DNA of 64,000 nucleotides from Alphaproteobacteria bacterium (lineage in GTDB: Bacteria > Pseudomonadota > Alphaproteobacteria > Bin95). The stretch covers positions 1,952,001 through 2,016,000 of the forward strand of contig OZ224045.1 of NCBI GenBank assembly GCA_963665325.3. Reading direction: 5' to 3'. Shown here one piece after another: positions 1 to 64,000 of the stretch. The notes below the pieces were generated by a model. It made no database searches, was not told the origin of the DNA, and worked only from the letters and a program-made list of their open reading frames with translations. A program made the translations under genes and the position numbers. The number at the start of each line of letters is the position of its first letter. The first letter of the stretch is position 1.

Positions 1-336
1 CAGGACGGGCAGGCATTCACCTATCGCGAGATGGGGGTGGCGGTGCTGCAGGCGCTCGACAAAGTCACCGCGCGGATTTCCACCCTGACGATGCCGCTGG
101 AGCGAACGAGGCGATTCGGCACGCTGGAGGTCACGGTCTGGGCCTGCCGGAAGCGGCCGCCGGAGGAGCCGCCGGAAAGCGCGGTCTTCCTCACCGTCGT
201 CGAGCGCCGCCGGGACGCCCCGCCGGCGCGGCTGTTCCAGGGGTGGATGTTCGCATCGAGCCCCGCAATGTCGGCCCTGGAGCACCCGGTCTATGACATC
301 TGGGCGCTCGACTGCCGCGACAGGCCGCCCGAATAG
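1..336 (+). CDS. DUF2155 family protein (5' end lies outside the window)
   Basis: LQALDKVTAR, FGTLEVTVWAC, FQGWMFASSP..LEHPVYDIWALDC are typical DUF2155 motifs; frame is open from base 1. Confidence 0.85.
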   Translation, partial: QDGQAFTYREMGVAVLQALDKVTARISTLTMPLERTRRFGTLEVTVWACRKRPPEEPPESAVFLTVVERRRDAPPARLFQGWMFASSPAMSALEHPVYDIWALDCRDRPPE

Positions 337-339
337 GGA

Positions 340-1768
<1,429 letters not shown>

Positions 1769-1776
<8 letters not shown>

Positions 1777-4700
1777 GTGCCTCGGCACCCTGGGCGGCGG
1801 CCGCCATCTCGATAAGCGCGCGGCGGTAGTCCACGGGCATGACCTTGACGAACCGTGCCCGGGCGGCGTTCCAGTCCTCGAGCATGGCGGCAGCCACGAC
1901 GCTGCCGGTATAGCGGCGGTGGCGCTGGACCATGCCGTAAAGCCGCGCCTCGTCGTGGTTCATCATGTCGTGCAGGTCGTCGGCGTCCCGGCCGGTGGCG
2001 GCGACCGGCTCCAGCACCGCTGCAGCCAGATTGCACCGCTTCTCGAAGGTGCCGTCGGGGTCGTAGACATAGGCGATGCCGCCGCTCATCCCGGCTGCGA
2101 AATTCCGCCCGGTGCCGCCCAGAACCGCGACGCAGCCGCCCGTCATGTATTCGCAGCCATGGTCGCCGACGCCCTCGACAACCGCCCAGGCGCCTGAGTT
2201 GCGGACGGCGAAGCGCTCGCCGGCGACGCCGGAGAAGTAGCACTCACCTTCGATCGCTCCATAGAGCACCGTATTGCCGATGACGATATTTTCGCTCGGT
2301 GCATAAGGTGTCGCGGCAGGCGGGTAGATGACCAGCCGGCCGCCGGACAGGCCCTTGCCGACATAGTCGTTCGCGACGCCCTCGAGGTGAATCGCCATGC
2401 CGCGGGTTGCCCAGGCGCCGAAGCTTTGCCCGCCGACGCCCTTCGCCTCGATGACGATGGTGTCCTCGGGCAGGGCGGCATGGCCGCGCCTCTTTGCGAC
2501 CTCGCCCGCCAGCATGGCGCCGACGGAGCGGTTCACATTGCGTACGGGCGTGCGGATATTCACCGGCCGGCCTTCGTCCAGCGCTGGCGCGGCCTCCTCG
2601 ATCAGCCACTTGTCGAGCGCGCGGTCGAGGCCGTGGTCCTGCCCTTCGCAGTTATGGATAACGACGCCAGGCCCGACTTCCGGCTTGAACAGCAGCCGGT
2701 TCAGGTCCACGCCATGCGCCTTCCAGTGATCTTCCGCACGGCGCATGTCGAGCCTGTCGGAACGCCCGATCATCTCGTCGAAGCGCCGGAAGCCCATCCG
2801 CGCCATGATCTGCCGCACTTCCTCGGCAACGAAGAAGAAGAAGTTGATGACATCCTCCGGCGCGCCGGCGAAGCGCTTCCGAAGGTCCTCGTCCTGCGTG
2901 GCAATGCCGACCGGGCAGGTATTCAGATGGCACTTGCGCATCATGATGCAGCCCATGGCGATCAGCGGCGCGGTAGAGAAGCCGAACTCATCCGCACCGA
3001 GCAGCGCCCCGATGGCGACGTCGCGCCCGGTGCGCAGGCCCCCGTCCACCTGCACGGCGATGCGGGTGCGCAGATTGTTGAGCACGAGGGTCTGGTGCGT
3101 CTCGGAAAGGCCGATCTCCCAAGGCGAGCCGGCATGGGTGAGCGAGGTGACCGGCGACGCGCCCGTGCCGCCCTCGAAGCCCGAAATCGTGACATGGTCG
3201 GCCTTGGCCTTGGAGACGCCGGCGGCGACCGTGCCGACGCCCACTTCCGAGACCAGCTTGACGCTGATCCGCGCCGCCGGGTTCACATTCTTCAGGTCGT
3301 GGATGAGCTGGGCCAGGTCCTCGATCGAATAGATGTCGTGGTGCGGCGGTGGCGAGATCAGGCCGACGCCCGGCGTCGAGTGCCGCACGCGCGCAATATT
3401 GCGGTCCACCTTGTGCCCGGGCAGCTGCCCGCCTTCGCCGGGTTTCGCGCCCTGCGCCATCTTGATCTGGATATCGTTCGAGTTGGCGAGATACTCGGCC
3501 GTCACGCCGAACCGACCCGACGCCACCTGCTTGATCGCCGAGCGCATGCTGTCGCCGTTCGCCATCGGCTCGAAGCGGTCGGCCTCCTCGCCGCCTTCGC
3601 CGGTGTTCGACTTGCCGCCGATGCGGTTCATGGCGATGGCCAGCGTGGTGTGCGCCTCGCGCGAGATCGAACCGAAAGACATCGCGCCGGTCGCGAAACG
3701 CTTCACGATCTCCGCGGCAGGCTGGACCTCCTCGAGCGGTACGCCATTGCCGTCTTCCCGGAACTCGAACAGGCCGCGCAGCGTCATCAGCCTGCTGCTC
3801 CGCTCGTTCAGGATCGCCGCATATTCCTCGTAGCTGGCGGCATTGTCGGCGCGTGCGGCGTGCTGGAGCTTGGCGACCGAGTCCGGCTCCCACTGGTGGC
3901 GTTCGCCGCGCAGCCGGTAGGTGTATTCGCCGCCGACATCCAGCATGTTGCGGTAGATCGGCGAGTCGCCCCACGCGGCCCGGTGCCGGGCGACGGTTTC
4001 GGCCGCCACCTCGGCGAGCGAGGCGCCCTCCACGGTGGTCGCGGTGCCGGTGAAATAACGCTCGACGAAATCGCTCGCGAGCCCAACCGCATCGAAGATC
4101 TGCGCGCCGCAATAGGACTGGTAGGTCGAGATCCCCATCTTGGACATCACCTTCAGCAGGCCCTTGCTGACGGCCTTGATATAATTCTTGTGGACCTTCT
4201 CGCGCGTATAGCCGGCGGAGAAGGCGCCGTCCTCATGGAGTCCGTCCAGCGTCTCGAAGGCGAGATAGGGGTTGATCGCCTCGGCGCCATACCCCGCGAG
4301 CACGCAGAAATGATGCACTTCTCGCGCCTCGCCCGTTTCCAGCACAAGGCCGGCTCCGGTCCGCGATCCTTCGAGGATCAGGCGGTGATGGACCGCCGAG
4401 CAGGCCAGCAGCGCCGGCAGCGCGATCCGGTCCGGCCCGACCGAGCGGTCCGACAGGATGAGGATATTGAAGCCCTGTTCGACGGCCCGCTTCGCCTCGC
4501 CGCAAAGCCTTTCCAGAGCCGGTCCCATGCCCTCCGCACCTTCGGCGGCGTCCCAGGTGGTGTCCAGCGTTTCGGTCAGGAACGCCCCGCCTACTAGGTC
4601 GCCCACATGGCGGATCTTGTTGAGGTCGGTATCGGTCAGGACCGGTTGCGAGACTTCGAGACGGCGATGCGTCCCGCCGCTGTCCAGATCGAGCAGGTTC

Positions 4701-6355
4701 GGGCGCGGCCCCACCAGCGAGACCAGCGACATCACCAGTTCTTCGCGGATCGGGTCTATAGGCGGGTTGGTGACCTGCGCGAACAACTGCTTGAAATAGG
4801 TGTAAAGCAGCTTCGGGCGCTCGGAGAGCACGGAGATCGGCGTGTCGGTGCCCATCGACCCGACGGGATCGTCGCCGCCCTCGCCCATGGGCTGCAGGAA
4901 GACCTCCAGATCCTCGTTCGTGTATCCGAATGCCTGCTGGCGGTCGAGCAGCTCGCCCGCCGCCGGCCGGTTGCTGGCCGCTGGCGGGGGCGCCTCCAGG
5001 TCGTCGAGCCGGAAGCGCGTGCGGGCGAGCCACTGGCCGTAAGGCTGGGAGCGCGCCAGCTCCGCCTTGAGCTCGCCGTCGTCCACGATGCGTTGCTGTT
5101 CAAGGTCGATAAGGAACATCTTGCCCGGCTGGAGCCGCCATTGCCGGGCAATGCGCTCCGGCGGAATGTCGAGTACGCCGACTTCCGACGCCATCACCAC
5201 AAGGCCATCCGTGGTCACCAGGTAGCGCGCCGGGCGCAAACCGTTGCGGTCGAGCGTGGCGCCGATCTGCCGCCCGTCGGTGAATGCCACAGCCGCCGGG
5301 CCGTCCCAAGGCTCCATCAGCGCCGCGTGATACTCGTAGAAGGCGCGCCGCTCTTCGTCCATCAGCGGGTTGCCGGACCACGCTTCCGGGATTAGCAACA
5401 TCATTGCATGCGCGAGCGAATAGCCGCCCCGCGTAAGGAGTTCCAGCGCATTGTCGAAACAGGCGGTGTCCGACTGGTCCGGCGGAATCAGCGGCCAGAG
5501 CTTCTCCAGATCGTCGCCGAACAGCTTCGAACTGGTGGCATGCCGGCGCGCCGCCATCCAATTGTAATTGCCGCGCACGGTGTTGATCTCGCCATTGTGG
5601 CAGATCATCCGGTAGGGGTGCGCCAACCGCCAGGACGGGAAAGTGTTGGTCGAGAAACGCTGATGCACCAGCGCCAGCGCCGACGTGATCCGCTCGTCCT
5701 TGAGGTCGAGATAGTAGTCGCTCAATTGCGGCGCGAGCAGCATGCCCTTGTAAACGATGGTGCGGCAGGAGAGCGAGGGGATGTAAAAGTCGTCGAGGTC
5801 GGGCGTGCCTTCGTTTGCAGCTTCGTTCTCGATCCGCTTGCGGATGACGAACAGCTTGCGCTCGAACGCATCTCCCCGCCCGGTTTCCTTGCCCCGCGCG
5901 ACGAAGATCTGGCGCACGACGGGCTCCGTGCCGGCGGCGGTCGGACCCAGGGTATCGCTGGCCACCGGTACGGTCCGCCAGCCGGCGACATGCTGGCCTT
6001 CCTCGCGCACGATGCGCCCGACCAGCGCCTCATAGACGGTGCGCGGCGCTTCGGCCCGGGGCAGGAAGACGGAGCCGGCCGCATAGTCGGGCTCGTCCGG
6101 TAGGTCTATGCCGGCTTCCGGAGCCACGGCGCGGAACAGCGCATCCGGCTTTTGAATTAGGATGCCGGAGCCGTCCCCGGCCAGCGGATCGGCCCCGACC
6201 GCGCCTCTATGGTCCAGGTTGAGCAGGATTTCGAGGCCCTGCCGGATAATCCGGTGCGACTTGCGGTTCTGGATATCGACGACGAACCCGACACCGCAGC
6301 TGTCATGCTCGTTGCGCGGGTCGTAGAGTCCCTGCTTGGGCGGCAACGCAGACAA
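1769..6355 (-). CDS. gltB: glutamate synthase large subunit
   Basis: 1528 aa; Ntn [39 protein letters not shown]; TTG start with GGAGG RBS. Confidence 0.98.
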
Positions 6356-6561
6356 GGAATGTCACCTCCGCAGGTTTCGTTGGGAAAGAGCCGCAGCCTC
6401 TCACGCCGGTTTGAGCACAGCCCAAAGGAAAGCCGATATAAAGCATTGCGGGGCCGGGTAGAAGACGGCGGGACGGTTGGTCGCAACGCTTTTGCGCCTC
6501 CCGGGCGCGGGCATTGCGATGCGGTTAAGATGGGTCGGGTTCGACCGGCCGGGACAGGGGC

Positions 6562-7281
6562 ATGGCGGAACGCATTCTGATTACCGGCGGCGCGCGGCGC
6601 CTCGGTCTTGCGCTCGCGCGGGCGATGCTTGCGGACGGGCACCGGGTTGCGGTCCATACGCGCCGCAGCGAGCCGCCGGCCGATCTGGACGTCGTCCTGT
6701 TGCGAGGCGATCTGGACGACCCCTGCGTGCCGGCGCGGATCGTCGAAGAGGCGCATGCGCGGCTGGGCGGGCTTTCGGTGCTGGTGAACAATGCCGCGCG
6801 ATTTGAGCCGGACCGGATCGGGACGCTCGACTCCGCCTCCTTCGACGCGCATATGGCCACCAATCTACGCGCGCCGTTGTTTGCAATCCAGGCGTTCGCT
6901 GCCTCGCTCGGGCCGGACGGCACGGGGCTTGCGGTCAATATCGTGGACCAGAAGATTCGCCATCCGGGGGCGGGCTATCTCTCCTACACGCTCAGCAAGG
7001 TTGCGCTGGAGGGCGCCGTGCGGGCGCTGGCGGCGGAGCTGGCGCCCCGGCTGCGGATTGCGGCCATTGCGCCGGGCATCGTTTACGAGAGCGCTGGCAT
7101 GAAGCCCGGACGGCTGGAGACCCTGGGCGCCAGGCTGCCGCTCCGTCGCACGGCCCGACCGGATGAGGTTGCTGCCGCGCTTCGCTACCTGATCGACACG
7201 CCCTCGGTCACGGGCGAGACGCTTTTCGTGGATTCAGGGGAATCGTTGCGCGCGCGTTCGGTTATTCTGGGCGCAAGCTGA
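6562..7281 (+). CDS. SDR oxidoreductase, pteridine reductase/FolM-like
   Basis: TGGARRLG, NNAA, YTLSK catalytic motif, VTGETLFVDSG. Confidence 0.85.
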   Translation: MAERILITGGARRLGLALARAMLADGHRVAVHTRRSEPPADLDVVLLRGDLDDPCVPARIVEEAHARLGGLSVLVNNAARFEPDRIGTLDSASFDAHMATNLRAPLFAIQAFAASLGPDGTGLAVNIVDQKIRHPGAGYLSYTLSKVALEGAVRALAAELAPRLRIAAIAPGIVYESAGMKPGRLETLGARLPLRRTARPDEVAAALRYLIDTPSVTGETLFVDSGESLRARSVILGAS

Positions 7282-7298
7282 AGGGAGAGGGACGGCAA

Positions 7299-8759
7299 AT
7301 GGCGGCATATGACACGGTCATTCGCGGCGGCACGGTCGTTACGGCATCCGATATGTTCCGGGCAGATATCGGCATTGCCGGCGGGCGCATCGCGGCGCTC
7401 GGGGAGAACCTCGACAAGGGCGCGCATGAGATCGACGCCGGCGGCCGCCTGGTGATGCCGGGCGGCGTGGACAGCCATTGCCATATCGAGCAGCCGGGCT
7501 CCACCGGCGGCACCAATGCCGACACCTTCACCAGCGGCTCGATTTCAGCCGCCTGCGGCGGCACCACCACCACCATCAGCTTTTCGCCGCAGGTCAGGGG
7601 TCGGGGCGTGAGGGAAGCGATGGACGGCTATGCCGCGCTCGCGCGAAAATCGGTCATCGACTACTGCTTCCACATCATCGTGAACGACCCCTCCGACACG
7701 GTGATCGAGGAGGAGTTGCCGGAGCTGATCGCCGAAGGCCACCGGTCGATCAAGGTCTTCATGACCTATCCGTCCAATAGGATGGACGACGCGCAACTGC
7801 TCAAGGTGTTCGCCTGCGCGAAGCAGCACGGGGCGTTTGTGTGCGTCCATGCGGAGAACCACGACGCCATCATGTGGATGACCGACCGGCTGCTGGAGGC
7901 CGGGCTGACCTCGCCGCGCTACCATGCCTGGTCGAAGCCGCCGGTCGTCGAGCGCGAGGCGGTGCATCGGGTGATCGCGCTCGCCGAAATGCTGGACCTG
8001 CCGATCCAGGTCTTCCATGTCACCTGCGAGGAAGCCGCCGAGGAAATCCGCCGGGCGCAGGCGCGGGGCATCAAGGTGTTCGGCGAGACCTGCCCGCAAT
8101 ATCTGACCCTGACTGCCGAGGACATGGACCGCGACGGCTTCGAGGGCGCGAAGTTCATCTGCTCGCCCGCGCCGCGCACGGAAGAGGACCACGAAGCGAT
8201 CTGGCGGGCGCTCACCGACGGCACGCTCGGCATTGTGAGTTCCGACCATGCGCCCTACAGCTTCGACGACCCGAGGGGCAAGGCGCTGCACGGCGCCAAT
8301 GCGCGCTTCAGCGAAATCCCGAACGGCGTGCCCGGGCTGGAAACGCGCCTGCCGCTCGTGTTTTCCGAAGGTGTCGCCGCGGGCAGGATCGGGCCCTGCG
8401 AGTTCGTGGCGTTGACGTCCGCCAATCCGGCCCGGCTGTTCGGCCTCTATCCGAAGAAGGGAACGCTCGCCGTCGGGTCCGATGCCGACATCGCGATCTG
8501 GGACGCAGAGCGTGAAGTCACGATCCGAAGCGAAGACCTGCACACGCTGACCGACTACACGCCCTATGAAGGCATGTCGGTGACCGGCTGGCCCGTGATG
8601 ACGCTCTCGCGCGGCGAGGTGATCTGGAACGATGGCGAGGTAACGGCCGAGCCGGGGCGCGGCCGCTGGCTCAAGCGCGAGCCCTACGATTTCATCCGTC
8701 CCACCGGACGTTTCACCGCCCCCTTCGACCCCATCGCGCTCAGAAAGCTGGAGGAGTGA
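7299..8759 (+). CDS. hydA: dihydropyrimidinase/hydantoinase
   Basis: PGGVDSHCH, SIKVFMTY, HAEN, ETCPQYL, SSDHAP, GVPGLETRL. Confidence 0.93.
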   Translation: MAAYDTVIRGGTVVTASDMFRADIGIAGGRIAALGENLDKGAHEIDAGGRLVMPGGVDSHCHIEQPGSTGGTNADTFTSGSISAACGGTTTTISFSPQVRGRGVREAMDGYAALARKSVIDYCFHIIVNDPSDTVIEEELPELIAEGHRSIKVFMTYPSNRMDDAQLLKVFACAKQHGAFVCVHAENHDAIMWMTDRLLEAGLTSPRYHAWSKPPVVEREAVHRVIALAEMLDLPIQVFHVTCEEAAEEIRRAQARGIKVFGETCPQYLTLTAEDMDRDGFEGAKFICSPAPRTEEDHEAIWRALTDGTLGIVSSDHAPYSFDDPRGKALHGANARFSEIPNGVPGLETRLPLVFSEGVAAGRIGPCEFVALTSANPARLFGLYPKKGTLAVGSDADIAIWDAEREVTIRSEDLHTLTDYTPYEGMSVTGWPVMTLSRGEVIWNDGEVTAEPGRGRWLKREPYDFIRPTGRFTAPFDPIALRKLEE

Positions 8760-8762
8760 GGC

Positions 8763-9419
8763 GTGGGCATGCCTTACGAATTGCAGCTGTTCGAAGATGC
8801 TCTTTTCGGTGGCGAGGAGGTGCTGTTCGACGATCCCGCGCCGCGGGCGATCTATGTCTCGGCCGGCAGCGTCTCGGTGAATGGGGAATATCTTTTGTTG
8901 GATGAAGGAGTTGTTTCGACCGATGCGGTTCGGCTGTGCGCCGGCGGCGACGGTGCCACGGTCTGGCGGTGGGAGGTCGTGTCCGCAAACGAGGGACCGT
9001 GCGCATACGGCCATCGGACGACCCTTCGCCTTGCCGGCGGGATCGATCCGACCGCGATTGCCGACGAGCTACTGATCCGGCTGGACAGCGTCGCCTTCCC
9101 GCCCGGCGGCACGGCTCTTCTCCACACGCACCAGGGCCCCGGAATCAGGTGCCTCCGGGAAGGCGGGATAAGGATCGACACGGAAGGCCGCTCCTCTTCA
9201 TACGGCCCTGGCGGCGCCTGGTTCGAGAGCGGACCGGAACCTGTCTTCGCGCAAGCGTCGCCGGATGTCCCCAGCCGCTTCATTCGAGCGATGGTCCTGC
9301 CGCGTTCCCTGCTCGGCGCATCGTCCATTCGCTATGTCAGGGACGAAGACCGGGACAGGCCGAAGTCGCAGACCTACCGGGTGTTCGCCGAATTGCCGGT
9401 AAGCCCGGGTCCGCAATAG
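8763..9419 (+). CDS. cupin-domain protein
   Basis: FPPGGTALLHTHQGPGIRCL..GGAWFESG cupin motif; directly after hydA. Confidence 0.75.
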   Translation: MGMPYELQLFEDALFGGEEVLFDDPAPRAIYVSAGSVSVNGEYLLLDEGVVSTDAVRLCAGGDGATVWRWEVVSANEGPCAYGHRTTLRLAGGIDPTAIADELLIRLDSVAFPPGGTALLHTHQGPGIRCLREGGIRIDTEGRSSSYGPGGAWFESGPEPVFAQASPDVPSRFIRAMVLPRSLLGASSIRYVRDEDRDRPKSQTYRVFAELPVSPGPQ

Positions 9420-9607
9420 ACCGGTCGCCTTGCCTGCGGGGTGGCAGGGGCCGCGCGGCGTCCTTCCCCCCGGAGGAGGACTTGGCGGAGGAGCCGGAGA
9501 CCGGCTGGGAAGGCGGTTCAGTACGCCTTGTCGCGGCGGCGGCGCCGTTCGAAGATGCGGTCTCGACGCTCGCGGCAATATTCGCACGGTCAAAATCGCC
9601 GGCGTCC

Positions 9608-9645
9608 TTGGCTTGAATTGTAGTTAAGACCAGACTGTGACTGGT
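9608..9645 (+). promoter_or_regulatory. putative TA promoter (TTGGCT-17-CAGACT) overlapped by inverted repeat ACCAG-N7-CTGGT (possible operator)
   Basis: AT-rich patch upstream of the antitoxin; IR at 9629-9633 and 9641-9645. Confidence 0.4.
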
Positions 9646-9679
9646 TGATTTGGAGCGGGGCGCAAAGGAGACAGGCGCA

Positions 9680-9922
9680 GTGTCGGAAATTGGGGCGTTC
9701 GAGGCAAAAACCCACTTGCCGCAACTGCTTCGGCGGGTGGAAGCTGGCGAACGGTTCGTCATCACCAGGCACGGTCGGCCGTTGGCCGAATTGGTCCCGT
9801 TCCGCTCGCAGGATTCCGGCAAGGTGCAATCTGCGATCGATGCCTTGAAGGAGTTCCAGCGAACTCACTCCCTCGGCGGGATTCCGATCCGGCAGATGAT
9901 CGAGGAAGCGCGCAAACACTGA
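9680..9922 (+). CDS. Phd/YefM-family antitoxin
   Basis: IGAFEAKTHLPQLLRRVEAGERFVITRHGRPLAELVP; AAGGAG RBS, GTG start. Confidence 0.92.
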   Translation: MSEIGAFEAKTHLPQLLRRVEAGERFVITRHGRPLAELVPFRSQDSGKVQSAIDALKEFQRTHSLGGIPIRQMIEEARKH

Positions 9923-10338
9923 TACCTTTCGTTCTCGATTGCTCGGTCGCCATGGCTTGGGTGTTCCCCGACGAGTCCTCGCAGGCAACCGACCGGCTGC
10001 GCGATTCGCTCGTCAACGACCGCGCGTTCGTCCCGTCGCTTTGGCCCGTCGAAGTCGGTAGCGTGCTGCTTACTGCAACGCGCCGCCGCCGCATCGGTGT
10101 CGGCGAGTGTCCGGTGATCTGCGCCAGCCTGGACGCGCTTCCCATCGAAATCGAGCAGGTGTCCACATCCTGCGTATGGGGGGCGGCGCTCGCGCTTGCC
10201 GACCGCCATGACCTGTCCGTCTATGGCGCCACTTATCTCGAACTCGCGCTGCGCATGCGGCTACCGCTCGCCATGCTGGACCGGGCCCTGGGGGCCGCGG
10301 CGCGGGCAGCCGGGGTCGATACGCCTGCCACCGCATAG
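9919..10338 (+). CDS. VapC/PIN toxin, possibly degenerate
   Basis: FVLDCSVAMAW..PVEVGSVL..LSVYGATYLELA; the N-terminal PIN Asp is included only with a CTG start at 9919. Confidence 0.8.
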   Translation: MIPFVLDCSVAMAWVFPDESSQATDRLRDSLVNDRAFVPSLWPVEVGSVLLTATRRRRIGVGECPVICASLDALPIEIEQVSTSCVWGAALALADRHDLSVYGATYLELALRMRLPLAMLDRALGAAARAAGVDTPATA

Positions 10339-10604
10339 GCCGGCGGCACCGGTTTGCGCTTCATGGAGAATGCCGCCCCGATTTTCAACTCGGCCGGAGC
10401 GAAGCGGAGAGCCGGGGGCCAGGCAATCCAGGCCTGCGCCGTGTTGCGCCGGCAGTGCCGCGTGCCCCGGCTCAAGGCCAGGGCGACGATGGGGGAGGCC
10501 GTCCCCGGTTTTGATCGACGATCGCTGATATAAGTCCGGCGTCAGCATCGAGGAGTCGCCGAACCGGGCGGATGGGAGTGTCGGCAAGCGGGAGGAGAAA
10601 GAAT

Positions 10605-11360
10605 ATGCGTTGCAGCGGAAAAGTCGCGATCGTCACCGGCGGGGCGATGGGCATCGGCCGCGCAGTCGCGGAAGGCCTGCTCGCGGAAGGTGCGAACGTG
10701 GTCATTGCGGACCGTGCCGGCGCGGCAGAAGCCGCGAAGGCGCTCGACAACGCGGGAAGCAGCGTCATCGGCGTTGCTTGCGATGTGTCGAGCCAAAGCG
10801 AGACCGAGGCCATGGCCGGTGCCGCGCTGGAGGCGTTCGGCCGCATCGACGTGCTGGTCAACAATGCCGGGATCTACTCCTCGTTGAAGACCGGGCCCTT
10901 CGAGGAACTGGACATCGAGGAGTGGCGGCGCGTCCTCGAGGTCAACGTCATCGGGCAGGCGATGGCGACCCGTGCGGTCGTCCCTGCCATGCGCCGGCAG
11001 GGAGGAGGCTCGATCGTGAACTTCTCGTCGGGGACGCCGTTCAAGGGCGTTCCGTTCCTCCTGCACTATGTGGCGAGCAAGGGCGCCGTGAACGCGATGA
11101 CCAAGGCTTTGGCAAAAGAACTCGGCGCCGCGGATATACGGGTCAACGGGGTGGCGCCCGGCTTCACGCTCTCCGACGGCGTGCTCGGCAATCCCCACCA
11201 ATTGGAAAAGCTCCAGGAAATTTCACGGCAGGCCCGTGTCCTCCAAAGAGACCAGCATCCGGAGGATATAGTCGGCGCAGTGGTCTTCTTCGCTTCGCAG
11301 CAGTCCGCGTTCGTCACCGGACAAACGCTCGTCGTGGACGGCGGCGCCTACTTTCACTGA
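10605..11360 (+). CDS. SDR oxidoreductase
   Basis: TGGAMGIG, NNAG, HYVASK, TGQTLVVDGG. Confidence 0.92.
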   Translation: MRCSGKVAIVTGGAMGIGRAVAEGLLAEGANVVIADRAGAAEAAKALDNAGSSVIGVACDVSSQSETEAMAGAALEAFGRIDVLVNNAGIYSSLKTGPFEELDIEEWRRVLEVNVIGQAMATRAVVPAMRRQGGGSIVNFSSGTPFKGVPFLLHYVASKGAVNAMTKALAKELGAADIRVNGVAPGFTLSDGVLGNPHQLEKLQEISRQARVLQRDQHPEDIVGAVVFFASQQSAFVTGQTLVVDGGAYFH

Positions 11361-11446
11361 CCCGGACGGGCCGGTCTGGCACGGCAGTGTCCGGCCGTGC
11401 TTGAATGACGCCCGTTTCCTTCCCCTGAACGAAAGCCCGAGCCGTT

Positions 11447-12637
11447 ATGTCCGCTACGCTGCCTCTCGCCCATATCAAGGTTCTCGATCTCACCCGTGCC
11501 CGGGCGGGGCCGACGGCCGTGCGCCAGCTCGCCGACTGGGGTGCCGATGTGGTCAAGATCGAGGCGCCGCCCGGCGAGGACGCGCGCTCGGTGGTATCGG
11601 GGAGTCGTCACGGTTTCGACTTCCAGAACCTCCACCGCAACAAGCGGTCGATGACGCTCAATCTCAAGGCCGACAAGGGCCGCGAGATCTTCCTGGCAAT
11701 GGCGAAGGACGCCGATGTCATCGTCGAGAACTACCGCGCGGGCGTGAAGCACCGGCTCGGCATCGACTACGAGGCCGTTAAGGCCGTCAATCCGCGCATC
11801 GTCTATGGGTCGATCTCGGGTTTCGGCCAGTCCGGCCCCTACCGCGACCGGCCGGGCGTGGACCAGATTGCACAAGGCATGGGCGGCCTCATGTCGATTA
11901 CCGGCCTGCCAGGGCAGGGGCCGGTCCGGGTCGGCATCCCGATCGCGGACCTGACGGCCGGGCTGCACCTGGCGCAGGGAATATTGCTCGCGCTTTACGA
12001 ACGCGAGCGTTCGGGCGAGGGGCAATGGGTGCATACCTCGCTGCTGGAAGCGCAGATCATGATGCTGGATTTCCAGGCGGCGCGCTGGACGGTCTCGGGC
12101 GAGGTGGCCCCGCAAGCCGGCAACGACCACCCAACCTCGATCCCGACCGGCGTGTTCCCGACCTCCGACGGGCATATCAATATCGCGGCTTCGGGCAACA
12201 CCATGTTCGAGCGGCTCTGCGGCGCGCTCGGTTGCCCGGAGCTGGTTTCCCACCCCGACTATACCGACGACGGGAGCCGGTCGAAGAACCGGGCTGCGCT
12301 CAACAAGGTGCTCGGCGAATACACGGCCAGGCGTCCGAGCGAGGAGTGGGTGATTACGCTCAACGAGGCGCGCGTGCCCTGCGGACCGATCAACACAATC
12401 GACAGGACGATGACCGACCCGCAAGTCCGCCATCTCGGCATCGAGAAGGCAATGGCACATCCGGAACTCGGCGATGTCGGCGTCGTCGGCCAGGCCGCGA
12501 CGCTCTCGCGCAGCGGCGGTCGCCCCGATATCCGCATCCACACGCCCGAACAGGGCGAGCACACGGCGGATGTCCTCGCCGCACTCGGCTATGACGGCGC
12601 GGCCGTTGAAGCGCTGAAGGCGGAGGGAGTGGTGTAG
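11447..12637 (+). CDS. CaiB/BaiF family III CoA-transferase
   Basis: KVLDLT..AGP..LADWGADVVKIE, RNKRS, ENYRAG, YGSISGFGQSGP. Confidence 0.93.
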   Translation: MSATLPLAHIKVLDLTRARAGPTAVRQLADWGADVVKIEAPPGEDARSVVSGSRHGFDFQNLHRNKRSMTLNLKADKGREIFLAMAKDADVIVENYRAGVKHRLGIDYEAVKAVNPRIVYGSISGFGQSGPYRDRPGVDQIAQGMGGLMSITGLPGQGPVRVGIPIADLTAGLHLAQGILLALYERERSGEGQWVHTSLLEAQIMMLDFQAARWTVSGEVAPQAGNDHPTSIPTGVFPTSDGHINIAASGNTMFERLCGALGCPELVSHPDYTDDGSRSKNRAALNKVLGEYTARRPSEEWVITLNEARVPCGPINTIDRTMTDPQVRHLGIEKAMAHPELGDVGVVGQAATLSRSGGRPDIRIHTPEQGEHTADVLAALGYDGAAVEALKAEGVV

Positions 12638-12683
12638 GGCGAAGGCCGATCGTGTAGCGGCCGAAAGGATCGCACCGGAACCG

Positions 12684-12926
12684 TTACGGCAGGCGGTCGA
12701 GCACGGCTATGTGCAAGCCCCCCAGCACCGCTGCAAGCGCGGCGGCGATAGCGTAAAGGCGAACGATCAGTTCCGCCCGCAGGTTCGCCAAGTCTGCCTT
12801 CGTTGCCAATTGGTCCCGGTCGCGATCGGCCAATGCTGCCGCTATCGACTGCGCCTGTTCCTTTTCGACGCCGGCATCCTGCAGGGCCTTGGCGGCGGCG
12901 AAGATGTCGAAGGTAGCGGCAGCCAT
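12684..12926 (-). CDS. DUF1640/CCDC90-like small coiled-coil protein with C-terminal TM helix
   Basis: FDIFAAAKALQDAGVEKEQA..LATKADL..hydrophobic tail; GGAGG RBS. Confidence 0.75.
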   Translation of the reverse strand: MAAATFDIFAAAKALQDAGVEKEQAQSIAAALADRDRDQLATKADLANLRAELIVRLYAIAAALAAVLGGLHIAVLDRLP

Positions 12927-13060
12927 GCGGCCTCCGTTGTTTCAGCGGGACGACAAGGCCCCCAAGCGCAGTACCAGCTTGCCTCGCGCTGCCTGACTTA
13001 GCAAGAGATACGGAGCGACAGGAGTAGAAACAATGCCCTGTCTCCCGGCGCCCGGCCGCC

Positions 13061-13954
13061 CTACCGCGTCGGGACGGGGTGGTCGCCTGAGTAGTCGTAG
13101 AAGCCGCGGCCGGCCTTGCGTCCGATCCAGCCCGCCTCGACATATTTCACCAGCAGCGGGCAGGGGCGGTATTTGCTGTCGGCGAGTCCGTCATAGAGCA
13201 CCTGCATCACCGCGAGGCAGGTGTCGAGCCCGATGAAATCCGCAAGTTCCAGCGGCCCCATCGGGTGGTTGGCGCCGAGGCGCATGCCGGTGTCGATGGC
13301 ATCGACGGAGCCTACGCCCTCGTAGAGCGTATAGACGGCCTCATTGATCATCGGCAGCAGGATGCGGTTGACGATGAAGGCCGGAAAGTCTTCCGCCGCT
13401 ACCGGCGTCTTGCCGAGGGAGAGCGCGAATTCCTTCACATGCTCGAAGGTATGGTCCTCGGTCGCGATGCCCCGGATCAGTTCGACCAGGGTCATCATCG
13501 GCACCGGGTTCATGAAATGCAGGCCGATGAACCGCTCGGGCCGGTCGGTGGTGGAGGCCAGCCGCGTGATCGAGATCGAGGAGGTGTTGGACGCGACGAT
13601 GGCGCCGTCCGCGAGATGCGGCAGCAGCGCCTTGAAGACCTCGCGTTTCACCGCCTCGTTCTCGGTGGCGGCCTCGATCACGATGTCGCAGTCCCGGAAG
13701 CGGGCATAGTCGGAGCCTGTGTCGATCCGCGCCAGCGCCTCGGCCTTCGCCGCCTCGTCGAACAGGCCCCGGCGCAATTGCCGGTCCATGTTGCCTCCGA
13801 TGACGTCGAGGCTGCGTTCCAGCGCCGCCTCCTGCACATCGACCAGCCGCACATCGAAGCCGGAAAGCGCCGCGACATGCGCGATGCCGCTGCCCATCTG
13901 CCCCGCGCCTATGACGCCGACCGTGCGGATGCGGTTGTCGAGGCCCCTCGGCAT
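13061..13954 (-). CDS. hbd: 3-hydroxybutyryl-CoA dehydrogenase
   Basis: GAGQMGSGIA, ASNTSS, GLHFMNPVP, FIVNRIL, GANHPMGP; likely start MPRG at 13954. Confidence 0.93.
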   Translation of the reverse strand: MPRGLDNRIRTVGVIGAGQMGSGIAHVAALSGFDVRLVDVQEAALERSLDVIGGNMDRQLRRGLFDEAAKAEALARIDTGSDYARFRDCDIVIEAATENEAVKREVFKALLPHLADGAIVASNTSSISITRLASTTDRPERFIGLHFMNPVPMMTLVELIRGIATEDHTFEHVKEFALSLGKTPVAAEDFPAFIVNRILLPMINEAVYTLYEGVGSVDAIDTGMRLGANHPMGPLELADFIGLDTCLAVMQVLYDGLADSKYRPCPLLVKYVEAGWIGRKAGRGFYDYSGDHPVPTR

Positions 13955-13959
13955 GGCGG

Positions 13960-14913
13960 TCAATCGTTTTCCGCCTTGTATTCGGTGACCGCCTGGGTGA
14001 GTTCCGGCACCGCCTTGAACAGGTCGGCGACGAGCCCGTAATCGGCGACCTGGAAGATCGGCGCCTCTTCGTCCTTGTTGATGGCGACGATCACCCGGCT
14101 GTCCTTCATGCCGGCGAGATGCTGGATGGCGCCCGAAATGCCGACGGCGATGTAGAGCTCCGGCGCAACCACCTTGCCCGTCTGCCCGACCTGGTAGTCG
14201 TTCGGCACATAGCCCGCATCGACCGCGGCGCGCGAAGCTCCGACCGCCGCGCCCAGCTGGTCGGCCAGGGCTTCCAGGATGTTGAAGTTCTCGCCGGAGC
14301 CCATGCCGCGCCCGCCGGACACGACGATGCCGGCGGTGGTGAGTTCCGGACGCTCGGACTTGGTGAGCTCTCGCCCGACGAAGCTGGAAAGCCCGACGCT
14401 GCCGGCGCCGGACGCCGGCTCGACAGGAGCGGACCCGCCCTCGGCAGGGGCCGCATCGAACGCCGTCATACGCACGGTGATGAGCTTGACCGGGTCGCCG
14501 GACTGCACCTTCGCCATGGCGTTGCCCGCATAGATGGGCCGCACGAAGGTATCCGCCGACACGACTTCCGTGATGTCCGAAATCTGGGCGACGTCGAGCA
14601 GAGCCGCCGCTCGGGGCAGGATGTTCTTGCCGTTGGCGGTGGCCGGCGCGAGCACATGGCTGTAGTTGCCGGCGATATCGACCACGAGCTTCGCGACATT
14701 CTCCGCGAGCGCGTGTTCGTAAGCCCCGTCCTCGGCAATGAGCACCTTGGCGACGCCTGCTACCTGGGCGGCCGCCTCGGCCGCGGAGCCGCAACCCTGT
14801 CCGGCCACCAGCACATGCACGTCGGCGTCGATCTCGGCCGCTGCGGCGACGGCGTTGCGGGTGGCCGCTTTCAAGGTGGCGTTGTCGTGTTCGGCAATGA
14901 CGAGAACGCTCAT
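13960..14913 (-). CDS. etfA: electron transfer flavoprotein alpha subunit
   Basis: [36 protein letters not shown]. Confidence 0.97.
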
Positions 14914-14917
14914 GGGG

Positions 14918-15667
14918 TCAGATCACCTTCGCTTCGGTGGAGAGCTTCTGCACGAGCTCCTCGACGGTCTCGACCTTCACGCCGCCGGCGCGCTTCTCCG
15001 GTTCGCCGACATGCAGCACCTTGAGGCGCGGCGCGGTGTCGACGCCGAGGTCGGCCGGCTCGAAGCGGTCGATGGGCTTGCGCTTCGCCTTCATGATGTT
15101 GGGCAGGGAGGCGTAGCGCGGCTCGTTGAGGCGCAGGTCCACCGTCACCACCGTCGGCAGCGTGACCTCGACCGTTTCCAGCCCGCCATCGACCTCGCGC
15201 GTCACCTTGGCCTTGTCGCCATCTATCGCGACCTCGGAGGCGAAGGTCGCCTGCGACCAGCCGAGCAGGGCGGAGAGCATCTGGCCCGTCTGGTTGCAGT
15301 CGTCGTCGATGGCCTGCTTGCCGAGAATGACCATCCCCGGCTCTTCCTTCTCGCAGATCGCCTTGAGCATCTTGGCGACGGCGAGCGGCTCGACCTCGTC
15401 CTCGGTCGTCACCAGGATACCCCGGTCCGCGCCCATGGCGAGCGCCGTGCGGATCGTCTCCTGGCACTGCTGCACGCCGATGGAGACCGCAACGATTTCC
15501 TCGGCGGAGCCGTTTTCCTTCATGCGGATCGCCTGTTCGACGGAGATCTCGTCGAACGGGTTCATCGACATCTTCACATTCCGGGTCTCGACGCCGGTGC
15601 CGTCCGGCTTCACCCGGATCTTCACATTGTAGTCGATGACGCGCTTGACGGGGACGAGGACCTTCAA
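14918..15667 (-). CDS. etfB: electron transfer flavoprotein beta subunit
   Basis: TTG start after GGAGG; [43 protein letters not shown]. Confidence 0.97.
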
Positions 15668-15779
15668 GGGGACCTCCGCAGGCTCTGGTTGAAGGGCAAG
15701 GGCGGCTTTTAGGGTTGCGGTGCCGGGCAAGTCAAGCGGCGCGGGGCATTTTGCGGTGCAGCAATCCGCCGCGCCGAGG

Positions 15780-16643
15780 TCAGGCGTGCCCGGCCCCCGG
15801 CAGGTCCTCGGGCCAGATGGCGGCGGGCCCCGTGCCGGGCCAGCCGATGGGGCCGCCGGCCTTCATGGCGGACTCCACCGGCGCGATGCGCTTGTCCCAG
15901 AGCGCGGCGATGATCCGGCGCCCGCTAAAGCCGTCCGAAATCTCGGAGGCGAGGAACCGGACGGGCGGGGCCATCACCAAGGGGGAGAGCAGGGCGTCCC
16001 TGTCCGGCGCGCTCTCCTCCGTCACCATGGGCGTGTCGGTCGGCCCGCCGGGCGTGAGCACATTCACGGTGATGCCGCTGCCCTCCAGCTCGCCCGCGAA
16101 CTGGGCCGACATCGCCTCCAGCGCCGCCTTCGATGCGCCATAGGGAAAGAACTGCGGCCGCAGCATTGTCGAGAGCGAGGTGGTGACATTGACGATCCGG
16201 CCCCAGCCGCGCTCGCGCATGAAGGAAACGGCGGCCTGCATGAAGACGAAGGGCGCGGTGGTATGGACGGCAAGAAAACGGCGCCAGTCCTCCGGCGAAA
16301 CCTCGCTGAACCCGGCGAGGGGGCGAAGGTGGTAGTCGGGGCGCAGCGTGCTCATGCCGATGCCGGCATTGTTGATGAGGATGTCCAGCCGCCCGAAACG
16401 CTCCGCCGCGCGTCCTGCGGCTTCCGCGCAGGCTTCCTCGTCGGTGAGGTCCAGCGCCAGCGGCAGCACGACGCCGTCGCCGTGCTTCTGCCAGAGGCGG
16501 TTCGTCAGCGCCTGGAGGCGTTCCTCGTCCCGGTCCACCAGCGCCAGCCGATGCCCGTCACCCGCAAGCGCCTCCGCCATCGCCGTGCCGAGGCCGCCGG
16601 CAGCGCCCGTCAGCAATACGGTCTTCGCGAAGGACGGGCTCAC
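15780..16643 (-). CDS. SDR oxidoreductase
   Basis: [17 protein letters not shown]; GTGA overlap with the TauD stop. Confidence 0.88.
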
Positions 16644-17488
16644 GCAGGCCGTTCCCCGTATGAGATGGTGCGCAGCATGATCCGGCGTTCGTCGGGCGCG
16701 TAGTCGCCGGCGCCGCGGTGCATGGTGGCGCGCTCGTCCCACATCACCACATCTCCGGGCCGCCAGCGATGATGATAGACGAACTCGTCCTTCGTGGCGT
16801 GGTCCAGCAGGCCGTTCAGCAGCGTCTCGCCTTCCTCGCCCTCGATCTCGACGAACCCGAAGGTGTGGATGGAGTTGACATAGAGCATCTTGCGCCCGCT
16901 TTCGGGATGCGTCCGCACGACCGGATGATGCACCTCCGGCAGGTCCCCCTTCTGGAAGTCCTTGAGCGGCACGGTCGCGTTGCCGCCGGGACCGGCGGCG
17001 TAGAGATGGCGCCCGGTCAGGCCGCCGATACGCTCCCGCGTCTCGTCCGGCAGCGTCTCATAGGCGCGGATCATGTTGCAGAACATCGTGCCGCCGCCCT
17101 TGGAGGGGATTTCCTTGGCGTGCAGGATCGCGACCGCCGGCGGACGCTCCTCGAAGGTGCCGTCGGAATGCCAGGTCGTGGCGCGCTTGTAGCCGAGTGC
17201 GTCGAGGGAGCCGTCCTTCTTCACATTGGTGAGCCAGGAGACTTCCGGCACCTCCTCATGGCGGTAGTCGATCAGCACATGGAGCTGGAGCGGCCCGAAG
17301 CGCCGGCCGACCGCGGCCACCTTGTGCGCGTCGAGGTCCTGGCCGCGGAACACCAGCACCGGGTTCTGCCAGAAATGCTCCTTGATTTCGCCGAAGACCT
17401 CGTCGGAAATCGGGGCCGAAAGATCGACACCCGTCACTTCAAGGCCGAGCGCGTCGCCGAGAGGGCGGGTTGCGAGTTGTTGCGTCAT
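16640..17488 (-). CDS. TauD/TfdA 2-oxoglutarate-dependent dioxygenase
   Basis: WHSDGT, GGGTMFCNM, HPVVRTHPE, WDERATMHR. Confidence 0.92.
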   Translation of the reverse strand: MTQQLATRPLGDALGLEVTGVDLSAPISDEVFGEIKEHFWQNPVLVFRGQDLDAHKVAAVGRRFGPLQLHVLIDYRHEEVPEVSWLTNVKKDGSLDALGYKRATTWHSDGTFEERPPAVAILHAKEIPSKGGGTMFCNMIRAYETLPDETRERIGGLTGRHLYAAGPGGNATVPLKDFQKGDLPEVHHPVVRTHPESGRKMLYVNSIHTFGFVEIEGEEGETLLNGLLDHATKDEFVYHHRWRPGDVVMWDERATMHRGAGDYAPDERRIMLRTISYGERPA

Positions 17489-17536
17489 GTCCTGCCTCTA
17501 TGCTGTCCCTTTTGCTGCTTTCCTGATCGGGTGCCC

Positions 17537-18235
17537 TCAGGCGAAACCCGCCGAGGCGCTCATCGCAATGGTCCCCTCCGGCGTCACTGCCCAGACCTCG
17601 CAGCCGTCTTCGGTCGGCTTGCCGACCAGGCGCACGGGCCCATCGATGAAGAGCGGCGCCCGCGCCCGCATGTCGAAGGAGGTCATCCGCTTCGGCGCCA
17701 TGCAGTCGCGGGCGAAGTTCATCAGGTAGCTTTGCGAGAGCGGCCCGTGGACGACCAGCGCCGGATAGCCCTCCACCTCCTTGGCCCAAACGGCGTCGTA
17801 ATGGATGCGGTGGGCGTTGAAGGTGAGCGCCGAGAAGCGGAAGAGGGTGACTTCGTCCGGGCGCTCTTCCGCCTTCCAGACGGTGTCATCCGGCGGCGCG
17901 GCGCGCTTCGGCGCGCTGTTGGCGGCGCCGGCGGGCGTCTCCTCTCGATAGACCGTGTCGCGCTGCTCCACCACGGCGAGGCCGCGCGGCGTGGAGATGC
18001 GGCTTTCGACCGTCGCAAAGGCGAGGCGGCCGGTGCTGCCGTCCTTGACGGTCAGGTCCACAAGCTCCGTCTCCCGGTGCAGACGGTCGCCGACGCGGAT
18101 CGGTTCGTGGAAGGCGAGGCGGGTGCCGGCGTACATGCGGCGCGGAAAGGGCATTTCCGGAACCACGCCGGAGGAGGCGGGCGCCCCGTCGGCCCCGAGC
18201 TCTGCCTGCTCGAAGCGCGGCAGGAAATAGAGCAT
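17537..18235 (-). pseudogene. MaoC/HTD2-like (itaconyl/mesaconyl-CoA hydratase-type) gene, probably 5'-truncated at the island junction
   Basis: RRMYAG, LFRFSALTFNAHRIHYD, LVVHGPL present; the usual N-terminal ~50 aa before LYFLP is not recognisable. Confidence 0.65.
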
Positions 18236-18335
18236 ATTCCGACCACCACAGCTTTCCCGGCAGGAACGCATGGGAGGGAAGCTGTTGGATTCGCCGCACG
18301 TTGTCAACAGGCCGTCATCGGCGCGTGTCGGAAGC

Positions 18336-20018
18336 ATGCTGCTTTCGCTGTCGCTGGGTGCTGTGCTGCTTGGCGGCTGCGGCTGGTTCGACCAGGCCGA
18401 GGTCGCGCGGGATGCGGCGTCGGTAGAGACCCGGCTGGGTTCGGTCGGCTCGCTGAAGCCGGACAGGCCCGGCTTCCGCTCTCTCACGCAATCCAGGGAC
18501 CCCTATCTGGCGTTGCGGCCGGTGGCGGAGGATCGTTCGCTCCTGCCCGAGGACCTGCGCTCGGAGACCGGGATCGTGGTCACGCTCGGCGACGAGCCGG
18601 GCGACGAGGTTCTGGCGCGGCGGATATCGGATGCGGCCGGGATCGGGGTCCGCCTGGCCGGCGTCCGCTGGCAACGGCCAGGCGACGAGGCCGGGACGCT
18701 GGAAGCGCCGGCCGAGAGCGTGCGCGTGGACTGGCTCTCGTCCTGGTCCGACGAGCTGGCGGGCGAGGCCGGCGTATGGTCGGGTCCGCTGGACCGGCTG
18801 CTGGATGCCTGGACGCAGGCTGCGGGCTACCGGTGGCAATATGACGACGAGGTGGCGCTGGTCGAGGTCGTACGGTCCGAGACGCGCATCTTCGGCGTTC
18901 ACGCCCTGCTCGGCAGCCAGAAATACAATGTGACCACGACGACGGTCGGCGCCGGCGGCGAAGCCACGTCCGGGTCCTCGTCGCAGTCGATCTCCTCGGA
19001 GATGACCTACGACCCCTGGCAGGAGATCGGGCCGCAGGCGGTCGCGGCGGCGGGCGCGGAAGGGACGGTCTCGATTTCGGCGGCGTCCGCGACGGTGACG
19101 GCGACCGGCCTGCCCCGGGCGGTCGAGCGGGTGCGGGCGTATCTGGAGCATGTGAACCGTCATGTGCTGCGGCCGGTGACGCTCTCGGTGCATCTCTACT
19201 CGGTGCGCTTCGACAAGGGCTCGGACTACGAAGTGGGGCTGACGGGCATCCTGCCGGAGGCGTTCGGGTCCAACTTCGCGGTCGGCGTCGACGGCGGCAC
19301 GATTTCCGTGGTGAGGCCGACATCGGTCGGGGCCTCGTCCCTGCGCGCGACGGTGAATGCTCTGAGGAAGGTCGGCACGGCCTCGCGGGTGCTGTCGGTG
19401 GACGTGCCGACGCTGAACGGCCGCCCGGCGCAGTTCTACGACCTGTTCGACCAGGCCTATCTGCAGCAGGTCAGCACCACGATCGAGGACGGCGTGCGGG
19501 CGGTGGAGCTGACGCCGGGCACGGTATCCTCGGGCTTCGGGCTCAGCTTCGTCGCGCGGATCGTGGCGCCGGACGAGGTTCTGGCGCGCATTACGGCCAC
19601 CATTCAGGACCGTCCGGAGTTCGCGGCCTTCGGGGCTGCGGGCAACCAGATCCAGCTTCCTTCTGGCGGTCGGCGCGCGATCGTGGTGACACAGCGCATC
19701 GCGAGGGGCGAGACGCTCCTCCTCACGGGCTTCCGCGACCGGTCGTCCTCGGGCGAGCGGTCGGGCACGTTCCATCCGGCGGTGCCGCTGCCGGAGGGCG
19801 GCGCGGATGCGGCCATCGCGCGTATCGAGACGGCTCTGCTGGTGACGGCCGATATCGGGACGCCGCTCGGCATATCGGAGCGGAGGCTCGGCACGGGGTT
19901 CCCGGCCGGCGGTCCGGTCGCCAAGGTCGAGAGCGGCAATGCGGCCCCGGCGGACCCGGCCCTCCAGGATGCAGTCTCTCCGGCGGCAGGCGGCGCGGCC
20001 CGGGAGGCTGGCGGATGA
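18336..20018 (+). CDS. pilN: type IVb pilus lipoprotein secretin (PilN/BfpB-like)
   Basis: lipobox LGGC; TLNGRPAQ..AYLQQV..ELTPGTVSSGF..IQLP..GETLLLTGF secretin C-domain (ORF open from 18270). Confidence 0.85.
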   Translation: MLLSLSLGAVLLGGCGWFDQAEVARDAASVETRLGSVGSLKPDRPGFRSLTQSRDPYLALRPVAEDRSLLPEDLRSETGIVVTLGDEPGDEVLARRISDAAGIGVRLAGVRWQRPGDEAGTLEAPAESVRVDWLSSWSDELAGEAGVWSGPLDRLLDAWTQAAGYRWQYDDEVALVEVVRSETRIFGVHALLGSQKYNVTTTTVGAGGEATSGSSSQSISSEMTYDPWQEIGPQAVAAAGAEGTVSISAASATVTATGLPRAVERVRAYLEHVNRHVLRPVTLSVHLYSVRFDKGSDYEVGLTGILPEAFGSNFAVGVDGGTISVVRPTSVGASSLRATVNALRKVGTASRVLSVDVPTLNGRPAQFYDLFDQAYLQQVSTTIEDGVRAVELTPGTVSSGFGLSFVARIVAPDEVLARITATIQDRPEFAAFGAAGNQIQLPSGGRRAIVVTQRIARGETLLLTGFRDRSSSGERSGTFHPAVPLPEGGADAAIARIETALLVTADIGTPLGISERRLGTGFPAGGPVAKVESGNAAPADPALQDAVSPAAGGAAREAGG

Positions 20019-21310
20019 GTGTGCTTGTCGTCGGCGGTCACCGTTTCGCGGCCGGTCTCGATTGGGAGCGGGAGGTCCTGCGCGGGGGCAAGGCGGCGAA
20101 GGCGGCGCGCGACCGGGGCCATCGCTGGACGGTCGAGCTCGGCGGGCAGACGGGGTTCCTCGGCGACATAGAGAACCCCGGCGGCCTGGCGCCGCTGGCG
20201 GGCGCGCTCGTGGAGTATGTGCGCAAGCGCCCGGAGGGCAGGTCGCCCTGGACGGCGTTCATCGAGGAGGACGGCGAGGGCGATGGGCCGAAGCGGGTCG
20301 GGGTGGTGCGCAGTTCGGGCGGCGCGATCCTTCCCGGGGGCGACGGCGTGTTTGCGTCGGCCCCGGATGCGCAGAGGGCGCTCGGGACGGGCGCCACCCA
20401 GGGCGTTCGCATTCTCGCCACGCCGGGCCTGGCGGAGCTGTTCGAGGAAGCGGCGACCGTCGAGCCGTCGAGCATCGCGGCTGCCGCCAAGGACCTGCCG
20501 GTCCTGGCCGAGGCGCCGAAGGGGAGCCTGTCGAAGGCCGCGGCCTGGGCGGCGGCGCTGCTGCTTGTTGTCGGCGGGGCGGCATATGCGGGCCTGTTCC
20601 ACTATGACGACATTCTGGAGCTGGCCGGATACGGGAAGAAGGAACCGGAGGCGCCGCCGACGGTCGAGGCGGTTGTGGTGACGCCGGCGTTCCTGCGCTC
20701 CTGCCAGGCGGGCTGGGACGGCCTCAGGGTGCGCATGGCGGGGTTCGACCGGCGGGCCGTGGTCTGCCATCCGAGGTTTGCCGGGAGCGAGACGGGCGCC
20801 TCGCCGGGCTTCCTGATGGGCCGGCCCGTTCTGGAGGTCCGTTGGGAGCTCAGGAAAGGCCTCGACCCGCGCGTCTACGAACCGATGGCCCGGGACATGC
20901 TGAGCGGTTGGGCGAAGGCGTTCATCGACGACAACGGCGCATCGGTTGCGCTTGTCGCGCTGCCTTCGGTGCTCGAGCAGCACGACCCGGAGGCCGGCCA
21001 CGCGCTGGAGCCGGAACAGTTCCGGGACCTTCTGGACCGGACGCTGGCGCTCCGGGGCTTCGATATCGAATACACGGAGTTCGGCGCGGACGCCGAAGCG
21101 CTGCTCGGCACCGGCAGGCCGCTCAGGGAAGCGGTGGCGATGCTGTCCGCCATGAAGGGCGTCGAGGTCGCCTCGGTCTCCTGGAGCGAAGAGGGCGGCT
21201 GGCGGTTCGGCGTCAGGCGGACCCGATCATTCATGATGCTGGAGAGCGAGTTCGACGCGCTGCGCCAGGCGGGCGCGGCGGCGGATCGCGCAACGGGGAG
21301 GTCCGGATGA
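20015..21310 (+). CDS. type IVb pilus accessory protein (PilO2-like)
   Basis: FAAGLDW N-terminal motif, ILPGGDGVF, central TM helix; ATGA-coupled to pilN. Confidence 0.7.
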   Translation: MSVLVVGGHRFAAGLDWEREVLRGGKAAKAARDRGHRWTVELGGQTGFLGDIENPGGLAPLAGALVEYVRKRPEGRSPWTAFIEEDGEGDGPKRVGVVRSSGGAILPGGDGVFASAPDAQRALGTGATQGVRILATPGLAELFEEAATVEPSSIAAAAKDLPVLAEAPKGSLSKAAAWAAALLLVVGGAAYAGLFHYDDILELAGYGKKEPEAPPTVEAVVVTPAFLRSCQAGWDGLRVRMAGFDRRAVVCHPRFAGSETGASPGFLMGRPVLEVRWELRKGLDPRVYEPMARDMLSGWAKAFIDDNGASVALVALPSVLEQHDPEAGHALEPEQFRDLLDRTLALRGFDIEYTEFGADAEALLGTGRPLREAVAMLSAMKGVEVASVSWSEEGGWRFGVRRTRSFMMLESEFDALRQAGAAADRATGRSG

Positions 21311-21365
21311 TGCGCCCGGGAGCTCCGATCCTCTTGACGGCTGCCGTCGTGCCGGGCCCTGCGGG

Positions 21366-21779
21366 TCAGGGCAGGTATTTGATGGCGAAGACGGCGAGGC
21401 AGGTGAGCGCGGCCATGGCGGCGAAGAAGCGCCAGAACAGCCGGCCCATGCGCCGGTCGGTCTCGGCTGCGGTCTCGTTGAGGCGGTGCTCGGTCGCGTT
21501 GAACTGCCGGAGGACAGATTCGATGCGCCGGTCGGATTTCGCGAAGCGTTCCATGAGCCGCTTTTCGCTGGCGGCGATATTGCGGTCGGTCGCGGCGCCG
21601 GCTTCGAGCAGGGTGGTCCGGAGCGCGTCGAGAGCGGCTTCGATCTCGGCCCCGTTCACCGGCTCGCCGGCAGCGGCGGCGGCGTGGAGCTGGAGGGCGA
21701 CCGCCCGGGCCTTCTGCGGCTCTATCCCGGCGTCCGCGAGCGTGCCGGCTGCGGCGACAATATCGAACGGCTCGGCCAT
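21366..21779 (-). CDS. DUF1640-like coiled-coil protein with C-terminal TM helix
   Basis: FDIVAAAGTLADAGIEPQKARA..coiled coil..FFAAMAALTCLAVFAIKYLP. Confidence 0.65.
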   Translation of the reverse strand: MAEPFDIVAAAGTLADAGIEPQKARAVALQLHAAAAAGEPVNGAEIEAALDALRTTLLEAGAATDRNIAASEKRLMERFAKSDRRIESVLRQFNATEHRLNETAAETDRRMGRLFWRFFAAMAALTCLAVFAIKYLP

Positions 21780-21836
21780 GGCGGCGTCCTGTGCTGCGGG
21801 GCGGGTCCGGGGCGGACCGGCGGGAGAGCGGACATT

Positions 21837-23942
21837 ATGAACGAAAACGGAGTGATCCGGATGAGACGGACGGGAACGGCGCTTCTGGCGCTCGCATTTG
21901 CGGGGATCGCGTCGGGCGCTATGGCCCAGACGGGCGATCCGGACCGGACGCGCCAGCAGGAGGCGCTGGCGCATGCGGTGGCGATCCAGAATGCCTGGGC
22001 CAGCGTGGAGGCGCGCATCCGGGTGACGGACGCCGCGAATCTCTGGGAAGATGAGTGGACCGGGCTCGCCGCTCCTCCTTCCGGGTCCTGGTGGCTTTCG
22101 TCCTGGACGGAGCGGGGCCTGACGGCGCGCTACTGCGAGGGGGTGCTGGCGGTCTATGCGGCACAGGACGATCTGAAGGGCCTGGGCCGGGGCCACAGGG
22201 AGGTCCAGGTTGCGCCCGTACTTCATGGCGGCGGCCGGACGGGCCTGCATGTGATCCTGGCGAACACGCGCATCGCGCGGGGCGCGCATGGACGCGACGA
22301 CACGGCGCTGCCCGCCTGTATGGGCATTCCCTCGACGGGGGAGGACCGTGTAGGCCTTGTGGGTCTGGTCGCCGACCCGGTCCGCACGGTGACGGGCATA
22401 CGTTGGGAGACGGAGACGCGGGACGTCGCCTGTCCGGGCTCGCCGGCGGACACCTTCCGCGAGGCGCGGCAGGTTCCGATCCAGGTGACGGCGCTGACGA
22501 ACTGTCCGGTGGCAACGCCGGAGTGCAACGATCTCTCGGAGACGGCGCCGTCCGCGCCGCATCTCTGGCCGCGCGACTGCGCGCTCCGGGCGGGCCTGGG
22601 CTCTCGGGCTGCCTGCACCGACTGGCGTCATGCCGAGGGACTCTGTCCGTTCCAGTATGCGCAGGCGCCGCCGCCCACGCCGATCCCGGACCCGGTGATC
22701 GCCTGGAGGACAGCGCCGGTCCACAGAACCACGGGCTCCTGCAGCTGCCCTGCCGGCGAGACGGGGACCTGCACGCTGCATTACGAGCAGAACACGGAAT
22801 ACCGGGACTTCCAGGTGCGGCCGGGGGCTCCGGTCGTGACGACCCGGCGCATCGCCCGGGTGAACGGCGCCAGGCGGCTGGTGCGCACGGTCGAGAACTG
22901 CGCCCCGCCTCCGCCGCAAACATGCCCGGCCGGCCAGGTGGGGACGCCGCCGAACTGCACGACGCCTCCGCCGGGTCAGACATGTCCGGCCGGCCAGGTG
23001 GGAACGCCGCCCAACTGCACCACACCTCCGCCAGGTCAGACATGCCCGGCGGGCCAGACAGGGACGCCGCCCAACTGCACGACGCCTCCACCGGGCCAGA
23101 CATGTCCGGCAGGCCAGGTGGGAACGCCGCCCAACTGCACGACGCCTCCGCCGGGTCAGACATGCCCGGCGGGCCAGACAGGAACGCCACCCAACTGTAC
23201 GCCGCCTCCCAAGGACCCGCCTCGCAAGCCGGACGAGTGTGAGGATAGCAGCTGCGGCGAGGGCGGCGACGAGGGGGACAGTGATGACGACGGGGGGAAC
23301 ACCTCCACATCGAGTACCAGCGATCATCCGGGGCTGGATGACAACACCGGCGTCAGCTTCGGAACCGGGACGGATGCCGAGACCGAAGCCGAGGATAACG
23401 CCGACAACGGCGGCGGCGAGGGAGGCGGCGGCAAGCCGATCATTCTGGATCTGGACGGCGATGGCGTGGAACTGGTGCCGCTTGAGGAGTCGACAGCGTT
23501 CTTCGACATCAACGGCGACGGCTACCGGGAGCGCATGGCCTGGGCGTCCTCCGATGACGGGTTCCTCGCCTACGACAAGGACGGCGACGGGCGCATAGTG
23601 GCGCATGACGAGCTCTCATTCGTCTCCTATGTCGAGGGCGCGCGCACGGACCTCGAAGGTCTCCGCCATTTCGACACGGACCGCGACGGACAGCTCGATC
23701 CCGACGATGCCGAGTGGGCCATGTTCCGCGTCTGGCAGGACCTCGACCAGGACGGCGAAAGCGATCCGGGCGAGCTGCGGAGCCTCGACGAGGCGGGCAT
23801 CGAGTCGATCTCGCTCACCAGCGACGGGATCAGGCGCACGGTCGCCGGCAACACCGTCTTCGGCGAGGGCGAATATGTCGGTCCGCATGGCCCGAGAGCT
23901 TTCTGGGACGCGGCGCTCGGGCGCGGGGAGCGCAAGGAATGA
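21837..23942 (+). CDS. secreted Cys/Pro-repeat protein with C-terminal FrpC-type self-processing-module-like Ca-binding domain
   Basis: signal peptide ..ASGAMAQ; TCPAGQxGTPPNC repeats; acidic linker; PIILDLDGDG..FDINGDG..W.S.DDGFL..D.DGDG.I..RVWQDLDQDG.S.PGELRSLDEAGI. Confidence 0.75.
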   Translation: MNENGVIRMRRTGTALLALAFAGIASGAMAQTGDPDRTRQQEALAHAVAIQNAWASVEARIRVTDAANLWEDEWTGLAAPPSGSWWLSSWTERGLTARYCEGVLAVYAAQDDLKGLGRGHREVQVAPVLHGGGRTGLHVILANTRIARGAHGRDDTALPACMGIPSTGEDRVGLVGLVADPVRTVTGIRWETETRDVACPGSPADTFREARQVPIQVTALTNCPVATPECNDLSETAPSAPHLWPRDCALRAGLGSRAACTDWRHAEGLCPFQYAQAPPPTPIPDPVIAWRTAPVHRTTGSCSCPAGETGTCTLHYEQNTEYRDFQVRPGAPVVTTRRIARVNGARRLVRTVENCAPPPPQTCPAGQVGTPPNCTTPPPGQTCPAGQVGTPPNCTTPPPGQTCPAGQTGTPPNCTTPPPGQTCPAGQVGTPPNCTTPPPGQTCPAGQTGTPPNCTPPPKDPPRKPDECEDSSCGEGGDEGDSDDDGGNTSTSSTSDHPGLDDNTGVSFGTGTDAETEAEDNADNGGGEGGGGKPIILDLDGDGVELVPLEESTAFFDINGDGYRERMAWASSDDGFLAYDKDGDGRIVAHDELSFVSYVEGARTDLEGLRHFDTDRDGQLDPDDAEWAMFRVWQDLDQDGESDPGELRSLDEAGIESISLTSDGIRRTVAGNTVFGEGEYVGPHGPRAFWDAALGRGERKE
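22920..23210 (+). repeat. 60-bp tandem repeat, about 4.8 units, encoding TCPAGQ(V/T)GTPPNCTTPPPGQ
   Basis: units start at 22920, 22980, 23040, 23100, 23160 and differ mostly at synonymous sites. Confidence 0.95.
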
Positions 23943-24448
23943 GCGCGTTGCCGGCTACCGCTGCAAGAGCGCAGGAAAGCGTCGCACCGTATTCGGGTGT
24001 GACCGTTCGGGTCACGCGCACCGCGGAAGACATCGCGGCGCGGGTGGCTTTGGCCCGGCGTGCGTTTGAAGAGCTGAACGACGGCCTGCCCTATGACGAG
24101 GACATGGTCCGGCGGACCTTCGAGTGGAGGCTGAAAAGGCCGGATCGTTGCCTGCTGCAGGCCGAACTGGACGGCAGGGTCATCGGAGGGGCGGCGGGCG
24201 CGATCGCCGCTCACTACCACTCGCCTGCGCTCGGAGCCACGCTTGAGGGTTACTACGTGCTGCCCGAGCACCGCGGCTCGCTGGCGGCGGTCAAGCTGCT
24301 GCACGGCTTCCGGCGCTGGGCCCGGACGAACGGGGCCGTCCGCATGTATGTGGGCGTGAACTCCGGAATCGACATTGCGCGCACGGACCGGTTCCTGAAG
24401 CGCCTGGGTTTCCGGATGACGGGCGGCAACTACAGGCTCGCGCTATGA
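23939..24448 (+). CDS. GNAT N-acetyltransferase
   Basis: YYVLPEHRGS acetyl-CoA motif, RFLKRLGF; ATGA overlap. Confidence 0.85.
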   Translation: MSALPATAARAQESVAPYSGVTVRVTRTAEDIAARVALARRAFEELNDGLPYDEDMVRRTFEWRLKRPDRCLLQAELDGRVIGGAAGAIAAHYHSPALGATLEGYYVLPEHRGSLAAVKLLHGFRRWARTNGAVRMYVGVNSGIDIARTDRFLKRLGFRMTGGNYRLAL

Positions 24449-25428
24449 GCGCCCCAGCGGCAAGGACCGAAGTGTGGCGTCCGGAACGTACCACGGTCGG
24501 GCGGAAGAGCGGGATGACCGGCCCGGGACGTCATTCCGCCGTCCGCAGCTTCGCGCCCGAAGATAACCCGTTCGAGACGGTGATGGCGGACATCACCCAT
24601 CGCTGCAACATGGCCTGCGCCAATTGCTATCTGCCGAACCGGGACGTTCCCGACATGGATATGGGTCGGCTGGAGGAATGCCTCGCTGCCCTGCCGTGGC
24701 GGGTCAATCTGAGGCTCATCGGTGCTGAGCCAACCATGCGCCGGGATCTGCCCGAGATCGTCGCCATGGTACGGCATCTGGGGCATCGGCCCGTTCTTGT
24801 GACGAACGGGCTGCGGCTGGCCCGGGACAGTTATGTCCGGACGCTCAGGGAGGCGGGACTGCGCCATGTCGTGGTTTCGTTGAACGGCGCCGACAATGAC
24901 GACTGGTACGAGGCGATCGACAACATGCGCTGCGCGGCGAAGAAGTTGCGGGCGGTCGGGAATGCGGTCGCCCACGGCATGATCGTCAATACAGGGACGA
25001 TCCTGGTCAGGCGCGTGAACGAGGCCGCGGTAGGCCGCATGTACAGGTTCATGGCGGGCCTCGGCCCCCGGCACGCCGTGCTGCGGTTCAAGAATGTCGG
25101 CGCGCTCGGCCGCTACGACGCGGTGTCCGAGGCCGTGAACCTGAGCATGGTGGAAATGGAGGCGCTGTCCGCCGGCGCCATCGGCGTCGATGCCGCCGCT
25201 CTTTCCGCGTGGAACATCATCAAGGGGGAAAGGGCGCCGGACAGCCGCCTGTTCCCGGCGGACCTGGCGGCGCGGTCGGGTCGGGGCCTCTGGTTCAAGC
25301 TGACCGACTGGCAAGCCAATGCACAGGGGTGTCTCGATCCCGACCTGCGTCGGCGCGGGCGGATTACCGGAGAATTCAGGATCGCCCCGTTCTTCGATCA
25401 CGTGAAAGCCAATGAGGGCGGATATTGA
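24445..25428 (+). CDS. radical SAM protein (MoaA/PqqE-like core, no obvious SPASM domain)
   Basis: HRCNMACANCY CxxxCxxC, GAEPT, LVTNG, VSLNG. Confidence 0.88.
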   Translation: MSAPAARTEVWRPERTTVGRKSGMTGPGRHSAVRSFAPEDNPFETVMADITHRCNMACANCYLPNRDVPDMDMGRLEECLAALPWRVNLRLIGAEPTMRRDLPEIVAMVRHLGHRPVLVTNGLRLARDSYVRTLREAGLRHVVVSLNGADNDDWYEAIDNMRCAAKKLRAVGNAVAHGMIVNTGTILVRRVNEAAVGRMYRFMAGLGPRHAVLRFKNVGALGRYDAVSEAVNLSMVEMEALSAGAIGVDAAALSAWNIIKGERAPDSRLFPADLAARSGRGLWFKLTDWQANAQGCLDPDLRRRGRITGEFRIAPFFDHVKANEGGY

Positions 25429-26711
25429 AAATGTCGGGGAGAGTGGCGATGAAGATCGCAAGGAACCTGTCCTGTTTGGCTGCCGGGTTCCTGCTGGCGT
25501 CCTGCGTGACGCATAGCGCGGATGGATCCGGGGATATTCCGCAGCAGGGCAACTACAGGCCCTACGACGGTTTGTTCTTCGAGAACCTGCTCTCCGACCG
25601 GGTCTGGATCTTTCATAAGCCGGCTCGCCGTACTTATCGCAACGTACCGCATTTCATGGTCTTCCGAAGCGATGGTCAGCGCCTGAGATGCACTGGGCGG
25701 TGGATGACTCGTTACAAGCTGGACTGGACCGGAGACGAGTTGGCGCGCTGGTCTGTTCAAGGAAAGGGCCTGGGAGCAGTTGTGCGATATGACTACGAGA
25801 AGAAGAAACCTACCTACGGGTATTTCTTCTACGATCCGGCAACCGGCTCGCTGGCCGTTGATGTCTTGCGCAGCAATGCGGATTGGAGACGTGCCTGGAC
25901 ACGCGGGGCTACCGGCTGGGTCCAAGACAGCATGCCCCGCTCCCTGGCCGACGCCTGTCCCGGCCTCGACCTGCCTGCCGGGATGCGGATCAACGAGAAG
26001 CAGACCTCGCACAGGCTTGACGAGCTGCGCCTCCAGGACCCGGACGCGCCGATCCGCAACTTCCCGGGCTCGCATCTGACGGCACCGGGCCGCACGGGCC
26101 TCGGCGCCTCGGGCGGCAGGCCGACGACGACGAAGGCGGAGGTCGAAGCGTTCCTCGAAGCCCAGCAGGGCAACGTGTTGATCAGCACAAAACGGATCGG
26201 CGTCACCTATGTGCGCGCCGGGGATCGTGAGGAGCTCTGGCGGATCGGGGCGGAGTACCATATGGCCGAAGGCTTCTGGGACTTCGTCCGCACCACGGAC
26301 GAAGCCGGCGAGTGGATCGAGGTCCATGACGGCCCGAGGGTCAGGCGCCGCTACCCGATCGGCTACCCGTTCCCCTATCTGCCCACTGGCCACCGTCATC
26401 CGGCGTTCCAGCTGACGGACGAGTTCCTGGCGCGCCCCTATCCGCGCGAGTTGCCGTTCATGGGCGAGGCCTATGCGGACAAGCGTTTCGTGTTCCACCC
26501 GAAGGGCAAGGTCTCGGTGGTGGACGAGGCCGGGAACCTGGTCGAGGGCCCGCATTTCGCCGGGACCTGGGCGTGGACGAAGGGCAATCTGGAAATGACG
26601 GTCAGGAACGACCCGGCCGGTCCGAAGCGTGTCCACTGGCGCATATTGGCGGCCGAACTCGGGATGAAGCCCGTGATGTGGACGAAGCACACGCCGGACA
26701 AGATCGACTGA
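25425..26711 (+). CDS. putative lipoprotein of unknown function
   Basis: LLASC lipobox after a hydrophobic stretch; start overlaps the rSAM stop. Confidence 0.65.
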   Translation: MKMSGRVAMKIARNLSCLAAGFLLASCVTHSADGSGDIPQQGNYRPYDGLFFENLLSDRVWIFHKPARRTYRNVPHFMVFRSDGQRLRCTGRWMTRYKLDWTGDELARWSVQGKGLGAVVRYDYEKKKPTYGYFFYDPATGSLAVDVLRSNADWRRAWTRGATGWVQDSMPRSLADACPGLDLPAGMRINEKQTSHRLDELRLQDPDAPIRNFPGSHLTAPGRTGLGASGGRPTTTKAEVEAFLEAQQGNVLISTKRIGVTYVRAGDREELWRIGAEYHMAEGFWDFVRTTDEAGEWIEVHDGPRVRRRYPIGYPFPYLPTGHRHPAFQLTDEFLARPYPRELPFMGEAYADKRFVFHPKGKVSVVDEAGNLVEGPHFAGTWAWTKGNLEMTVRNDPAGPKRVHWRILAAELGMKPVMWTKHTPDKID

Positions 26712-26750
26712 GGCTTGCCGGACGATGTCGCGCGTTTTCTCTGATCTGCC

Positions 26751-26781
26751 CTTCGCGGTGCCGGTTTCCGGCGGGCCGGCC
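26751..26781. repeat. 31-bp direct repeat, copy A (copy B at 28418-28448)
   Basis: CTTCGCGGTGCCGGTTTCCGGCGGGCCGGCC vs CTTCGCGGTCCCGGTTTCCGCCGGGCCGGCC, 29/31 identical. Confidence 0.85.
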
Positions 26782-26790
26782 CTACCCGGT

Positions 26791-26979
26791 CTATCCGATC
26801 CGCTTGAGCAGTTCAGCCTTGAGCCTCGCGAGGCCGGATTCGAACTCCTGTCGGTTGAGGGGCGCGCGGGTCTCGGCGACGAGTCTGGGCTGTTCCACGA
26901 CGGCGCGGGCTTGTTTCCGGTCCATGCCGGCTTCCACGAGCGCGTCGAAGGCGGTCAGAGTGTCGAAGCCGATTGCCAT
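26791..26979 (-). CDS. short DUF1640-like protein (no TM tail)
   Basis: MAIGFDTLTAFDALVEAGMDRKQARAVV; promoter TTGACC-18-AACAAT lies 6 nt before the ATG. Confidence 0.65.
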   Translation of the reverse strand: MAIGFDTLTAFDALVEAGMDRKQARAVVEQPRLVAETRAPLNRQEFESGLARLKAELLKRIG

Positions 26980-27036
26980 GGTCGTATTGTTTCTTTCGGG
27001 CGCGCGTCAGGTCAAGGCGCGAAGCCCGCTGCCCTG

Positions 27037-27735
27037 TCAGATCGCGGTGCCGGGCGTATCGGGCTGCCTCCGGAGGCGTTCGACGATCAGGGTGTCGAGG
27101 TCATCCAGCCGGCCATCGACGGCAAGTTCCACGGCTTCGAGGACGAAGGTCGGGTCGGCGGGCGGAAGCACGGCCGAGGCGGTCATCGCCTCCGGTCCGT
27201 CGGGAGCCTGGAGGTTCAGCATGGTGGCTTCGCGCGTGTTGCCCGAGACGTCGATTCTCCACATCTCGGGAACGCCCAGGCGGCGGTAGAAGAGCGGTTT
27301 GGTGGCGTCGCCGCGGCTGCGCTCGACCTCGATGACGAGATCGAGCGGCGTGAGGCGTTCGAAGGCGTCGAGTTCCGCCTCGCCCTTTTGGCGGGCGCGG
27401 GCCCGGCGTTCGGCGTTTTCGCCCAGATAGTAGCAGGCGTCGGGTTCGGCGCCGGTGTTCTCGGGATCGTCGGAGTGCCGCCATCTTGTGGCTCCGAGCG
27501 CGACGGCGCGCATGCCGGCATGTCTTGCGGTGTGGTGGACGGCCTGTCCGGCGCCCCAGGCGTGGGTTTCGTGGCGGGAGGACGGCGTCATCAGGGCGAT
27601 GAGGCCGGTGGCGGGGTCGATGAAGACGCGCCGGGCGATGCTGTTCCAGTCGAGCTTTGCGAGGCGGGGAATGTCGTCCGGGAAGAACCGGTAGGTCGTG
27701 TATTGCGACCCCATGCTGCCGGTGCTGCGTTCCAT
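27037..27735 (-). CDS. Uma2/DUF820 PD-(D/E)xK endonuclease-like protein
   Basis: MTPSSRHE, GAEPDACYY, DLVIEVE, K..FYRRLGVPEMWRID; AGGAG RBS. Confidence 0.88.
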   Translation of the reverse strand: MERSTGSMGSQYTTYRFFPDDIPRLAKLDWNSIARRVFIDPATGLIALMTPSSRHETHAWGAGQAVHHTARHAGMRAVALGATRWRHSDDPENTGAEPDACYYLGENAERRARARQKGEAELDAFERLTPLDLVIEVERSRGDATKPLFYRRLGVPEMWRIDVSGNTREATMLNLQAPDGPEAMTASAVLPPADPTFVLEAVELAVDGRLDDLDTLIVERLRRQPDTPGTAI

Positions 27736-27812
27736 GGCGAGGCTCCTGCGGTTCGCACCCAGCATATCACAGGGCAGGCGCCGGCGATGTCAGCCTCGCC
27801 GGTTGCGCCCGG

Positions 27813-27986
27813 TCAGGGGATCAGCATGACCGCGGCGACGAGGAGAGCATTGACGGCGACCATGAAGCCGATGAGGCGCCATGTCAGCCGGGTCTCCAGC
27901 GTCGCCAGGTCCGCCTTCAACTCACCGACAGCCACATTGAGTTCATGGTGTGTGACGGGTTCGCCGGCATCGGACCCGGCCTGCAT
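27813..27986 (-). CDS. DUF1640-like fragment or small TM protein
   Basis: EPVTHHEL..LKADLATLETRLTWRLIGFMVAVNALLVAAV. Confidence 0.55.
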   Translation of the reverse strand: MQAGSDAGEPVTHHELNVAVGELKADLATLETRLTWRLIGFMVAVNALLVAAVMLIP

Positions 27987-28002
27987 TGGCGCGGCGCTGG
28001 CG

Positions 28003-28323
28003 CTATTTGAGCAGCTGGAGCAGGGCGACAATCACGCCGCCCTGCGCGATCAGCCCTCCGAGCATCCATTTGAGCAGGTCGGACTTCACGGTCTCGATCC
28101 GCTTGTCGACCTTCGCGATCTCTGTCTTGAGCCCGGCCTCGACCTTCGCGATATCGGCCTTGAGTGCGGCCTCGACCCTGGCGATATCGGCCTTGGTTGC
28201 GAGATTGGCGTTGAGCAGGGCGACCTGCTCGTCGGCGAGGGTCTCGGCCTGCCTTTCGGTGAAGCCGCTCTCGGTCAGTCGCTTGACGTAGCGGTGAGTG
28301 TCGAACGCGATGGCTTCGGACAT
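28003..28323 (-). CDS. DUF1640/CCDC90-family protein
   Basis: FDTHRYVKRLTESGFTERQAETL..LATKADI..LLKWMLG, canonical form. Confidence 0.88.
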   Translation of the reverse strand: MSEAIAFDTHRYVKRLTESGFTERQAETLADEQVALLNANLATKADIARVEAALKADIAKVEAGLKTEIAKVDKRIETVKSDLLKWMLGGLIAQGGVIVALLQLLK

Positions 28324-28329
28324 GCCGCA

Positions 28330-28358
28330 ATCATAGGAATGTCTGCGTCGCGGGACAA
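28330..28358 (-). promoter_or_regulatory. sigma70-like promoter TTGTCC-17-TATGAT, 6 nt before the ATG (leaderless mRNA)
   Basis: minus strand reads TTGTCC CGCGACGCAGACATTCC TATGAT TGCGGC ATG; no RBS. Confidence 0.6.
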
Positions 28359-28417
28359 GGACGCCAACCGAGCGGCGTGGGTCTCGTGAGAATGCCGGTC
28401 CTGTTCCGTCGCTCTCT

Positions 28418-28448
28418 CTTCGCGGTCCCGGTTTCCGCCGGGCCGGCC
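28418..28448. repeat. 31-bp direct repeat, copy B
   Basis: see 26751-26781; both copies lie just 3' of a DUF1640-like gene. Confidence 0.85.
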
Positions 28449-28456
28449 TCGGCCGC

Positions 28457-28882
28457 TCAGTCCAGGTATCGGAGCGCGGCGGCTGCGATGGCGAGGATTG
28501 CCGCGAGGGCGGCGAACAGCCCCAAAGCGAGGCGTGCGATGCGTCTTCGGTGCCGGGCGAGGTCCTGTGCGATGCGGTATTCGACGGCGTCGAGATGGCG
28601 CCGGACAGCGTCCGTTTGCCTGCGGTCGGCCGCTTCGATCCGTTCGAGGATGTTTTCCTCGGCGTCCTCAATGTGCTTGTCGGTGCGCCTCCCGGTTCCG
28701 TCGATGGCCTGGATGAGCTCGTCGCGGAAGCTTCCGGTCGGGCTTGCGAGCCGTTTCAGGAGCGGCGGCGGACTGGCGCGGGCGCGCACGCGCAGGGCAG
28801 CGTCCCTGGCTTCTTCCGGTTCCATTCCGGCGTCTTCCAGCGCCTTGGCGATGGTGGGCAGATCGAGGGGAGGTTTTGCCAC
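28457..28882 (-). CDS. DUF1640-like coiled-coil protein with C-terminal TM helix (paralog of 21366-21779)
   Basis: LDLPTIAKALEDAGMEPEEARDA..LFAALAAILAIAAAALRYLD. Confidence 0.6.
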   Translation of the reverse strand: MAKPPLDLPTIAKALEDAGMEPEEARDAALRVRARASPPPLLKRLASPTGSFRDELIQAIDGTGRRTDKHIEDAEENILERIEAADRRQTDAVRRHLDAVEYRIAQDLARHRRRIARLALGLFAALAAILAIAAAALRYLD

Positions 28883-29819
28883 GGGTGGAGCCTGCCCGTT
28901 TCCGGGGCGTGCGGCAAATGCGGCCTTCGGGGCTGGTATCCGTCTCGGGCTCCTGCCGCTGGCGCTCGCGCTTTCGGTGGCGGTGCTGTTGTTCGGCGAA
29001 GCCTCGGCGCAGGGCACCGGAGGACCGGCGCCGTCCGGCACGGGCGACGTTCTTCAACCAACACCGGCGGCGGCGGATATTGTGGCCGTTCCGTCCGCTG
29101 CCGGCGCGTCGGGGCGGCGTGCGGGCGGTGCGGCTGGGGCCGCGGCCGGTCTGTCGGGGCGGCAGTCCGATCCTCCCGCTGCCGCCCCGGCTTCTCCTTC
29201 CGGGCCTCCGGTTATCGCATACGAGCCTGCGGTGCTTCGCGTGTTCGAGTGTCCGCGCGAGGCGATCGCGCGGATGCTGTCGAGCGCGGTGAACGAGGGG
29301 CAGTTCAGCGAGGCTCTGGAGCTGGAGCGCGAGGTTCTGGTGCTGTGCCGGGACCGCCAGACGATCCTGAAGGAGCTTGTGGGCTCGGAGATCGAGCTTG
29401 CGGCGGCGCTGAACAAGTCTGCGGTGGCGAGGGCCGAGGAAGCTTTGAAGCTGGAGACGGCGCGCCGCGAGGCGGATGCGCGGGTACGCGGGGCGCATGC
29501 GGCGATGCTGGAGGCGGCGCGGGCGGAGATCGTGCGCGAGCAGCAGGCGAAGGCGGCTGCCGAGACGGCCAGGACGGCTCCGAAGGAGAAGGCGCCTCCT
29601 CCCGAGCCGCCCCGCGCCTATGGCTGGTTCGCGGTGATGGGGTCGGGCGAGGCGCTGCGCGCAGCGGTGACGGACGGCGAGAACGTCTGGCGGGTGGAGG
29701 CGGGCGACCGGTTGCCGGGCGGCGTGAAGGTGGTTTCGGTCGAGGCTCGTCCTCCGGGCGTGCGCGTGAAGGGCTGGACGAGCGGGCGCCTGCCCTACCG
29801 GTCGAGGTCCGGGCGATGA
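28851..29819 (+). CDS. type IVb pilus protein, PilP-like (start uncertain)
   Basis: signal-like segment, coiled coil, C-terminal VMGSGEALRA..VEAGDRLPGGVKVVSV; lies between pilO and pilQ. Confidence 0.6.
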   Translation: MVGRSRGGFATGGACPFPGRAANAAFGAGIRLGLLPLALALSVAVLLFGEASAQGTGGPAPSGTGDVLQPTPAAADIVAVPSAAGASGRRAGGAAGAAAGLSGRQSDPPAAAPASPSGPPVIAYEPAVLRVFECPREAIARMLSSAVNEGQFSEALELEREVLVLCRDRQTILKELVGSEIELAAALNKSAVARAEEALKLETARREADARVRGAHAAMLEAARAEIVREQQAKAAAETARTAPKEKAPPPEPPRAYGWFAVMGSGEALRAAVTDGENVWRVEAGDRLPGGVKVVSVEARPPGVRVKGWTSGRLPYRSRSGR

Positions 29820-31047
29820 CCGGCGACTTCTGCGAACGGGTGATTTCGGCGCCGGCTGCGGCGCTACGGTCCGGGCGGCTCGTGGTTCTCGTCGGCGCCG
29901 AATTCGACAAGGAAGCGCCGGAAGGAAGGGATCGGACAGAGATAACGTGCTCGAAATCCGCGCTGCAATGCTCCTCTGTGGACCAGATGGGCGAAAAAGG
30001 CCTCGCCGTTCATGCCGTCCGGCAGTTGCCGCGCCCGGCTGTCCGGATCCCCGTCGCTGCGCGTGCGGCATTGGCGTTCGATTTCCGCCTCGATGTCGTC
30101 CCGCCGGGCGCCGCCCTCCGGCAAGGCCGTCAGCACCGCGGCCACCAGCCGGCGCGCTCCTTCCATCTGCGGGCTGATGCGGGCCAGGTAGGCTCGCTCC
30201 CTGAGCGCGGTCTCGCGGTCGAGAACGGCCGCGGTCTCCACTGCGGCGAGATTTCCTTCGGCACGGACGAGTTCGGCGGCAAGCGCGCGCATGGCGTTAT
30301 GCAGATGCTGCGGCCAGCCATCGCTGCGCCCGGAGAGGAGGGCCGGCCAGTCTTCTGCGCCGTCGGTCCGGCGGACGCGACATCGTTCGAGCATGGCTTC
30401 GACCGCATCCCTTGCCTCGTCGGGGGCAAGCGCGCCGAGAGTGTTGACGGCTTCGATCTCCAGGCGCGAGAGGCCGCAGCGGGAGACGACATCCTGGGAG
30501 TTTGCGAGGCCGGCCAGCACCGGGACGATCGGCAGGCCCGGCATGCCGGAGTGGAGCTTCACGAGGACGTCGGTCGCGGCCTCCCGGACGGTCTGGACCT
30601 CGTCCACGGCAAGGCAGACGGGCCGGGTCCAGGACTGCGGGGGGAACCGGCGGCGAAGCTCTTCGAACGAGGGCGCAGGCGGCGCCATCGCGGTTCGTCT
30701 CGATCCGCTGGCGCCGGCAAAGCCGGGAACGCCGGTGTGTCCGGCAATGTCGCGGGTTTCGGTTTGCCGCCAGGTGAGTGTGCTCTCGGTATCTGATGGC
30801 GGGATGGTCACGTTGTTCGATGGTTTTCAGGCGTCGGGCCGGGCGTGACGGCGGGGGTGTCGGACGGCCGTCGGCGCGTCAAGCCGCTTCGCGGCTCCTG
30901 CGCTGCGCTCCGGCCCTTCGGGTGACCCGCCGCCGTCCCTCCGACGGAGTGCATCCATGGCCGTAAGCAAGCTTCCGGCCACGGGCCGGCCGCTTTACGC
31001 AGTGTGACAATGGGAGCGGTGTTACCCGTTACCGTTACCCTCTCTCC

Positions 31048-32046
31048 CTAGGGGTTCGAGGCGGTAACGGTTTTCGGTAACGTGTCCCTGCGGTCGTTGC
31101 CGTTGAGGGCGGCGAGGCGGTATCCGCCTTCGGATGCGCGCTCGACGCGTCCTTCGCGGACGAGCCTGTGCAGCGCCTCGGCGACGGTTGCGGGCCGGGT
31201 TGCCGCGCGCTCGCGGATCCGGCGCTGGGAGAGCGGCGCGTCGGCGTCGGCGAGGGCCTGCAGGATGCGCCGTTCGGGGGTATCCGGCTCCGGCGCCTGG
31301 TCTTCCGGCGTCTCGCGCAACCGCAGGGCGGGGCGCTCGTCGTCGTCGGCGAGTTCGATCTCGAGGTCTTCGAGGCCAGGGGCGTCGCGATGCTCGACGG
31401 TCATGAGGATCTGGCGGTCTCGCCGGCGCAGGTACAGATTCGAATCGCCCCAGGCGTGAAGTTCGCTGCTGCCGCGCAGCGCCTGCCCGGGCCGGGAGCC
31501 GCCGCTCTTTCGTGCGTGATGGACGAGGAGGACGGCGGTTTCGAAGCGGCGCTGTATGTCGCGCAGGAAGCCCAGCATGGGGGCGACCTCGGCGACGGTA
31601 TTTTCGTCGACGCCGTGCAGGCGCACGAGGGGGTCGAGGACGACGAGGCGGGGTGAGACGCGCTCCACCGTCTCGACCAGGCGCTGGCGATCGGCGCGAT
31701 GGTCGAGACGCAGCGTGGGCACGTCGATGACGGCGATGTCGAGGGTCTCGAACGCGGTGCCTGCCGCCTTTGCGATGCCCTGGAGGCGTGCGCGCACGAT
31801 ATGGCCGGCGTCCTCGGCGGCGAACAGCAGCACGGGGCCGCTTGCGGCGGGACGGAAGTGGCGCAGGCAGGGGACGCCGGCGGCGACCGCGACGGCGATG
31901 TCGAGTGCGAGGAAGGATTTGCCGCACTTGGGCTCGCCGCCGACGATGCCGACGCCCTGCTCGGACCACAACGCCTCGACCATCCAGCGGCGCGCCTGGG
32001 GGCGCTCTTCGAGCTCCGCCGGCGCCCGTGTCGGGAAGCCCTTCAC
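31048..32046 (-). CDS. RSF1010 RepA-like (AAA_25) helicase with C-terminal winged HTH
   Basis: GEPKCGKS, FAAED, VVLDPL..H..DEN, LVHHARK, RGSS; GTG start overlaps the ATPase stop. Confidence 0.82.
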   Translation of the reverse strand: MKGFPTRAPAELEERPQARRWMVEALWSEQGVGIVGGEPKCGKSFLALDIAVAVAAGVPCLRHFRPAASGPVLLFAAEDAGHIVRARLQGIAKAAGTAFETLDIAVIDVPTLRLDHRADRQRLVETVERVSPRLVVLDPLVRLHGVDENTVAEVAPMLGFLRDIQRRFETAVLLVHHARKSGGSRPGQALRGSSELHAWGDSNLYLRRRDRQILMTVEHRDAPGLEDLEIELADDDERPALRLRETPEDQAPEPDTPERRILQALADADAPLSQRRIRERAATRPATVAEALHRLVREGRVERASEGGYRLAALNGNDRRDTLPKTVTASNP

Positions 32047-32876
32047 CGCCGCGCCCTCCTCGGCTTGGCGGGTTCGCCCAGGGTCTCGATGAAGAGCTTC
32101 TCGTCGAGGACCTCGCGCTCCTTCTCGGCGGCGGCGGCGAGCAGGGCGTCGGCCATGACGGTGAGCGCCCGCGGGTTGCCGTCGGCATGGGCGACCAGGG
32201 TGTCCTTGAGGCCCGCGGTCATGAGGCCGGGATTGCCGGCCTGCTCGATCAGATGGTCGAGCAGGGCCGCGAGGTCGCCGGCCTCGGCCTTGGTCATGAC
32301 CAGGCGCTGGCGGATGCGCGAGGCGATGGGCTGCAGATCGGGCTGGCGGAGCTTGTCGAGCAGGCGCGTGTCGCCGGCGAGGACGACCGAGAGGATGGCG
32401 CGCGAGTCGAAGTCGGTCGAAGCCAGCAGGCGGATCTCGGAGAACACCGAGGGCAGCAGCTCCTGGGCCTCGTCGACGAGCACGACGGGGCGCATGCGGG
32501 TATCGTCGACATGGGCGAGCCAGCGCTCGCGCAGGCTTTTGAAGCTGGCCCAGCGGTTGTTGTACATCAGGTCGACGCCGAACATCTCGCCGATCTCGCG
32601 GTAGAAGTCGGACAGCCGGGAGGAGGGATGGGTGATGGCGGCGATGCTGAGCCCCTCGCAGCGGCCGAGACGGTCGGCGAGCAGGCGCAACGCCACACTC
32701 TTTCCGGCGCCGGGCTCGCCGGCGATCAAGGCGAAGCCGCCCTGGCGCACCAGGTGGCGCTCGATCCTGAGGCAGAAGCTGTCGACGGCAGGCGTCGCCA
32801 TGAGACTGTCGACCGGCAGGTCGGTGGCGAAGGGGTTCCACTTGAGCCCGTAGAAGGTGAGCAGTTCCCGGTTCAT
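32043..32876 (-). CDS. ExeA/MuB/TniB-like AAA+ transposition ATPase
   Basis: FYGLKWNPF, GEPGAGKS, LVDEAQ, SRI, GNPR. Confidence 0.88.
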   Translation of the reverse strand: MNRELLTFYGLKWNPFATDLPVDSLMATPAVDSFCLRIERHLVRQGGFALIAGEPGAGKSVALRLLADRLGRCEGLSIAAITHPSSRLSDFYREIGEMFGVDLMYNNRWASFKSLRERWLAHVDDTRMRPVVLVDEAQELLPSVFSEIRLLASTDFDSRAILSVVLAGDTRLLDKLRQPDLQPIASRIRQRLVMTKAEAGDLAALLDHLIEQAGNPGLMTAGLKDTLVAHADGNPRALTVMADALLAAAAEKEREVLDEKLFIETLGEPAKPRRARR

Positions 32877-34348
32877 GGCGCATCTCCCCGATCTTCGTCC
32901 TCGCCCGGACCGGGCGTCTTGTCATGGGGCAGCCAGGCCGGCGGCAGGCCGGTTGCGGCCTGGGCGTCGAGCATGCCCTTGAGCAGCGGCGGAAGTTCCC
33001 CCGTCCCCGCGCCGCCATTGCCATCGTTGCCGCCGGGGCCGGCGGGACGGCGCACGCCATCGGCGTTGCCGCGCTTGTCGAGGGGGTACAGCGTGCACAG
33101 GCGCTCGCCGCCTCGACCGTCGATCAGATCGACGCTGGCGAGGTTCCAGCGCGCGTAACGGATCCAGGCCTCGCGCAGGTGGCGCCACGGCTGTGGCACC
33201 TGGTAGCGGATGCCCTCGACCGAGACGGTGCCGTCCGAGCGCCTGAGCGTGCGCTTCCTGGTGATGCGGAAGGCCGCCTTGAGCTCGGCCGAGCCGGGGC
33301 AGGATCTCGACGCGTCGACGCTCCCGGCCAGGCGTTGATGCGGCGTCATGCCGAGCTCGCGGTGCTTGCGGCGGTGATAGTCCTGCTCCAGCCAGGCGAT
33401 GGTGGCGTCGTTGAGCATCTTCAAGGTAAGCGCGTCGACGCCTTCGAGCTGAGCCATCAGGCGCGATTCGACCGTGCCCCAGAACGACTCGATCTTGCCG
33501 TTCTGATGGGGGCTGTAAGCGAGCGTCGTGACCCCCGCGATGCCGAGCCGGTGCAACCCCTCCTCGACCTCGCCCGCGGTCATCGCCGCGCCGTTGTCGG
33601 TCAGCAGGGACCTCGGCAGACCGCGCTTCATGAAGGCCTGGCAAAGGCCGTGGACGAACACCTCGGCGGTCTCGGCGAGGTACCACTGAAGGTGGCAGCC
33701 GAGGCGCGAGTGGTCGTCGAGGAAGCCGAGCAGGATCGGCGTCTTCCACTCGCCCGAGGCGGTCAGCACGCGACGCTTGGCGCTGTGCATGTCGGCGTGC
33801 CACAGGGCGTGAGAGCGCGAGACCTCGTAGCTCAATACCTCGCGGGCTTCGACCGCCGGCCTGGCCTCGCTCTCATGCCACTTGCGCCGGCGCTTGCGTA
33901 CCAGCCCGCGAGCCCGCATCGCCCGGGTCAGCGTCGCGTAGGACGGTATCGGGCCGAGCTCGGGATCGGCCTCGACCCGCGCGGCCAGATTCTCGTGATG
34001 AAGCTGCGCCGACCACGACGGATGCGCCCGGTACTGCTCGTGCAGCGCCTCGATCAGCGTCGGCGACATCGCGCGCGGGCGCCCGGCATCGGCGCGCGGG
34101 CGCCGCTTGAGCGCCCCCACCGGATCGTTGTCCGCCGCCCGCGCCTGGTAGTACCAGCGCTCGATCGTGGACACCGCGAAGCGCACCCGGCCCTTGCCGG
34201 ACGGGTGATCCCACTCGCGTTCGGCAAGCCGCTCAAGCTCGGCGTGCAGCCGCCCCGCCGGCGGCGGCGAGGCCAGAAGCGGCCCGACCACCGCGAAGCG
34301 CAACCGCGCCCACCGGTCGCGACGCTCGCTCCCGTCGTTGCTGTTCAT
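32873..34348 (-). CDS. DDE transposase (rve core, Mu-type C-terminal domain)
   Basis: N-terminal HTH (STIERWYY); WHADMH, LDDHSR, TDNGAA, NGKIESFW, DGTVSVEGIRYQVP. Confidence 0.93.
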   Translation of the reverse strand: MNSNDGSERRDRWARLRFAVVGPLLASPPPAGRLHAELERLAEREWDHPSGKGRVRFAVSTIERWYYQARAADNDPVGALKRRPRADAGRPRAMSPTLIEALHEQYRAHPSWSAQLHHENLAARVEADPELGPIPSYATLTRAMRARGLVRKRRRKWHESEARPAVEAREVLSYEVSRSHALWHADMHSAKRRVLTASGEWKTPILLGFLDDHSRLGCHLQWYLAETAEVFVHGLCQAFMKRGLPRSLLTDNGAAMTAGEVEEGLHRLGIAGVTTLAYSPHQNGKIESFWGTVESRLMAQLEGVDALTLKMLNDATIAWLEQDYHRRKHRELGMTPHQRLAGSVDASRSCPGSAELKAAFRITRKRTLRRSDGTVSVEGIRYQVPQPWRHLREAWIRYARWNLASVDLIDGRGGERLCTLYPLDKRGNADGVRRPAGPGGNDGNGGAGTGELPPLLKGMLDAQAATGLPPAWLPHDKTPGPGEDEDRGDAP

Positions 34349-34396
34349 TCCGGCATCCCCCTCGCTGCTTCGTGGAGGTGCCGATGATGCGGTGCC

Positions 34397-35011
34397 CTAT
34401 CCGTGCATCATAGAAACGCTTTCTGCGGGCGAAGCCGGACCTGCGCCGAGCGCGCAAAAGCCGGTCCACGGCATCAGCCAGACCAGGCTCCGCAGCAGCC
34501 GCGAGCGGAAGCCACGGCCCCGCATGATGCGCAGCAGCCGGCGCAGCGGCGCCTCTTCGGGCGGCGCCGCCAGCTCGCCCCGTCTCGCCTGCCACTCCCG
34601 GGTCAGCGGGAAGGCTTCCAGCCACCAGCGCCGCCAGCGCTTCAGCGTCGAGGCCGGAACCCCGCACCGCCGCGCGATCGTCTGCAACCGCGCGCCGCCG
34701 GCCACAGCCAGCGCACTCACCACAAGGAACAGCGCCCCGACGTAAAAGCGCCTGCCGAAGAAACGCACCGACGGCGGCTTCACGCGGCGTCGGCACACCG
34801 AACAGCACAGGCTGAAGCGCCGAACGTCGTTCCGAAGATTCGCCGCCAGACCGTGCGGCTTGCGCGGGTAGCTCGCGCTGTGAAGCGCGCCGCCGCAGCG
34901 CGGGCAACCCGCCGCCCGGCACGCCTCCGCCTCGGCCGCGTCGACCTGCTTCAGAAAATCCCAAACCCGGGCGTTGGAGAGATTGGAGTGCCGGAACAGC
35001 TTGTGCGACAT
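34397..35011 (-). CDS. Zn-ribbon plus HTH protein (DUF6431-like transposon ORF1)
   Basis: CPRCGG..H and CCSVC; IARRCGVPASTLKRW. Confidence 0.75.
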   Translation of the reverse strand: MSHKLFRHSNLSNARVWDFLKQVDAAEAEACRAAGCPRCGGALHSASYPRKPHGLAANLRNDVRRFSLCCSVCRRRVKPPSVRFFGRRFYVGALFLVVSALAVAGGARLQTIARRCGVPASTLKRWRRWWLEAFPLTREWQARRGELAAPPEEAPLRRLLRIMRGRGFRSRLLRSLVWLMPWTGFCALGAGPASPAESVSMMHG

Positions 35012-35712
35012 TGGGGCCGTCTCAGGTTGATGTCACTGTCACCGAGACAAGCCCTCCGGCGGCCTTCTTGCAAGATCGCCGGGGGGCACCCAATCCAAAA
35101 CCTCGATTAATCCGAGCCGATCAGCCCCTGATCGCCGCTGAAAGCCTGCGCCCGCTCACCAGGCCTCGTCCGCGTCCGGGTCGATCGCCCCGACGATCTT
35201 CGCGGCAACCGTCGCTTCGTCGGCGAGCTCGCCCGGAAAGACGGCGACCGGAACCGGGGCGGCCGCGCCATGCGGGCTCTCTCCGTTCGTCCATCGCCGC
35301 GCCATCTCGGAGAGCAGCGCCGTCTTCCCGGCGCCCGGTGCGCCCTGGATGAGTTGCGTTGCGCCTCCCATCGCCTCGCCCTTCCGTGCAACGGCGAGCG
35401 CTTCGGCGCAAAGGCGTTCGACGGCGTCCATCCGGTCCTTGCGTCCGGCGAAGAAGGGCGAGGAACGCCGGTCGCCAAGAGCCGCGAAGGCTTCCAGAGC
35501 CTTGAGATCGGGACGGCGGGCCCGCCCGGCAATGCGCGCCATGGAGCGGTCTCCCTCGACGACTGCCCGGCAGGAGGCCGGTCCGGTCATCCGGCGCCTG
35601 CGGACTGTCCGGCCGCAGCCGTTTCGACTGCGGGGGCAGCGTATGCGGCAGCGGGTCGGACGGTCAAGGTTTCGGCGGACGCCCGCCTGCCCTACCGGCG
35701 GAGGGGCGGACA

Positions 35713-36597
35713 ATGAAGATGGGCAAGGGTGCCGACGCAGAGCGCGCGGTCGAGGCGAAATCCCGACGCGGGACGGTCTGGCGGCGTCTGAAGGAGGCGG
35801 GGGCTCGGGCGAACGGGCTTTCGGGGCTGTCCGGGGAGTTCGATCCGGGGCAGGCGGTATCGAAGCGGCTCGCCCGGGATGTTCTGGATGAGGCTGAAGC
35901 TGGGGCGGGCGTCGCGGCATTCCTTCCAGTCCATCCAGGCCTGAAAGAGGATGACCATGCCCGCGAGAACCGTCATGCCCACGACGCCGGCGGCAAGGAC
36001 CTCGGTCTTGTCCGGTCCGTAGAGGCAAAGCGCTCCGGTGCCCGCGACAGCGAAGACGAAGAGTCCCCCATAGGCGCTGCCGAAGGCGAAGGAGAGGATC
36101 GCTTCATCGAGGGCGAAGGTGCATTCGACGATTGGCACTGGATTTCGTTCGGTGGCGGTTCGCTCAGGGTGACGGCATTTTCGGCCTGCGTGCTGCTGCT
36201 GGCAAGCGCGCTGGCTCCCGGAGGGTTTTCGACTGACGGTGCGACGCTGGGGGCCGGGATGTATTTCGTGTGGCTTGCAGGCACGTTCTGGGGGAAGTGC
36301 CGGGGATGCGGCCGAGGCTTTGCGGTCGCTATGCAGCGGTTGGAGGCGGTCCGCTTCGGGCTGTCGGCGGTTGCGCTGGCGTTCCTGTGGGCGGGCGATC
36401 CGGCGGCTGCGGGTCTTGCGGTGTGGATTGCGGCGGCGGCGCTGGCGATCGGCGGGTTGGAAGACGGCGACTGGATCGCGGTGGTGTCGCTGCGCCGCGA
36501 GGTCCCGCCCTGGCGGGCGGTGGGCATTGTCTTCCGCGAGAGCCGGGATGCATGGCGCGAGGGCTGGCGCTCCCTTTACGGGGGGACGCTTCGATGA
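35713..36597 (+). CDS. hypothetical membrane protein upstream of pilQ (start uncertain; 36169 is an alternative)
   Basis: TM helices in the C-terminal half; ATGA overlap with pilQ. Confidence 0.5.
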   Translation: MKMGKGADAERAVEAKSRRGTVWRRLKEAGARANGLSGLSGEFDPGQAVSKRLARDVLDEAEAGAGVAAFLPVHPGLKEDDHARENRHAHDAGGKDLGLVRSVEAKRSGARDSEDEESPIGAAEGEGEDRFIEGEGAFDDWHWISFGGGSLRVTAFSACVLLLASALAPGGFSTDGATLGAGMYFVWLAGTFWGKCRGCGRGFAVAMQRLEAVRFGLSAVALAFLWAGDPAAAGLAVWIAAAALAIGGLEDGDWIAVVSLRREVPPWRAVGIVFRESRDAWREGWRSLYGGTLR

Positions 36598-38279
36598 CGG
36601 GCCGGCGGGACACATGGTGGGGCCGTCTCTTGTTCAAGGAGAAGCCGCCGGAAGTGATGCCGTCGGGCCTGGTGCGCTGGGAGCGGATGGACGAGCGCTT
36701 CCGGGAGCGCTGCGCGGTCTGGTCGGACGGGCGCGTGCTGATAGCGGACGGCTATGCGAACGACGTGGAGCTGCGCGCGCTGCTGGTGGAGTTGCAGCGC
36801 ACGGGCGCGGTCCGGGGCCAGTTCCGGGAGGAGACGGCCTCGCTCCAGGAGGTTGCGGAGGTCTGGCGCGGCAACCGGGTCCGTGACGAGAGCCTGGACG
36901 TGAACCCGCGGATCGTGGAGGGGCTTGTCGCGATCTTCACGGAGGCGGCGAGGGCCCGGGCTTCGGACGTGGTGCTGGAGAAGGGGCCGGACGACTGCCG
37001 GGTGTTCGCGATCGTGAACGACCGCAAGCTGCCGCTCGGTTCTGCGATGACGGTGCGGGAGGCGGAGCAGGTGTTCGGGTTCCTGTTCTTCGTGAAGGAC
37101 GAGGGCTCGCGGCAGACCTCCTTGCAGCGTGCGAGCTTCCAGGGTTTCAGCGTGAGGCGCTCGGAGACGTTCCCCTTGCCGGAGGAGATCGCGGCGCTGC
37201 GCTGCGAGGCGGGCCCGCACGAGCCGGAGGGCCACCACCTCTACATGCGTCTCTTCTACCGCGACCAGGTCGGGGGCCGGAAGACGCTGGAGGATCTCGG
37301 GTTCACGGCGGAGGTGGCGGGCCTGTTCCGCGAGATCCGGATGTCGAAATACGGCGGCATCTTCATCGGCGGGACGACGGGCGACGGCAAGTCGACGACG
37401 CTTGCGGTGAACCTGAACCTGCAGATGCGCGAGCACGGGCATCGCCTGAACATGGTGACGCTGGAGGACCCGGTCGAATACGACATACCGGGGGCGGTGC
37501 AGATTGCGGTGGGCACGCGGGGCATCGGCGAGGAGCGCGGTCTCGGCTTTGCAGCGGCGCTGATGCATTTCGTGCGGGTGCATCCGGCCTCGGGGATGGT
37601 TGGCGAGATCCGGGACAAGATGGGCGCGCAGCAGGTGCTGCAGTTCATCGACTCGGGCCACCAGGTGTGGACGACGATCCATGTCCACACGGCGAACGGC
37701 ATCCTGTTCCGCCTGATGGACCTCGGCGTCGAGGTGTCGGAGGTGACGAAGCCCGGCAACATCCGGCTTCTGGTGAAGCAGACGCTGGTGCCTCTGCTCT
37801 GTCCGGAATGTGCGAGGCCGGCGCTGCCGGAGGGACGGGACCTTCCGGAGGAGCTGGCGGTTCTGTTGGGCCCGGGGGTCCGCTACCGCAATCCGGAGGG
37901 TTGCCCGCAATGCCGGACGGCGGGCCAGTCGGCGCTCTCGCTGGCGGCCTGGGCGGGCTATGTGCGCCCGCTCGCGGTGGCGGAGTGGATCGTCCCGGAC
38001 GACGGCTATCTGAGGCATGTGCAGGCGCGCGACGCGGTGGGCGCGTGGAACCACTGGGTGGGTTCGATGGGCGGGGTTCCGATCGGGCGGAAGATCTGGC
38101 GCGCGGTCGGCGAGGGCCGGGTCGATCCGGCGGACGCGATGCTGAAGGGCGCGGAGATCGCCGAGGCGAAGGCGGTGTTCGGTCCTCCGGGCGAAGGCCT
38201 GCGGGAGGACGGGCCGGGTCATGCCGGCGCCGCGCCGGGCAAGCCGGTGCTCGTGGTGGATGCGGAGGCGGTGGAATGA
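36594..38279 (+). CDS. pilQ: type IVb pilus assembly ATPase (PilQ/BfpD/GspE family)
   Basis: ASDV, GTTGDGKST, LEDPVE, VGEIRD, TTIH, CPEC/CPQC Zn motif. Confidence 0.88.
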   Translation: MTGRRDTWWGRLLFKEKPPEVMPSGLVRWERMDERFRERCAVWSDGRVLIADGYANDVELRALLVELQRTGAVRGQFREETASLQEVAEVWRGNRVRDESLDVNPRIVEGLVAIFTEAARARASDVVLEKGPDDCRVFAIVNDRKLPLGSAMTVREAEQVFGFLFFVKDEGSRQTSLQRASFQGFSVRRSETFPLPEEIAALRCEAGPHEPEGHHLYMRLFYRDQVGGRKTLEDLGFTAEVAGLFREIRMSKYGGIFIGGTTGDGKSTTLAVNLNLQMREHGHRLNMVTLEDPVEYDIPGAVQIAVGTRGIGEERGLGFAAALMHFVRVHPASGMVGEIRDKMGAQQVLQFIDSGHQVWTTIHVHTANGILFRLMDLGVEVSEVTKPGNIRLLVKQTLVPLLCPECARPALPEGRDLPEELAVLLGPGVRYRNPEGCPQCRTAGQSALSLAAWAGYVRPLAVAEWIVPDDGYLRHVQARDAVGAWNHWVGSMGGVPIGRKIWRAVGEGRVDPADAMLKGAEIAEAKAVFGPPGEGLREDGPGHAGAAPGKPVLVVDAEAVE

Positions 38280-39334
38280 GGGGTTTCCGGTGGCTGTTCC
38301 TGCGCCGGTTCCTTGCGGCCCGGACCGAGGCGCGGATCGACATCTGGTATCTGCTTCACGACCTGCTCCAGGGCGGGCTTGGTCTGCGCGAGGCGCTCGG
38401 CGTGGTGATGCAGGCGAAGTCGCGCGAGACGATCCGGGTGCGGATGCTTCGGGACTGGCAGGCGGCGCTTGCGGGCGGCGGGGACGATTTCGCGGTGGAG
38501 CTGTCGCGCTGGGTTCCGGCCTCGGAGGCGATGATCTTCTACGGGCTCGGCCGGGCGCGGGCTGAGGTTCTGTTCCTGGCGGCGGCGCGCGTCGCGGAGA
38601 TGCGCTCGAAGCAGGTGCGCGCGGTGGCGAGCGCGATGTTTCTGCCGCTGGTGATCTTCGTGGGCTGCATCGGCATGACCTGGTTCATGGGCTACGAGGT
38701 CATTCCGGCGATGCTGGAGGTGAGCGACCGGTCGCGCTGGGATATCTGGTCGCGCTCGTTCGCCTGGGTCTCGGAGGGTTTCTACGCGAACGATATCGAG
38801 ATCGGGCTCGCGTTCCTGCTGTTCCTGGTTGCCTTCCGGCTGGTTGTGCTGCGCTGGACCGGCCGGGGCCGCGTGTTCGCGGACCGGATCCCGCCCTTTT
38901 CGCTCTACCGGATGCTGTCGGGGAGCGGGTTCCTGTTCGTGTGCGTGGAGTTCCTGCGCATGGGCGTGGACCTGAACCGGGACACGTTCGAGCAGTTCGA
39001 GCGCGGCGCCTCGCCCTATGTGCGGAGCCGCATGCGCCGTGTGCGGGAGCTGATGCTGAACGAGGGTCTGGGCTTCGGCTCGGCGCTCTCGGCGGCCCGG
39101 CAGGGGTTCCCGGACGAGACGCTGGTTGCAGTCGCGGGCGCGATGGACGGGCGCGCGGACTGGGAGGAGACGCTTGCCGGGTTCGTGGAGCGCTGGGTGG
39201 AGCGCTCGGAGGCGATGATGCGGATGCGCACCATGGTTCTGAACACGGTGCTGATGGCGCTCGGGACGGCGCAGATGATCCTGATCATGTGGGTGAGTTT
39301 CGACATCTCGACCCAGGTGGAACGAAGCTACTGA
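38276..39334 (+). CDS. pilR: type IVb pilus inner-membrane platform protein (PilR/GspF)
   Basis: LSRWVPASE, IPPFSLYR, ASPYVRSR, GFPD; three TM segments. Confidence 0.82.
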   Translation: MRGFRWLFLRRFLAARTEARIDIWYLLHDLLQGGLGLREALGVVMQAKSRETIRVRMLRDWQAALAGGGDDFAVELSRWVPASEAMIFYGLGRARAEVLFLAAARVAEMRSKQVRAVASAMFLPLVIFVGCIGMTWFMGYEVIPAMLEVSDRSRWDIWSRSFAWVSEGFYANDIEIGLAFLLFLVAFRLVVLRWTGRGRVFADRIPPFSLYRMLSGSGFLFVCVEFLRMGVDLNRDTFEQFERGASPYVRSRMRRVRELMLNEGLGFGSALSAARQGFPDETLVAVAGAMDGRADWEETLAGFVERWVERSEAMMRMRTMVLNTVLMALGTAQMILIMWVSFDISTQVERSY

Positions 39335-39346
39335 GAGGAGGGGAAC

Positions 39347-39886
39347 ATGAACCCTATCGGAGTCTTGCTGTCGGTGGTAGCGGGCCTCTTCGCGATCGTC
39401 GCGGTTGTGGGGATCTACAACGGGATCACGGCGCGGCTGAGCGAGGGCGAGTCGGTCGAGCTGCTGAACCAGCTGCGCGCGAATGTCGAGAGGATCTATT
39501 CTGGCCAGGCCAGCTACGGCGACAGCGCGAATGACGACCTTGTGCCGATCCTGGCCGGGTTCGGGAAGATCCCGGACGGCTCGCGGGTGGGCACGGGCGG
39601 GTCGGCGACGATCCGTCATCCGTTCGGCGGCGCGGTGACGATCCTGGGCAATGGCGGGCGGTTCGCGATCACGTTCGCGGATCTGGACGACGAGACCTGC
39701 AAGGACCTGGGCCAGGCCTATGTGGGCCGGACGCGGGCGGGCTCGGGGATCGTGCGGATGCAGGTGGCCGGCAGCGCCCCGGCGGCGGTGCATGCCGGCG
39801 CGCCGGTGACGCGCACGGTCACCTGGCTCAACAACCAGTGCGACAACGGCACGGCGTCCAACGCCCTGACCTTCGTGTTCGGGTGA
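39347..39886 (+). CDS. pilS: type IVb major pilin (PilS-like), apparently without a leader peptide
   Basis: N-terminal hydrophobic helix, LYxGQxSYG-type segment, HPFGGAVTI, C-terminal Cys pair; GAGGAGG RBS. Confidence 0.8.
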   Translation: MNPIGVLLSVVAGLFAIVAVVGIYNGITARLSEGESVELLNQLRANVERIYSGQASYGDSANDDLVPILAGFGKIPDGSRVGTGGSATIRHPFGGAVTILGNGGRFAITFADLDDETCKDLGQAYVGRTRAGSGIVRMQVAGSAPAAVHAGAPVTRTVTWLNNQCDNGTASNALTFVFG

Positions 39887-39889
39887 CCG

Positions 39890-41140
39890 GTGGCGCGCCT
39901 CGGGACATCGCTGTTCTGCCGTCTTCGCCGGGGCGCGCGCCGCGGCGCGGCGCTGCCTGTGGGCGCGCTGTTCCTGGTCATGACGGTAGTGGTCGTGCTG
40001 GCGGCCTGGGAGCGCCAGCAGGAGGAGTTGCGGCTCGCGGAGATCGACCGCGAGCGCGGGCGCATCTGGGCGATGACCTGCACGGCGGTCCACCGGGCGG
40101 TCCAGTCGGGCCGGGTGACGGCGGCGGGTGTCGTGACGCCGGCGCAGCTGAAGGGCTGGTCCCTCCTCCCGGACGGCCTCGGCACGGTCGGTCGCGCCGG
40201 GGGCACGGTGGCGACGGCTGCCTATGGCGCGGTGACGGTCGACAGCGTTCCGATGGCGGCCTGCTCGCTCTCGGGCCCGGAGCTTTCGTTCCGGGCGCCG
40301 GCGCTCAGGGCGGGCGCGGTGATGGGCGGCCTCGACCTTGTCGGCGCGGTCGGCGGCGAGGCGACGGCGATGCACGGCCGGCTGCCGGCGGTCCGGGCGG
40401 TGCTCGGGACTTTGCCGGCGGGCTCGCTGTTCGCAACGGCGGACCATGCGGTGGGCCACGACGAGGACCGGCTCTACCGGCGGCCGGTGGGCGGGCGTCC
40501 CGAGCTTGCGCGCATGGAGACGGATTTCGTGTTCGGCCCGAACGCGGGCGCGGTCGGCCAGGCGCTGCTGCCGGCCGGCGAGATCGAGAGCCCGGTTGCG
40601 GTCGTCGCCGGCGAGGACTGCCGGGATGCGGCGCTGGCGGACGACCGGCGCTGCTACGGGGTGCTGGACGCCGGCAGCGTGGCGGGGGTCGATGCCGGGA
40701 CCAACCGGGAGGGCCGCTTTGCCGGGACGGGCGGGACGCCGGCTGAGGTCGCCGGCAATGTGACCGTGGGCCGGACCGGCCAGCCCGGCAGCATGGCGTT
40801 CGGGGGCGACATTCCGGCGACGGCGTTCCGGGCGGATGGCGGGTTCCGGTTCGGCCATGCGGGCGCGCCGGCGCAGGCGTTCAACATCCCGCAGCTGCTG
40901 TCGGTCGGCACCGGGCTCACTGCGACGGACACGGCGCTTGCGGTGGCGGGCGAAGCGGGCGCGGGCAGCCTGGACGTGACGGGGGACCTCGACGCCGAGG
41001 GCCGGCTCACGGCTTCGGGGAATGCGCGGGCTCGCACGCTTTCGGTTGGCGGCGAACTCGGTGCGAATTCGGGCTCGTTCACCGGCACGGTGACGACGGG
41101 TGGCTGCACCGGCTGCGAGCCGGTTCCGGTGTTCCAGTGA
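39890..41140 (+). CDS. PilV-like minor pilin/adhesin 1
   Basis: basic leader RRG|AALP plus TM; DRLYRRPVGGRPELARMETD resembles the R64 PilV constant region; ends CTGC. Confidence 0.7.
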   Translation: MARLGTSLFCRLRRGARRGAALPVGALFLVMTVVVVLAAWERQQEELRLAEIDRERGRIWAMTCTAVHRAVQSGRVTAAGVVTPAQLKGWSLLPDGLGTVGRAGGTVATAAYGAVTVDSVPMAACSLSGPELSFRAPALRAGAVMGGLDLVGAVGGEATAMHGRLPAVRAVLGTLPAGSLFATADHAVGHDEDRLYRRPVGGRPELARMETDFVFGPNAGAVGQALLPAGEIESPVAVVAGEDCRDAALADDRRCYGVLDAGSVAGVDAGTNREGRFAGTGGTPAEVAGNVTVGRTGQPGSMAFGGDIPATAFRADGGFRFGHAGAPAQAFNIPQLLSVGTGLTATDTALAVAGEAGAGSLDVTGDLDAEGRLTASGNARARTLSVGGELGANSGSFTGTVTTGGCTGCEPVPVFQ

Positions 41141-41148
41141 GGAGGCGC

Positions 41149-42213
41149 ATGGCCAGGCCGGGGTTCGCGCAGCGCCTCAGGCTCGGGCGCTGGCGGGGCA
41201 TGACGCCGGTGGGCGCGCTGGTGGCGGTGATCGTGCTGGTGGTGATCGCGCTCGGTTTCGCGATCTGGCTGCAGGGACGCATCGCGGCCTCGAACGCGGT
41301 CGGCGCGGCGCGGAAGCTGGTGGTGCTGGCGCAGGCGGTCGAGAGCCATGTGCGCTCGGAATACGGAAGCTATGCGGGCCTGACGGCCGGGACGGCGCGG
41401 CGGATCGATATCGGCGCGCTGAGGACCGACAGGCTGCTGCCGCAGGGCTTCGACGAGGCGGGCGACGCGATGAAGCGCCCGCTCCAGGCCTGGGCGGTCT
41501 CGCTCGGCGGGGGCGATGTGCGGCTCTTGTCGATGCAGCTGGCCGACGCCAATGACACGCGCTTCCCGGCGAATGCGGTGTTCGAGGCGCGCGGCCGGCA
41601 GGCGCTGGGCGTGGTGGACGGGTCGGGCGTGCTGCTCGGGCCGACCGTGCAGGAAGACCTGACGGCGTTCCGGGCGGCTGCCGGCGGTCATCCGCGCGCC
41701 CGGGCGCTGGCGGTCTACCGGCAGCTCGACCGGGAGAGCGTGTGCGGGGACGCCGTGTTCCGGCGGGTCAGGGCCGGCTGTCCGGACTCCGCGCGCATGG
41801 AGACCGACCTCGACATGAACGGCAACGACCTGGTGGGTGTGCGGGTGCTGACGGCCGAGGAGCTGCAGGTGGACCGCGTCATGCGCGCGGGCTCCTTCCG
41901 GATCGACCGGGCGCTCACGGTGGGCACGGCGACGACGGCGGGCTCGGTCGAGGTCATGGGGAGTTTCACGGTGCCGGATGGCCTGGTGTTCCGGGGCGAC
42001 GCGGAGTTCACGGGCATCGTCAATGCGGACGTGGTGAACGCGACCGGCGCGCTGGAGGCGGCGAGCGCCGATGTCGCCGGGGACGTGGAGGCCGCGAATA
42101 TCGAGGCGGCTGCCAACCTCACGGCCGCGGGCGCCAACGTGAACGGCTCGGTCACGGTCACCGGTACGGGCTCGTTCGGGTCGCTCACGGTCGGGAGCTG
42201 CTCGGGATGCTGA
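41149..42213 (+). CDS. PilV-like minor pilin/adhesin 2
   Basis: leader WRG|MTPVG plus TM; LLPQGF; FRRVRAGCPDSARMETDLDMNGNDL; ends CSGC. Confidence 0.75.
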   Translation: MARPGFAQRLRLGRWRGMTPVGALVAVIVLVVIALGFAIWLQGRIAASNAVGAARKLVVLAQAVESHVRSEYGSYAGLTAGTARRIDIGALRTDRLLPQGFDEAGDAMKRPLQAWAVSLGGGDVRLLSMQLADANDTRFPANAVFEARGRQALGVVDGSGVLLGPTVQEDLTAFRAAAGGHPRARALAVYRQLDRESVCGDAVFRRVRAGCPDSARMETDLDMNGNDLVGVRVLTAEELQVDRVMRAGSFRIDRALTVGTATTAGSVEVMGSFTVPDGLVFRGDAEFTGIVNADVVNATGALEAASADVAGDVEAANIEAAANLTAAGANVNGSVTVTGTGSFGSLTVGSCSGC

Positions 42214-42602
42214 TGGCGGCGCGCATTTCGGGTCTCGCGGTCCTGCTGTCGCTGGCGGGCGCGATGGCGTTGCCGGCTGCGGGCCAGGCGCAGGATGCGG
42301 TCACGGCAGAGAACGGGGCTCCCGCACAGGACAGCGCCACGAAGCCCGATGCGGCGCCGGACGGCTGGATAGAAGCGCGCCTCGAGGGCCTGAAGGTCCG
42401 CGAGGCGCTGGCGCGGGAGGTTGCCGGGATGCGCCGTCTGCTGGCGGTCCAGAAGGAGCTCGGGGCGTGGAACCGCGAGCGGGCGGAGGTCGGGTCTGCG
42501 GTCAGGACGCTGCGCCCGGAGATCTGCGGCGAAGAGGAGCTCGAACGCTGGTGCCGCCTCCTGCCGGCGACATTCGGCGTGTGGGAGGACGATCTGCGAT
42601 GA
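42213..42602 (+). CDS. small secreted hypothetical protein
   Basis: signal peptide ..AAGQAQ; C-terminal Cys pair; coupled to both neighbours. Confidence 0.6.
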   Translation: MAARISGLAVLLSLAGAMALPAAGQAQDAVTAENGAPAQDSATKPDAAPDGWIEARLEGLKVREALAREVAGMRRLLAVQKELGAWNRERAEVGSAVRTLRPEICGEEELERWCRLLPATFGVWEDDLR

Positions 42603-43180
42603 GCCCGGCGAGCTCCCGCGACGCGGCGCCGGTTTTCGCCACCGTCGTGTTCCTGTTCGGAGGCATGGCGATGCTGGCCGGCGCCCCGCAGTCGATGGCG
42701 CTCACGTTGATCGTACTGGCCTGGGCCTGCGGCGCGCTCTGGCGGATCGCCAGCATCGACGTTCAGCGGTACCGGATCGATCCCTGGTGGCTGTTCCTGC
42801 TCGTGGGCGCGGGCGCGCTCCGGCAGGTCGGCCCCGATGCGGCCGACGGCCTGGTGCGTGCGATGGCGGGCGCCGGCATCGGGTTCCTGGTCGGGGCCGT
42901 GCCTCTCGTCATTGCCGAGGCCCTCGGCCGGCGCTGGCCGTTCCAGCCGGGCGACGTGCTGCTGTTCGCGGCGCTGGGCTGGCTGCTGGGTCCCTGGGGC
43001 CTTCTCTGGGCGCTCTCCATAGGAGCGATCTGCGCTCTCGCCCGCCATGCCTGCGTCCAGCGTCGGCGGGGCCGGTCCTGGCTCCGGGGCGATGTGCCGC
43101 TCGGGCCCGGCATGGCCGTGGGCGCTGCCCTCGTTCTCGCGGTGACGGCTCTCGACCGCGCCGATATCGGGCTCGGGTGA
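42599..43180 (+). CDS. prepilin peptidase A24 (PilU-like, no methylase domain)
   Basis: two catalytic Asp (SIDVQRYRI, QPGDVLL), VPLGPGM, multiple TM helices. Confidence 0.8.
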   Translation: MSPASSRDAAPVFATVVFLFGGMAMLAGAPQSMALTLIVLAWACGALWRIASIDVQRYRIDPWWLFLLVGAGALRQVGPDAADGLVRAMAGAGIGFLVGAVPLVIAEALGRRWPFQPGDVLLFAALGWLLGPWGLLWALSIGAICALARHACVQRRRGRSWLRGDVPLGPGMAVGAALVLAVTALDRADIGLG

Positions 43181-43187
43181 AGGTTCG

Positions 43188-43718
43188 ATGAGTGGCTCGG
43201 AGAGGAAGCATGGCAGGACCATAGCCGGGATGATACGGCTGCTCGGCGTGCCGGAAACGACCTCGGAAAGACGCGCTTGGTGGTTCGGTACCGGGCACGC
43301 GCTTGCGGCGGGGGGCTTCGGCATGTGTGTCGGCGTGTTTGTCTCGCTGCTGCCGTCCTCTCTGGAAGGTTTCGAAGTCGCGAAGGTGTCGGTGGCGACG
43401 GGCAAGTCCGGTGCGATCGTGCTGGGCGGCGCCGTCGTGGTCCGGAGATTTGCGGCAGGTGGCCGGGTCTTGCGGTGGCGCAACTGCGTTCTCGCTCTGG
43501 CTGGCGGTTGTGTGGCCGGAGGCAGTTTTCTTGCGGGGCTGTCCATGGCCCTGCTCGCGATGATCCTGGGCGCCGCAGCGCCGTTCGCCGACGCGCGGAT
43601 CGCGGTGTCCGAGGCGCCGATGGTGTTGGGCTCGATCGCCTTGTTGGGGACGCTTTGCCTGCTTTCCGGCGCGGTCGCGGTGAGGTGGAGCCGGCTCGCC
43701 GGGGAGGAAGCGCGGTGA
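43188..43718 (+). CDS. hypothetical membrane protein
   Basis: about four hydrophobic helices, co-oriented in the operon. Confidence 0.55.
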   Translation: MSGSERKHGRTIAGMIRLLGVPETTSERRAWWFGTGHALAAGGFGMCVGVFVSLLPSSLEGFEVAKVSVATGKSGAIVLGGAVVVRRFAAGGRVLRWRNCVLALAGGCVAGGSFLAGLSMALLAMILGAAAPFADARIAVSEAPMVLGSIALLGTLCLLSGAVAVRWSRLAGEEAR

Positions 43719-44362
43719 GCGGGAGGCCCGGTCTCAGGTCGTGGGAGATGCGCGAGATGAAGGAGGCGCTTCGCGCGACGATGCTCCAGATGTGTCTCGC
43801 GATCTTTGTGGCGGGGCTGGTTGTCGGGCCGCACTGGGTGCTGGCGGCCTATGCCGTCGGCGGGGTTCTGGCCTTGGCGGCCCTCAGGGCCGACAGGGCG
43901 GGCCGGGATCGCGGCGTGTCGGCCAGTCGCGCGCGCCAGATACTGGGCCGGATATGCGAGTGGGAAGTCAGGAGGGTTGCGATCCTGGCGATGGTCAATG
44001 CGGGCTTCTGGGTCCTTTGGGAGTTCCTGACGATGCCTGGTTGGCTCACGTTCCTGGAGTCGCTGCCGGAAGGTGAGACGACGACAGCCGAGGTAATCGC
44101 TGCGATGAAGGAGGCGATCCGCGAAGCGTACCGGCAGGCCCGGGAGAACGCGGAGTTCGCGGTGGCGCTGGTCGGGACCTTCGGCATTGCGGGTGCGCTG
44201 CTTTCCGGGCTGAGAGACTTTCTGACGGTGGGCGGCGTTGCCGCGCGGCATGGGGTTGGTCCGTGGCGCGTGCTGGGGTTCCGGTGGAGCAAGCAGGACT
44301 GGAAGGCGCTCGCTGCCCGCGAGCGGTCGCGCCGCCGGCGCCTGCTGAGGGGCGAGAGATGA
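43715..44362 (+). CDS. hypothetical membrane protein (paralog of 57158-62214)
   Basis: GPHWVLAAYAVG, WEVRRVAILA, GLRDFL, GVGPWRVL..DWKALAARERSRRR. Confidence 0.65.
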   Translation: MSGRPGLRSWEMREMKEALRATMLQMCLAIFVAGLVVGPHWVLAAYAVGGVLALAALRADRAGRDRGVSASRARQILGRICEWEVRRVAILAMVNAGFWVLWEFLTMPGWLTFLESLPEGETTTAEVIAAMKEAIREAYRQARENAEFAVALVGTFGIAGALLSGLRDFLTVGGVAARHGVGPWRVLGFRWSKQDWKALAARERSRRRRLLRGER

Positions 44363-45387
44363 GGCGTCCGGTCGAACTCCCGCCTCGGCTTCCGGGTCGC
44401 CCGGCGACGCGCTCTGCCCGGTTTCCGGTCATGGCGGCGCTGGTGGTTGTGCTCGGCGTTTCGGGCTGCGACGGCAGCGACGAGCCCCGCCTTCCTTCTC
44501 CTCCCGGCCCGGCGCCCAATACCGGTGCCCCGCTGGAGACGGGCGGCGAGGTGGCGGCGCGGATGGCCGAGATCCTGTTCCGGACGGACTCGCTTCTGGC
44601 GACGCGCGTCCACGGGCAGCGCCGCGAGCTGCCGCCGGAGGTGGCGGTGCTGCCCGACCCGCTGGCGCCGGCGCCGGAGCTCGAACGGCAGGACTTCCTG
44701 TTCGATGCGGCATGCGAGGAAACCGCCTGCATGCTGACGGCGGTCGGGGACGCGGGTGCGGCGTCGGCCGGCGGCGTGCCGGCCGGGTTCGCGAGGGACG
44801 ACCTCAACTGGGTAACGCGCGCATCGAGCGCCTGGGCCGCCCGGCACGGGATCACGCTGCTGGAAGCGCAGGCCGATGTGCGCGAGGCAACGCCCGAGAC
44901 ACCCGACATGCGCAGCCTGGGCGCCTGGATGGACCATAGCGGGTTCGGCTTCAGCCATGCGCTGTCCGTTGAGGAGGGCTGGGAGACGCAGTGGCGTTAC
45001 GGCCTGGCGGGCGGCGATCTCTCCGGGACGCGTCCGGTGCCGCGGCAGGACTTCGATCTCGTCTGGCGGGGCGTGATGATCGGCAGTTCGGCGCATGGCT
45101 ACCTGCCGCTCCAGGGCGACGCGGTGCTCACATATGACGGCGGCGACAGCTCTCTGGATGCGGTGTTCTCGGACATTTACGACCTGGAGAACCGGCGCCC
45201 GCACAGCGTCTCCCGGGTGCGGTTCGACAATGTGCCGGTTCGCCTGGACGGGACGTTCGACGCAGGCGTGCCCGGGAACCGCATCGCCGGCGGCTTCTAC
45301 GGGCCGGATCACCGGGAGAGCGTCGGGGTGATGGAGCAGCTCGGCATTGTCGGGTCCTTCGGCGCGCGACGGCAGGAGGACGAGTAG
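44359..45387 (+). CDS. lipoprotein with TbpB-like C-terminal beta-barrel
   Basis: lipobox VSGC; WRGVMIG; IAGGFYGPDHRESVG..VGSFGA. Confidence 0.7.
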   Translation: MRRPVELPPRLPGRPATRSARFPVMAALVVVLGVSGCDGSDEPRLPSPPGPAPNTGAPLETGGEVAARMAEILFRTDSLLATRVHGQRRELPPEVAVLPDPLAPAPELERQDFLFDAACEETACMLTAVGDAGAASAGGVPAGFARDDLNWVTRASSAWAARHGITLLEAQADVREATPETPDMRSLGAWMDHSGFGFSHALSVEEGWETQWRYGLAGGDLSGTRPVPRQDFDLVWRGVMIGSSAHGYLPLQGDAVLTYDGGDSSLDAVFSDIYDLENRRPHSVSRVRFDNVPVRLDGTFDAGVPGNRIAGGFYGPDHRESVGVMEQLGIVGSFGARRQEDE

Positions 45388-45390
45388 GCG

Positions 45391-46377
45391 ATGGTCAGCT
45401 TGGGTTACGGGCGCCTGGCCGCGGCCTTGCTGGCATGCGGCGCGGTTCTGTCGGCCTGCGGCGGCGACGGGGGACCGTCGCGGCCCGGATCGAGGATCGG
45501 GGAGGCGGGACCGGAGCCGCGCCCGCCGGCGGTCCGGCCTCCCGGCATGGAGACGGCGCCGGTGTCGGTTTGGGCGGCCTCGGTTCTTGGAGGCGCGGAC
45601 GCGCTGTTCGCGACCGGCGTACATGAGGAGAGCGGGTTCGGTGAGCGCCAGGTCCATGACACCGCGTGTTCGGGCCTGGGCTGTTCGGGGTCGGGCAGTG
45701 GCGGGATCGGCACGGGCAATGCCGGCCGGCTCGCGCGCGCCGGCGTTGTCGGGCGCACGGGCGGCATCGACCTTGTGTGGGCCTCGGACTTCGATGCCGG
45801 GAGCTGGGGCGCCTGGATGCGCCATGCCGGCTTCGGCGTCCTGCTGGAGCGCGCGGGCATGGGTGCGGAGCTTCGCGAGTTCCGTTACGGGCTGGCTGTC
45901 GGGAGCCTGACGGAGGTCGCCGAGGGCCAGGACACAAGCGCCACGTGGCGGGGCCGGATGGTCGGGGTGACGGATACCGGCGGGTTTTCGGAGGGGCGCC
46001 TCGAGGGCGATGCGGTGCTCACCTACCGGTCGGTCGAGGCGCTGGGCGACGAAGCAGAGGACGGCGACATCGTCGGTCGGATCGATGCGGCCTTCACCGA
46101 CATTGTGAGCGTGTCGACCGGCGCGTCCTTTGCCGATGCGAGCTTCGTGGATGTGCCGGTGAGCCTGCACGATGTGACGGAGACGACGGTCGAGGAAGCG
46201 GGTGAGATGCGGCCGGGCGAGGAGCCCGAGGTCGACGTGACGGCGAGGATGGCCTTCGACGCGGGCAATGCCGGCAACCGGATCAGGGGCGGGTTCTTCG
46301 GACCCGACAGGGCCGAAGTCGCCGGCGTCTTCGAACAGAACGGGATCGTGGGGGCTTTCGGTGCGACGAGAAAATAG
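45391..46377 (+). CDS. lipoprotein with TbpB-like beta-barrel (tandem paralog)
   Basis: lipobox LSAC-GG; ATWRGRMVG; IRGGFFGPDRAEVAGVF..GAFGA. Confidence 0.7.
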   Translation: MVSLGYGRLAAALLACGAVLSACGGDGGPSRPGSRIGEAGPEPRPPAVRPPGMETAPVSVWAASVLGGADALFATGVHEESGFGERQVHDTACSGLGCSGSGSGGIGTGNAGRLARAGVVGRTGGIDLVWASDFDAGSWGAWMRHAGFGVLLERAGMGAELREFRYGLAVGSLTEVAEGQDTSATWRGRMVGVTDTGGFSEGRLEGDAVLTYRSVEALGDEAEDGDIVGRIDAAFTDIVSVSTGASFADASFVDVPVSLHDVTETTVEEAGEMRPGEEPEVDVTARMAFDAGNAGNRIRGGFFGPDRAEVAGVFEQNGIVGAFGATRK

Positions 46378-46903
46378 AAGCTGCTGGCCTGTTGCGGCGC
46401 CGGTCGCGCTGTTTCTGGCGCTGTCATGCGGGTTGCCCGCGGCCGCCCACGCGCAGCGCGTCGAGACGCCCGAGGCGCGGTCGTTCGCGATCCGGGTCGA
46501 TGACGGGACCCACCTGGCCATTGTCGTGGCCGAACCGCTGTCCAGGGACGATACCGGGCCGCGCATCGGTTTCGTGGTGCAGTGCGAGCGGGCGTCGGGT
46601 CAGGTGAAGGCGAATCTGTCCTTCGGGACGGTTCCTGCCGGCAAGCCGGTGCAGGCGGCTGCGGGCCATCCCGACGGGCCGGTGGAGCGTTTCGGCCCGG
46701 TGGTGCGCGGCGGCGGTCCGGCGGCGGGCTTCCACAGCCCGGTCATCGCCGACAAGGCGGATGTGCTGCGCTTCGTCGATGCTGCGCTGGTGACGGGCGC
46801 GCTGGTCTCGAACGGCCACAACTCGGTGTGGAACCGCATCGGCGAGGGCGAGAACCGGGAGGTCCGGATGGCCCTGCGGCGCTGCGCGGGAGCGGGCCGA
46901 TGA
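46361..46903 (+). CDS. secreted hypothetical protein
   Basis: GTG start gives signal peptide MRRENR..AAAHAQ; ATGA overlap with the next gene. Confidence 0.55.
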   Translation: MRRENRSCWPVAAPVALFLALSCGLPAAAHAQRVETPEARSFAIRVDDGTHLAIVVAEPLSRDDTGPRIGFVVQCERASGQVKANLSFGTVPAGKPVQAAAGHPDGPVERFGPVVRGGGPAAGFHSPVIADKADVLRFVDAALVTGALVSNGHNSVWNRIGEGENREVRMALRRCAGAGR

Positions 46904-47988
46904 CACAGGGCGCGGCGGAAATGCGCCCCCGGCTGTCGTCGGGAGGCCGGACGGCGCGCCGGCGGCGGGTTTTCGACATGTCGCTGGAGATGGTGCTGTT
47001 GCTTGCCGTGCTGCTGGTGTGCGTTTCCGTGGCGGCGGCGCAGGGCGACCGGCGGAAACCCTGGGCGGCGGCTCCGATGGCGGCGACGGTGACGGTCGCG
47101 GCGCCGTCGCGGGACCTGCCCCGGGACGTCGCGGCGCGCCAGATCGAGGTGAAGCAGCTGGGTCCCCTGCCGTTCCGGCAGCTGGCGGGTCTGGTTGCGG
47201 ACCAGGCCGGGGTGAAGGCGGTGCTTCAGGACCGCCCCGGCCGCGTACTGGACGGCGATGTCGACCTGGAGCCGGCGGTTCCGTTCGGTCTTTCGATGCG
47301 CGGGACGGTTCCCGAGGTGCTGGACGAGCTCGCCCGGCTCTCGGGCTACGACTGGGGCTGGGAGGACGGACAGCTCGTCTTCTACCGCTATGGCGATATC
47401 GAGCAGCGCCGCCCGGAACGGATGCCGGGCGGCGTTCCTGTCGATGTGCTGGCGGCGATCGCCGGCGAGACGGCGCAGATGGCGGCCGTCGCCGAAGAGG
47501 CGCCGGCGCCGACTGTCGCTGAAGGGCCGCAGGACGTGTCACCGCAGACAGGGGAGAGGATCGATGCCGAGGGAAAACCCGAGGCCGGGCGTCTGGCGGC
47601 TCAGGTTCCGGAAGAGCTGGAGCCGGGAAGACGGCCAGTGGATACCGACGCTGCTGCGCCGGTGGAAGGACAGGAGCAGGCGGCGCCGGAAAGGCCGGTG
47701 CCGGCGGAGCCGCCAGCATGGGAAGTGATCCCCGGGACGCACGGAACCGTGGAGGACGTGCTGCGGTCCTGGGCGGAGCGCGCCGGCTGGCAGCTGGCCT
47801 GGAAGAGCGAGCGCCAGTTTGCGGTCGGGGCTGCGGCCGCCTTTCCGGCGGGCGAGACGGAGGCGGCGGGTTTCCTGGCGGCGGCGGACGCGCTTCTGGC
47901 GATCGGGCCGATGCGGCGCGCGCTCACGGCAACGGCCTATCCCAACAGGTGGCTCGTGGTGCGGGACCTCGGGAGCGCAGGACAATGA
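46900..47988 (+). CDS. PilL/TcpQ-domain protein
   Basis: C-terminal TVEDVLRSWAERAGWQLAW TcpQ signature; STN-like N-terminal domain. Confidence 0.7.
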   Translation: MTQGAAEMRPRLSSGGRTARRRRVFDMSLEMVLLLAVLLVCVSVAAAQGDRRKPWAAAPMAATVTVAAPSRDLPRDVAARQIEVKQLGPLPFRQLAGLVADQAGVKAVLQDRPGRVLDGDVDLEPAVPFGLSMRGTVPEVLDELARLSGYDWGWEDGQLVFYRYGDIEQRRPERMPGGVPVDVLAAIAGETAQMAAVAEEAPAPTVAEGPQDVSPQTGERIDAEGKPEAGRLAAQVPEELEPGRRPVDTDAAAPVEGQEQAAPERPVPAEPPAWEVIPGTHGTVEDVLRSWAERAGWQLAWKSERQFAVGAAAAFPAGETEAAGFLAAADALLAIGPMRRALTATAYPNRWLVVRDLGSAGQ

Positions 47989-48324
47989 GCGTCGGGGCAG
48001 CGGCAGGGGCATTCCTGGTGGGGGCGGTTGCGCTCTCCGGCTGCCAGACGCTGAGTGTGCTCTCGGTATCTGATGGCGGGATGGTCACGTTGTTCGATGG
48101 TTTTCAGGCGTCGGGCCGGGCGTGACGGCGGGGGTGTCGGACGGCCGTCGGCGCGTCAAGCCGCTTCGCGGCTCCTGCGCTGCGCTCCGGCCCTTCGGGT
48201 GACCCGCCGCCGTCCCTCCGACGGAGTGCATCCATGGCCGTAAGCAAGCTTCCGGCCACGGGCCGGCCGCTTTACGCAGTGTGACAATGGGAGCGGTGTT
48301 ACCCGTTACCGTTACCCTCTCTCC

Positions 48325-49323
48325 CTAGGGGTTCGAGGCGGTAACGGTTTTCGGTAACGTGTCCCTGCGGTCGTTGCCGTTGAGGGCGGCGAGGCGGTAT
48401 CCGCCTTCGGATGCGCGCTCGACGCGTCCTTCGCGGACGAGCCTGTGCAGCGCCTCGGCGACGGTTGCGGGCCGGGTTGCCGCGCGCTCGCGGATCCGGC
48501 GCTGGGAGAGCGGCGCGTCGGCGTCGGCGAGGGCCTGCAGGATGCGCCGTTCGGGGGTATCCGGCTCCGGCGCCTGGTCTTCCGGCGTCTCGCGCAACCG
48601 CAGGGCGGGGCGCTCGTCGTCGTCGGCGAGTTCGATCTCGAGGTCTTCGAGGCCAGGGGCGTCGCGATGCTCGACGGTCATGAGGATCTGGCGGTCTCGC
48701 CGGCGCAGGTACAGATTCGAATCGCCCCAGGCGTGAAGTTCGCTGCTGCCGCGCAGCGCCTGCCCGGGCCGGGAGCCGCCGCTCTTTCGTGCGTGATGGA
48801 CGAGGAGGACGGCGGTTTCGAAGCGGCGCTGTATGTCGCGCAGGAAGCCCAGCATGGGGGCGACCTCGGCGACGGTATTTTCGTCGACGCCGTGCAGGCG
48901 CACGAGGGGGTCGAGGACGACGAGGCGGGGTGAGACGCGCTCCACCGTCTCGACCAGGCGCTGGCGATCGGCGCGATGGTCGAGACGCAGCGTGGGCACG
49001 TCGATGACGGCGATGTCGAGGGTCTCGAACGCGGTGCCTGCCGCCTTTGCGATGCCCTGGAGGCGTGCGCGCACGATATGGCCGGCGTCCTCGGCGGCGA
49101 ACAGCAGCACGGGGCCGCTTGCGGCGGGACGGAAGTGGCGCAGGCAGGGGACGCCGGCGGCGACCGCGACGGCGATGTCGAGTGCGAGGAAGGATTTGCC
49201 GCACTTGGGCTCGCCGCCGACGATGCCGACGCCCTGCTCGGACCACAACGCCTCGACCATCCAGCGGCGCGCCTGGGGGCGCTCTTCGAGCTCCGCCGGC
49301 GCCCGTGTCGGGAAGCCCTTCAC
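48325..49323 (-). CDS. RepA-like helicase (copy 2)
   Basis: translation identical to 31048-32046. Confidence 0.82.
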   Translation of the reverse strand: MKGFPTRAPAELEERPQARRWMVEALWSEQGVGIVGGEPKCGKSFLALDIAVAVAAGVPCLRHFRPAASGPVLLFAAEDAGHIVRARLQGIAKAAGTAFETLDIAVIDVPTLRLDHRADRQRLVETVERVSPRLVVLDPLVRLHGVDENTVAEVAPMLGFLRDIQRRFETAVLLVHHARKSGGSRPGQALRGSSELHAWGDSNLYLRRRDRQILMTVEHRDAPGLEDLEIELADDDERPALRLRETPEDQAPEPDTPERRILQALADADAPLSQRRIRERAATRPATVAEALHRLVREGRVERASEGGYRLAALNGNDRRDTLPKTVTASNP

Positions 49324-50153
49324 CGCCGCGCCCTCCTCGGCTTGGCGGGTTCGCCCAGGGTCTCGATGAAGAGCTTCTCGTCGAGGACCTCGCGCTCCTT
49401 CTCGGCGGCGGCGGCGAGCAGGGCGTCGGCCATGACGGTGAGCGCCCGCGGGTTGCCGTCGGCATGGGCGACCAGGGTGTCCTTGAGGCCCGCGGTCATG
49501 AGGCCGGGATTGCCGGCCTGCTCGATCAGATGGTCGAGCAGGGCCGCGAGGTCGCCGGCCTCGGCCTTGGTCATGACCAGGCGCTGGCGGATGCGCGAGG
49601 CGATGGGCTGCAGATCGGGCTGGCGGAGCTTGTCGAGCAGGCGCGTGTCGCCGGCGAGGACGACCGAGAGGATGGCGCGCGAGTCGAAGTCGGTCGAAGC
49701 CAGCAGGCGGATCTCGGAGAACACCGAGGGCAGCAGCTCCTGGGCCTCGTCGACGAGCACGACGGGGCGCATGCGGGTATCGTCGACATGGGCGAGCCAG
49801 CGCTCGCGCAGGCTTTTGAAGCTGGCCCAGCGGTTGTTGTACATCAGGTCGACGCCGAACATCTCGCCGATCTCGCGGTAGAAGTCGGACAGCCGGGAGG
49901 AGGGATGGGTGATGGCGGCGATGCTGAGCCCCTCGCAGCGGCCGAGACGGTCGGCGAGCAGGCGCAACGCCACACTCTTTCCGGCGCCGGGCTCGCCGGC
50001 GATCAAGGCGAAGCCGCCCTGGCGCACCAGGTGGCGCTCGATCCTGAGGCAGAAGCTGTCGACGGCAGGCGTCGCCATGAGACTGTCGACCGGCAGGTCG
50101 GTGGCGAAGGGGTTCCACTTGAGCCCGTAGAAGGTGAGCAGTTCCCGGTTCAT
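49320..50153 (-). CDS. ExeA/MuB-like ATPase (copy 2)
   Basis: identical to 32043-32876. Confidence 0.88.
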   Translation of the reverse strand: MNRELLTFYGLKWNPFATDLPVDSLMATPAVDSFCLRIERHLVRQGGFALIAGEPGAGKSVALRLLADRLGRCEGLSIAAITHPSSRLSDFYREIGEMFGVDLMYNNRWASFKSLRERWLAHVDDTRMRPVVLVDEAQELLPSVFSEIRLLASTDFDSRAILSVVLAGDTRLLDKLRQPDLQPIASRIRQRLVMTKAEAGDLAALLDHLIEQAGNPGLMTAGLKDTLVAHADGNPRALTVMADALLAAAAEKEREVLDEKLFIETLGEPAKPRRARR

Positions 50154-51625
50154 GGCGCATCTCCCCGATCTTCGTCCTCGCCCGGACCGGGCGTCTTGTC
50201 ATGGGGCAGCCAGGCCGGCGGCAGGCCGGTTGCGGCCTGGGCGTCGAGCATGCCCTTGAGCAGCGGCGGAAGTTCCCCCGTCCCCGCGCCGCCATTGCCA
50301 TCGTTGCCGCCGGGGCCGGCGGGACGGCGCACGCCATCGGCGTTGCCGCGCTTGTCGAGGGGGTACAGCGTGCACAGGCGCTCGCCGCCTCGACCGTCGA
50401 TCAGATCGACGCTGGCGAGGTTCCAGCGCGCGTAACGGATCCAGGCCTCGCGCAGGTGGCGCCACGGCTGTGGCACCTGGTAGCGGATGCCCTCGACCGA
50501 GACGGTGCCGTCCGAGCGCCTGAGCGTGCGCTTCCTGGTGATGCGGAAGGCCGCCTTGAGCTCGGCCGAGCCGGGGCAGGATCTCGACGCGTCGACGCTC
50601 CCGGCCAGGCGTTGATGCGGCGTCATGCCGAGCTCGCGGTGCTTGCGGCGGTGATAGTCCTGCTCCAGCCAGGCGATGGTGGCGTCGTTGAGCATCTTCA
50701 AGGTAAGCGCGTCGACGCCTTCGAGCTGAGCCATCAGGCGCGATTCGACCGTGCCCCAGAACGACTCGATCTTGCCGTTCTGATGGGGGCTGTAAGCGAG
50801 CGTCGTGACCCCCGCGATGCCGAGCCGGTGCAACCCCTCCTCGACCTCGCCCGCGGTCATCGCCGCGCCGTTGTCGGTCAGCAGGGACCTCGGCAGACCG
50901 CGCTTCATGAAGGCCTGGCAAAGGCCGTGGACGAACACCTCGGCGGTCTCGGCGAGGTACCACTGAAGGTGGCAGCCGAGGCGCGAGTGGTCGTCGAGGA
51001 AGCCGAGCAGGATCGGCGTCTTCCACTCGCCCGAGGCGGTCAGCACGCGACGCTTGGCGCTGTGCATGTCGGCGTGCCACAGGGCGTGAGAGCGCGAGAC
51101 CTCGTAGCTCAATACCTCGCGGGCTTCGACCGCCGGCCTGGCCTCGCTCTCATGCCACTTGCGCCGGCGCTTGCGTACCAGCCCGCGAGCCCGCATCGCC
51201 CGGGTCAGCGTCGCGTAGGACGGTATCGGGCCGAGCTCGGGATCGGCCTCGACCCGCGCGGCCAGATTCTCGTGATGAAGCTGCGCCGACCACGACGGAT
51301 GCGCCCGGTACTGCTCGTGCAGCGCCTCGATCAGCGTCGGCGACATCGCGCGCGGGCGCCCGGCATCGGCGCGCGGGCGCCGCTTGAGCGCCCCCACCGG
51401 ATCGTTGTCCGCCGCCCGCGCCTGGTAGTACCAGCGCTCGATCGTGGACACCGCGAAGCGCACCCGGCCCTTGCCGGACGGGTGATCCCACTCGCGTTCG
51501 GCAAGCCGCTCAAGCTCGGCGTGCAGCCGCCCCGCCGGCGGCGGCGAGGCCAGAAGCGGCCCGACCACCGCGAAGCGCAACCGCGCCCACCGGTCGCGAC
51601 GCTCGCTCCCGTCGTTGCTGTTCAT
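50150..51625 (-). CDS. DDE transposase (copy 2)
   Basis: identical to 32873-34348. Confidence 0.93.
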   Translation of the reverse strand: MNSNDGSERRDRWARLRFAVVGPLLASPPPAGRLHAELERLAEREWDHPSGKGRVRFAVSTIERWYYQARAADNDPVGALKRRPRADAGRPRAMSPTLIEALHEQYRAHPSWSAQLHHENLAARVEADPELGPIPSYATLTRAMRARGLVRKRRRKWHESEARPAVEAREVLSYEVSRSHALWHADMHSAKRRVLTASGEWKTPILLGFLDDHSRLGCHLQWYLAETAEVFVHGLCQAFMKRGLPRSLLTDNGAAMTAGEVEEGLHRLGIAGVTTLAYSPHQNGKIESFWGTVESRLMAQLEGVDALTLKMLNDATIAWLEQDYHRRKHRELGMTPHQRLAGSVDASRSCPGSAELKAAFRITRKRTLRRSDGTVSVEGIRYQVPQPWRHLREAWIRYARWNLASVDLIDGRGGERLCTLYPLDKRGNADGVRRPAGPGGNDGNGGAGTGELPPLLKGMLDAQAATGLPPAWLPHDKTPGPGEDEDRGDAP

Positions 51626-51673
51626 TCCGGCATCCCCCTCGCTGCTTCGTGGAGGTGCCGATGATGCGGTGCC

Positions 51674-52288
51674 CTATCCGTGCATCATAGAAACGCTTTC
51701 TGCGGGCGAAGCCGGACCTGCGCCGAGCGCGCAAAAGCCGGTCCACGGCATCAGCCAGACCAGGCTCCGCAGCAGCCGCGAGCGGAAGCCACGGCCCCGC
51801 ATGATGCGCAGCAGCCGGCGCAGCGGCGCCTCTTCGGGCGGCGCCGCCAGCTCGCCCCGTCTCGCCTGCCACTCCCGGGTCAGCGGGAAGGCTTCCAGCC
51901 ACCAGCGCCGCCAGCGCTTCAGCGTCGAGGCCGGAACCCCGCACCGCCGCGCGATCGTCTGCAACCGCGCGCCGCCGGCCACAGCCAGCGCACTCACCAC
52001 AAGGAACAGCGCCCCGACGTAAAAGCGCCTGCCGAAGAAACGCACCGACGGCGGCTTCACGCGGCGTCGGCACACCGAACAGCACAGGCTGAAGCGCCGA
52101 ACGTCGTTCCGAAGATTCGCCGCCAGACCGTGCGGCTTGCGCGGGTAGCTCGCGCTGTGAAGCGCGCCGCCGCAGCGCGGGCAACCCGCCGCCCGGCACG
52201 CCTCCGCCTCGGCCGCGTCGACCTGCTTCAGAAAATCCCAAACCCGGGCGTTGGAGAGATTGGAGTGCCGGAACAGCTTGTGCGACAT
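51674..52288 (-). CDS. Zn-ribbon/HTH ORF1 (copy 2)
   Basis: identical to 34397-35011. Confidence 0.75.
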   Translation of the reverse strand: MSHKLFRHSNLSNARVWDFLKQVDAAEAEACRAAGCPRCGGALHSASYPRKPHGLAANLRNDVRRFSLCCSVCRRRVKPPSVRFFGRRFYVGALFLVVSALAVAGGARLQTIARRCGVPASTLKRWRRWWLEAFPLTREWQARRGELAAPPEEAPLRRLLRIMRGRGFRSRLLRSLVWLMPWTGFCALGAGPASPAESVSMMHG

Positions 52289-52897
52289 TGGGGCCGTCTC
52301 AGGTTGATGTCACTGTCACCGAGACAAGCCCTCCGGCGGCCTTCTTGCAAGATCGCCGGGGGGCACCCAATCCAAAACCTCGATTAATCCGAGCCGATCA
52401 GCCCCTGATCGCCGCTGAAAGCCTGCGCCCGCTCAGACGCTGGATTTCGGCCGGGACCCGGTTCCGAAGGAAGGCAACGGCTCGGTCATGGACCCGGCCG
52501 AAGCGCGCCTGGCGGAAGCGGTGCTTAGTGCCGAACGGTCGCTGTCGCTGATCGCGGAGACGCGCTCGGCCGAGGCGGACCTGAGGGTTCCGGACGTGCC
52601 GGAGAATGTGCCGCCCGAACTGCTTCTGAAGGTGACCCTGGACTACATCGGGCCGCTGGAGGAGCTGGCGCGGCAGCTGGCGGCGGGCGCAGGCTACGGG
52701 CTGGTGACGGCGGGCCGTCCGCCGCCGGCGCCGGTGCTGGTCGAGATCGAGGCGGATGACACGCCGCTCATCCACATCTTCAGGGATGCCGGCATGCAGG
52801 CGGCCGACCGCGCGCTTCTGACGGTGGACGCCGGCCGCATGACCGTGCGCCTTGACTGGTTCGAGGCCGAACCGCGCGCGCAGGGAACCGGCGGTTG

Positions 52898-53761
52898 ATG
52901 CGGCTCGCGCGCTTCCTCCTCCCGGCCCTGGCCGTGCTTCTGGTCCCGTTGTGGGCAGCGGCGGAGGACTCTGCACCCCCCGATCTTGCGGCACTGCTGG
53001 AGGCAAGGCCCGGTGCGGAGCTGGGAGTGGAGTTCGGAGAGGAGAAACGCCGCGAGGCGATGCGCGCTGCCGCTCTGGCCTATGGGGCGCAGGGAGGTCT
53101 GGCGCGGCGGTCCTGGGAGATCGCGCGGGACGTGGTGGCGAAGCACGAGGCGAGCCTCGACAGGCTGTACGGGTTCAGGCGGTTGATGGAGAGCCGGCAC
53201 GGGTTCGTTCTGGTGCCGCCGGTTGTGGGCGAGACGCGCCAGGCGGTGCGCCTCGGGCGGGACGGGCGGCGCGCGGCCTCGGCGGCGCGCGTGGTTCGGA
53301 TCATGGAATCCGAGCGCCTGGCGACGGCGCCGCCGCACTGGCGGGACTTCCTGGTCCGTCGCTGGCGGGTTCCGGAGCCTCCGGTATCGGTGCTGTTCCC
53401 GCGTGACGACGTGGAGAAGGTGGACTGGGCGCGCTGGATCGCTCGCGGCTGGCAGGAGGGCGTGAAGCAGGCGGACGCGATCTTCGCGGCGGACCTGGAT
53501 CGTCTGAATGCGCTTCTGGAAGGGATCGCGCGCTGGAACACGCTCCACGGCGCCCGGATGGTGGGCGCTCCGAAGGTTGAGGTCAGCCGTTCGGCGACGG
53601 CCGGCGACGGCCGCGTGATGCGGGTCGGCGAGACGCTTGTGAGGCTCGGGCGGCCGGCGGAGCTTCAGCTTCGCTCGCGCGAGTGGCGCGGGTTCGTGTT
53701 CCGGAACGAGGGCGGTCAGGCGGGGGCCGGGCTTCCGGTGTGGTCGGAGGCGGGGCCGTGA
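52898..53761 (+). CDS. dotC: DotC/TraI family T4BSS protein
   Basis: RREAMRAAALAYGAQGGLA, LDRLYGF, LVPPVV, PPHWRDFL, GWQEG..QADAIF..DLDRL. Confidence 0.85.
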   Translation: MRLARFLLPALAVLLVPLWAAAEDSAPPDLAALLEARPGAELGVEFGEEKRREAMRAAALAYGAQGGLARRSWEIARDVVAKHEASLDRLYGFRRLMESRHGFVLVPPVVGETRQAVRLGRDGRRAASAARVVRIMESERLATAPPHWRDFLVRRWRVPEPPVSVLFPRDDVEKVDWARWIARGWQEGVKQADAIFAADLDRLNALLEGIARWNTLHGARMVGAPKVEVSRSATAGDGRVMRVGETLVRLGRPAELQLRSREWRGFVFRNEGGQAGAGLPVWSEAGP

Positions 53762-54474
53762 GCGGCGTCAGGCACGGCGAAAGAGGTTACGGGAAGGTGG
53801 TGCCGTTCGGGAGACAGTCCGAAGCGGCCGGGGGCCGGCCAGGTGGGGCGCCAATAGCAGGTAAGGATGAGCAGGAAGGCGGCGACCGCCGTCATGAGCA
53901 GGGTGAACCGGGAGGGGCGGAGTACCAGCTTGCCCAGGGTGGGCGGACGGAACCGGAGGTACAGCAGGACGAGGAAAGCGGGCAGCGCGATGAAGTAGCC
54001 GGAGGCGCACAGGGCGGCCCAGGCTTTGGAAACGAGTATCGGGATATGGTCCAGGATGCGGGGAATTCCTTTGCCTTGACGTTGGCGCTGGCGATGCCGC
54101 TGGCGGTATGTGCTTTGGGGCCCGGCACGGCAGGTTGGAGGCATATAGCGGTCGCAGCCGGATACTACGGGCTTCTTTTCGTCTTCAGCAGTTGGGCGGC
54201 GCGGCGCTGGGGCGGAAAGGACGGGGTTCTCGCGCGGTCGGTATTCATGGAAAGCCGCATTGCGATCGTGCTGATCGGATTTGCGGCCGTGGGTTTCGGT
54301 TCGCCTGTGCTTCTGGAAATCGCGCCGGACGTGCTGGCGGTGGCGATCGCGGGTTCCGGGTTGGCCGATGGACGGGCGGTGGGATTGGAGGCGCGGATCC
54401 GCGGTCGTTCCGTGGCGCGGGCGCTCCTCTGCGTGGCGTCGGATCGCGGTGCCGGAAGGAAGGCGTCGTCATGA
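53758..54474 (+). CDS. hypothetical membrane protein upstream of dotB (start uncertain; 54046 is an alternative)
   Basis: TM-rich C-terminal half; ATGA overlap with dotB. Confidence 0.5.
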   Translation: MSGVRHGERGYGKVVPFGRQSEAAGGRPGGAPIAGKDEQEGGDRRHEQGEPGGAEYQLAQGGRTEPEVQQDEESGQRDEVAGGAQGGPGFGNEYRDMVQDAGNSFALTLALAMPLAVCALGPGTAGWRHIAVAAGYYGLLFVFSSWAARRWGGKDGVLARSVFMESRIAIVLIGFAAVGFGSPVLLEIAPDVLAVAIAGSGLADGRAVGLEARIRGRSVARALLCVASDRGAGRKASS

Positions 54475-55598
54475 CCGGCCTCTGGGCGCCCGGCGAGCAT
54501 GTGTTTCCGGTCGAGCGACTGGACGATTTCCTCCGGTGGGCGTGGGAGGAGCGGGCGTCGGACGTTTCGTTCCAGACGCAGGCGCCGGCATTGATCGAGG
54601 TGGACGGCCGGGTGCGCCGGGCGACGTTGGCGTCGCTGGACAACACGACCGTCGAGCGGATCGCGCGCGAGATCGGGCGGGAGACCGCGGACGGTGTGCT
54701 GCGGTCGGGCCGCGCGGTGGACTGCGGGCATGCGGTGGGTCTGGAGCGCGGTCTGGATATCCGGTTCCGCTGCAATCTCTCGCCGGTCCAGGTGAAGCAC
54801 GGTTTCGGGATCAACATCACGATGCGGCTCTTGCCGGGCGACCCTCCGACGCTGGACGAGCTGCATATCGAGGGTGAGATCGTTGAGGCCCTGGAGGCCT
54901 GCACGGGACTGAACCTTGTGACGGGCGTTCCGGGGAGCGGCAAGAGCACGCTACTGGCGGCGGGAACCAGGCGGCTTCTGGAGATGGGGGCGGGGCGCAT
55001 CCAGAGCTACGAGGCGCCGATCGAGTTCGTCTTCGACGGTGTGGAGACGGGCGGCGCGAGCCTGATGTCGAGCTCGGAGATTCCGCGTCATTTCGTGGAT
55101 TTTGCGGACGGGTTGCGGGCGAGCCTTCGCCGGCGCCCGGCGGCGGTGATCGTAGGCGAGGCGCGGGACAGGGAGACGGTGGAGGCGGCGATCAATGCGG
55201 CGGATTTCGGGATCGCGGTCTACAGCACGACGCACACGATCGGGGTGGCGAACACGGTCCGCCGGATGCTGAGCGAGTTTCCGGAGGACGAGCGCGACGA
55301 GCGCGGCGCCGCCCTGATCGACATGCTGAACCTGGTGGTGACGCAGGTGCTGTTGCCGAACCCCGAAGGCGGGCGGACGGCGGTGAGGGAATGGCTCGTG
55401 TTTGACGCCGACCTGAAGGCGGAGCTGCTGGACATGCGCCGCCAGTTTTGGCCGCGGCGGATATCCGAAGCGTTGCGGGCGACGGGTCACGGTCTGGCGG
55501 TGCAGGCGGAGGCGGTGTTTGCCGAGGGGCGGATCGGGGCGCGGGACCTCGCGCGCATTCGCGCCTCGCACGGCATGGCGGGGAGCGAGGCATCGTGA
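54471..55598 (+). CDS. dotB: DotB/TraJ PilT-family ATPase
   Basis: ASDVSFQT, RFRCN, GVPGSGKST, YEAPIEF, LRRRP..VGEARD, STTHT, REWLVFD. Confidence 0.88.
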   Translation: MTGLWAPGEHVFPVERLDDFLRWAWEERASDVSFQTQAPALIEVDGRVRRATLASLDNTTVERIAREIGRETADGVLRSGRAVDCGHAVGLERGLDIRFRCNLSPVQVKHGFGINITMRLLPGDPPTLDELHIEGEIVEALEACTGLNLVTGVPGSGKSTLLAAGTRRLLEMGAGRIQSYEAPIEFVFDGVETGGASLMSSSEIPRHFVDFADGLRASLRRRPAAVIVGEARDRETVEAAINAADFGIAVYSTTHTIGVANTVRRMLSEFPEDERDERGAALIDMLNLVVTQVLLPNPEGGRTAVREWLVFDADLKAELLDMRRQFWPRRISEALRATGHGLAVQAEAVFAEGRIGARDLARIRASHGMAGSEAS

Positions 55599-55613
55599 TG
55601 GCGGGAGGCAGGA

Positions 55614-55886
55614 ATGGACGGGCTTGTGTGGCGCGACAGTGCGCGGGCGGTGAGGATCTGGGGCTTCGACGCGCGTCTGGCGCTGATGACGTTCGCCTGG
55701 CTGTTCTGGCCCAACATTGCGACGACGGTCCTGCTGCTGCTGGCGTTCGTGGCGTTCCGGGTGGCGGAGGCGCGGGGCTACCGGCTGCGGGCGGCGATAA
55801 GGCGGGTGCGCGCGGCGAGCTGCCGGGGCCGGCGCGCGCTTTTCCTCGACCGCTATCGGCGCTTTGCGGACTTGCACTGGCTCTAG
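55614..55886 (+). CDS. icmT: IcmT/TraK family protein
   Basis: WRDSARAVRIWGFDAR, two TM segments, basic tail; follows dotB. Confidence 0.82.
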   Translation: MDGLVWRDSARAVRIWGFDARLALMTFAWLFWPNIATTVLLLLAFVAFRVAEARGYRLRAAIRRVRAASCRGRRALFLDRYRRFADLHWL

Positions 55887-55891
55887 GCGCG

Positions 55892-56464
55892 ATGGGCGGT
55901 TTGCCGGCCGATGCCGGTTTCGATTTCGAGCCGGGGCTGCGGGAGGGCGTGCTGCTGCATGCGCCGGACGAGACATCGCTTGCGGAGACGGCGGCGAGGC
56001 TCGGACCGGCCGGGGTCAAGCTCCGCTGGGACCGGCGGGTGGAGGCCGGCAGGCCCGTGGACCGGGTCCATGGGGACTGGCGTTCGCTGCTGTTCGATGC
56101 GGGCCTGGCGTGGCGGCGGTTCGGGGACGAGCTGCATGTCCGGCCGGCCGGCATCCCCGAGGGCGAGATCGAGTTCGCGACGGCGCGCGCCGGCGCTTCG
56201 GACTGGCGTGTCTGGTCGGAAGAAACGCTGCGTTCGGTCATGTCCCGCTGGGGAGCGCGGGCCGGCGTCGAGGTCGTCTGGCGGACGGACCGCCATTACC
56301 GGGTTCATGACGGCCGGGTGTTTCGGGGCCACACGTTCGAGGAGGCGGCGGCGCTGCTGTTCGCGGCGCTGGGCGGGGTTCCGGACGCGCCGGCGGGAAG
56401 GCTGTCGGAGGACGGCGCTTCGATGGCGATGAAGCATGTGTGGAAAGGCGGGGAGGAGAAGTGA
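55892..56464 (+). CDS. TcpQ-domain protein (start uncertain)
   Basis: WRVWSEETLRSVMSRWGARAGVEVVW..FEEAA. Confidence 0.6.
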   Translation: MGGLPADAGFDFEPGLREGVLLHAPDETSLAETAARLGPAGVKLRWDRRVEAGRPVDRVHGDWRSLLFDAGLAWRRFGDELHVRPAGIPEGEIEFATARAGASDWRVWSEETLRSVMSRWGARAGVEVVWRTDRHYRVHDGRVFRGHTFEEAAALLFAALGGVPDAPAGRLSEDGASMAMKHVWKGGEEK

Positions 56465-57039
56465 TGGGGCAGGGGTTGTGGAGGTACGGCTGGGAAATCC
56501 TGCGGAAGCTCGACGGAATCGCGCATGGGGTCGACATGCTGCGTCTGGAAGTGAAGGGGATCGAGGCAGGGTCCGGGAGAGCCGATGACAGGGCGAGTTA
56601 TCGGCTGGAGCGGATGCATGACGACGTCCGGAGCTTGCTGGAGAGGCGGGAGAAGTCCGGAGGGTCGGGCGGCGTGGCGTTGGTGTCCGCGATTTCCGGG
56701 GGGATTGGCGGTTTTCTGCTGTGCGGAGGGCTGGCGATGGCTCTCGGCCTGGTGGACGGAAGGGATCTGCGGGGGGTCTGGCAGCCGAAACCGGCATCGG
56801 TGAGTGGGGTCGAACGGCGAGCGGTCGGTGTGCATATCGATGTTGTTCCGGCGCCGGAGGGGGGGACCGTCGAGACGCAGCCGTTCGCGGTTCCGCAGGG
56901 GTACTTGCGGGAGGTCGAGCTCCTGGAGGAGCGACGGGCGCGGGAGATTCGGCTGGGTCGCGGCCCGGAAGAATATCTGGGCAGGCGGGAGGACAGCATT
57001 GGGCTGCAGCCCGATGTCCCGATGGATACGGCGCCGTAG
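56461..57039 (+). CDS. hypothetical single-TM protein
   Basis: GGAGGAG RBS, GTGA coupling, central TM helix. Confidence 0.5.
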   Translation: MMGQGLWRYGWEILRKLDGIAHGVDMLRLEVKGIEAGSGRADDRASYRLERMHDDVRSLLERREKSGGSGGVALVSAISGGIGGFLLCGGLAMALGLVDGRDLRGVWQPKPASVSGVERRAVGVHIDVVPAPEGGTVETQPFAVPQGYLREVELLEERRAREIRLGRGPEEYLGRREDSIGLQPDVPMDTAP

Positions 57040-57056
57040 CGCGGGAGGGGCAGAGA

Positions 57057-57167
57057 ATGAGAGCAAGGACAGTGAAAGCGGTCCGAAGGGTCGCTGGTTC
57101 CTGGCTGATGGGCCTGGCGATCGTCGCCGGAACGGTGCTGTTCCTTGGAGGTCTGGCATGGATCTGA
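57057..57167 (+). CDS. 36-aa membrane peptide
   Basis: GGAGGG RBS; basic N-terminus followed by one hydrophobic helix. Confidence 0.4.
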   Translation: MRARTVKAVRRVAGSWLMGLAIVAGTVLFLGGLAWI

Positions 57168-57872
57168 AGGCAGGGGAGCGTCTCGGTCTCGAGGATCACG
57201 AGATGCGCAGCGTGGCGGCGTCTCTCTGGTGGAGTTTCACCTTGTTGTGCGCAGGAATGGTGGCGGTATGGCCGGTCACCGGAGGGCCCTGGGTTCTGCC
57301 TGCATATGGGCTGGGGGCTGCCCTGGCGTTTGTTGCGATGAGGATGCACGGGGCGGCTCTCGGGCGGGGGGAGAGTGGGAGCCGCTTTCGTCGCATGACG
57401 GGAGAGCTGCTCGTTCGGTGGGACCCGAGACCTGTCGCGATCCTGGTAACGGTCATGTGCGCTGTGTGGCTTGTCGCGGGGTTCCTGCTTGTTCCGTCCG
57501 AAGTGTTGTCTGGCGTGGAAAACCCCGGAGCGACAAAGGCGGAGATCGATGAAGCGTTTGAGGCACGCCTGAACGGGTTCGTAGAGCGGGCAGCGCCGTT
57601 GCGGGTGGCGGTGGCGGTTTTCGGATTGGTTGGAGCGGTCTGCGCCGGTCTGTCGGACTGGCTTTGGCTCGGCACGGTCGCAGGGAGGCTTGGGGTGAAG
57701 CCCTGGCAGGTCTTGCCGGTCGGGCTGAGCGGGCGCAGGCTTTCAGCGGCGATCAGGGGCTGATCGGCTCGGATTAATCGAGGTTTTGGATTGGGTGCCC
57801 CCCGGCGATCTTGCAAGAAGGCCGCCGGAGGGCTTGTCTCGGTGACAGTGACATCAACCTGAGACGGCCCCA

Positions 57873-58487
57873 ATGTCGCACAAGCTGTTCCGGCACTCCA
57901 ATCTCTCCAACGCCCGGGTTTGGGATTTTCTGAAGCAGGTCGACGCGGCCGAGGCGGAGGCGTGCCGGGCGGCGGGTTGCCCGCGCTGCGGCGGCGCGCT
58001 TCACAGCGCGAGCTACCCGCGCAAGCCGCACGGTCTGGCGGCGAATCTTCGGAACGACGTTCGGCGCTTCAGCCTGTGCTGTTCGGTGTGCCGACGCCGC
58101 GTGAAGCCGCCGTCGGTGCGTTTCTTCGGCAGGCGCTTTTACGTCGGGGCGCTGTTCCTTGTGGTGAGTGCGCTGGCTGTGGCCGGCGGCGCGCGGTTGC
58201 AGACGATCGCGCGGCGGTGCGGGGTTCCGGCCTCGACGCTGAAGCGCTGGCGGCGCTGGTGGCTGGAAGCCTTCCCGCTGACCCGGGAGTGGCAGGCGAG
58301 ACGGGGCGAGCTGGCGGCGCCGCCCGAAGAGGCGCCGCTGCGCCGGCTGCTGCGCATCATGCGGGGCCGTGGCTTCCGCTCGCGGCTGCTGCGGAGCCTG
58401 GTCTGGCTGATGCCGTGGACCGGCTTTTGCGCGCTCGGCGCAGGTCCGGCTTCGCCCGCAGAAAGCGTTTCTATGATGCACGGATAG
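57873..58487 (+). CDS. Zn-ribbon/HTH ORF1 (copy 3)
   Basis: identical translation. Confidence 0.75.
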   Translation: MSHKLFRHSNLSNARVWDFLKQVDAAEAEACRAAGCPRCGGALHSASYPRKPHGLAANLRNDVRRFSLCCSVCRRRVKPPSVRFFGRRFYVGALFLVVSALAVAGGARLQTIARRCGVPASTLKRWRRWWLEAFPLTREWQARRGELAAPPEEAPLRRLLRIMRGRGFRSRLLRSLVWLMPWTGFCALGAGPASPAESVSMMHG

Positions 58488-58535
58488 GGCACCGCATCAT
58501 CGGCACCTCCACGAAGCAGCGAGGGGGATGCCGGA

Positions 58536-60011
58536 ATGAACAGCAACGACGGGAGCGAGCGTCGCGACCGGTGGGCGCGGTTGCGCTTCGCGGTGGTCGG
58601 GCCGCTTCTGGCCTCGCCGCCGCCGGCGGGGCGGCTGCACGCCGAGCTTGAGCGGCTTGCCGAACGCGAGTGGGATCACCCGTCCGGCAAGGGCCGGGTG
58701 CGCTTCGCGGTGTCCACGATCGAGCGCTGGTACTACCAGGCGCGGGCGGCGGACAACGATCCGGTGGGGGCGCTCAAGCGGCGCCCGCGCGCCGATGCCG
58801 GGCGCCCGCGCGCGATGTCGCCGACGCTGATCGAGGCGCTGCACGAGCAGTACCGGGCGCATCCGTCGTGGTCGGCGCAGCTTCATCACGAGAATCTGGC
58901 CGCGCGGGTCGAGGCCGATCCCGAGCTCGGCCCGATACCGTCCTACGCGACGCTGACCCGGGCGATGCGGGCTCGCGGGCTGGTACGCAAGCGCCGGCGC
59001 AAGTGGCATGAGAGCGAGGCCAGGCCGGCGGTCGAAGCCCGCGAGGTATTGAGCTACGAGGTCTCGCGCTCTCACGCCCTGTGGCACGCCGACATGCACA
59101 GCGCCAAGCGTCGCGTGCTGACCGCCTCGGGCGAGTGGAAGACGCCGATCCTGCTCGGCTTCCTCGACGACCACTCGCGCCTCGGCTGCCACCTTCAGTG
59201 GTACCTCGCCGAGACCGCCGAGGTGTTCGTCCACGGCCTTTGCCAGGCCTTCATGAAGCGCGGTCTGCCGAGGTCCCTGCTGACCGACAACGGCGCGGCG
59301 ATGACCGCGGGCGAGGTCGAGGAGGGGTTGCACCGGCTCGGCATCGCGGGGGTCACGACGCTCGCTTACAGCCCCCATCAGAACGGCAAGATCGAGTCGT
59401 TCTGGGGCACGGTCGAATCGCGCCTGATGGCTCAGCTCGAAGGCGTCGACGCGCTTACCTTGAAGATGCTCAACGACGCCACCATCGCCTGGCTGGAGCA
59501 GGACTATCACCGCCGCAAGCACCGCGAGCTCGGCATGACGCCGCATCAACGCCTGGCCGGGAGCGTCGACGCGTCGAGATCCTGCCCCGGCTCGGCCGAG
59601 CTCAAGGCGGCCTTCCGCATCACCAGGAAGCGCACGCTCAGGCGCTCGGACGGCACCGTCTCGGTCGAGGGCATCCGCTACCAGGTGCCACAGCCGTGGC
59701 GCCACCTGCGCGAGGCCTGGATCCGTTACGCGCGCTGGAACCTCGCCAGCGTCGATCTGATCGACGGTCGAGGCGGCGAGCGCCTGTGCACGCTGTACCC
59801 CCTCGACAAGCGCGGCAACGCCGATGGCGTGCGCCGTCCCGCCGGCCCCGGCGGCAACGATGGCAATGGCGGCGCGGGGACGGGGGAACTTCCGCCGCTG
59901 CTCAAGGGCATGCTCGACGCCCAGGCCGCAACCGGCCTGCCGCCGGCCTGGCTGCCCCATGACAAGACGCCCGGTCCGGGCGAGGACGAAGATCGGGGAG
60001 ATGCGCCATGA
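58536..60011 (+). CDS. DDE transposase (copy 3)
   Basis: identical translation. Confidence 0.93.
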   Translation: MNSNDGSERRDRWARLRFAVVGPLLASPPPAGRLHAELERLAEREWDHPSGKGRVRFAVSTIERWYYQARAADNDPVGALKRRPRADAGRPRAMSPTLIEALHEQYRAHPSWSAQLHHENLAARVEADPELGPIPSYATLTRAMRARGLVRKRRRKWHESEARPAVEAREVLSYEVSRSHALWHADMHSAKRRVLTASGEWKTPILLGFLDDHSRLGCHLQWYLAETAEVFVHGLCQAFMKRGLPRSLLTDNGAAMTAGEVEEGLHRLGIAGVTTLAYSPHQNGKIESFWGTVESRLMAQLEGVDALTLKMLNDATIAWLEQDYHRRKHRELGMTPHQRLAGSVDASRSCPGSAELKAAFRITRKRTLRRSDGTVSVEGIRYQVPQPWRHLREAWIRYARWNLASVDLIDGRGGERLCTLYPLDKRGNADGVRRPAGPGGNDGNGGAGTGELPPLLKGMLDAQAATGLPPAWLPHDKTPGPGEDEDRGDAP

Positions 60012-60841
60012 ACCGGGAACTGCTCACCTTCTACGGGCTCAAGTGGAACCCCTTCGCCACCGACCTGCCGGTCGACAGTCTCATGGCGACGCCTGCCGTC
60101 GACAGCTTCTGCCTCAGGATCGAGCGCCACCTGGTGCGCCAGGGCGGCTTCGCCTTGATCGCCGGCGAGCCCGGCGCCGGAAAGAGTGTGGCGTTGCGCC
60201 TGCTCGCCGACCGTCTCGGCCGCTGCGAGGGGCTCAGCATCGCCGCCATCACCCATCCCTCCTCCCGGCTGTCCGACTTCTACCGCGAGATCGGCGAGAT
60301 GTTCGGCGTCGACCTGATGTACAACAACCGCTGGGCCAGCTTCAAAAGCCTGCGCGAGCGCTGGCTCGCCCATGTCGACGATACCCGCATGCGCCCCGTC
60401 GTGCTCGTCGACGAGGCCCAGGAGCTGCTGCCCTCGGTGTTCTCCGAGATCCGCCTGCTGGCTTCGACCGACTTCGACTCGCGCGCCATCCTCTCGGTCG
60501 TCCTCGCCGGCGACACGCGCCTGCTCGACAAGCTCCGCCAGCCCGATCTGCAGCCCATCGCCTCGCGCATCCGCCAGCGCCTGGTCATGACCAAGGCCGA
60601 GGCCGGCGACCTCGCGGCCCTGCTCGACCATCTGATCGAGCAGGCCGGCAATCCCGGCCTCATGACCGCGGGCCTCAAGGACACCCTGGTCGCCCATGCC
60701 GACGGCAACCCGCGGGCGCTCACCGTCATGGCCGACGCCCTGCTCGCCGCCGCCGCCGAGAAGGAGCGCGAGGTCCTCGACGAGAAGCTCTTCATCGAGA
60801 CCCTGGGCGAACCCGCCAAGCCGAGGAGGGCGCGGCGGTGA
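60008..60841 (+). CDS. ExeA/MuB-like ATPase (copy 3)
   Basis: identical translation; ATGA coupling. Confidence 0.88.
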   Translation: MNRELLTFYGLKWNPFATDLPVDSLMATPAVDSFCLRIERHLVRQGGFALIAGEPGAGKSVALRLLADRLGRCEGLSIAAITHPSSRLSDFYREIGEMFGVDLMYNNRWASFKSLRERWLAHVDDTRMRPVVLVDEAQELLPSVFSEIRLLASTDFDSRAILSVVLAGDTRLLDKLRQPDLQPIASRIRQRLVMTKAEAGDLAALLDHLIEQAGNPGLMTAGLKDTLVAHADGNPRALTVMADALLAAAAEKEREVLDEKLFIETLGEPAKPRRARR

Positions 60842-61836
60842 AGGGCTTCCCGACACGGGCGCCGGCGGAGCTCGAAGAGCGCCCCCAGGCGCGCCGCTGG
60901 ATGGTCGAGGCGTTGTGGTCCGAGCAGGGCGTCGGCATCGTCGGCGGCGAGCCCAAGTGCGGCAAATCCTTCCTCGCACTCGACATCGCCGTCGCGGTCG
61001 CCGCCGGCGTCCCCTGCCTGCGCCACTTCCGTCCCGCCGCAAGCGGCCCCGTGCTGCTGTTCGCCGCCGAGGACGCCGGCCATATCGTGCGCGCACGCCT
61101 CCAGGGCATCGCAAAGGCGGCAGGCACCGCGTTCGAGACCCTCGACATCGCCGTCATCGACGTGCCCACGCTGCGTCTCGACCATCGCGCCGATCGCCAG
61201 CGCCTGGTCGAGACGGTGGAGCGCGTCTCACCCCGCCTCGTCGTCCTCGACCCCCTCGTGCGCCTGCACGGCGTCGACGAAAATACCGTCGCCGAGGTCG
61301 CCCCCATGCTGGGCTTCCTGCGCGACATACAGCGCCGCTTCGAAACCGCCGTCCTCCTCGTCCATCACGCACGAAAGAGCGGCGGCTCCCGGCCCGGGCA
61401 GGCGCTGCGCGGCAGCAGCGAACTTCACGCCTGGGGCGATTCGAATCTGTACCTGCGCCGGCGAGACCGCCAGATCCTCATGACCGTCGAGCATCGCGAC
61501 GCCCCTGGCCTCGAAGACCTCGAGATCGAACTCGCCGACGACGACGAGCGCCCCGCCCTGCGGTTGCGCGAGACGCCGGAAGACCAGGCGCCGGAGCCGG
61601 ATACCCCCGAACGGCGCATCCTGCAGGCCCTCGCCGACGCCGACGCGCCGCTCTCCCAGCGCCGGATCCGCGAGCGCGCGGCAACCCGGCCCGCAACCGT
61701 CGCCGAGGCGCTGCACAGGCTCGTCCGCGAAGGACGCGTCGAGCGCGCATCCGAAGGCGGATACCGCCTCGCCGCCCTCAACGGCAACGACCGCAGGGAC
61801 ACGTTACCGAAAACCGTTACCGCCTCGAACCCCTAG
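60838..61836 (+). CDS. RepA-like helicase (copy 3)
   Basis: identical translation; GTGA coupling. Confidence 0.82.
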   Translation: MKGFPTRAPAELEERPQARRWMVEALWSEQGVGIVGGEPKCGKSFLALDIAVAVAAGVPCLRHFRPAASGPVLLFAAEDAGHIVRARLQGIAKAAGTAFETLDIAVIDVPTLRLDHRADRQRLVETVERVSPRLVVLDPLVRLHGVDENTVAEVAPMLGFLRDIQRRFETAVLLVHHARKSGGSRPGQALRGSSELHAWGDSNLYLRRRDRQILMTVEHRDAPGLEDLEIELADDDERPALRLRETPEDQAPEPDTPERRILQALADADAPLSQRRIRERAATRPATVAEALHRLVREGRVERASEGGYRLAALNGNDRRDTLPKTVTASNP

Positions 61837-61863
61837 GGAGAGAGGGTAACGGTAACGGGTAAC
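61801..61863. repeat. iteron-like hexamers: 2x GTTACC then 3x GGTAAC around a CCCTAGGG palindrome (also at 31021-31083 and 48298-48360)
   Basis: acGTTACCgaaaaccGTTACCg..CCCTAGGG..gGGTAACGGTAACgGGTAAC. Confidence 0.8.
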
Positions 61864-62210
61864 ACCGCTCCCATTGTCACACTGCGTAAAGCGGCCGGCC
61901 CGTGGCCGGAAGCTTGCTTACGGCCATGGATGCACTCCGTCGGAGGGACGGCGGCGGGTCACCCGAAGGGCCGGAGCGCAGCGCAGGAGCCGCGAAGCGG
62001 CTTGACGCGCCGACGGCCGTCCGACACCCCCGCCGTCACGCCCGGCCCGACGCCTGAAAACCATCGAACAACGTGACCATCCCGCCATCAGATACCGAGA
62101 GCACACTCAGGGCCGGCAGATCCCGACTGGTGCGGTCTTGCGGAGAGGGAGCGGGCCCGGCGCCGGAGTTATCTGAGGGACGGGGGCGTCGTCCAGGATG
62201 GGGAAGGTCG

Positions 62211-63095
62211 ATGAAACGGTTCGGGAAACAGATGGCGGCCTGGCTCGTGACGCTTGCAGCGGGCGCCGCGACGATCGGATGGACAATGGACATCAAGACG
62301 GCATCGGGCCGGGAGGCGGGCGGAGCCCTTGTGGCCGGTCTTCGCACGAACGGAGCGGAGGTGAAGCCGCTCGGTCGCAGGGGAGCGCTCGAAGGGTGGC
62401 TGGTCACGCCTCGCGGCAAGCCGCCTTACACGCTTTATGTGGACGAGAGCGGCCATGGGGTGATGGGGCTGCTGTTCGGGCCCGACGGCCGGGAGCTGAC
62501 GGGCAGGCAGGTGGCGTCCATCAGGGAAGATGTGGAGCGCCTGCCCGGCAATGTCCGGGAGCCGCCCGGGGCTTCCGCATCGGAGGTTGAGCCGCTGACG
62601 GAGGTTTCGCGGGTTGCGCCGGGGCCGGCTCGCGGAGGGTTGGCGCCGGCGCCGGCGGCGGGAGTTCTGGAGGCGGCCCTGGCGGCGGAAGGGTTCGACC
62701 TCGGCGAGGCCGGGCCGCAGGTCGCGATCTTCGCCGACCCGACCTGCCTTCCTTCCCGTGCGGCGGTTGCGGAGCTTGCGCGCCGTGCGCTCGACGGCGG
62801 GATCGTGTTGCGCGTGGTGCCTGTAGGGGCGCGCGGCGCGGAGGCCGAGGTCATGGCCGCGCTGGTGCTGGGTGCGGAGGACCGGGCGCGGACCTGGTTC
62901 ACGCTCGACCGCGAGGACGAATGGCCGGCGTTGAGTTCGGATGCCGCGGCCGGGGTGGCGCTGAACCGGCGGTTGTTCGGGCGCACGGGGTCGGAGTTCG
63001 TTCCGTATGCGTTGATGCGGGAGCCGTCCGGAGAGGTCGTTTCCGCCGTCGGTCTGGAGTTCCGGCAATGGTTCGGCGAGGGGACGGCGAGGTGA
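62211..63095 (+). CDS. DsbG/TrbB-like thioredoxin-fold periplasmic protein with CxxS
   Basis: signal/TM, DsbG-like N-terminal domain (LYVDESGH..GLLFGPDG), FADPTCLPS, FVP cis-Pro loop. Confidence 0.72.
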   Translation: MKRFGKQMAAWLVTLAAGAATIGWTMDIKTASGREAGGALVAGLRTNGAEVKPLGRRGALEGWLVTPRGKPPYTLYVDESGHGVMGLLFGPDGRELTGRQVASIREDVERLPGNVREPPGASASEVEPLTEVSRVAPGPARGGLAPAPAAGVLEAALAAEGFDLGEAGPQVAIFADPTCLPSRAAVAELARRALDGGIVLRVVPVGARGAEAEVMAALVLGAEDRARTWFTLDREDEWPALSSDAAAGVALNRRLFGRTGSEFVPYALMREPSGEVVSAVGLEFRQWFGEGTAR

Positions 63096-63433
63096 TGGCG
63101 GCAGTGAGAGCGGCCTTGGCCGCGGTTGCCTGGTTGGGCCTCGTCTCGCCCTCCCCGGCGGCGACCTATAACGGCATGACGCAGGACCTGCTGCCGCGCT
63201 CGGGGCCGTCGCCGTTCCGGGTTCTCGGGTTGATATGTGTTGTGCTGGCGCTGGGGTTGTCCTTGCTGCTGCTGGCGAGGCTGAAATGGCGTCTGGACGC
63301 CGGAAGTCCTGTCGGGGTCGTCGGTGTTGCGGTGAGCGTGGCGGCGGTCGGGACCTTGTGGGTGCTGGTGTGGTTGCTGACGGGAGTGCCAGCCTTCGGG
63401 CCGTTGCCCGCGCCTGTGTGGCCGGCGGACTGA
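63095..63433 (+). CDS. small membrane protein
   Basis: signal peptide plus two TM helices. Confidence 0.55.
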   Translation: MAAVRAALAAVAWLGLVSPSPAATYNGMTQDLLPRSGPSPFRVLGLICVVLALGLSLLLLARLKWRLDAGSPVGVVGVAVSVAAVGTLWVLVWLLTGVPAFGPLPAPVWPAD

Positions 63434-63436
63434 GCG

Positions 63437-63805
63437 ATGCGGGTTTGGCTGAAACGGGCGGCGGATGCGGGTTCGGGGGCCTCGGTGGCGGCGGCCGTGC
63501 TTGCGGTTTTTTGCCTTGGGGGCGCGGCGCCGGGACTGGCCGACCGGTACGGGAGCAAGGCGCAGGATCTGCTGCTGCGGTGGGCGCCGGGAGAGGACGC
63601 CTCCGGGTGGGTCCTGCATGCGGCTTTTGTGCTGGCGCTGGCGTTCTGGGCTGTCCTCGCCGTGCGGGCATGGTGGTACGGCAGCACGGTCGGATTTGTC
63701 GTCTACGCGGTGTGGTTCATCGTCTTTGCCGCAGGCTGGGTATTCGGTCTGGAGTTCCTGGAGGCGTGGGTCCTGTGGGATCCGGCGCCCTGGTGGGCGC
63801 GATGA
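63437..63805 (+). CDS. small membrane protein
   Basis: three hydrophobic helices; ATGA coupling to the next gene. Confidence 0.55.
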   Translation: MRVWLKRAADAGSGASVAAAVLAVFCLGGAAPGLADRYGSKAQDLLLRWAPGEDASGWVLHAAFVLALAFWAVLAVRAWWYGSTVGFVVYAVWFIVFAAGWVFGLEFLEAWVLWDPAPWWAR

Positions 63806-64000
63806 GCGATCTGCGCCAGGCGGTCGCAGCGGCGGCGCGGAGCCTCTCTTTCGAGCGTTCGGCGCATCACGGCTGGCGGCGGATCGCGTTCGTGCTGCTT
63901 GTGATGAACGTGCTGCTGACCGTGGCGCTCTGGAGCTATATCGACCTTCACGACACGGTCTATGTGACGATCGCGGCGACGCCGGACGGCAAGATCATCG
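63802..64000 (+). CDS. DotI/IcmL/TraM-like protein (partial, runs off the window)
   Basis: N-terminal TM helix followed by TIAATPDGKII, like the IcmL F-A-T-x-D-G-R-I motif. Confidence 0.65.
   Translation, partial: MSDLRQAVAAAARSLSFERSAHHGWRRIAFVLLVMNVLLTVALWSYIDLHDTVYVTIAATPDGKII

What the first reader, a model, noticed from the sequence alone, without database searches (positions are those of the whole stretch)
57726..62109. Four-gene DDE transposon that carries its own RSF1010 RepA-like helicase (three copies)
Seen: a 4,384-bp element with TG...CA ends and target duplications occurs three times (30775-35158, 48052-52435, 57726-62109). Its operon is Zn-ribbon/HTH ORF1, DDE transposase, ExeA/MuB-like ATPase, then a 332-aa P-loop protein. 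The last three genes are translationally coupled (ATGA, GTGA). Known: the fourth protein follows, in order, the motifs of IncQ RSF1010 RepA (SF4 hexameric helicase, AAA_25) as I recall them: GxxxxGKS, AED..RL, hhLD.L.R.H..(D/E)EN, hHH.(R/S)K, RGSS. It adds a C-terminal winged HTH. IS21, Tn552, Tn402 and Tn7 use a transposase plus ATPase (plus TniQ in some), but a dedicated replicative helicase is not part of their core. Inference: the helicase is a core component rather than cargo, possibly for replicative transposition, replication of an excised circle, or target or fork engagement. I do not know a described element with this architecture.
Basis: partly seen in the sequence, partly recalled or inferred. 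Interest (0 to 1): 0.9.

Follow-up and report, generated by a model that had tools for sequence, protein, structure and literature searches.

The report
Transposon carrying its own replicative helicase
A 4.4-kb jumping gene, present 24 times in this bacterial genome, carries beside its cut-and-join enzymes a DnaB/RepA-like helicase with its own DNA landing site, which suggests that this widespread transposon family brings part of its own DNA-copying machinery.

Summary
The 4,384-bp element occurs three times in the window, with copies 1 and 2 inverted relative to copy 3. It occurs 24 times in the genome at 99.98-100% identity, with TG..CA ends and 4-6 bp target duplications.

The genes are a Zn-ribbon/HTH ORF1, an rve DDE transposase, an AAA_22 (MuB/TniB-like) ATPase, and a 332-aa AAA_25 protein (P4). 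P4's best solved relative is RSF1010 RepA, and it ends in a winged helix.

The first three genes match the named but little-studied Tn6049, which lacks P4.

Comparative data support P4 as an old, selected component:
- It follows the ATPase in three deeply divergent lineages.
- 44 of 64 scorable metagenomic relatives carry it.
- All P4-less elements form one clade.
- Its dN/dS matches that of the transposase.

Three new points emerged:
- P4 always comes with a palindromic array of GGAA-type hexamer repeats.
- The P4 module was swapped between lineages whose transposases are 28% identical.
- The slot behind P4 holds either a structured ~139-nt motif, as here, or a primase gene of two different types in relatives.

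Best reading: an element-borne replication-initiation module. Its function is untested.

The parts
57726..62109 (+). Complete transposon copy 3 (4,384 bp), TGAG...CTCA ends, flanked by a 4-bp GGGC duplication
30775..35158 (-). Complete copy 1, inverted relative to copy 3, flanked by a 5-bp CCAGG duplication
48052..52435 (-). Complete copy 2, inverted relative to copy 3, flanked by a 5-bp GACGC duplication
57873..58487 (+). ORF1, 204 aa. It has a four-Cys Zn-ribbon-like N-terminal part and an HTH_23 helix-turn-helix. It is a conserved accessory protein of unknown role, 40% identical to ORF1 of Tn6049.
   Evidence: The AF2 model has pLDDT of only 66 and no PDB fold match.
58536..60011 (+). DDE transposase, 491 aa (HTH_32 + rve). 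D186, D251 and E287 are invariant. Its best NCBIfam model is IS481, below cutoff, and it matches the PHROG transposable-phage transposase family.
60008..60841 (+). AAA_22 ATPase, 277 aa (MuB/TniB/ExeA-like), overlapping the transposase stop (ATGA)
60838..61836 (+). P4, 332 aa. It combines an AAA_25 RecA-fold domain of the RepA/DnaB (SF4) type (residues ~1-245) with a C-terminal winged helix-turn-helix (~255-311). Its GTG start overlaps the ATPase stop (GTGA).
61803..61863 (.). Palindromic array of hexamer repeats astride the P4 stop codon: two GTTACC, a spacer holding the TAG stop, then three GGTAAC. It is the proposed binding site of the P4 winged helix.
61896..62034 (+). Conserved structured motif of about 139 nt (a hairpin plus a long stem closing a multi-hairpin junction). 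The structure is specific to the sense strand. It has no Rfam family.
62061..62109 (.). Right-end region with repeated CCATC-type subterminal words and the terminal CTCA. The left-end counterpart is 57726-57765. The terminal inverted repeat is imperfect.

Best explanation
What it is. The repeat is an active, autonomous DDE transposon of the Tn6049 lineage. It combines a Mu/Tn552/Tn5053-style transposase and an AAA+ ATPase with a Zn-ribbon/HTH ORF1. Its fourth gene and the DNA behind it form a self-contained replication-initiation module.

Shown by computation:
- P4 is a RepA/DnaB-type RecA-fold ATPase. It keeps the catalytic residues and is fused to a winged helix.
- It is always followed by a palindromic array of GGAA-type hexamer repeats.
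- The slot behind the array holds either a structured sense-strand motif or, in relatives, a primase gene.

Inferred mechanism:
1. The transposase, with the ATPase, nicks the TG..CA ends and joins them to a target cut with a 4-6 bp stagger.
2. The element has no TnsA-like nuclease and no resolvase, so the product must be replicated or repaired.
3. P4 is placed on the element through its winged helix at the repeat array, about 250 bp from the right end. It assembles as a ring and unwinds the element.
4. A polymerase can then copy the element. The primer comes from the host primase, or in relatives from the element's own primase.
5. This would make copying of the element independent of the host's helicase-loading and restart proteins.

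Such independence would fit the spread of near-identical modules across several phyla and the very high copy numbers.
For: Mobility:
- The genome holds 24 copies at 99.98-100% identity, with target duplications.
- A congener genome has at least 7 copies of an 82%-identical four-gene element.
- One MAG supplied 45 of the 80 genome loci returned.

P4 is helicase-like:
- AAA_25 match at E 4.6e-36.
- The best PDB sequence hit is RSF1010 RepA, with all motifs aligned.
- K43, E78, D138, E148, R191 and R220 are invariant in 69 sequences.
- The AF2 model has pLDDT 91.6. Its best fold matches are DnaB 4esv (E 3e-12), RadA, RepA (TM 0.75 on the target) and Twinkle.
- A 42%-identical relative carries a DnaB N-terminal domain.
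- PHROG matches are primase-helicases.
- Self-association model: score 0.47 against a best control of 0.00. That mark was reached by 20 of 30 solved homo-pairs and 1 of 23 single chains. Run agreement was at least 45% and partner pLDDT at least 75. The N-terminal arm lies on the neighbour's core. This resembles solved SF4 rings, so the pass may come from likeness to them.

P4 is an old core gene:
- It has the same place and strand in type A, type B and type C elements.
- Of the 80 metagenome loci, 44 are P4+, 20 are P4- and 16 cannot be scored.
- All 22 P4- elements sit in one clade, with 95% SH-aLRT support and one change on the tree.
- dN/dS is 0.11-0.47 for P4 and 0.15-0.41 for the transposase.

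Cis site:
- Repeat arrays follow P4 in most of the 50 P4+ loci examined.
- No such array was found in any of the 22 P4- loci.
- The arms have internal periodicity, and their mismatches are not of the wobble type.
- The two residues after a conserved Arg in the recognition helix change together with the repeat unit.

Priming partner:
- DUF3991+Toprim_2 genes follow P4 in 7 element lineages.
- zf-CHC2+Toprim_2 DnaG-type primases follow P4 in L123 and in type C.
- Elements with the structured motif lack the Toprim gene, and the reverse.

Other points:
- No defence family matches.
- RNA-library contigs of relatives span the ATPase-P4 junction and run from P4 to the motif. DNA carry-over is not excluded.
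Against: - No activity was measured.
- The Tn6049 clade lacks P4 yet reaches 12 copies in CH34 and occurs on 20 Cupriavidus plasmid records. The transposition chemistry therefore does not need P4.
- P4 with its site moved between lineages whose transposase and ATPase are only 28% and 26% identical. This argues against specific contacts with the transposition proteins and would also fit a semi-independent module.
- The window element and most metagenomic P4+ elements have no primase of their own.
- P4 lacks the DnaB N-terminal domain that binds the host primase.
- In run X1, flank contigs have depth 27.5-28.5 and element unitigs about 580-670. The ratio of 21-24 fold is what 24 chromosomal copies give, so no extra replicated element DNA is visible (contigs only).
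- No end-to-end junction was seen.
- 0 of 102 small contigs have terminal overlaps.
- RecA-fold neighbours also include RadA and Rad51, so a helicase function is not the only possibility.
Confidence: 0.55

Rival explanations
1. The P4 module replicates an excised circular copy. Here the helicase with its repeat array works as a small origin, and the structured motif or primase provides priming. The free transposon circle is amplified or kept for a time before it reintegrates. On this reading the module does not act at the transposition fork.
For: - The layout (helicase, DNA-binding domain, palindromic repeats, primase or structured site) is that of an initiator with its origin.
- The transposase's best family model is IS481. 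From recall, relatives of that family use circular intermediates.
- The module works beside very different transposases, as an independent replicon function would.
Against: - Element depth in run X1 equals copy number times flank depth.
- No right-end-to-left-end joint was reported.
- 0 of 102 small contigs have terminal overlaps.
- No partition or copy-control genes are present.
- All of these data are contigs, which drop rare forms, so the test is weak.
Confidence: 0.2
2. P4 is a DNA-binding regulatory or targeting ATPase that does not unwind DNA. It sits on the repeat array near the right end and controls transposition, for instance as a repressor, an immunity factor or a reader of the state of the DNA.
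For: - The winged helix and a cognate repeat array are the best-supported pairing.
- RecA-fold ATPases such as KaiC and RadA are not all replicative helicases.
- P4 is dispensable in the Tn6049 clade.
Against: - All helicase motifs, including the catalytic Glu and the Arg residues, are invariant.
- A relative is fused to a DnaB N-terminal domain.
- Primase genes of two architectures were recruited right behind P4 in separate lineages. A mere regulator would not explain this.
- Copies lie 5.3-13 kb apart in the window, so there is no strong immunity at that range.
Confidence: 0.12
3. P4 with its site is a selfish or host-directed cassette that merely rides in these transposons. It could be plasmid or phage replication gear, or an interference or defence function. 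It would have no role in their movement.
For: - The module was exchanged as a unit between lineages A and B.
- It was lost once without loss of mobility.
- The structured motif also travels alone in a 293-bp repeat.
Against: - The place and orientation are the same in three lineages, with start/stop overlap or short spacers.
- No other cargo is ever seen at that place except primases.
- The major clades of the P4 and transposase trees agree.
- No PADLOC match reaches significance.
- Only one weak hit was found in 72,556 plasmid records, so P4 is not ordinary plasmid gear.
Confidence: 0.1

Closest known systems
Tn6049 of Cupriavidus metallidurans CH34
   Same: - The gene order is the same: ORF1 (40% identity), an IS481-type DDE transposase (51%) and an AAA_22 'gspA' ATPase (51%).
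- It has TG..CA ends with a short imperfect inverted repeat and a 4-bp direct repeat (passages of PMC4739549).
- It is multi-copy, with 12 copies (passages of PMC2864759).
   Different: - It is 3.5 kb long.
- Behind the ATPase there is only a 71-90 aa ORF with no likeness to P4 (hhalign probability 0.6%).
- It has no repeat array and no structured motif.
- It belongs to the single P4-less clade.
Phage Mu (MuA/MuB), Tn552 and Tn5053/Tn402 (TniA/TniB)
   Same: - They pair a DDE transposase with a AAA+ target-DNA ATPase.
- They have TG..CA ends and roughly 5-bp duplications.
- The window ATPase matches the PHROG 'DNA transposition protein' family (E 1.4e-23) and weakly matches MuB 8xvb.
- The type B transposase carries the Mu-transpos_C domain.
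   Different: - There is no resolvase, TniQ, TnsA or phage genes.
- The window transposase shows no Mu-transpos_C match.
- From recall, those elements rely on host helicase loading. None is known to me to encode a helicase.
RSF1010 (IncQ) RepA helicase
   Same: - It is the best solved relative by sequence (E 2.4e-8), with the Walker A, catalytic Glu, Walker B/DEN, HHxxK and RGSS motifs in order.
- The folds agree, with TM 0.75 on RepA.
- Both are a single RecA-like domain without a DnaB N-terminal domain.
   Different: - Identity is about 19% in the fold alignment.
- P4 has an added C-terminal winged helix.
- There is no RepC initiator and no RepB' primase.
- P4 lies in a transposon, not a plasmid. 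Only 1 weak hit was found among 72,556 plasmid records.
Initiator helicases that carry their own origin-binding domain (phage P4 alpha, SV40 large T, papillomavirus E1; from recall)
   Same: One polypeptide joins a ring helicase to a sequence-reading domain that binds short repeats arranged as a palindrome. P4 alpha also joins a primase.
   Different: Those are SF3 helicases of viruses or plasmids. P4 here is SF4-like and part of a DDE transposon. The likeness is one of design only and was not tested.
Self-synthesizing transposons (casposons, Polintons; from recall)
   Same: They are mobile elements that bring replication proteins of their own.
   Different: They carry a protein-primed PolB and a Cas1 or retroviral-type integrase. 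The element here carries a helicase (with a primase in relatives) but no polymerase.

Membership tests
Tn6049-type transposons | DDE transposase and AAA_22 ATPase related to those of Tn6049, preceded by the ORF1 gene | tested here: met
   Identities are 51%, 51% and 40%. The element lies in one tree with Tn6049.
Tn6049-type transposons | TG..CA ends, short imperfect inverted repeats and a 4-5 bp direct repeat | tested here: met
   compared with passages of PMC4739549
Tn6049-type transposons | A 3.5-kb element with three genes plus a small ORF and no further large gene | tested here: not met
   The element is 4,384 bp, with the 332-aa P4 and its cis sites.
IS481 family (NCBIfam NF033577) | Score above the curated cutoff, and a single-gene IS | tested here: not met
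   The score is 123.9 bits against a cutoff of 224. The element has four genes.
Mu/Tn552/Tn5053/Tn7 heteromeric transposons | An rve DDE transposase partnered with a AAA+ ATPase | tested here: met
Mu/Tn552/Tn5053/Tn7 heteromeric transposons | Mu-transpos_C domain in the transposase | tested here: inconclusive
   It was not detected in the window protein. It was detected in type B at E 1.7e-7.
Mu/Tn552/Tn5053/Tn7 heteromeric transposons | A resolvase (Tn552, Tn5053), TnsA (Tn7) or TniQ target selector | tested here: not met
   The element has only four ORFs and none matches these. ORF1 has no TniQ match.
SF4 ring helicases (DnaB/RepA/gp4 type) | Ordered motifs H1 (Walker A), H1a (catalytic Glu), H2 (Walker B), H3 and H4 | tested here: met
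   They align to RepA. The residues are invariant or nearly so in 69 sequences.
SF4 ring helicases (DnaB/RepA/gp4 type) | A RecA-like fold closest to DnaB/RepA | tested here: met
   AF2 pLDDT is 91.6. Foldseek places DnaB, RadA, RepA and Twinkle on top.
SF4 ring helicases (DnaB/RepA/gp4 type) | Assembly into a ring through an N-terminal arm on the neighbouring subunit | tested here: inconclusive
   The model supports self-binding: score 0.47, best control 0.00, with 20 of 30 solved pairs and 1 of 23 single chains reaching the mark. Four copies were sent, which differs from the calibration. The pass may reflect likeness to solved rings.
SF4 ring helicases (DnaB/RepA/gp4 type) | ATP-driven 5'-3' unwinding | not testable with these tools
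   This needs purified protein.
IncQ-type replicon | RepC initiator, RepB' primase and an oriV with iterons and ssi sites | tested here: not met
   The element has no further genes. Its repeats are of another kind.

The most novel reading that the evidence does not exclude
A large transposon superfamily that crosses phyla carries a minimal replication origin of its own. The proposed parts are these:
- An SF4 helicase is loaded by its own winged helix at a palindromic repeat array.
- Priming comes either from an element-encoded primase or from a structured sense-strand element that recruits the host primase.

The element would thus build its own replication fork during transposition and need no host helicase loader or restart primosome. 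It would be the first DDE transposon known to bring its own fork-building proteins. Tn6049 would be a reduced descendant.
Probability: 0.4. Interest if true: 0.9.

Novelty: new variant of a known kind. Interest (0 to 1): 0.8.

Why it matters
From recall, DDE transposons that leave branched strand-transfer products are thought to depend on host replication-restart proteins such as PriA, DnaC and DnaB. How the handover from transpososome to replisome happens is well worked out only for phage Mu.

An element family that encodes its own helicase, a cognate loading site, and in some members a primase gives a direct handle on that handover. It could also explain how one transposon type thrives in Alphaproteobacteria, Chloroflexota, Acidimicrobiales and Acidobacteria at tens of copies per genome.

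The comparative series is a ready-made set of natural variants for experiments:
- P4 with the structured motif
- P4 with a primase
- P4 alone
- no P4 (Tn6049)

The helicase-plus-site module is compact, about 1.1 kb, and may be of use as a portable loading system. The conserved structured motif, which also moves alone in a 293-bp repeat, has no Rfam family and deserves study in its own right.

Tried and rejected
- Rfam at E<=1 found nothing in 57500-62400.
- PADLOC gave no significant hit for any of the four proteins.
- ORF1: the AF2 model had pLDDT of only 66 and there was no PDB fold match at E<=0.001. A TniQ-like reading found no support.
- The small ORF of Tn6049 is not a remnant of P4 (hhalign probability 0.6%).
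- A sample of 400 genomes of the class had only 3 with a close transposase relative, all on tiny contigs. This was uninformative for context.
- A sample of 400 genomes of the phylum had 13 with P4 relatives. Only the three at 39-43% identity were in transposon synteny.
- The plasmid collection gave one weak P4 hit.
- Single-sequence folding of the motif is not distinctive in this G+C-rich DNA (z -1.64 and -0.81). Only covariation supports the structure.
- Circles: all runs were Logan contigs. No end-to-end joint was listed. The one backward joint (61008 to 57940, depth 2.4) is not at the element ends. 0 of 102 small contigs have terminal overlaps. Parts of the stretch without cover in RNA runs are not used as evidence.
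- The small shares of words in RNA runs X17-X20 are not used to name a habitat.
- The idea that the repeat array is an RNA hairpin or terminator was considered and judged less likely. The arms have internal periodicity, their mismatches are not of the wobble type, and no T-run follows.
- Literature: the searches found no paper describing a Tn6049-like or Mu-like transposon with a helicase.
  - Only search listings were seen, except for passages of PMC2864759, PMC4739549 and 10.1101/2024.11.13.623437. The last concerns other helicases in telomeric Tn7-like elements.
  - Supplements were not requested. The supplementary tables of PMC2864759 may list the Tn6049 genes.
  - ISfinder and TnCentral could not be queried.
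- Recalled, from no call: the properties of RSF1010 oriV and its ssi sites, GNA mini-hairpins in single-strand origins, SV40/E1/P4-alpha origins, Mu restart by PriA, IS circles, and the SF4 linker arm.

Full report
1. THE OBSERVATION

Identity ends exactly at the stated coordinates. Copies 1 and 2 are the reverse complement of copy 3.

The ends read TGAG...CTCA with only an imperfect terminal inverted repeat. The flanks are duplicated: CCAGG, GACGC and a 4-bp GGGC.

In the whole genome (5 contigs, 5.58 Mb) blastn finds 23 full-length copies, 21 at 100% and 2 at 99.977%. One further copy is split by a 2,070-bp IS that itself has 12 full copies.

Of the 23 full copies, 19 have a perfect duplication: 5 bp in 9, 4 bp in 8 and 6 bp in 2. 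Two copies, on contigs C2 and C4, have reciprocally swapped flanks. Two others have a duplication with one mismatch or offset. The swap fits either recombination between two copies or an unresolved replicative event, and I cannot tell which.

Seven copies lie within 120 kb of contig C1, including the three in the window. That part of the window encodes conjugation and type IV secretion proteins.

This is a real transposon that has been active very recently.

2. THE GENES

- ORF1 (57873-58487) has an HTH_23 match and four invariant cysteines. Its fold model was poor (pLDDT 66) and matched nothing solved.
- The transposase (58536-60011) has HTH_32 and rve domains. D186, D251 and E287 are invariant. 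Its best NCBIfam model is IS481, but at 123.9 bits against a cutoff of 224. In PHROGs it matches a transposable-phage transposase family at E 2.4e-40.
- The ATPase (60008-60841) is AAA_22 (E 5e-20). It matches the PHROG 'DNA transposition protein' family at E 1.4e-23 and weakly matches MuB (E 0.056).

3. THE FOURTH PROTEIN, P4 (60838-61836)

- It matches AAA_25 at E 4.6e-36 and several winged-helix models at residues 258-309.
- Its best solved relative by sequence is RSF1010 RepA (1g8y, E 2.4e-8).
- In an alignment of 69 relatives, K43, E78, R87, D138, P139, R142, E148, R191 and R220 are invariant.
- The AlphaFold model is confident (pLDDT 91.6).
- Foldseek ranks DnaB (4esv, E 3e-12), the RadA helicase, RepA (TM 0.75 normalised to RepA) and Twinkle on top.
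- A 42%-identical relative has a DnaB N-terminal domain fused in front.
- PHROG matches are primase-helicases and DnaB-like helicases.
- A self-association test with four copies of residues 1-245 passed the mark.
  - The score was 0.47 against a best control of 0.00.
  - That mark was reached by 20 of 30 solved homo-pairs and 1 of 23 single chains.
  - The runs agreed in at least 45% of contacts and partner pLDDT was at least 75.
  - The N-terminal arm of one copy lies on residues 73-130 of the next.
  - Solved SF4 rings look like this, so the pass shows likeness, not proof.
- The family is large: 38,189 cluster representatives at E<=1e-3 and 489 at E<=1e-30.

4. THE CLOSEST NAMED ELEMENT

A DNA search of plasmids found 24 records, 20 of them from Cupriavidus, matching only the transposase-ATPase part.

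In pMOL28 the match has this gene order:
- an ORF1 homologue (189 aa);
- an 'IS481 family transposase' (479 aa);
- an 'AAA family ATPase' (277 aa);
- a small ORF.

This is Tn6049. It is 3.5 kb long, has 12 copies in CH34 and carries a 'gspA' ATPase (passages of PMC2864759). It has 12-bp imperfect TG..CA inverted repeats and a 4-bp direct repeat (passages of PMC4739549).

Identities to the window proteins are 40%, 51% and 51%. Tn6049 has no P4, and its small ORF is unrelated to P4.

5. IS P4 CORE OR CARGO?

(a) Genome contigs. The scan with P4 returned 80 loci from about twenty assemblies: Alphaproteobacteria, Chloroflexota, Dehalococcoidia, Acidimicrobiales and Acidobacteria. In 80 of 80 loci, P4 lies downstream of an AAA_22 homologue on the same strand. 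Three of them are interrupted by other insertions.
- 47 loci are of the window's type ('A'), with transposases 69-87% identical to the window's.
- 33 loci are of a second type ('B'). It has the same four-gene layout, 4.38-4.39 kb, TGTTG..CAACA ends and 5-bp duplications. Its transposase and ATPase are only 28% and 26% identical to the window's. Its P4 is nonetheless 73-79% identical.

(b) Metagenome contigs. A scan with a transposase alignment gave 80 loci at about 50-56% identity. Of these, 44 have P4 (41-64% identical) directly behind the ATPase. A further 20 lack it despite at least 400 bp of sequence there. The remaining 16 are too short to score.

(c) The transposase tree has 98 rows; 3 of 101 were dropped for short or interrupted matches.
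- All 22 P4-less elements, Tn6049 included, fall in one clade (SH-aLRT 95).
- One change explains the distribution.
- With type B as outgroup this is a single loss. The root is not independently known.

(d) The P4 tree has 46 of the 60 P4+ rows; 14 were dropped as short. It recovers the same major clades, with one exception: type B P4 is nested inside the window clade with 100% support. The module therefore moved between types A and B. DNA identity of 76-77% that covers P4 and the roughly 200 bp behind it, but not the ends, says the same.

(e) A third lineage ('C'), from another class of the phylum, has transposase and ATPase about 30% identical and P4 42% identical, in the same order.

(f) dN/dS of P4 is 0.11-0.47, against 0.15-0.41 for the transposase and 0.10-0.45 for the ATPase.

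P4 is thus an ancient, selected and widely retained part of this superfamily. It is dispensable for the chemistry, as the Tn6049 clade shows, and it is modular.

6. A CIS ELEMENT THAT COMES WITH P4

Astride or just after the P4 stop codon there is a palindromic array. It has two or three direct copies of a 6-7-nt unit, a 16-25-nt spacer, and two or three inverted copies.

The unit differs between elements, and both arms change together:
- GGTAAC in the window;
- GGAAAC, GGGAAC and GGAAGC in other type A elements;
- GGAACC in type B.

Arrays of this kind appear in most of the 50 P4+ loci examined and in none of the 22 P4-less loci. The arms have internal periodicity, and the mismatches I inspected were not of the wobble type. 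This favours a protein-binding site over an RNA hairpin.

Among otherwise 70-85%-identical P4 proteins, the two residues after a conserved arginine at the start of the predicted recognition helix track the unit:
- Pro-Ala with GGTAAC;
- His-Lys with GGAACC;
- Asn-Ala or Asn-Ser with GGGAAC;
- Ala-Thr with GGAAAC.

Each pairing is one clade, so this is suggestive only.

7. THE SLOT BEHIND THE ARRAY

In the window it holds a motif of about 139 nt (61896-62034) with no Rfam match.

On 18 sequences the consensus structure is 96.1% paired. Ten pairs changed on both sides, against 4.9 +/- 1.4 in shuffles (0 of 500 reach it). Slid controls are 27-46% paired. There are 41 G-U cells against 4 A-C cells, so the structure belongs to the sense strand.

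A covariance model finds the motif in all 24 copies here. It also finds it in type A and type B relatives. It occurs alone in other genomes too, among them a 293-bp repeat with 13 copies in a congener.

Window-clade elements that lack the motif have a 289-aa DUF3991+Toprim_2 gene at the same place. By my hand grouping these are seven lineages. About 19 distinct loci have the motif, one has neither, and none has both. One Toprim element has a weak partial match of 31 bits.

Two further lineages have a DnaG-type primase (zf-CHC2+Toprim_2) directly behind P4:
- L123 (best solved relative DnaG 2au3, E 3.6e-12);
- type C.

The two primases are 50% identical to each other. L130 has a partial match.

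Primases of two architectures, recruited next to P4 in separate lineages, are the strongest sign that P4 works in DNA replication. Whether the motif is an RNA or a single-strand DNA priming site is open. Its several GNA-loop mini-hairpins recall single-strand origins (recall only). Its sense-strand wobble pairs would suit an RNA.

8. MECHANISM

Shown:
- the parts and their conservation;
- that they travel together.

Inferred:
- The element has neither a second-strand nuclease nor a resolvase, so its strand-transfer product must be replicated or repaired.
- P4 would be loaded at its array near the right end and would unwind the element for copying.
- Priming would come from the host or, in relatives, from an element primase.

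Against:
- the P4-less Tn6049 clade;
- the module swap, which argues against specific contacts with the transposase;
- no primase in the window element or anywhere in its genome by these queries;
- element depth in run X1 of 580-670 against a flank depth of 27.5-28.5, which is simply 21-24 copies;
- no circle joint.

RNA-library contigs of 90-95%-identical relatives span the ATPase-P4 junction and join P4 to the motif. DNA in those libraries is not excluded.

I put 0.55 on the fork-building reading, 0.2 on replication of free circles, and about 0.1 each on a non-unwinding regulator and on a hitchhiking cassette.

9. NOVELTY AND VERDICT

The transposase-ATPase-ORF1 core is a known kind, with a named member in Tn6049. 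The helicase with its repeat array, the primase variants and the structured motif are not described in any paper I could find. ISfinder and TnCentral could not be searched.

I rate it a new variant of a known kind, of high interest to people who study mobile DNA. The function is testable with simple genetics.

The unpublished genome G263 contributed only one unscored row (L101) to the alignment and the tree.

Noticed in passing
window 61896-62034 (+), and the same place in the other 23 copies: A conserved structured motif of about 139 nt with strong covariation and sense-strand wobble pairs. It has no Rfam family. It is present in type A and type B elements and also alone in other genomes.
   Followed up: partly
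L184:7224-7516 and L185:6043-6335 (genome G011): A 293-bp repeat without genes that carries a variant of the structured motif. It has TGTAGG..CAACAG-type ends, and 13 identical motif hits in that genome point to a MITE-like element. Which transposase moves it is unknown.
   Followed up: partly
L070:8103-8972; also L092, L073, L084, L041, L053, L043, L049/L003 and L052/L006: A fifth gene (DUF3991 + Toprim_2, 289 aa) follows P4 in relatives that lack the structured motif. It has no solved relative by sequence.
   Followed up: partly
L123:4218-5162; L187:2475-3398; L188: A DnaG-type primase gene (CHC2 zinc finger + Toprim_2) lies directly behind P4 in two distant lineages. The two primases are 50% identical, although their transposases are only about 30% identical.
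   Followed up: partly
genome G000, C4:930514-934897 and C2:25283-29666 (outside the window): Two copies have reciprocally swapped flanking duplications: the left flank of one equals the right flank of the other, both ways. This is the footprint of recombination between copies or of an unresolved replicative event joining two contigs.
   Followed up: partly
genome G000, C1:1982775-2101890 (window copies included): Seven copies lie within 120 kb, some only 5-13 kb apart. There is therefore no strong target immunity at that range, and this is either local hopping or a tolerant region.
   Followed up: no
window 36270-38279, 52895-53761, 54108-55598: Two VirB11-like T2SSE ATPases and a T4SS_TraI protein are encoded here. 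The copies sit in what looks like an integrated conjugative element, a ready route for spread.
   Followed up: no
genome G000, C1:2290873-2292942 (outside the window): A different 2,070-bp IS with 12 full identical copies interrupts one copy of the transposon. The genome is rich in expanding insertion sequences.
   Followed up: no
L011 (pMOL28) 2068-2727 and 6088-8517; L182:6749-8329: Tn6049 in pMOL28 and a P4-bearing relative in a metagenome contig both sit inside or next to Tn3-family transposase genes. This may be a target preference or chance.
   Followed up: no
loci L002-L092: Type A elements are mosaics. Identity to the window varies independently between genes. For example, L041 shows ORF1 66%, transposase 78%, ATPase 91% and P4 80%, while L013 shows 87%, 76%, 71% and 79%. 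This points to frequent recombination between co-resident elements.
   Followed up: no
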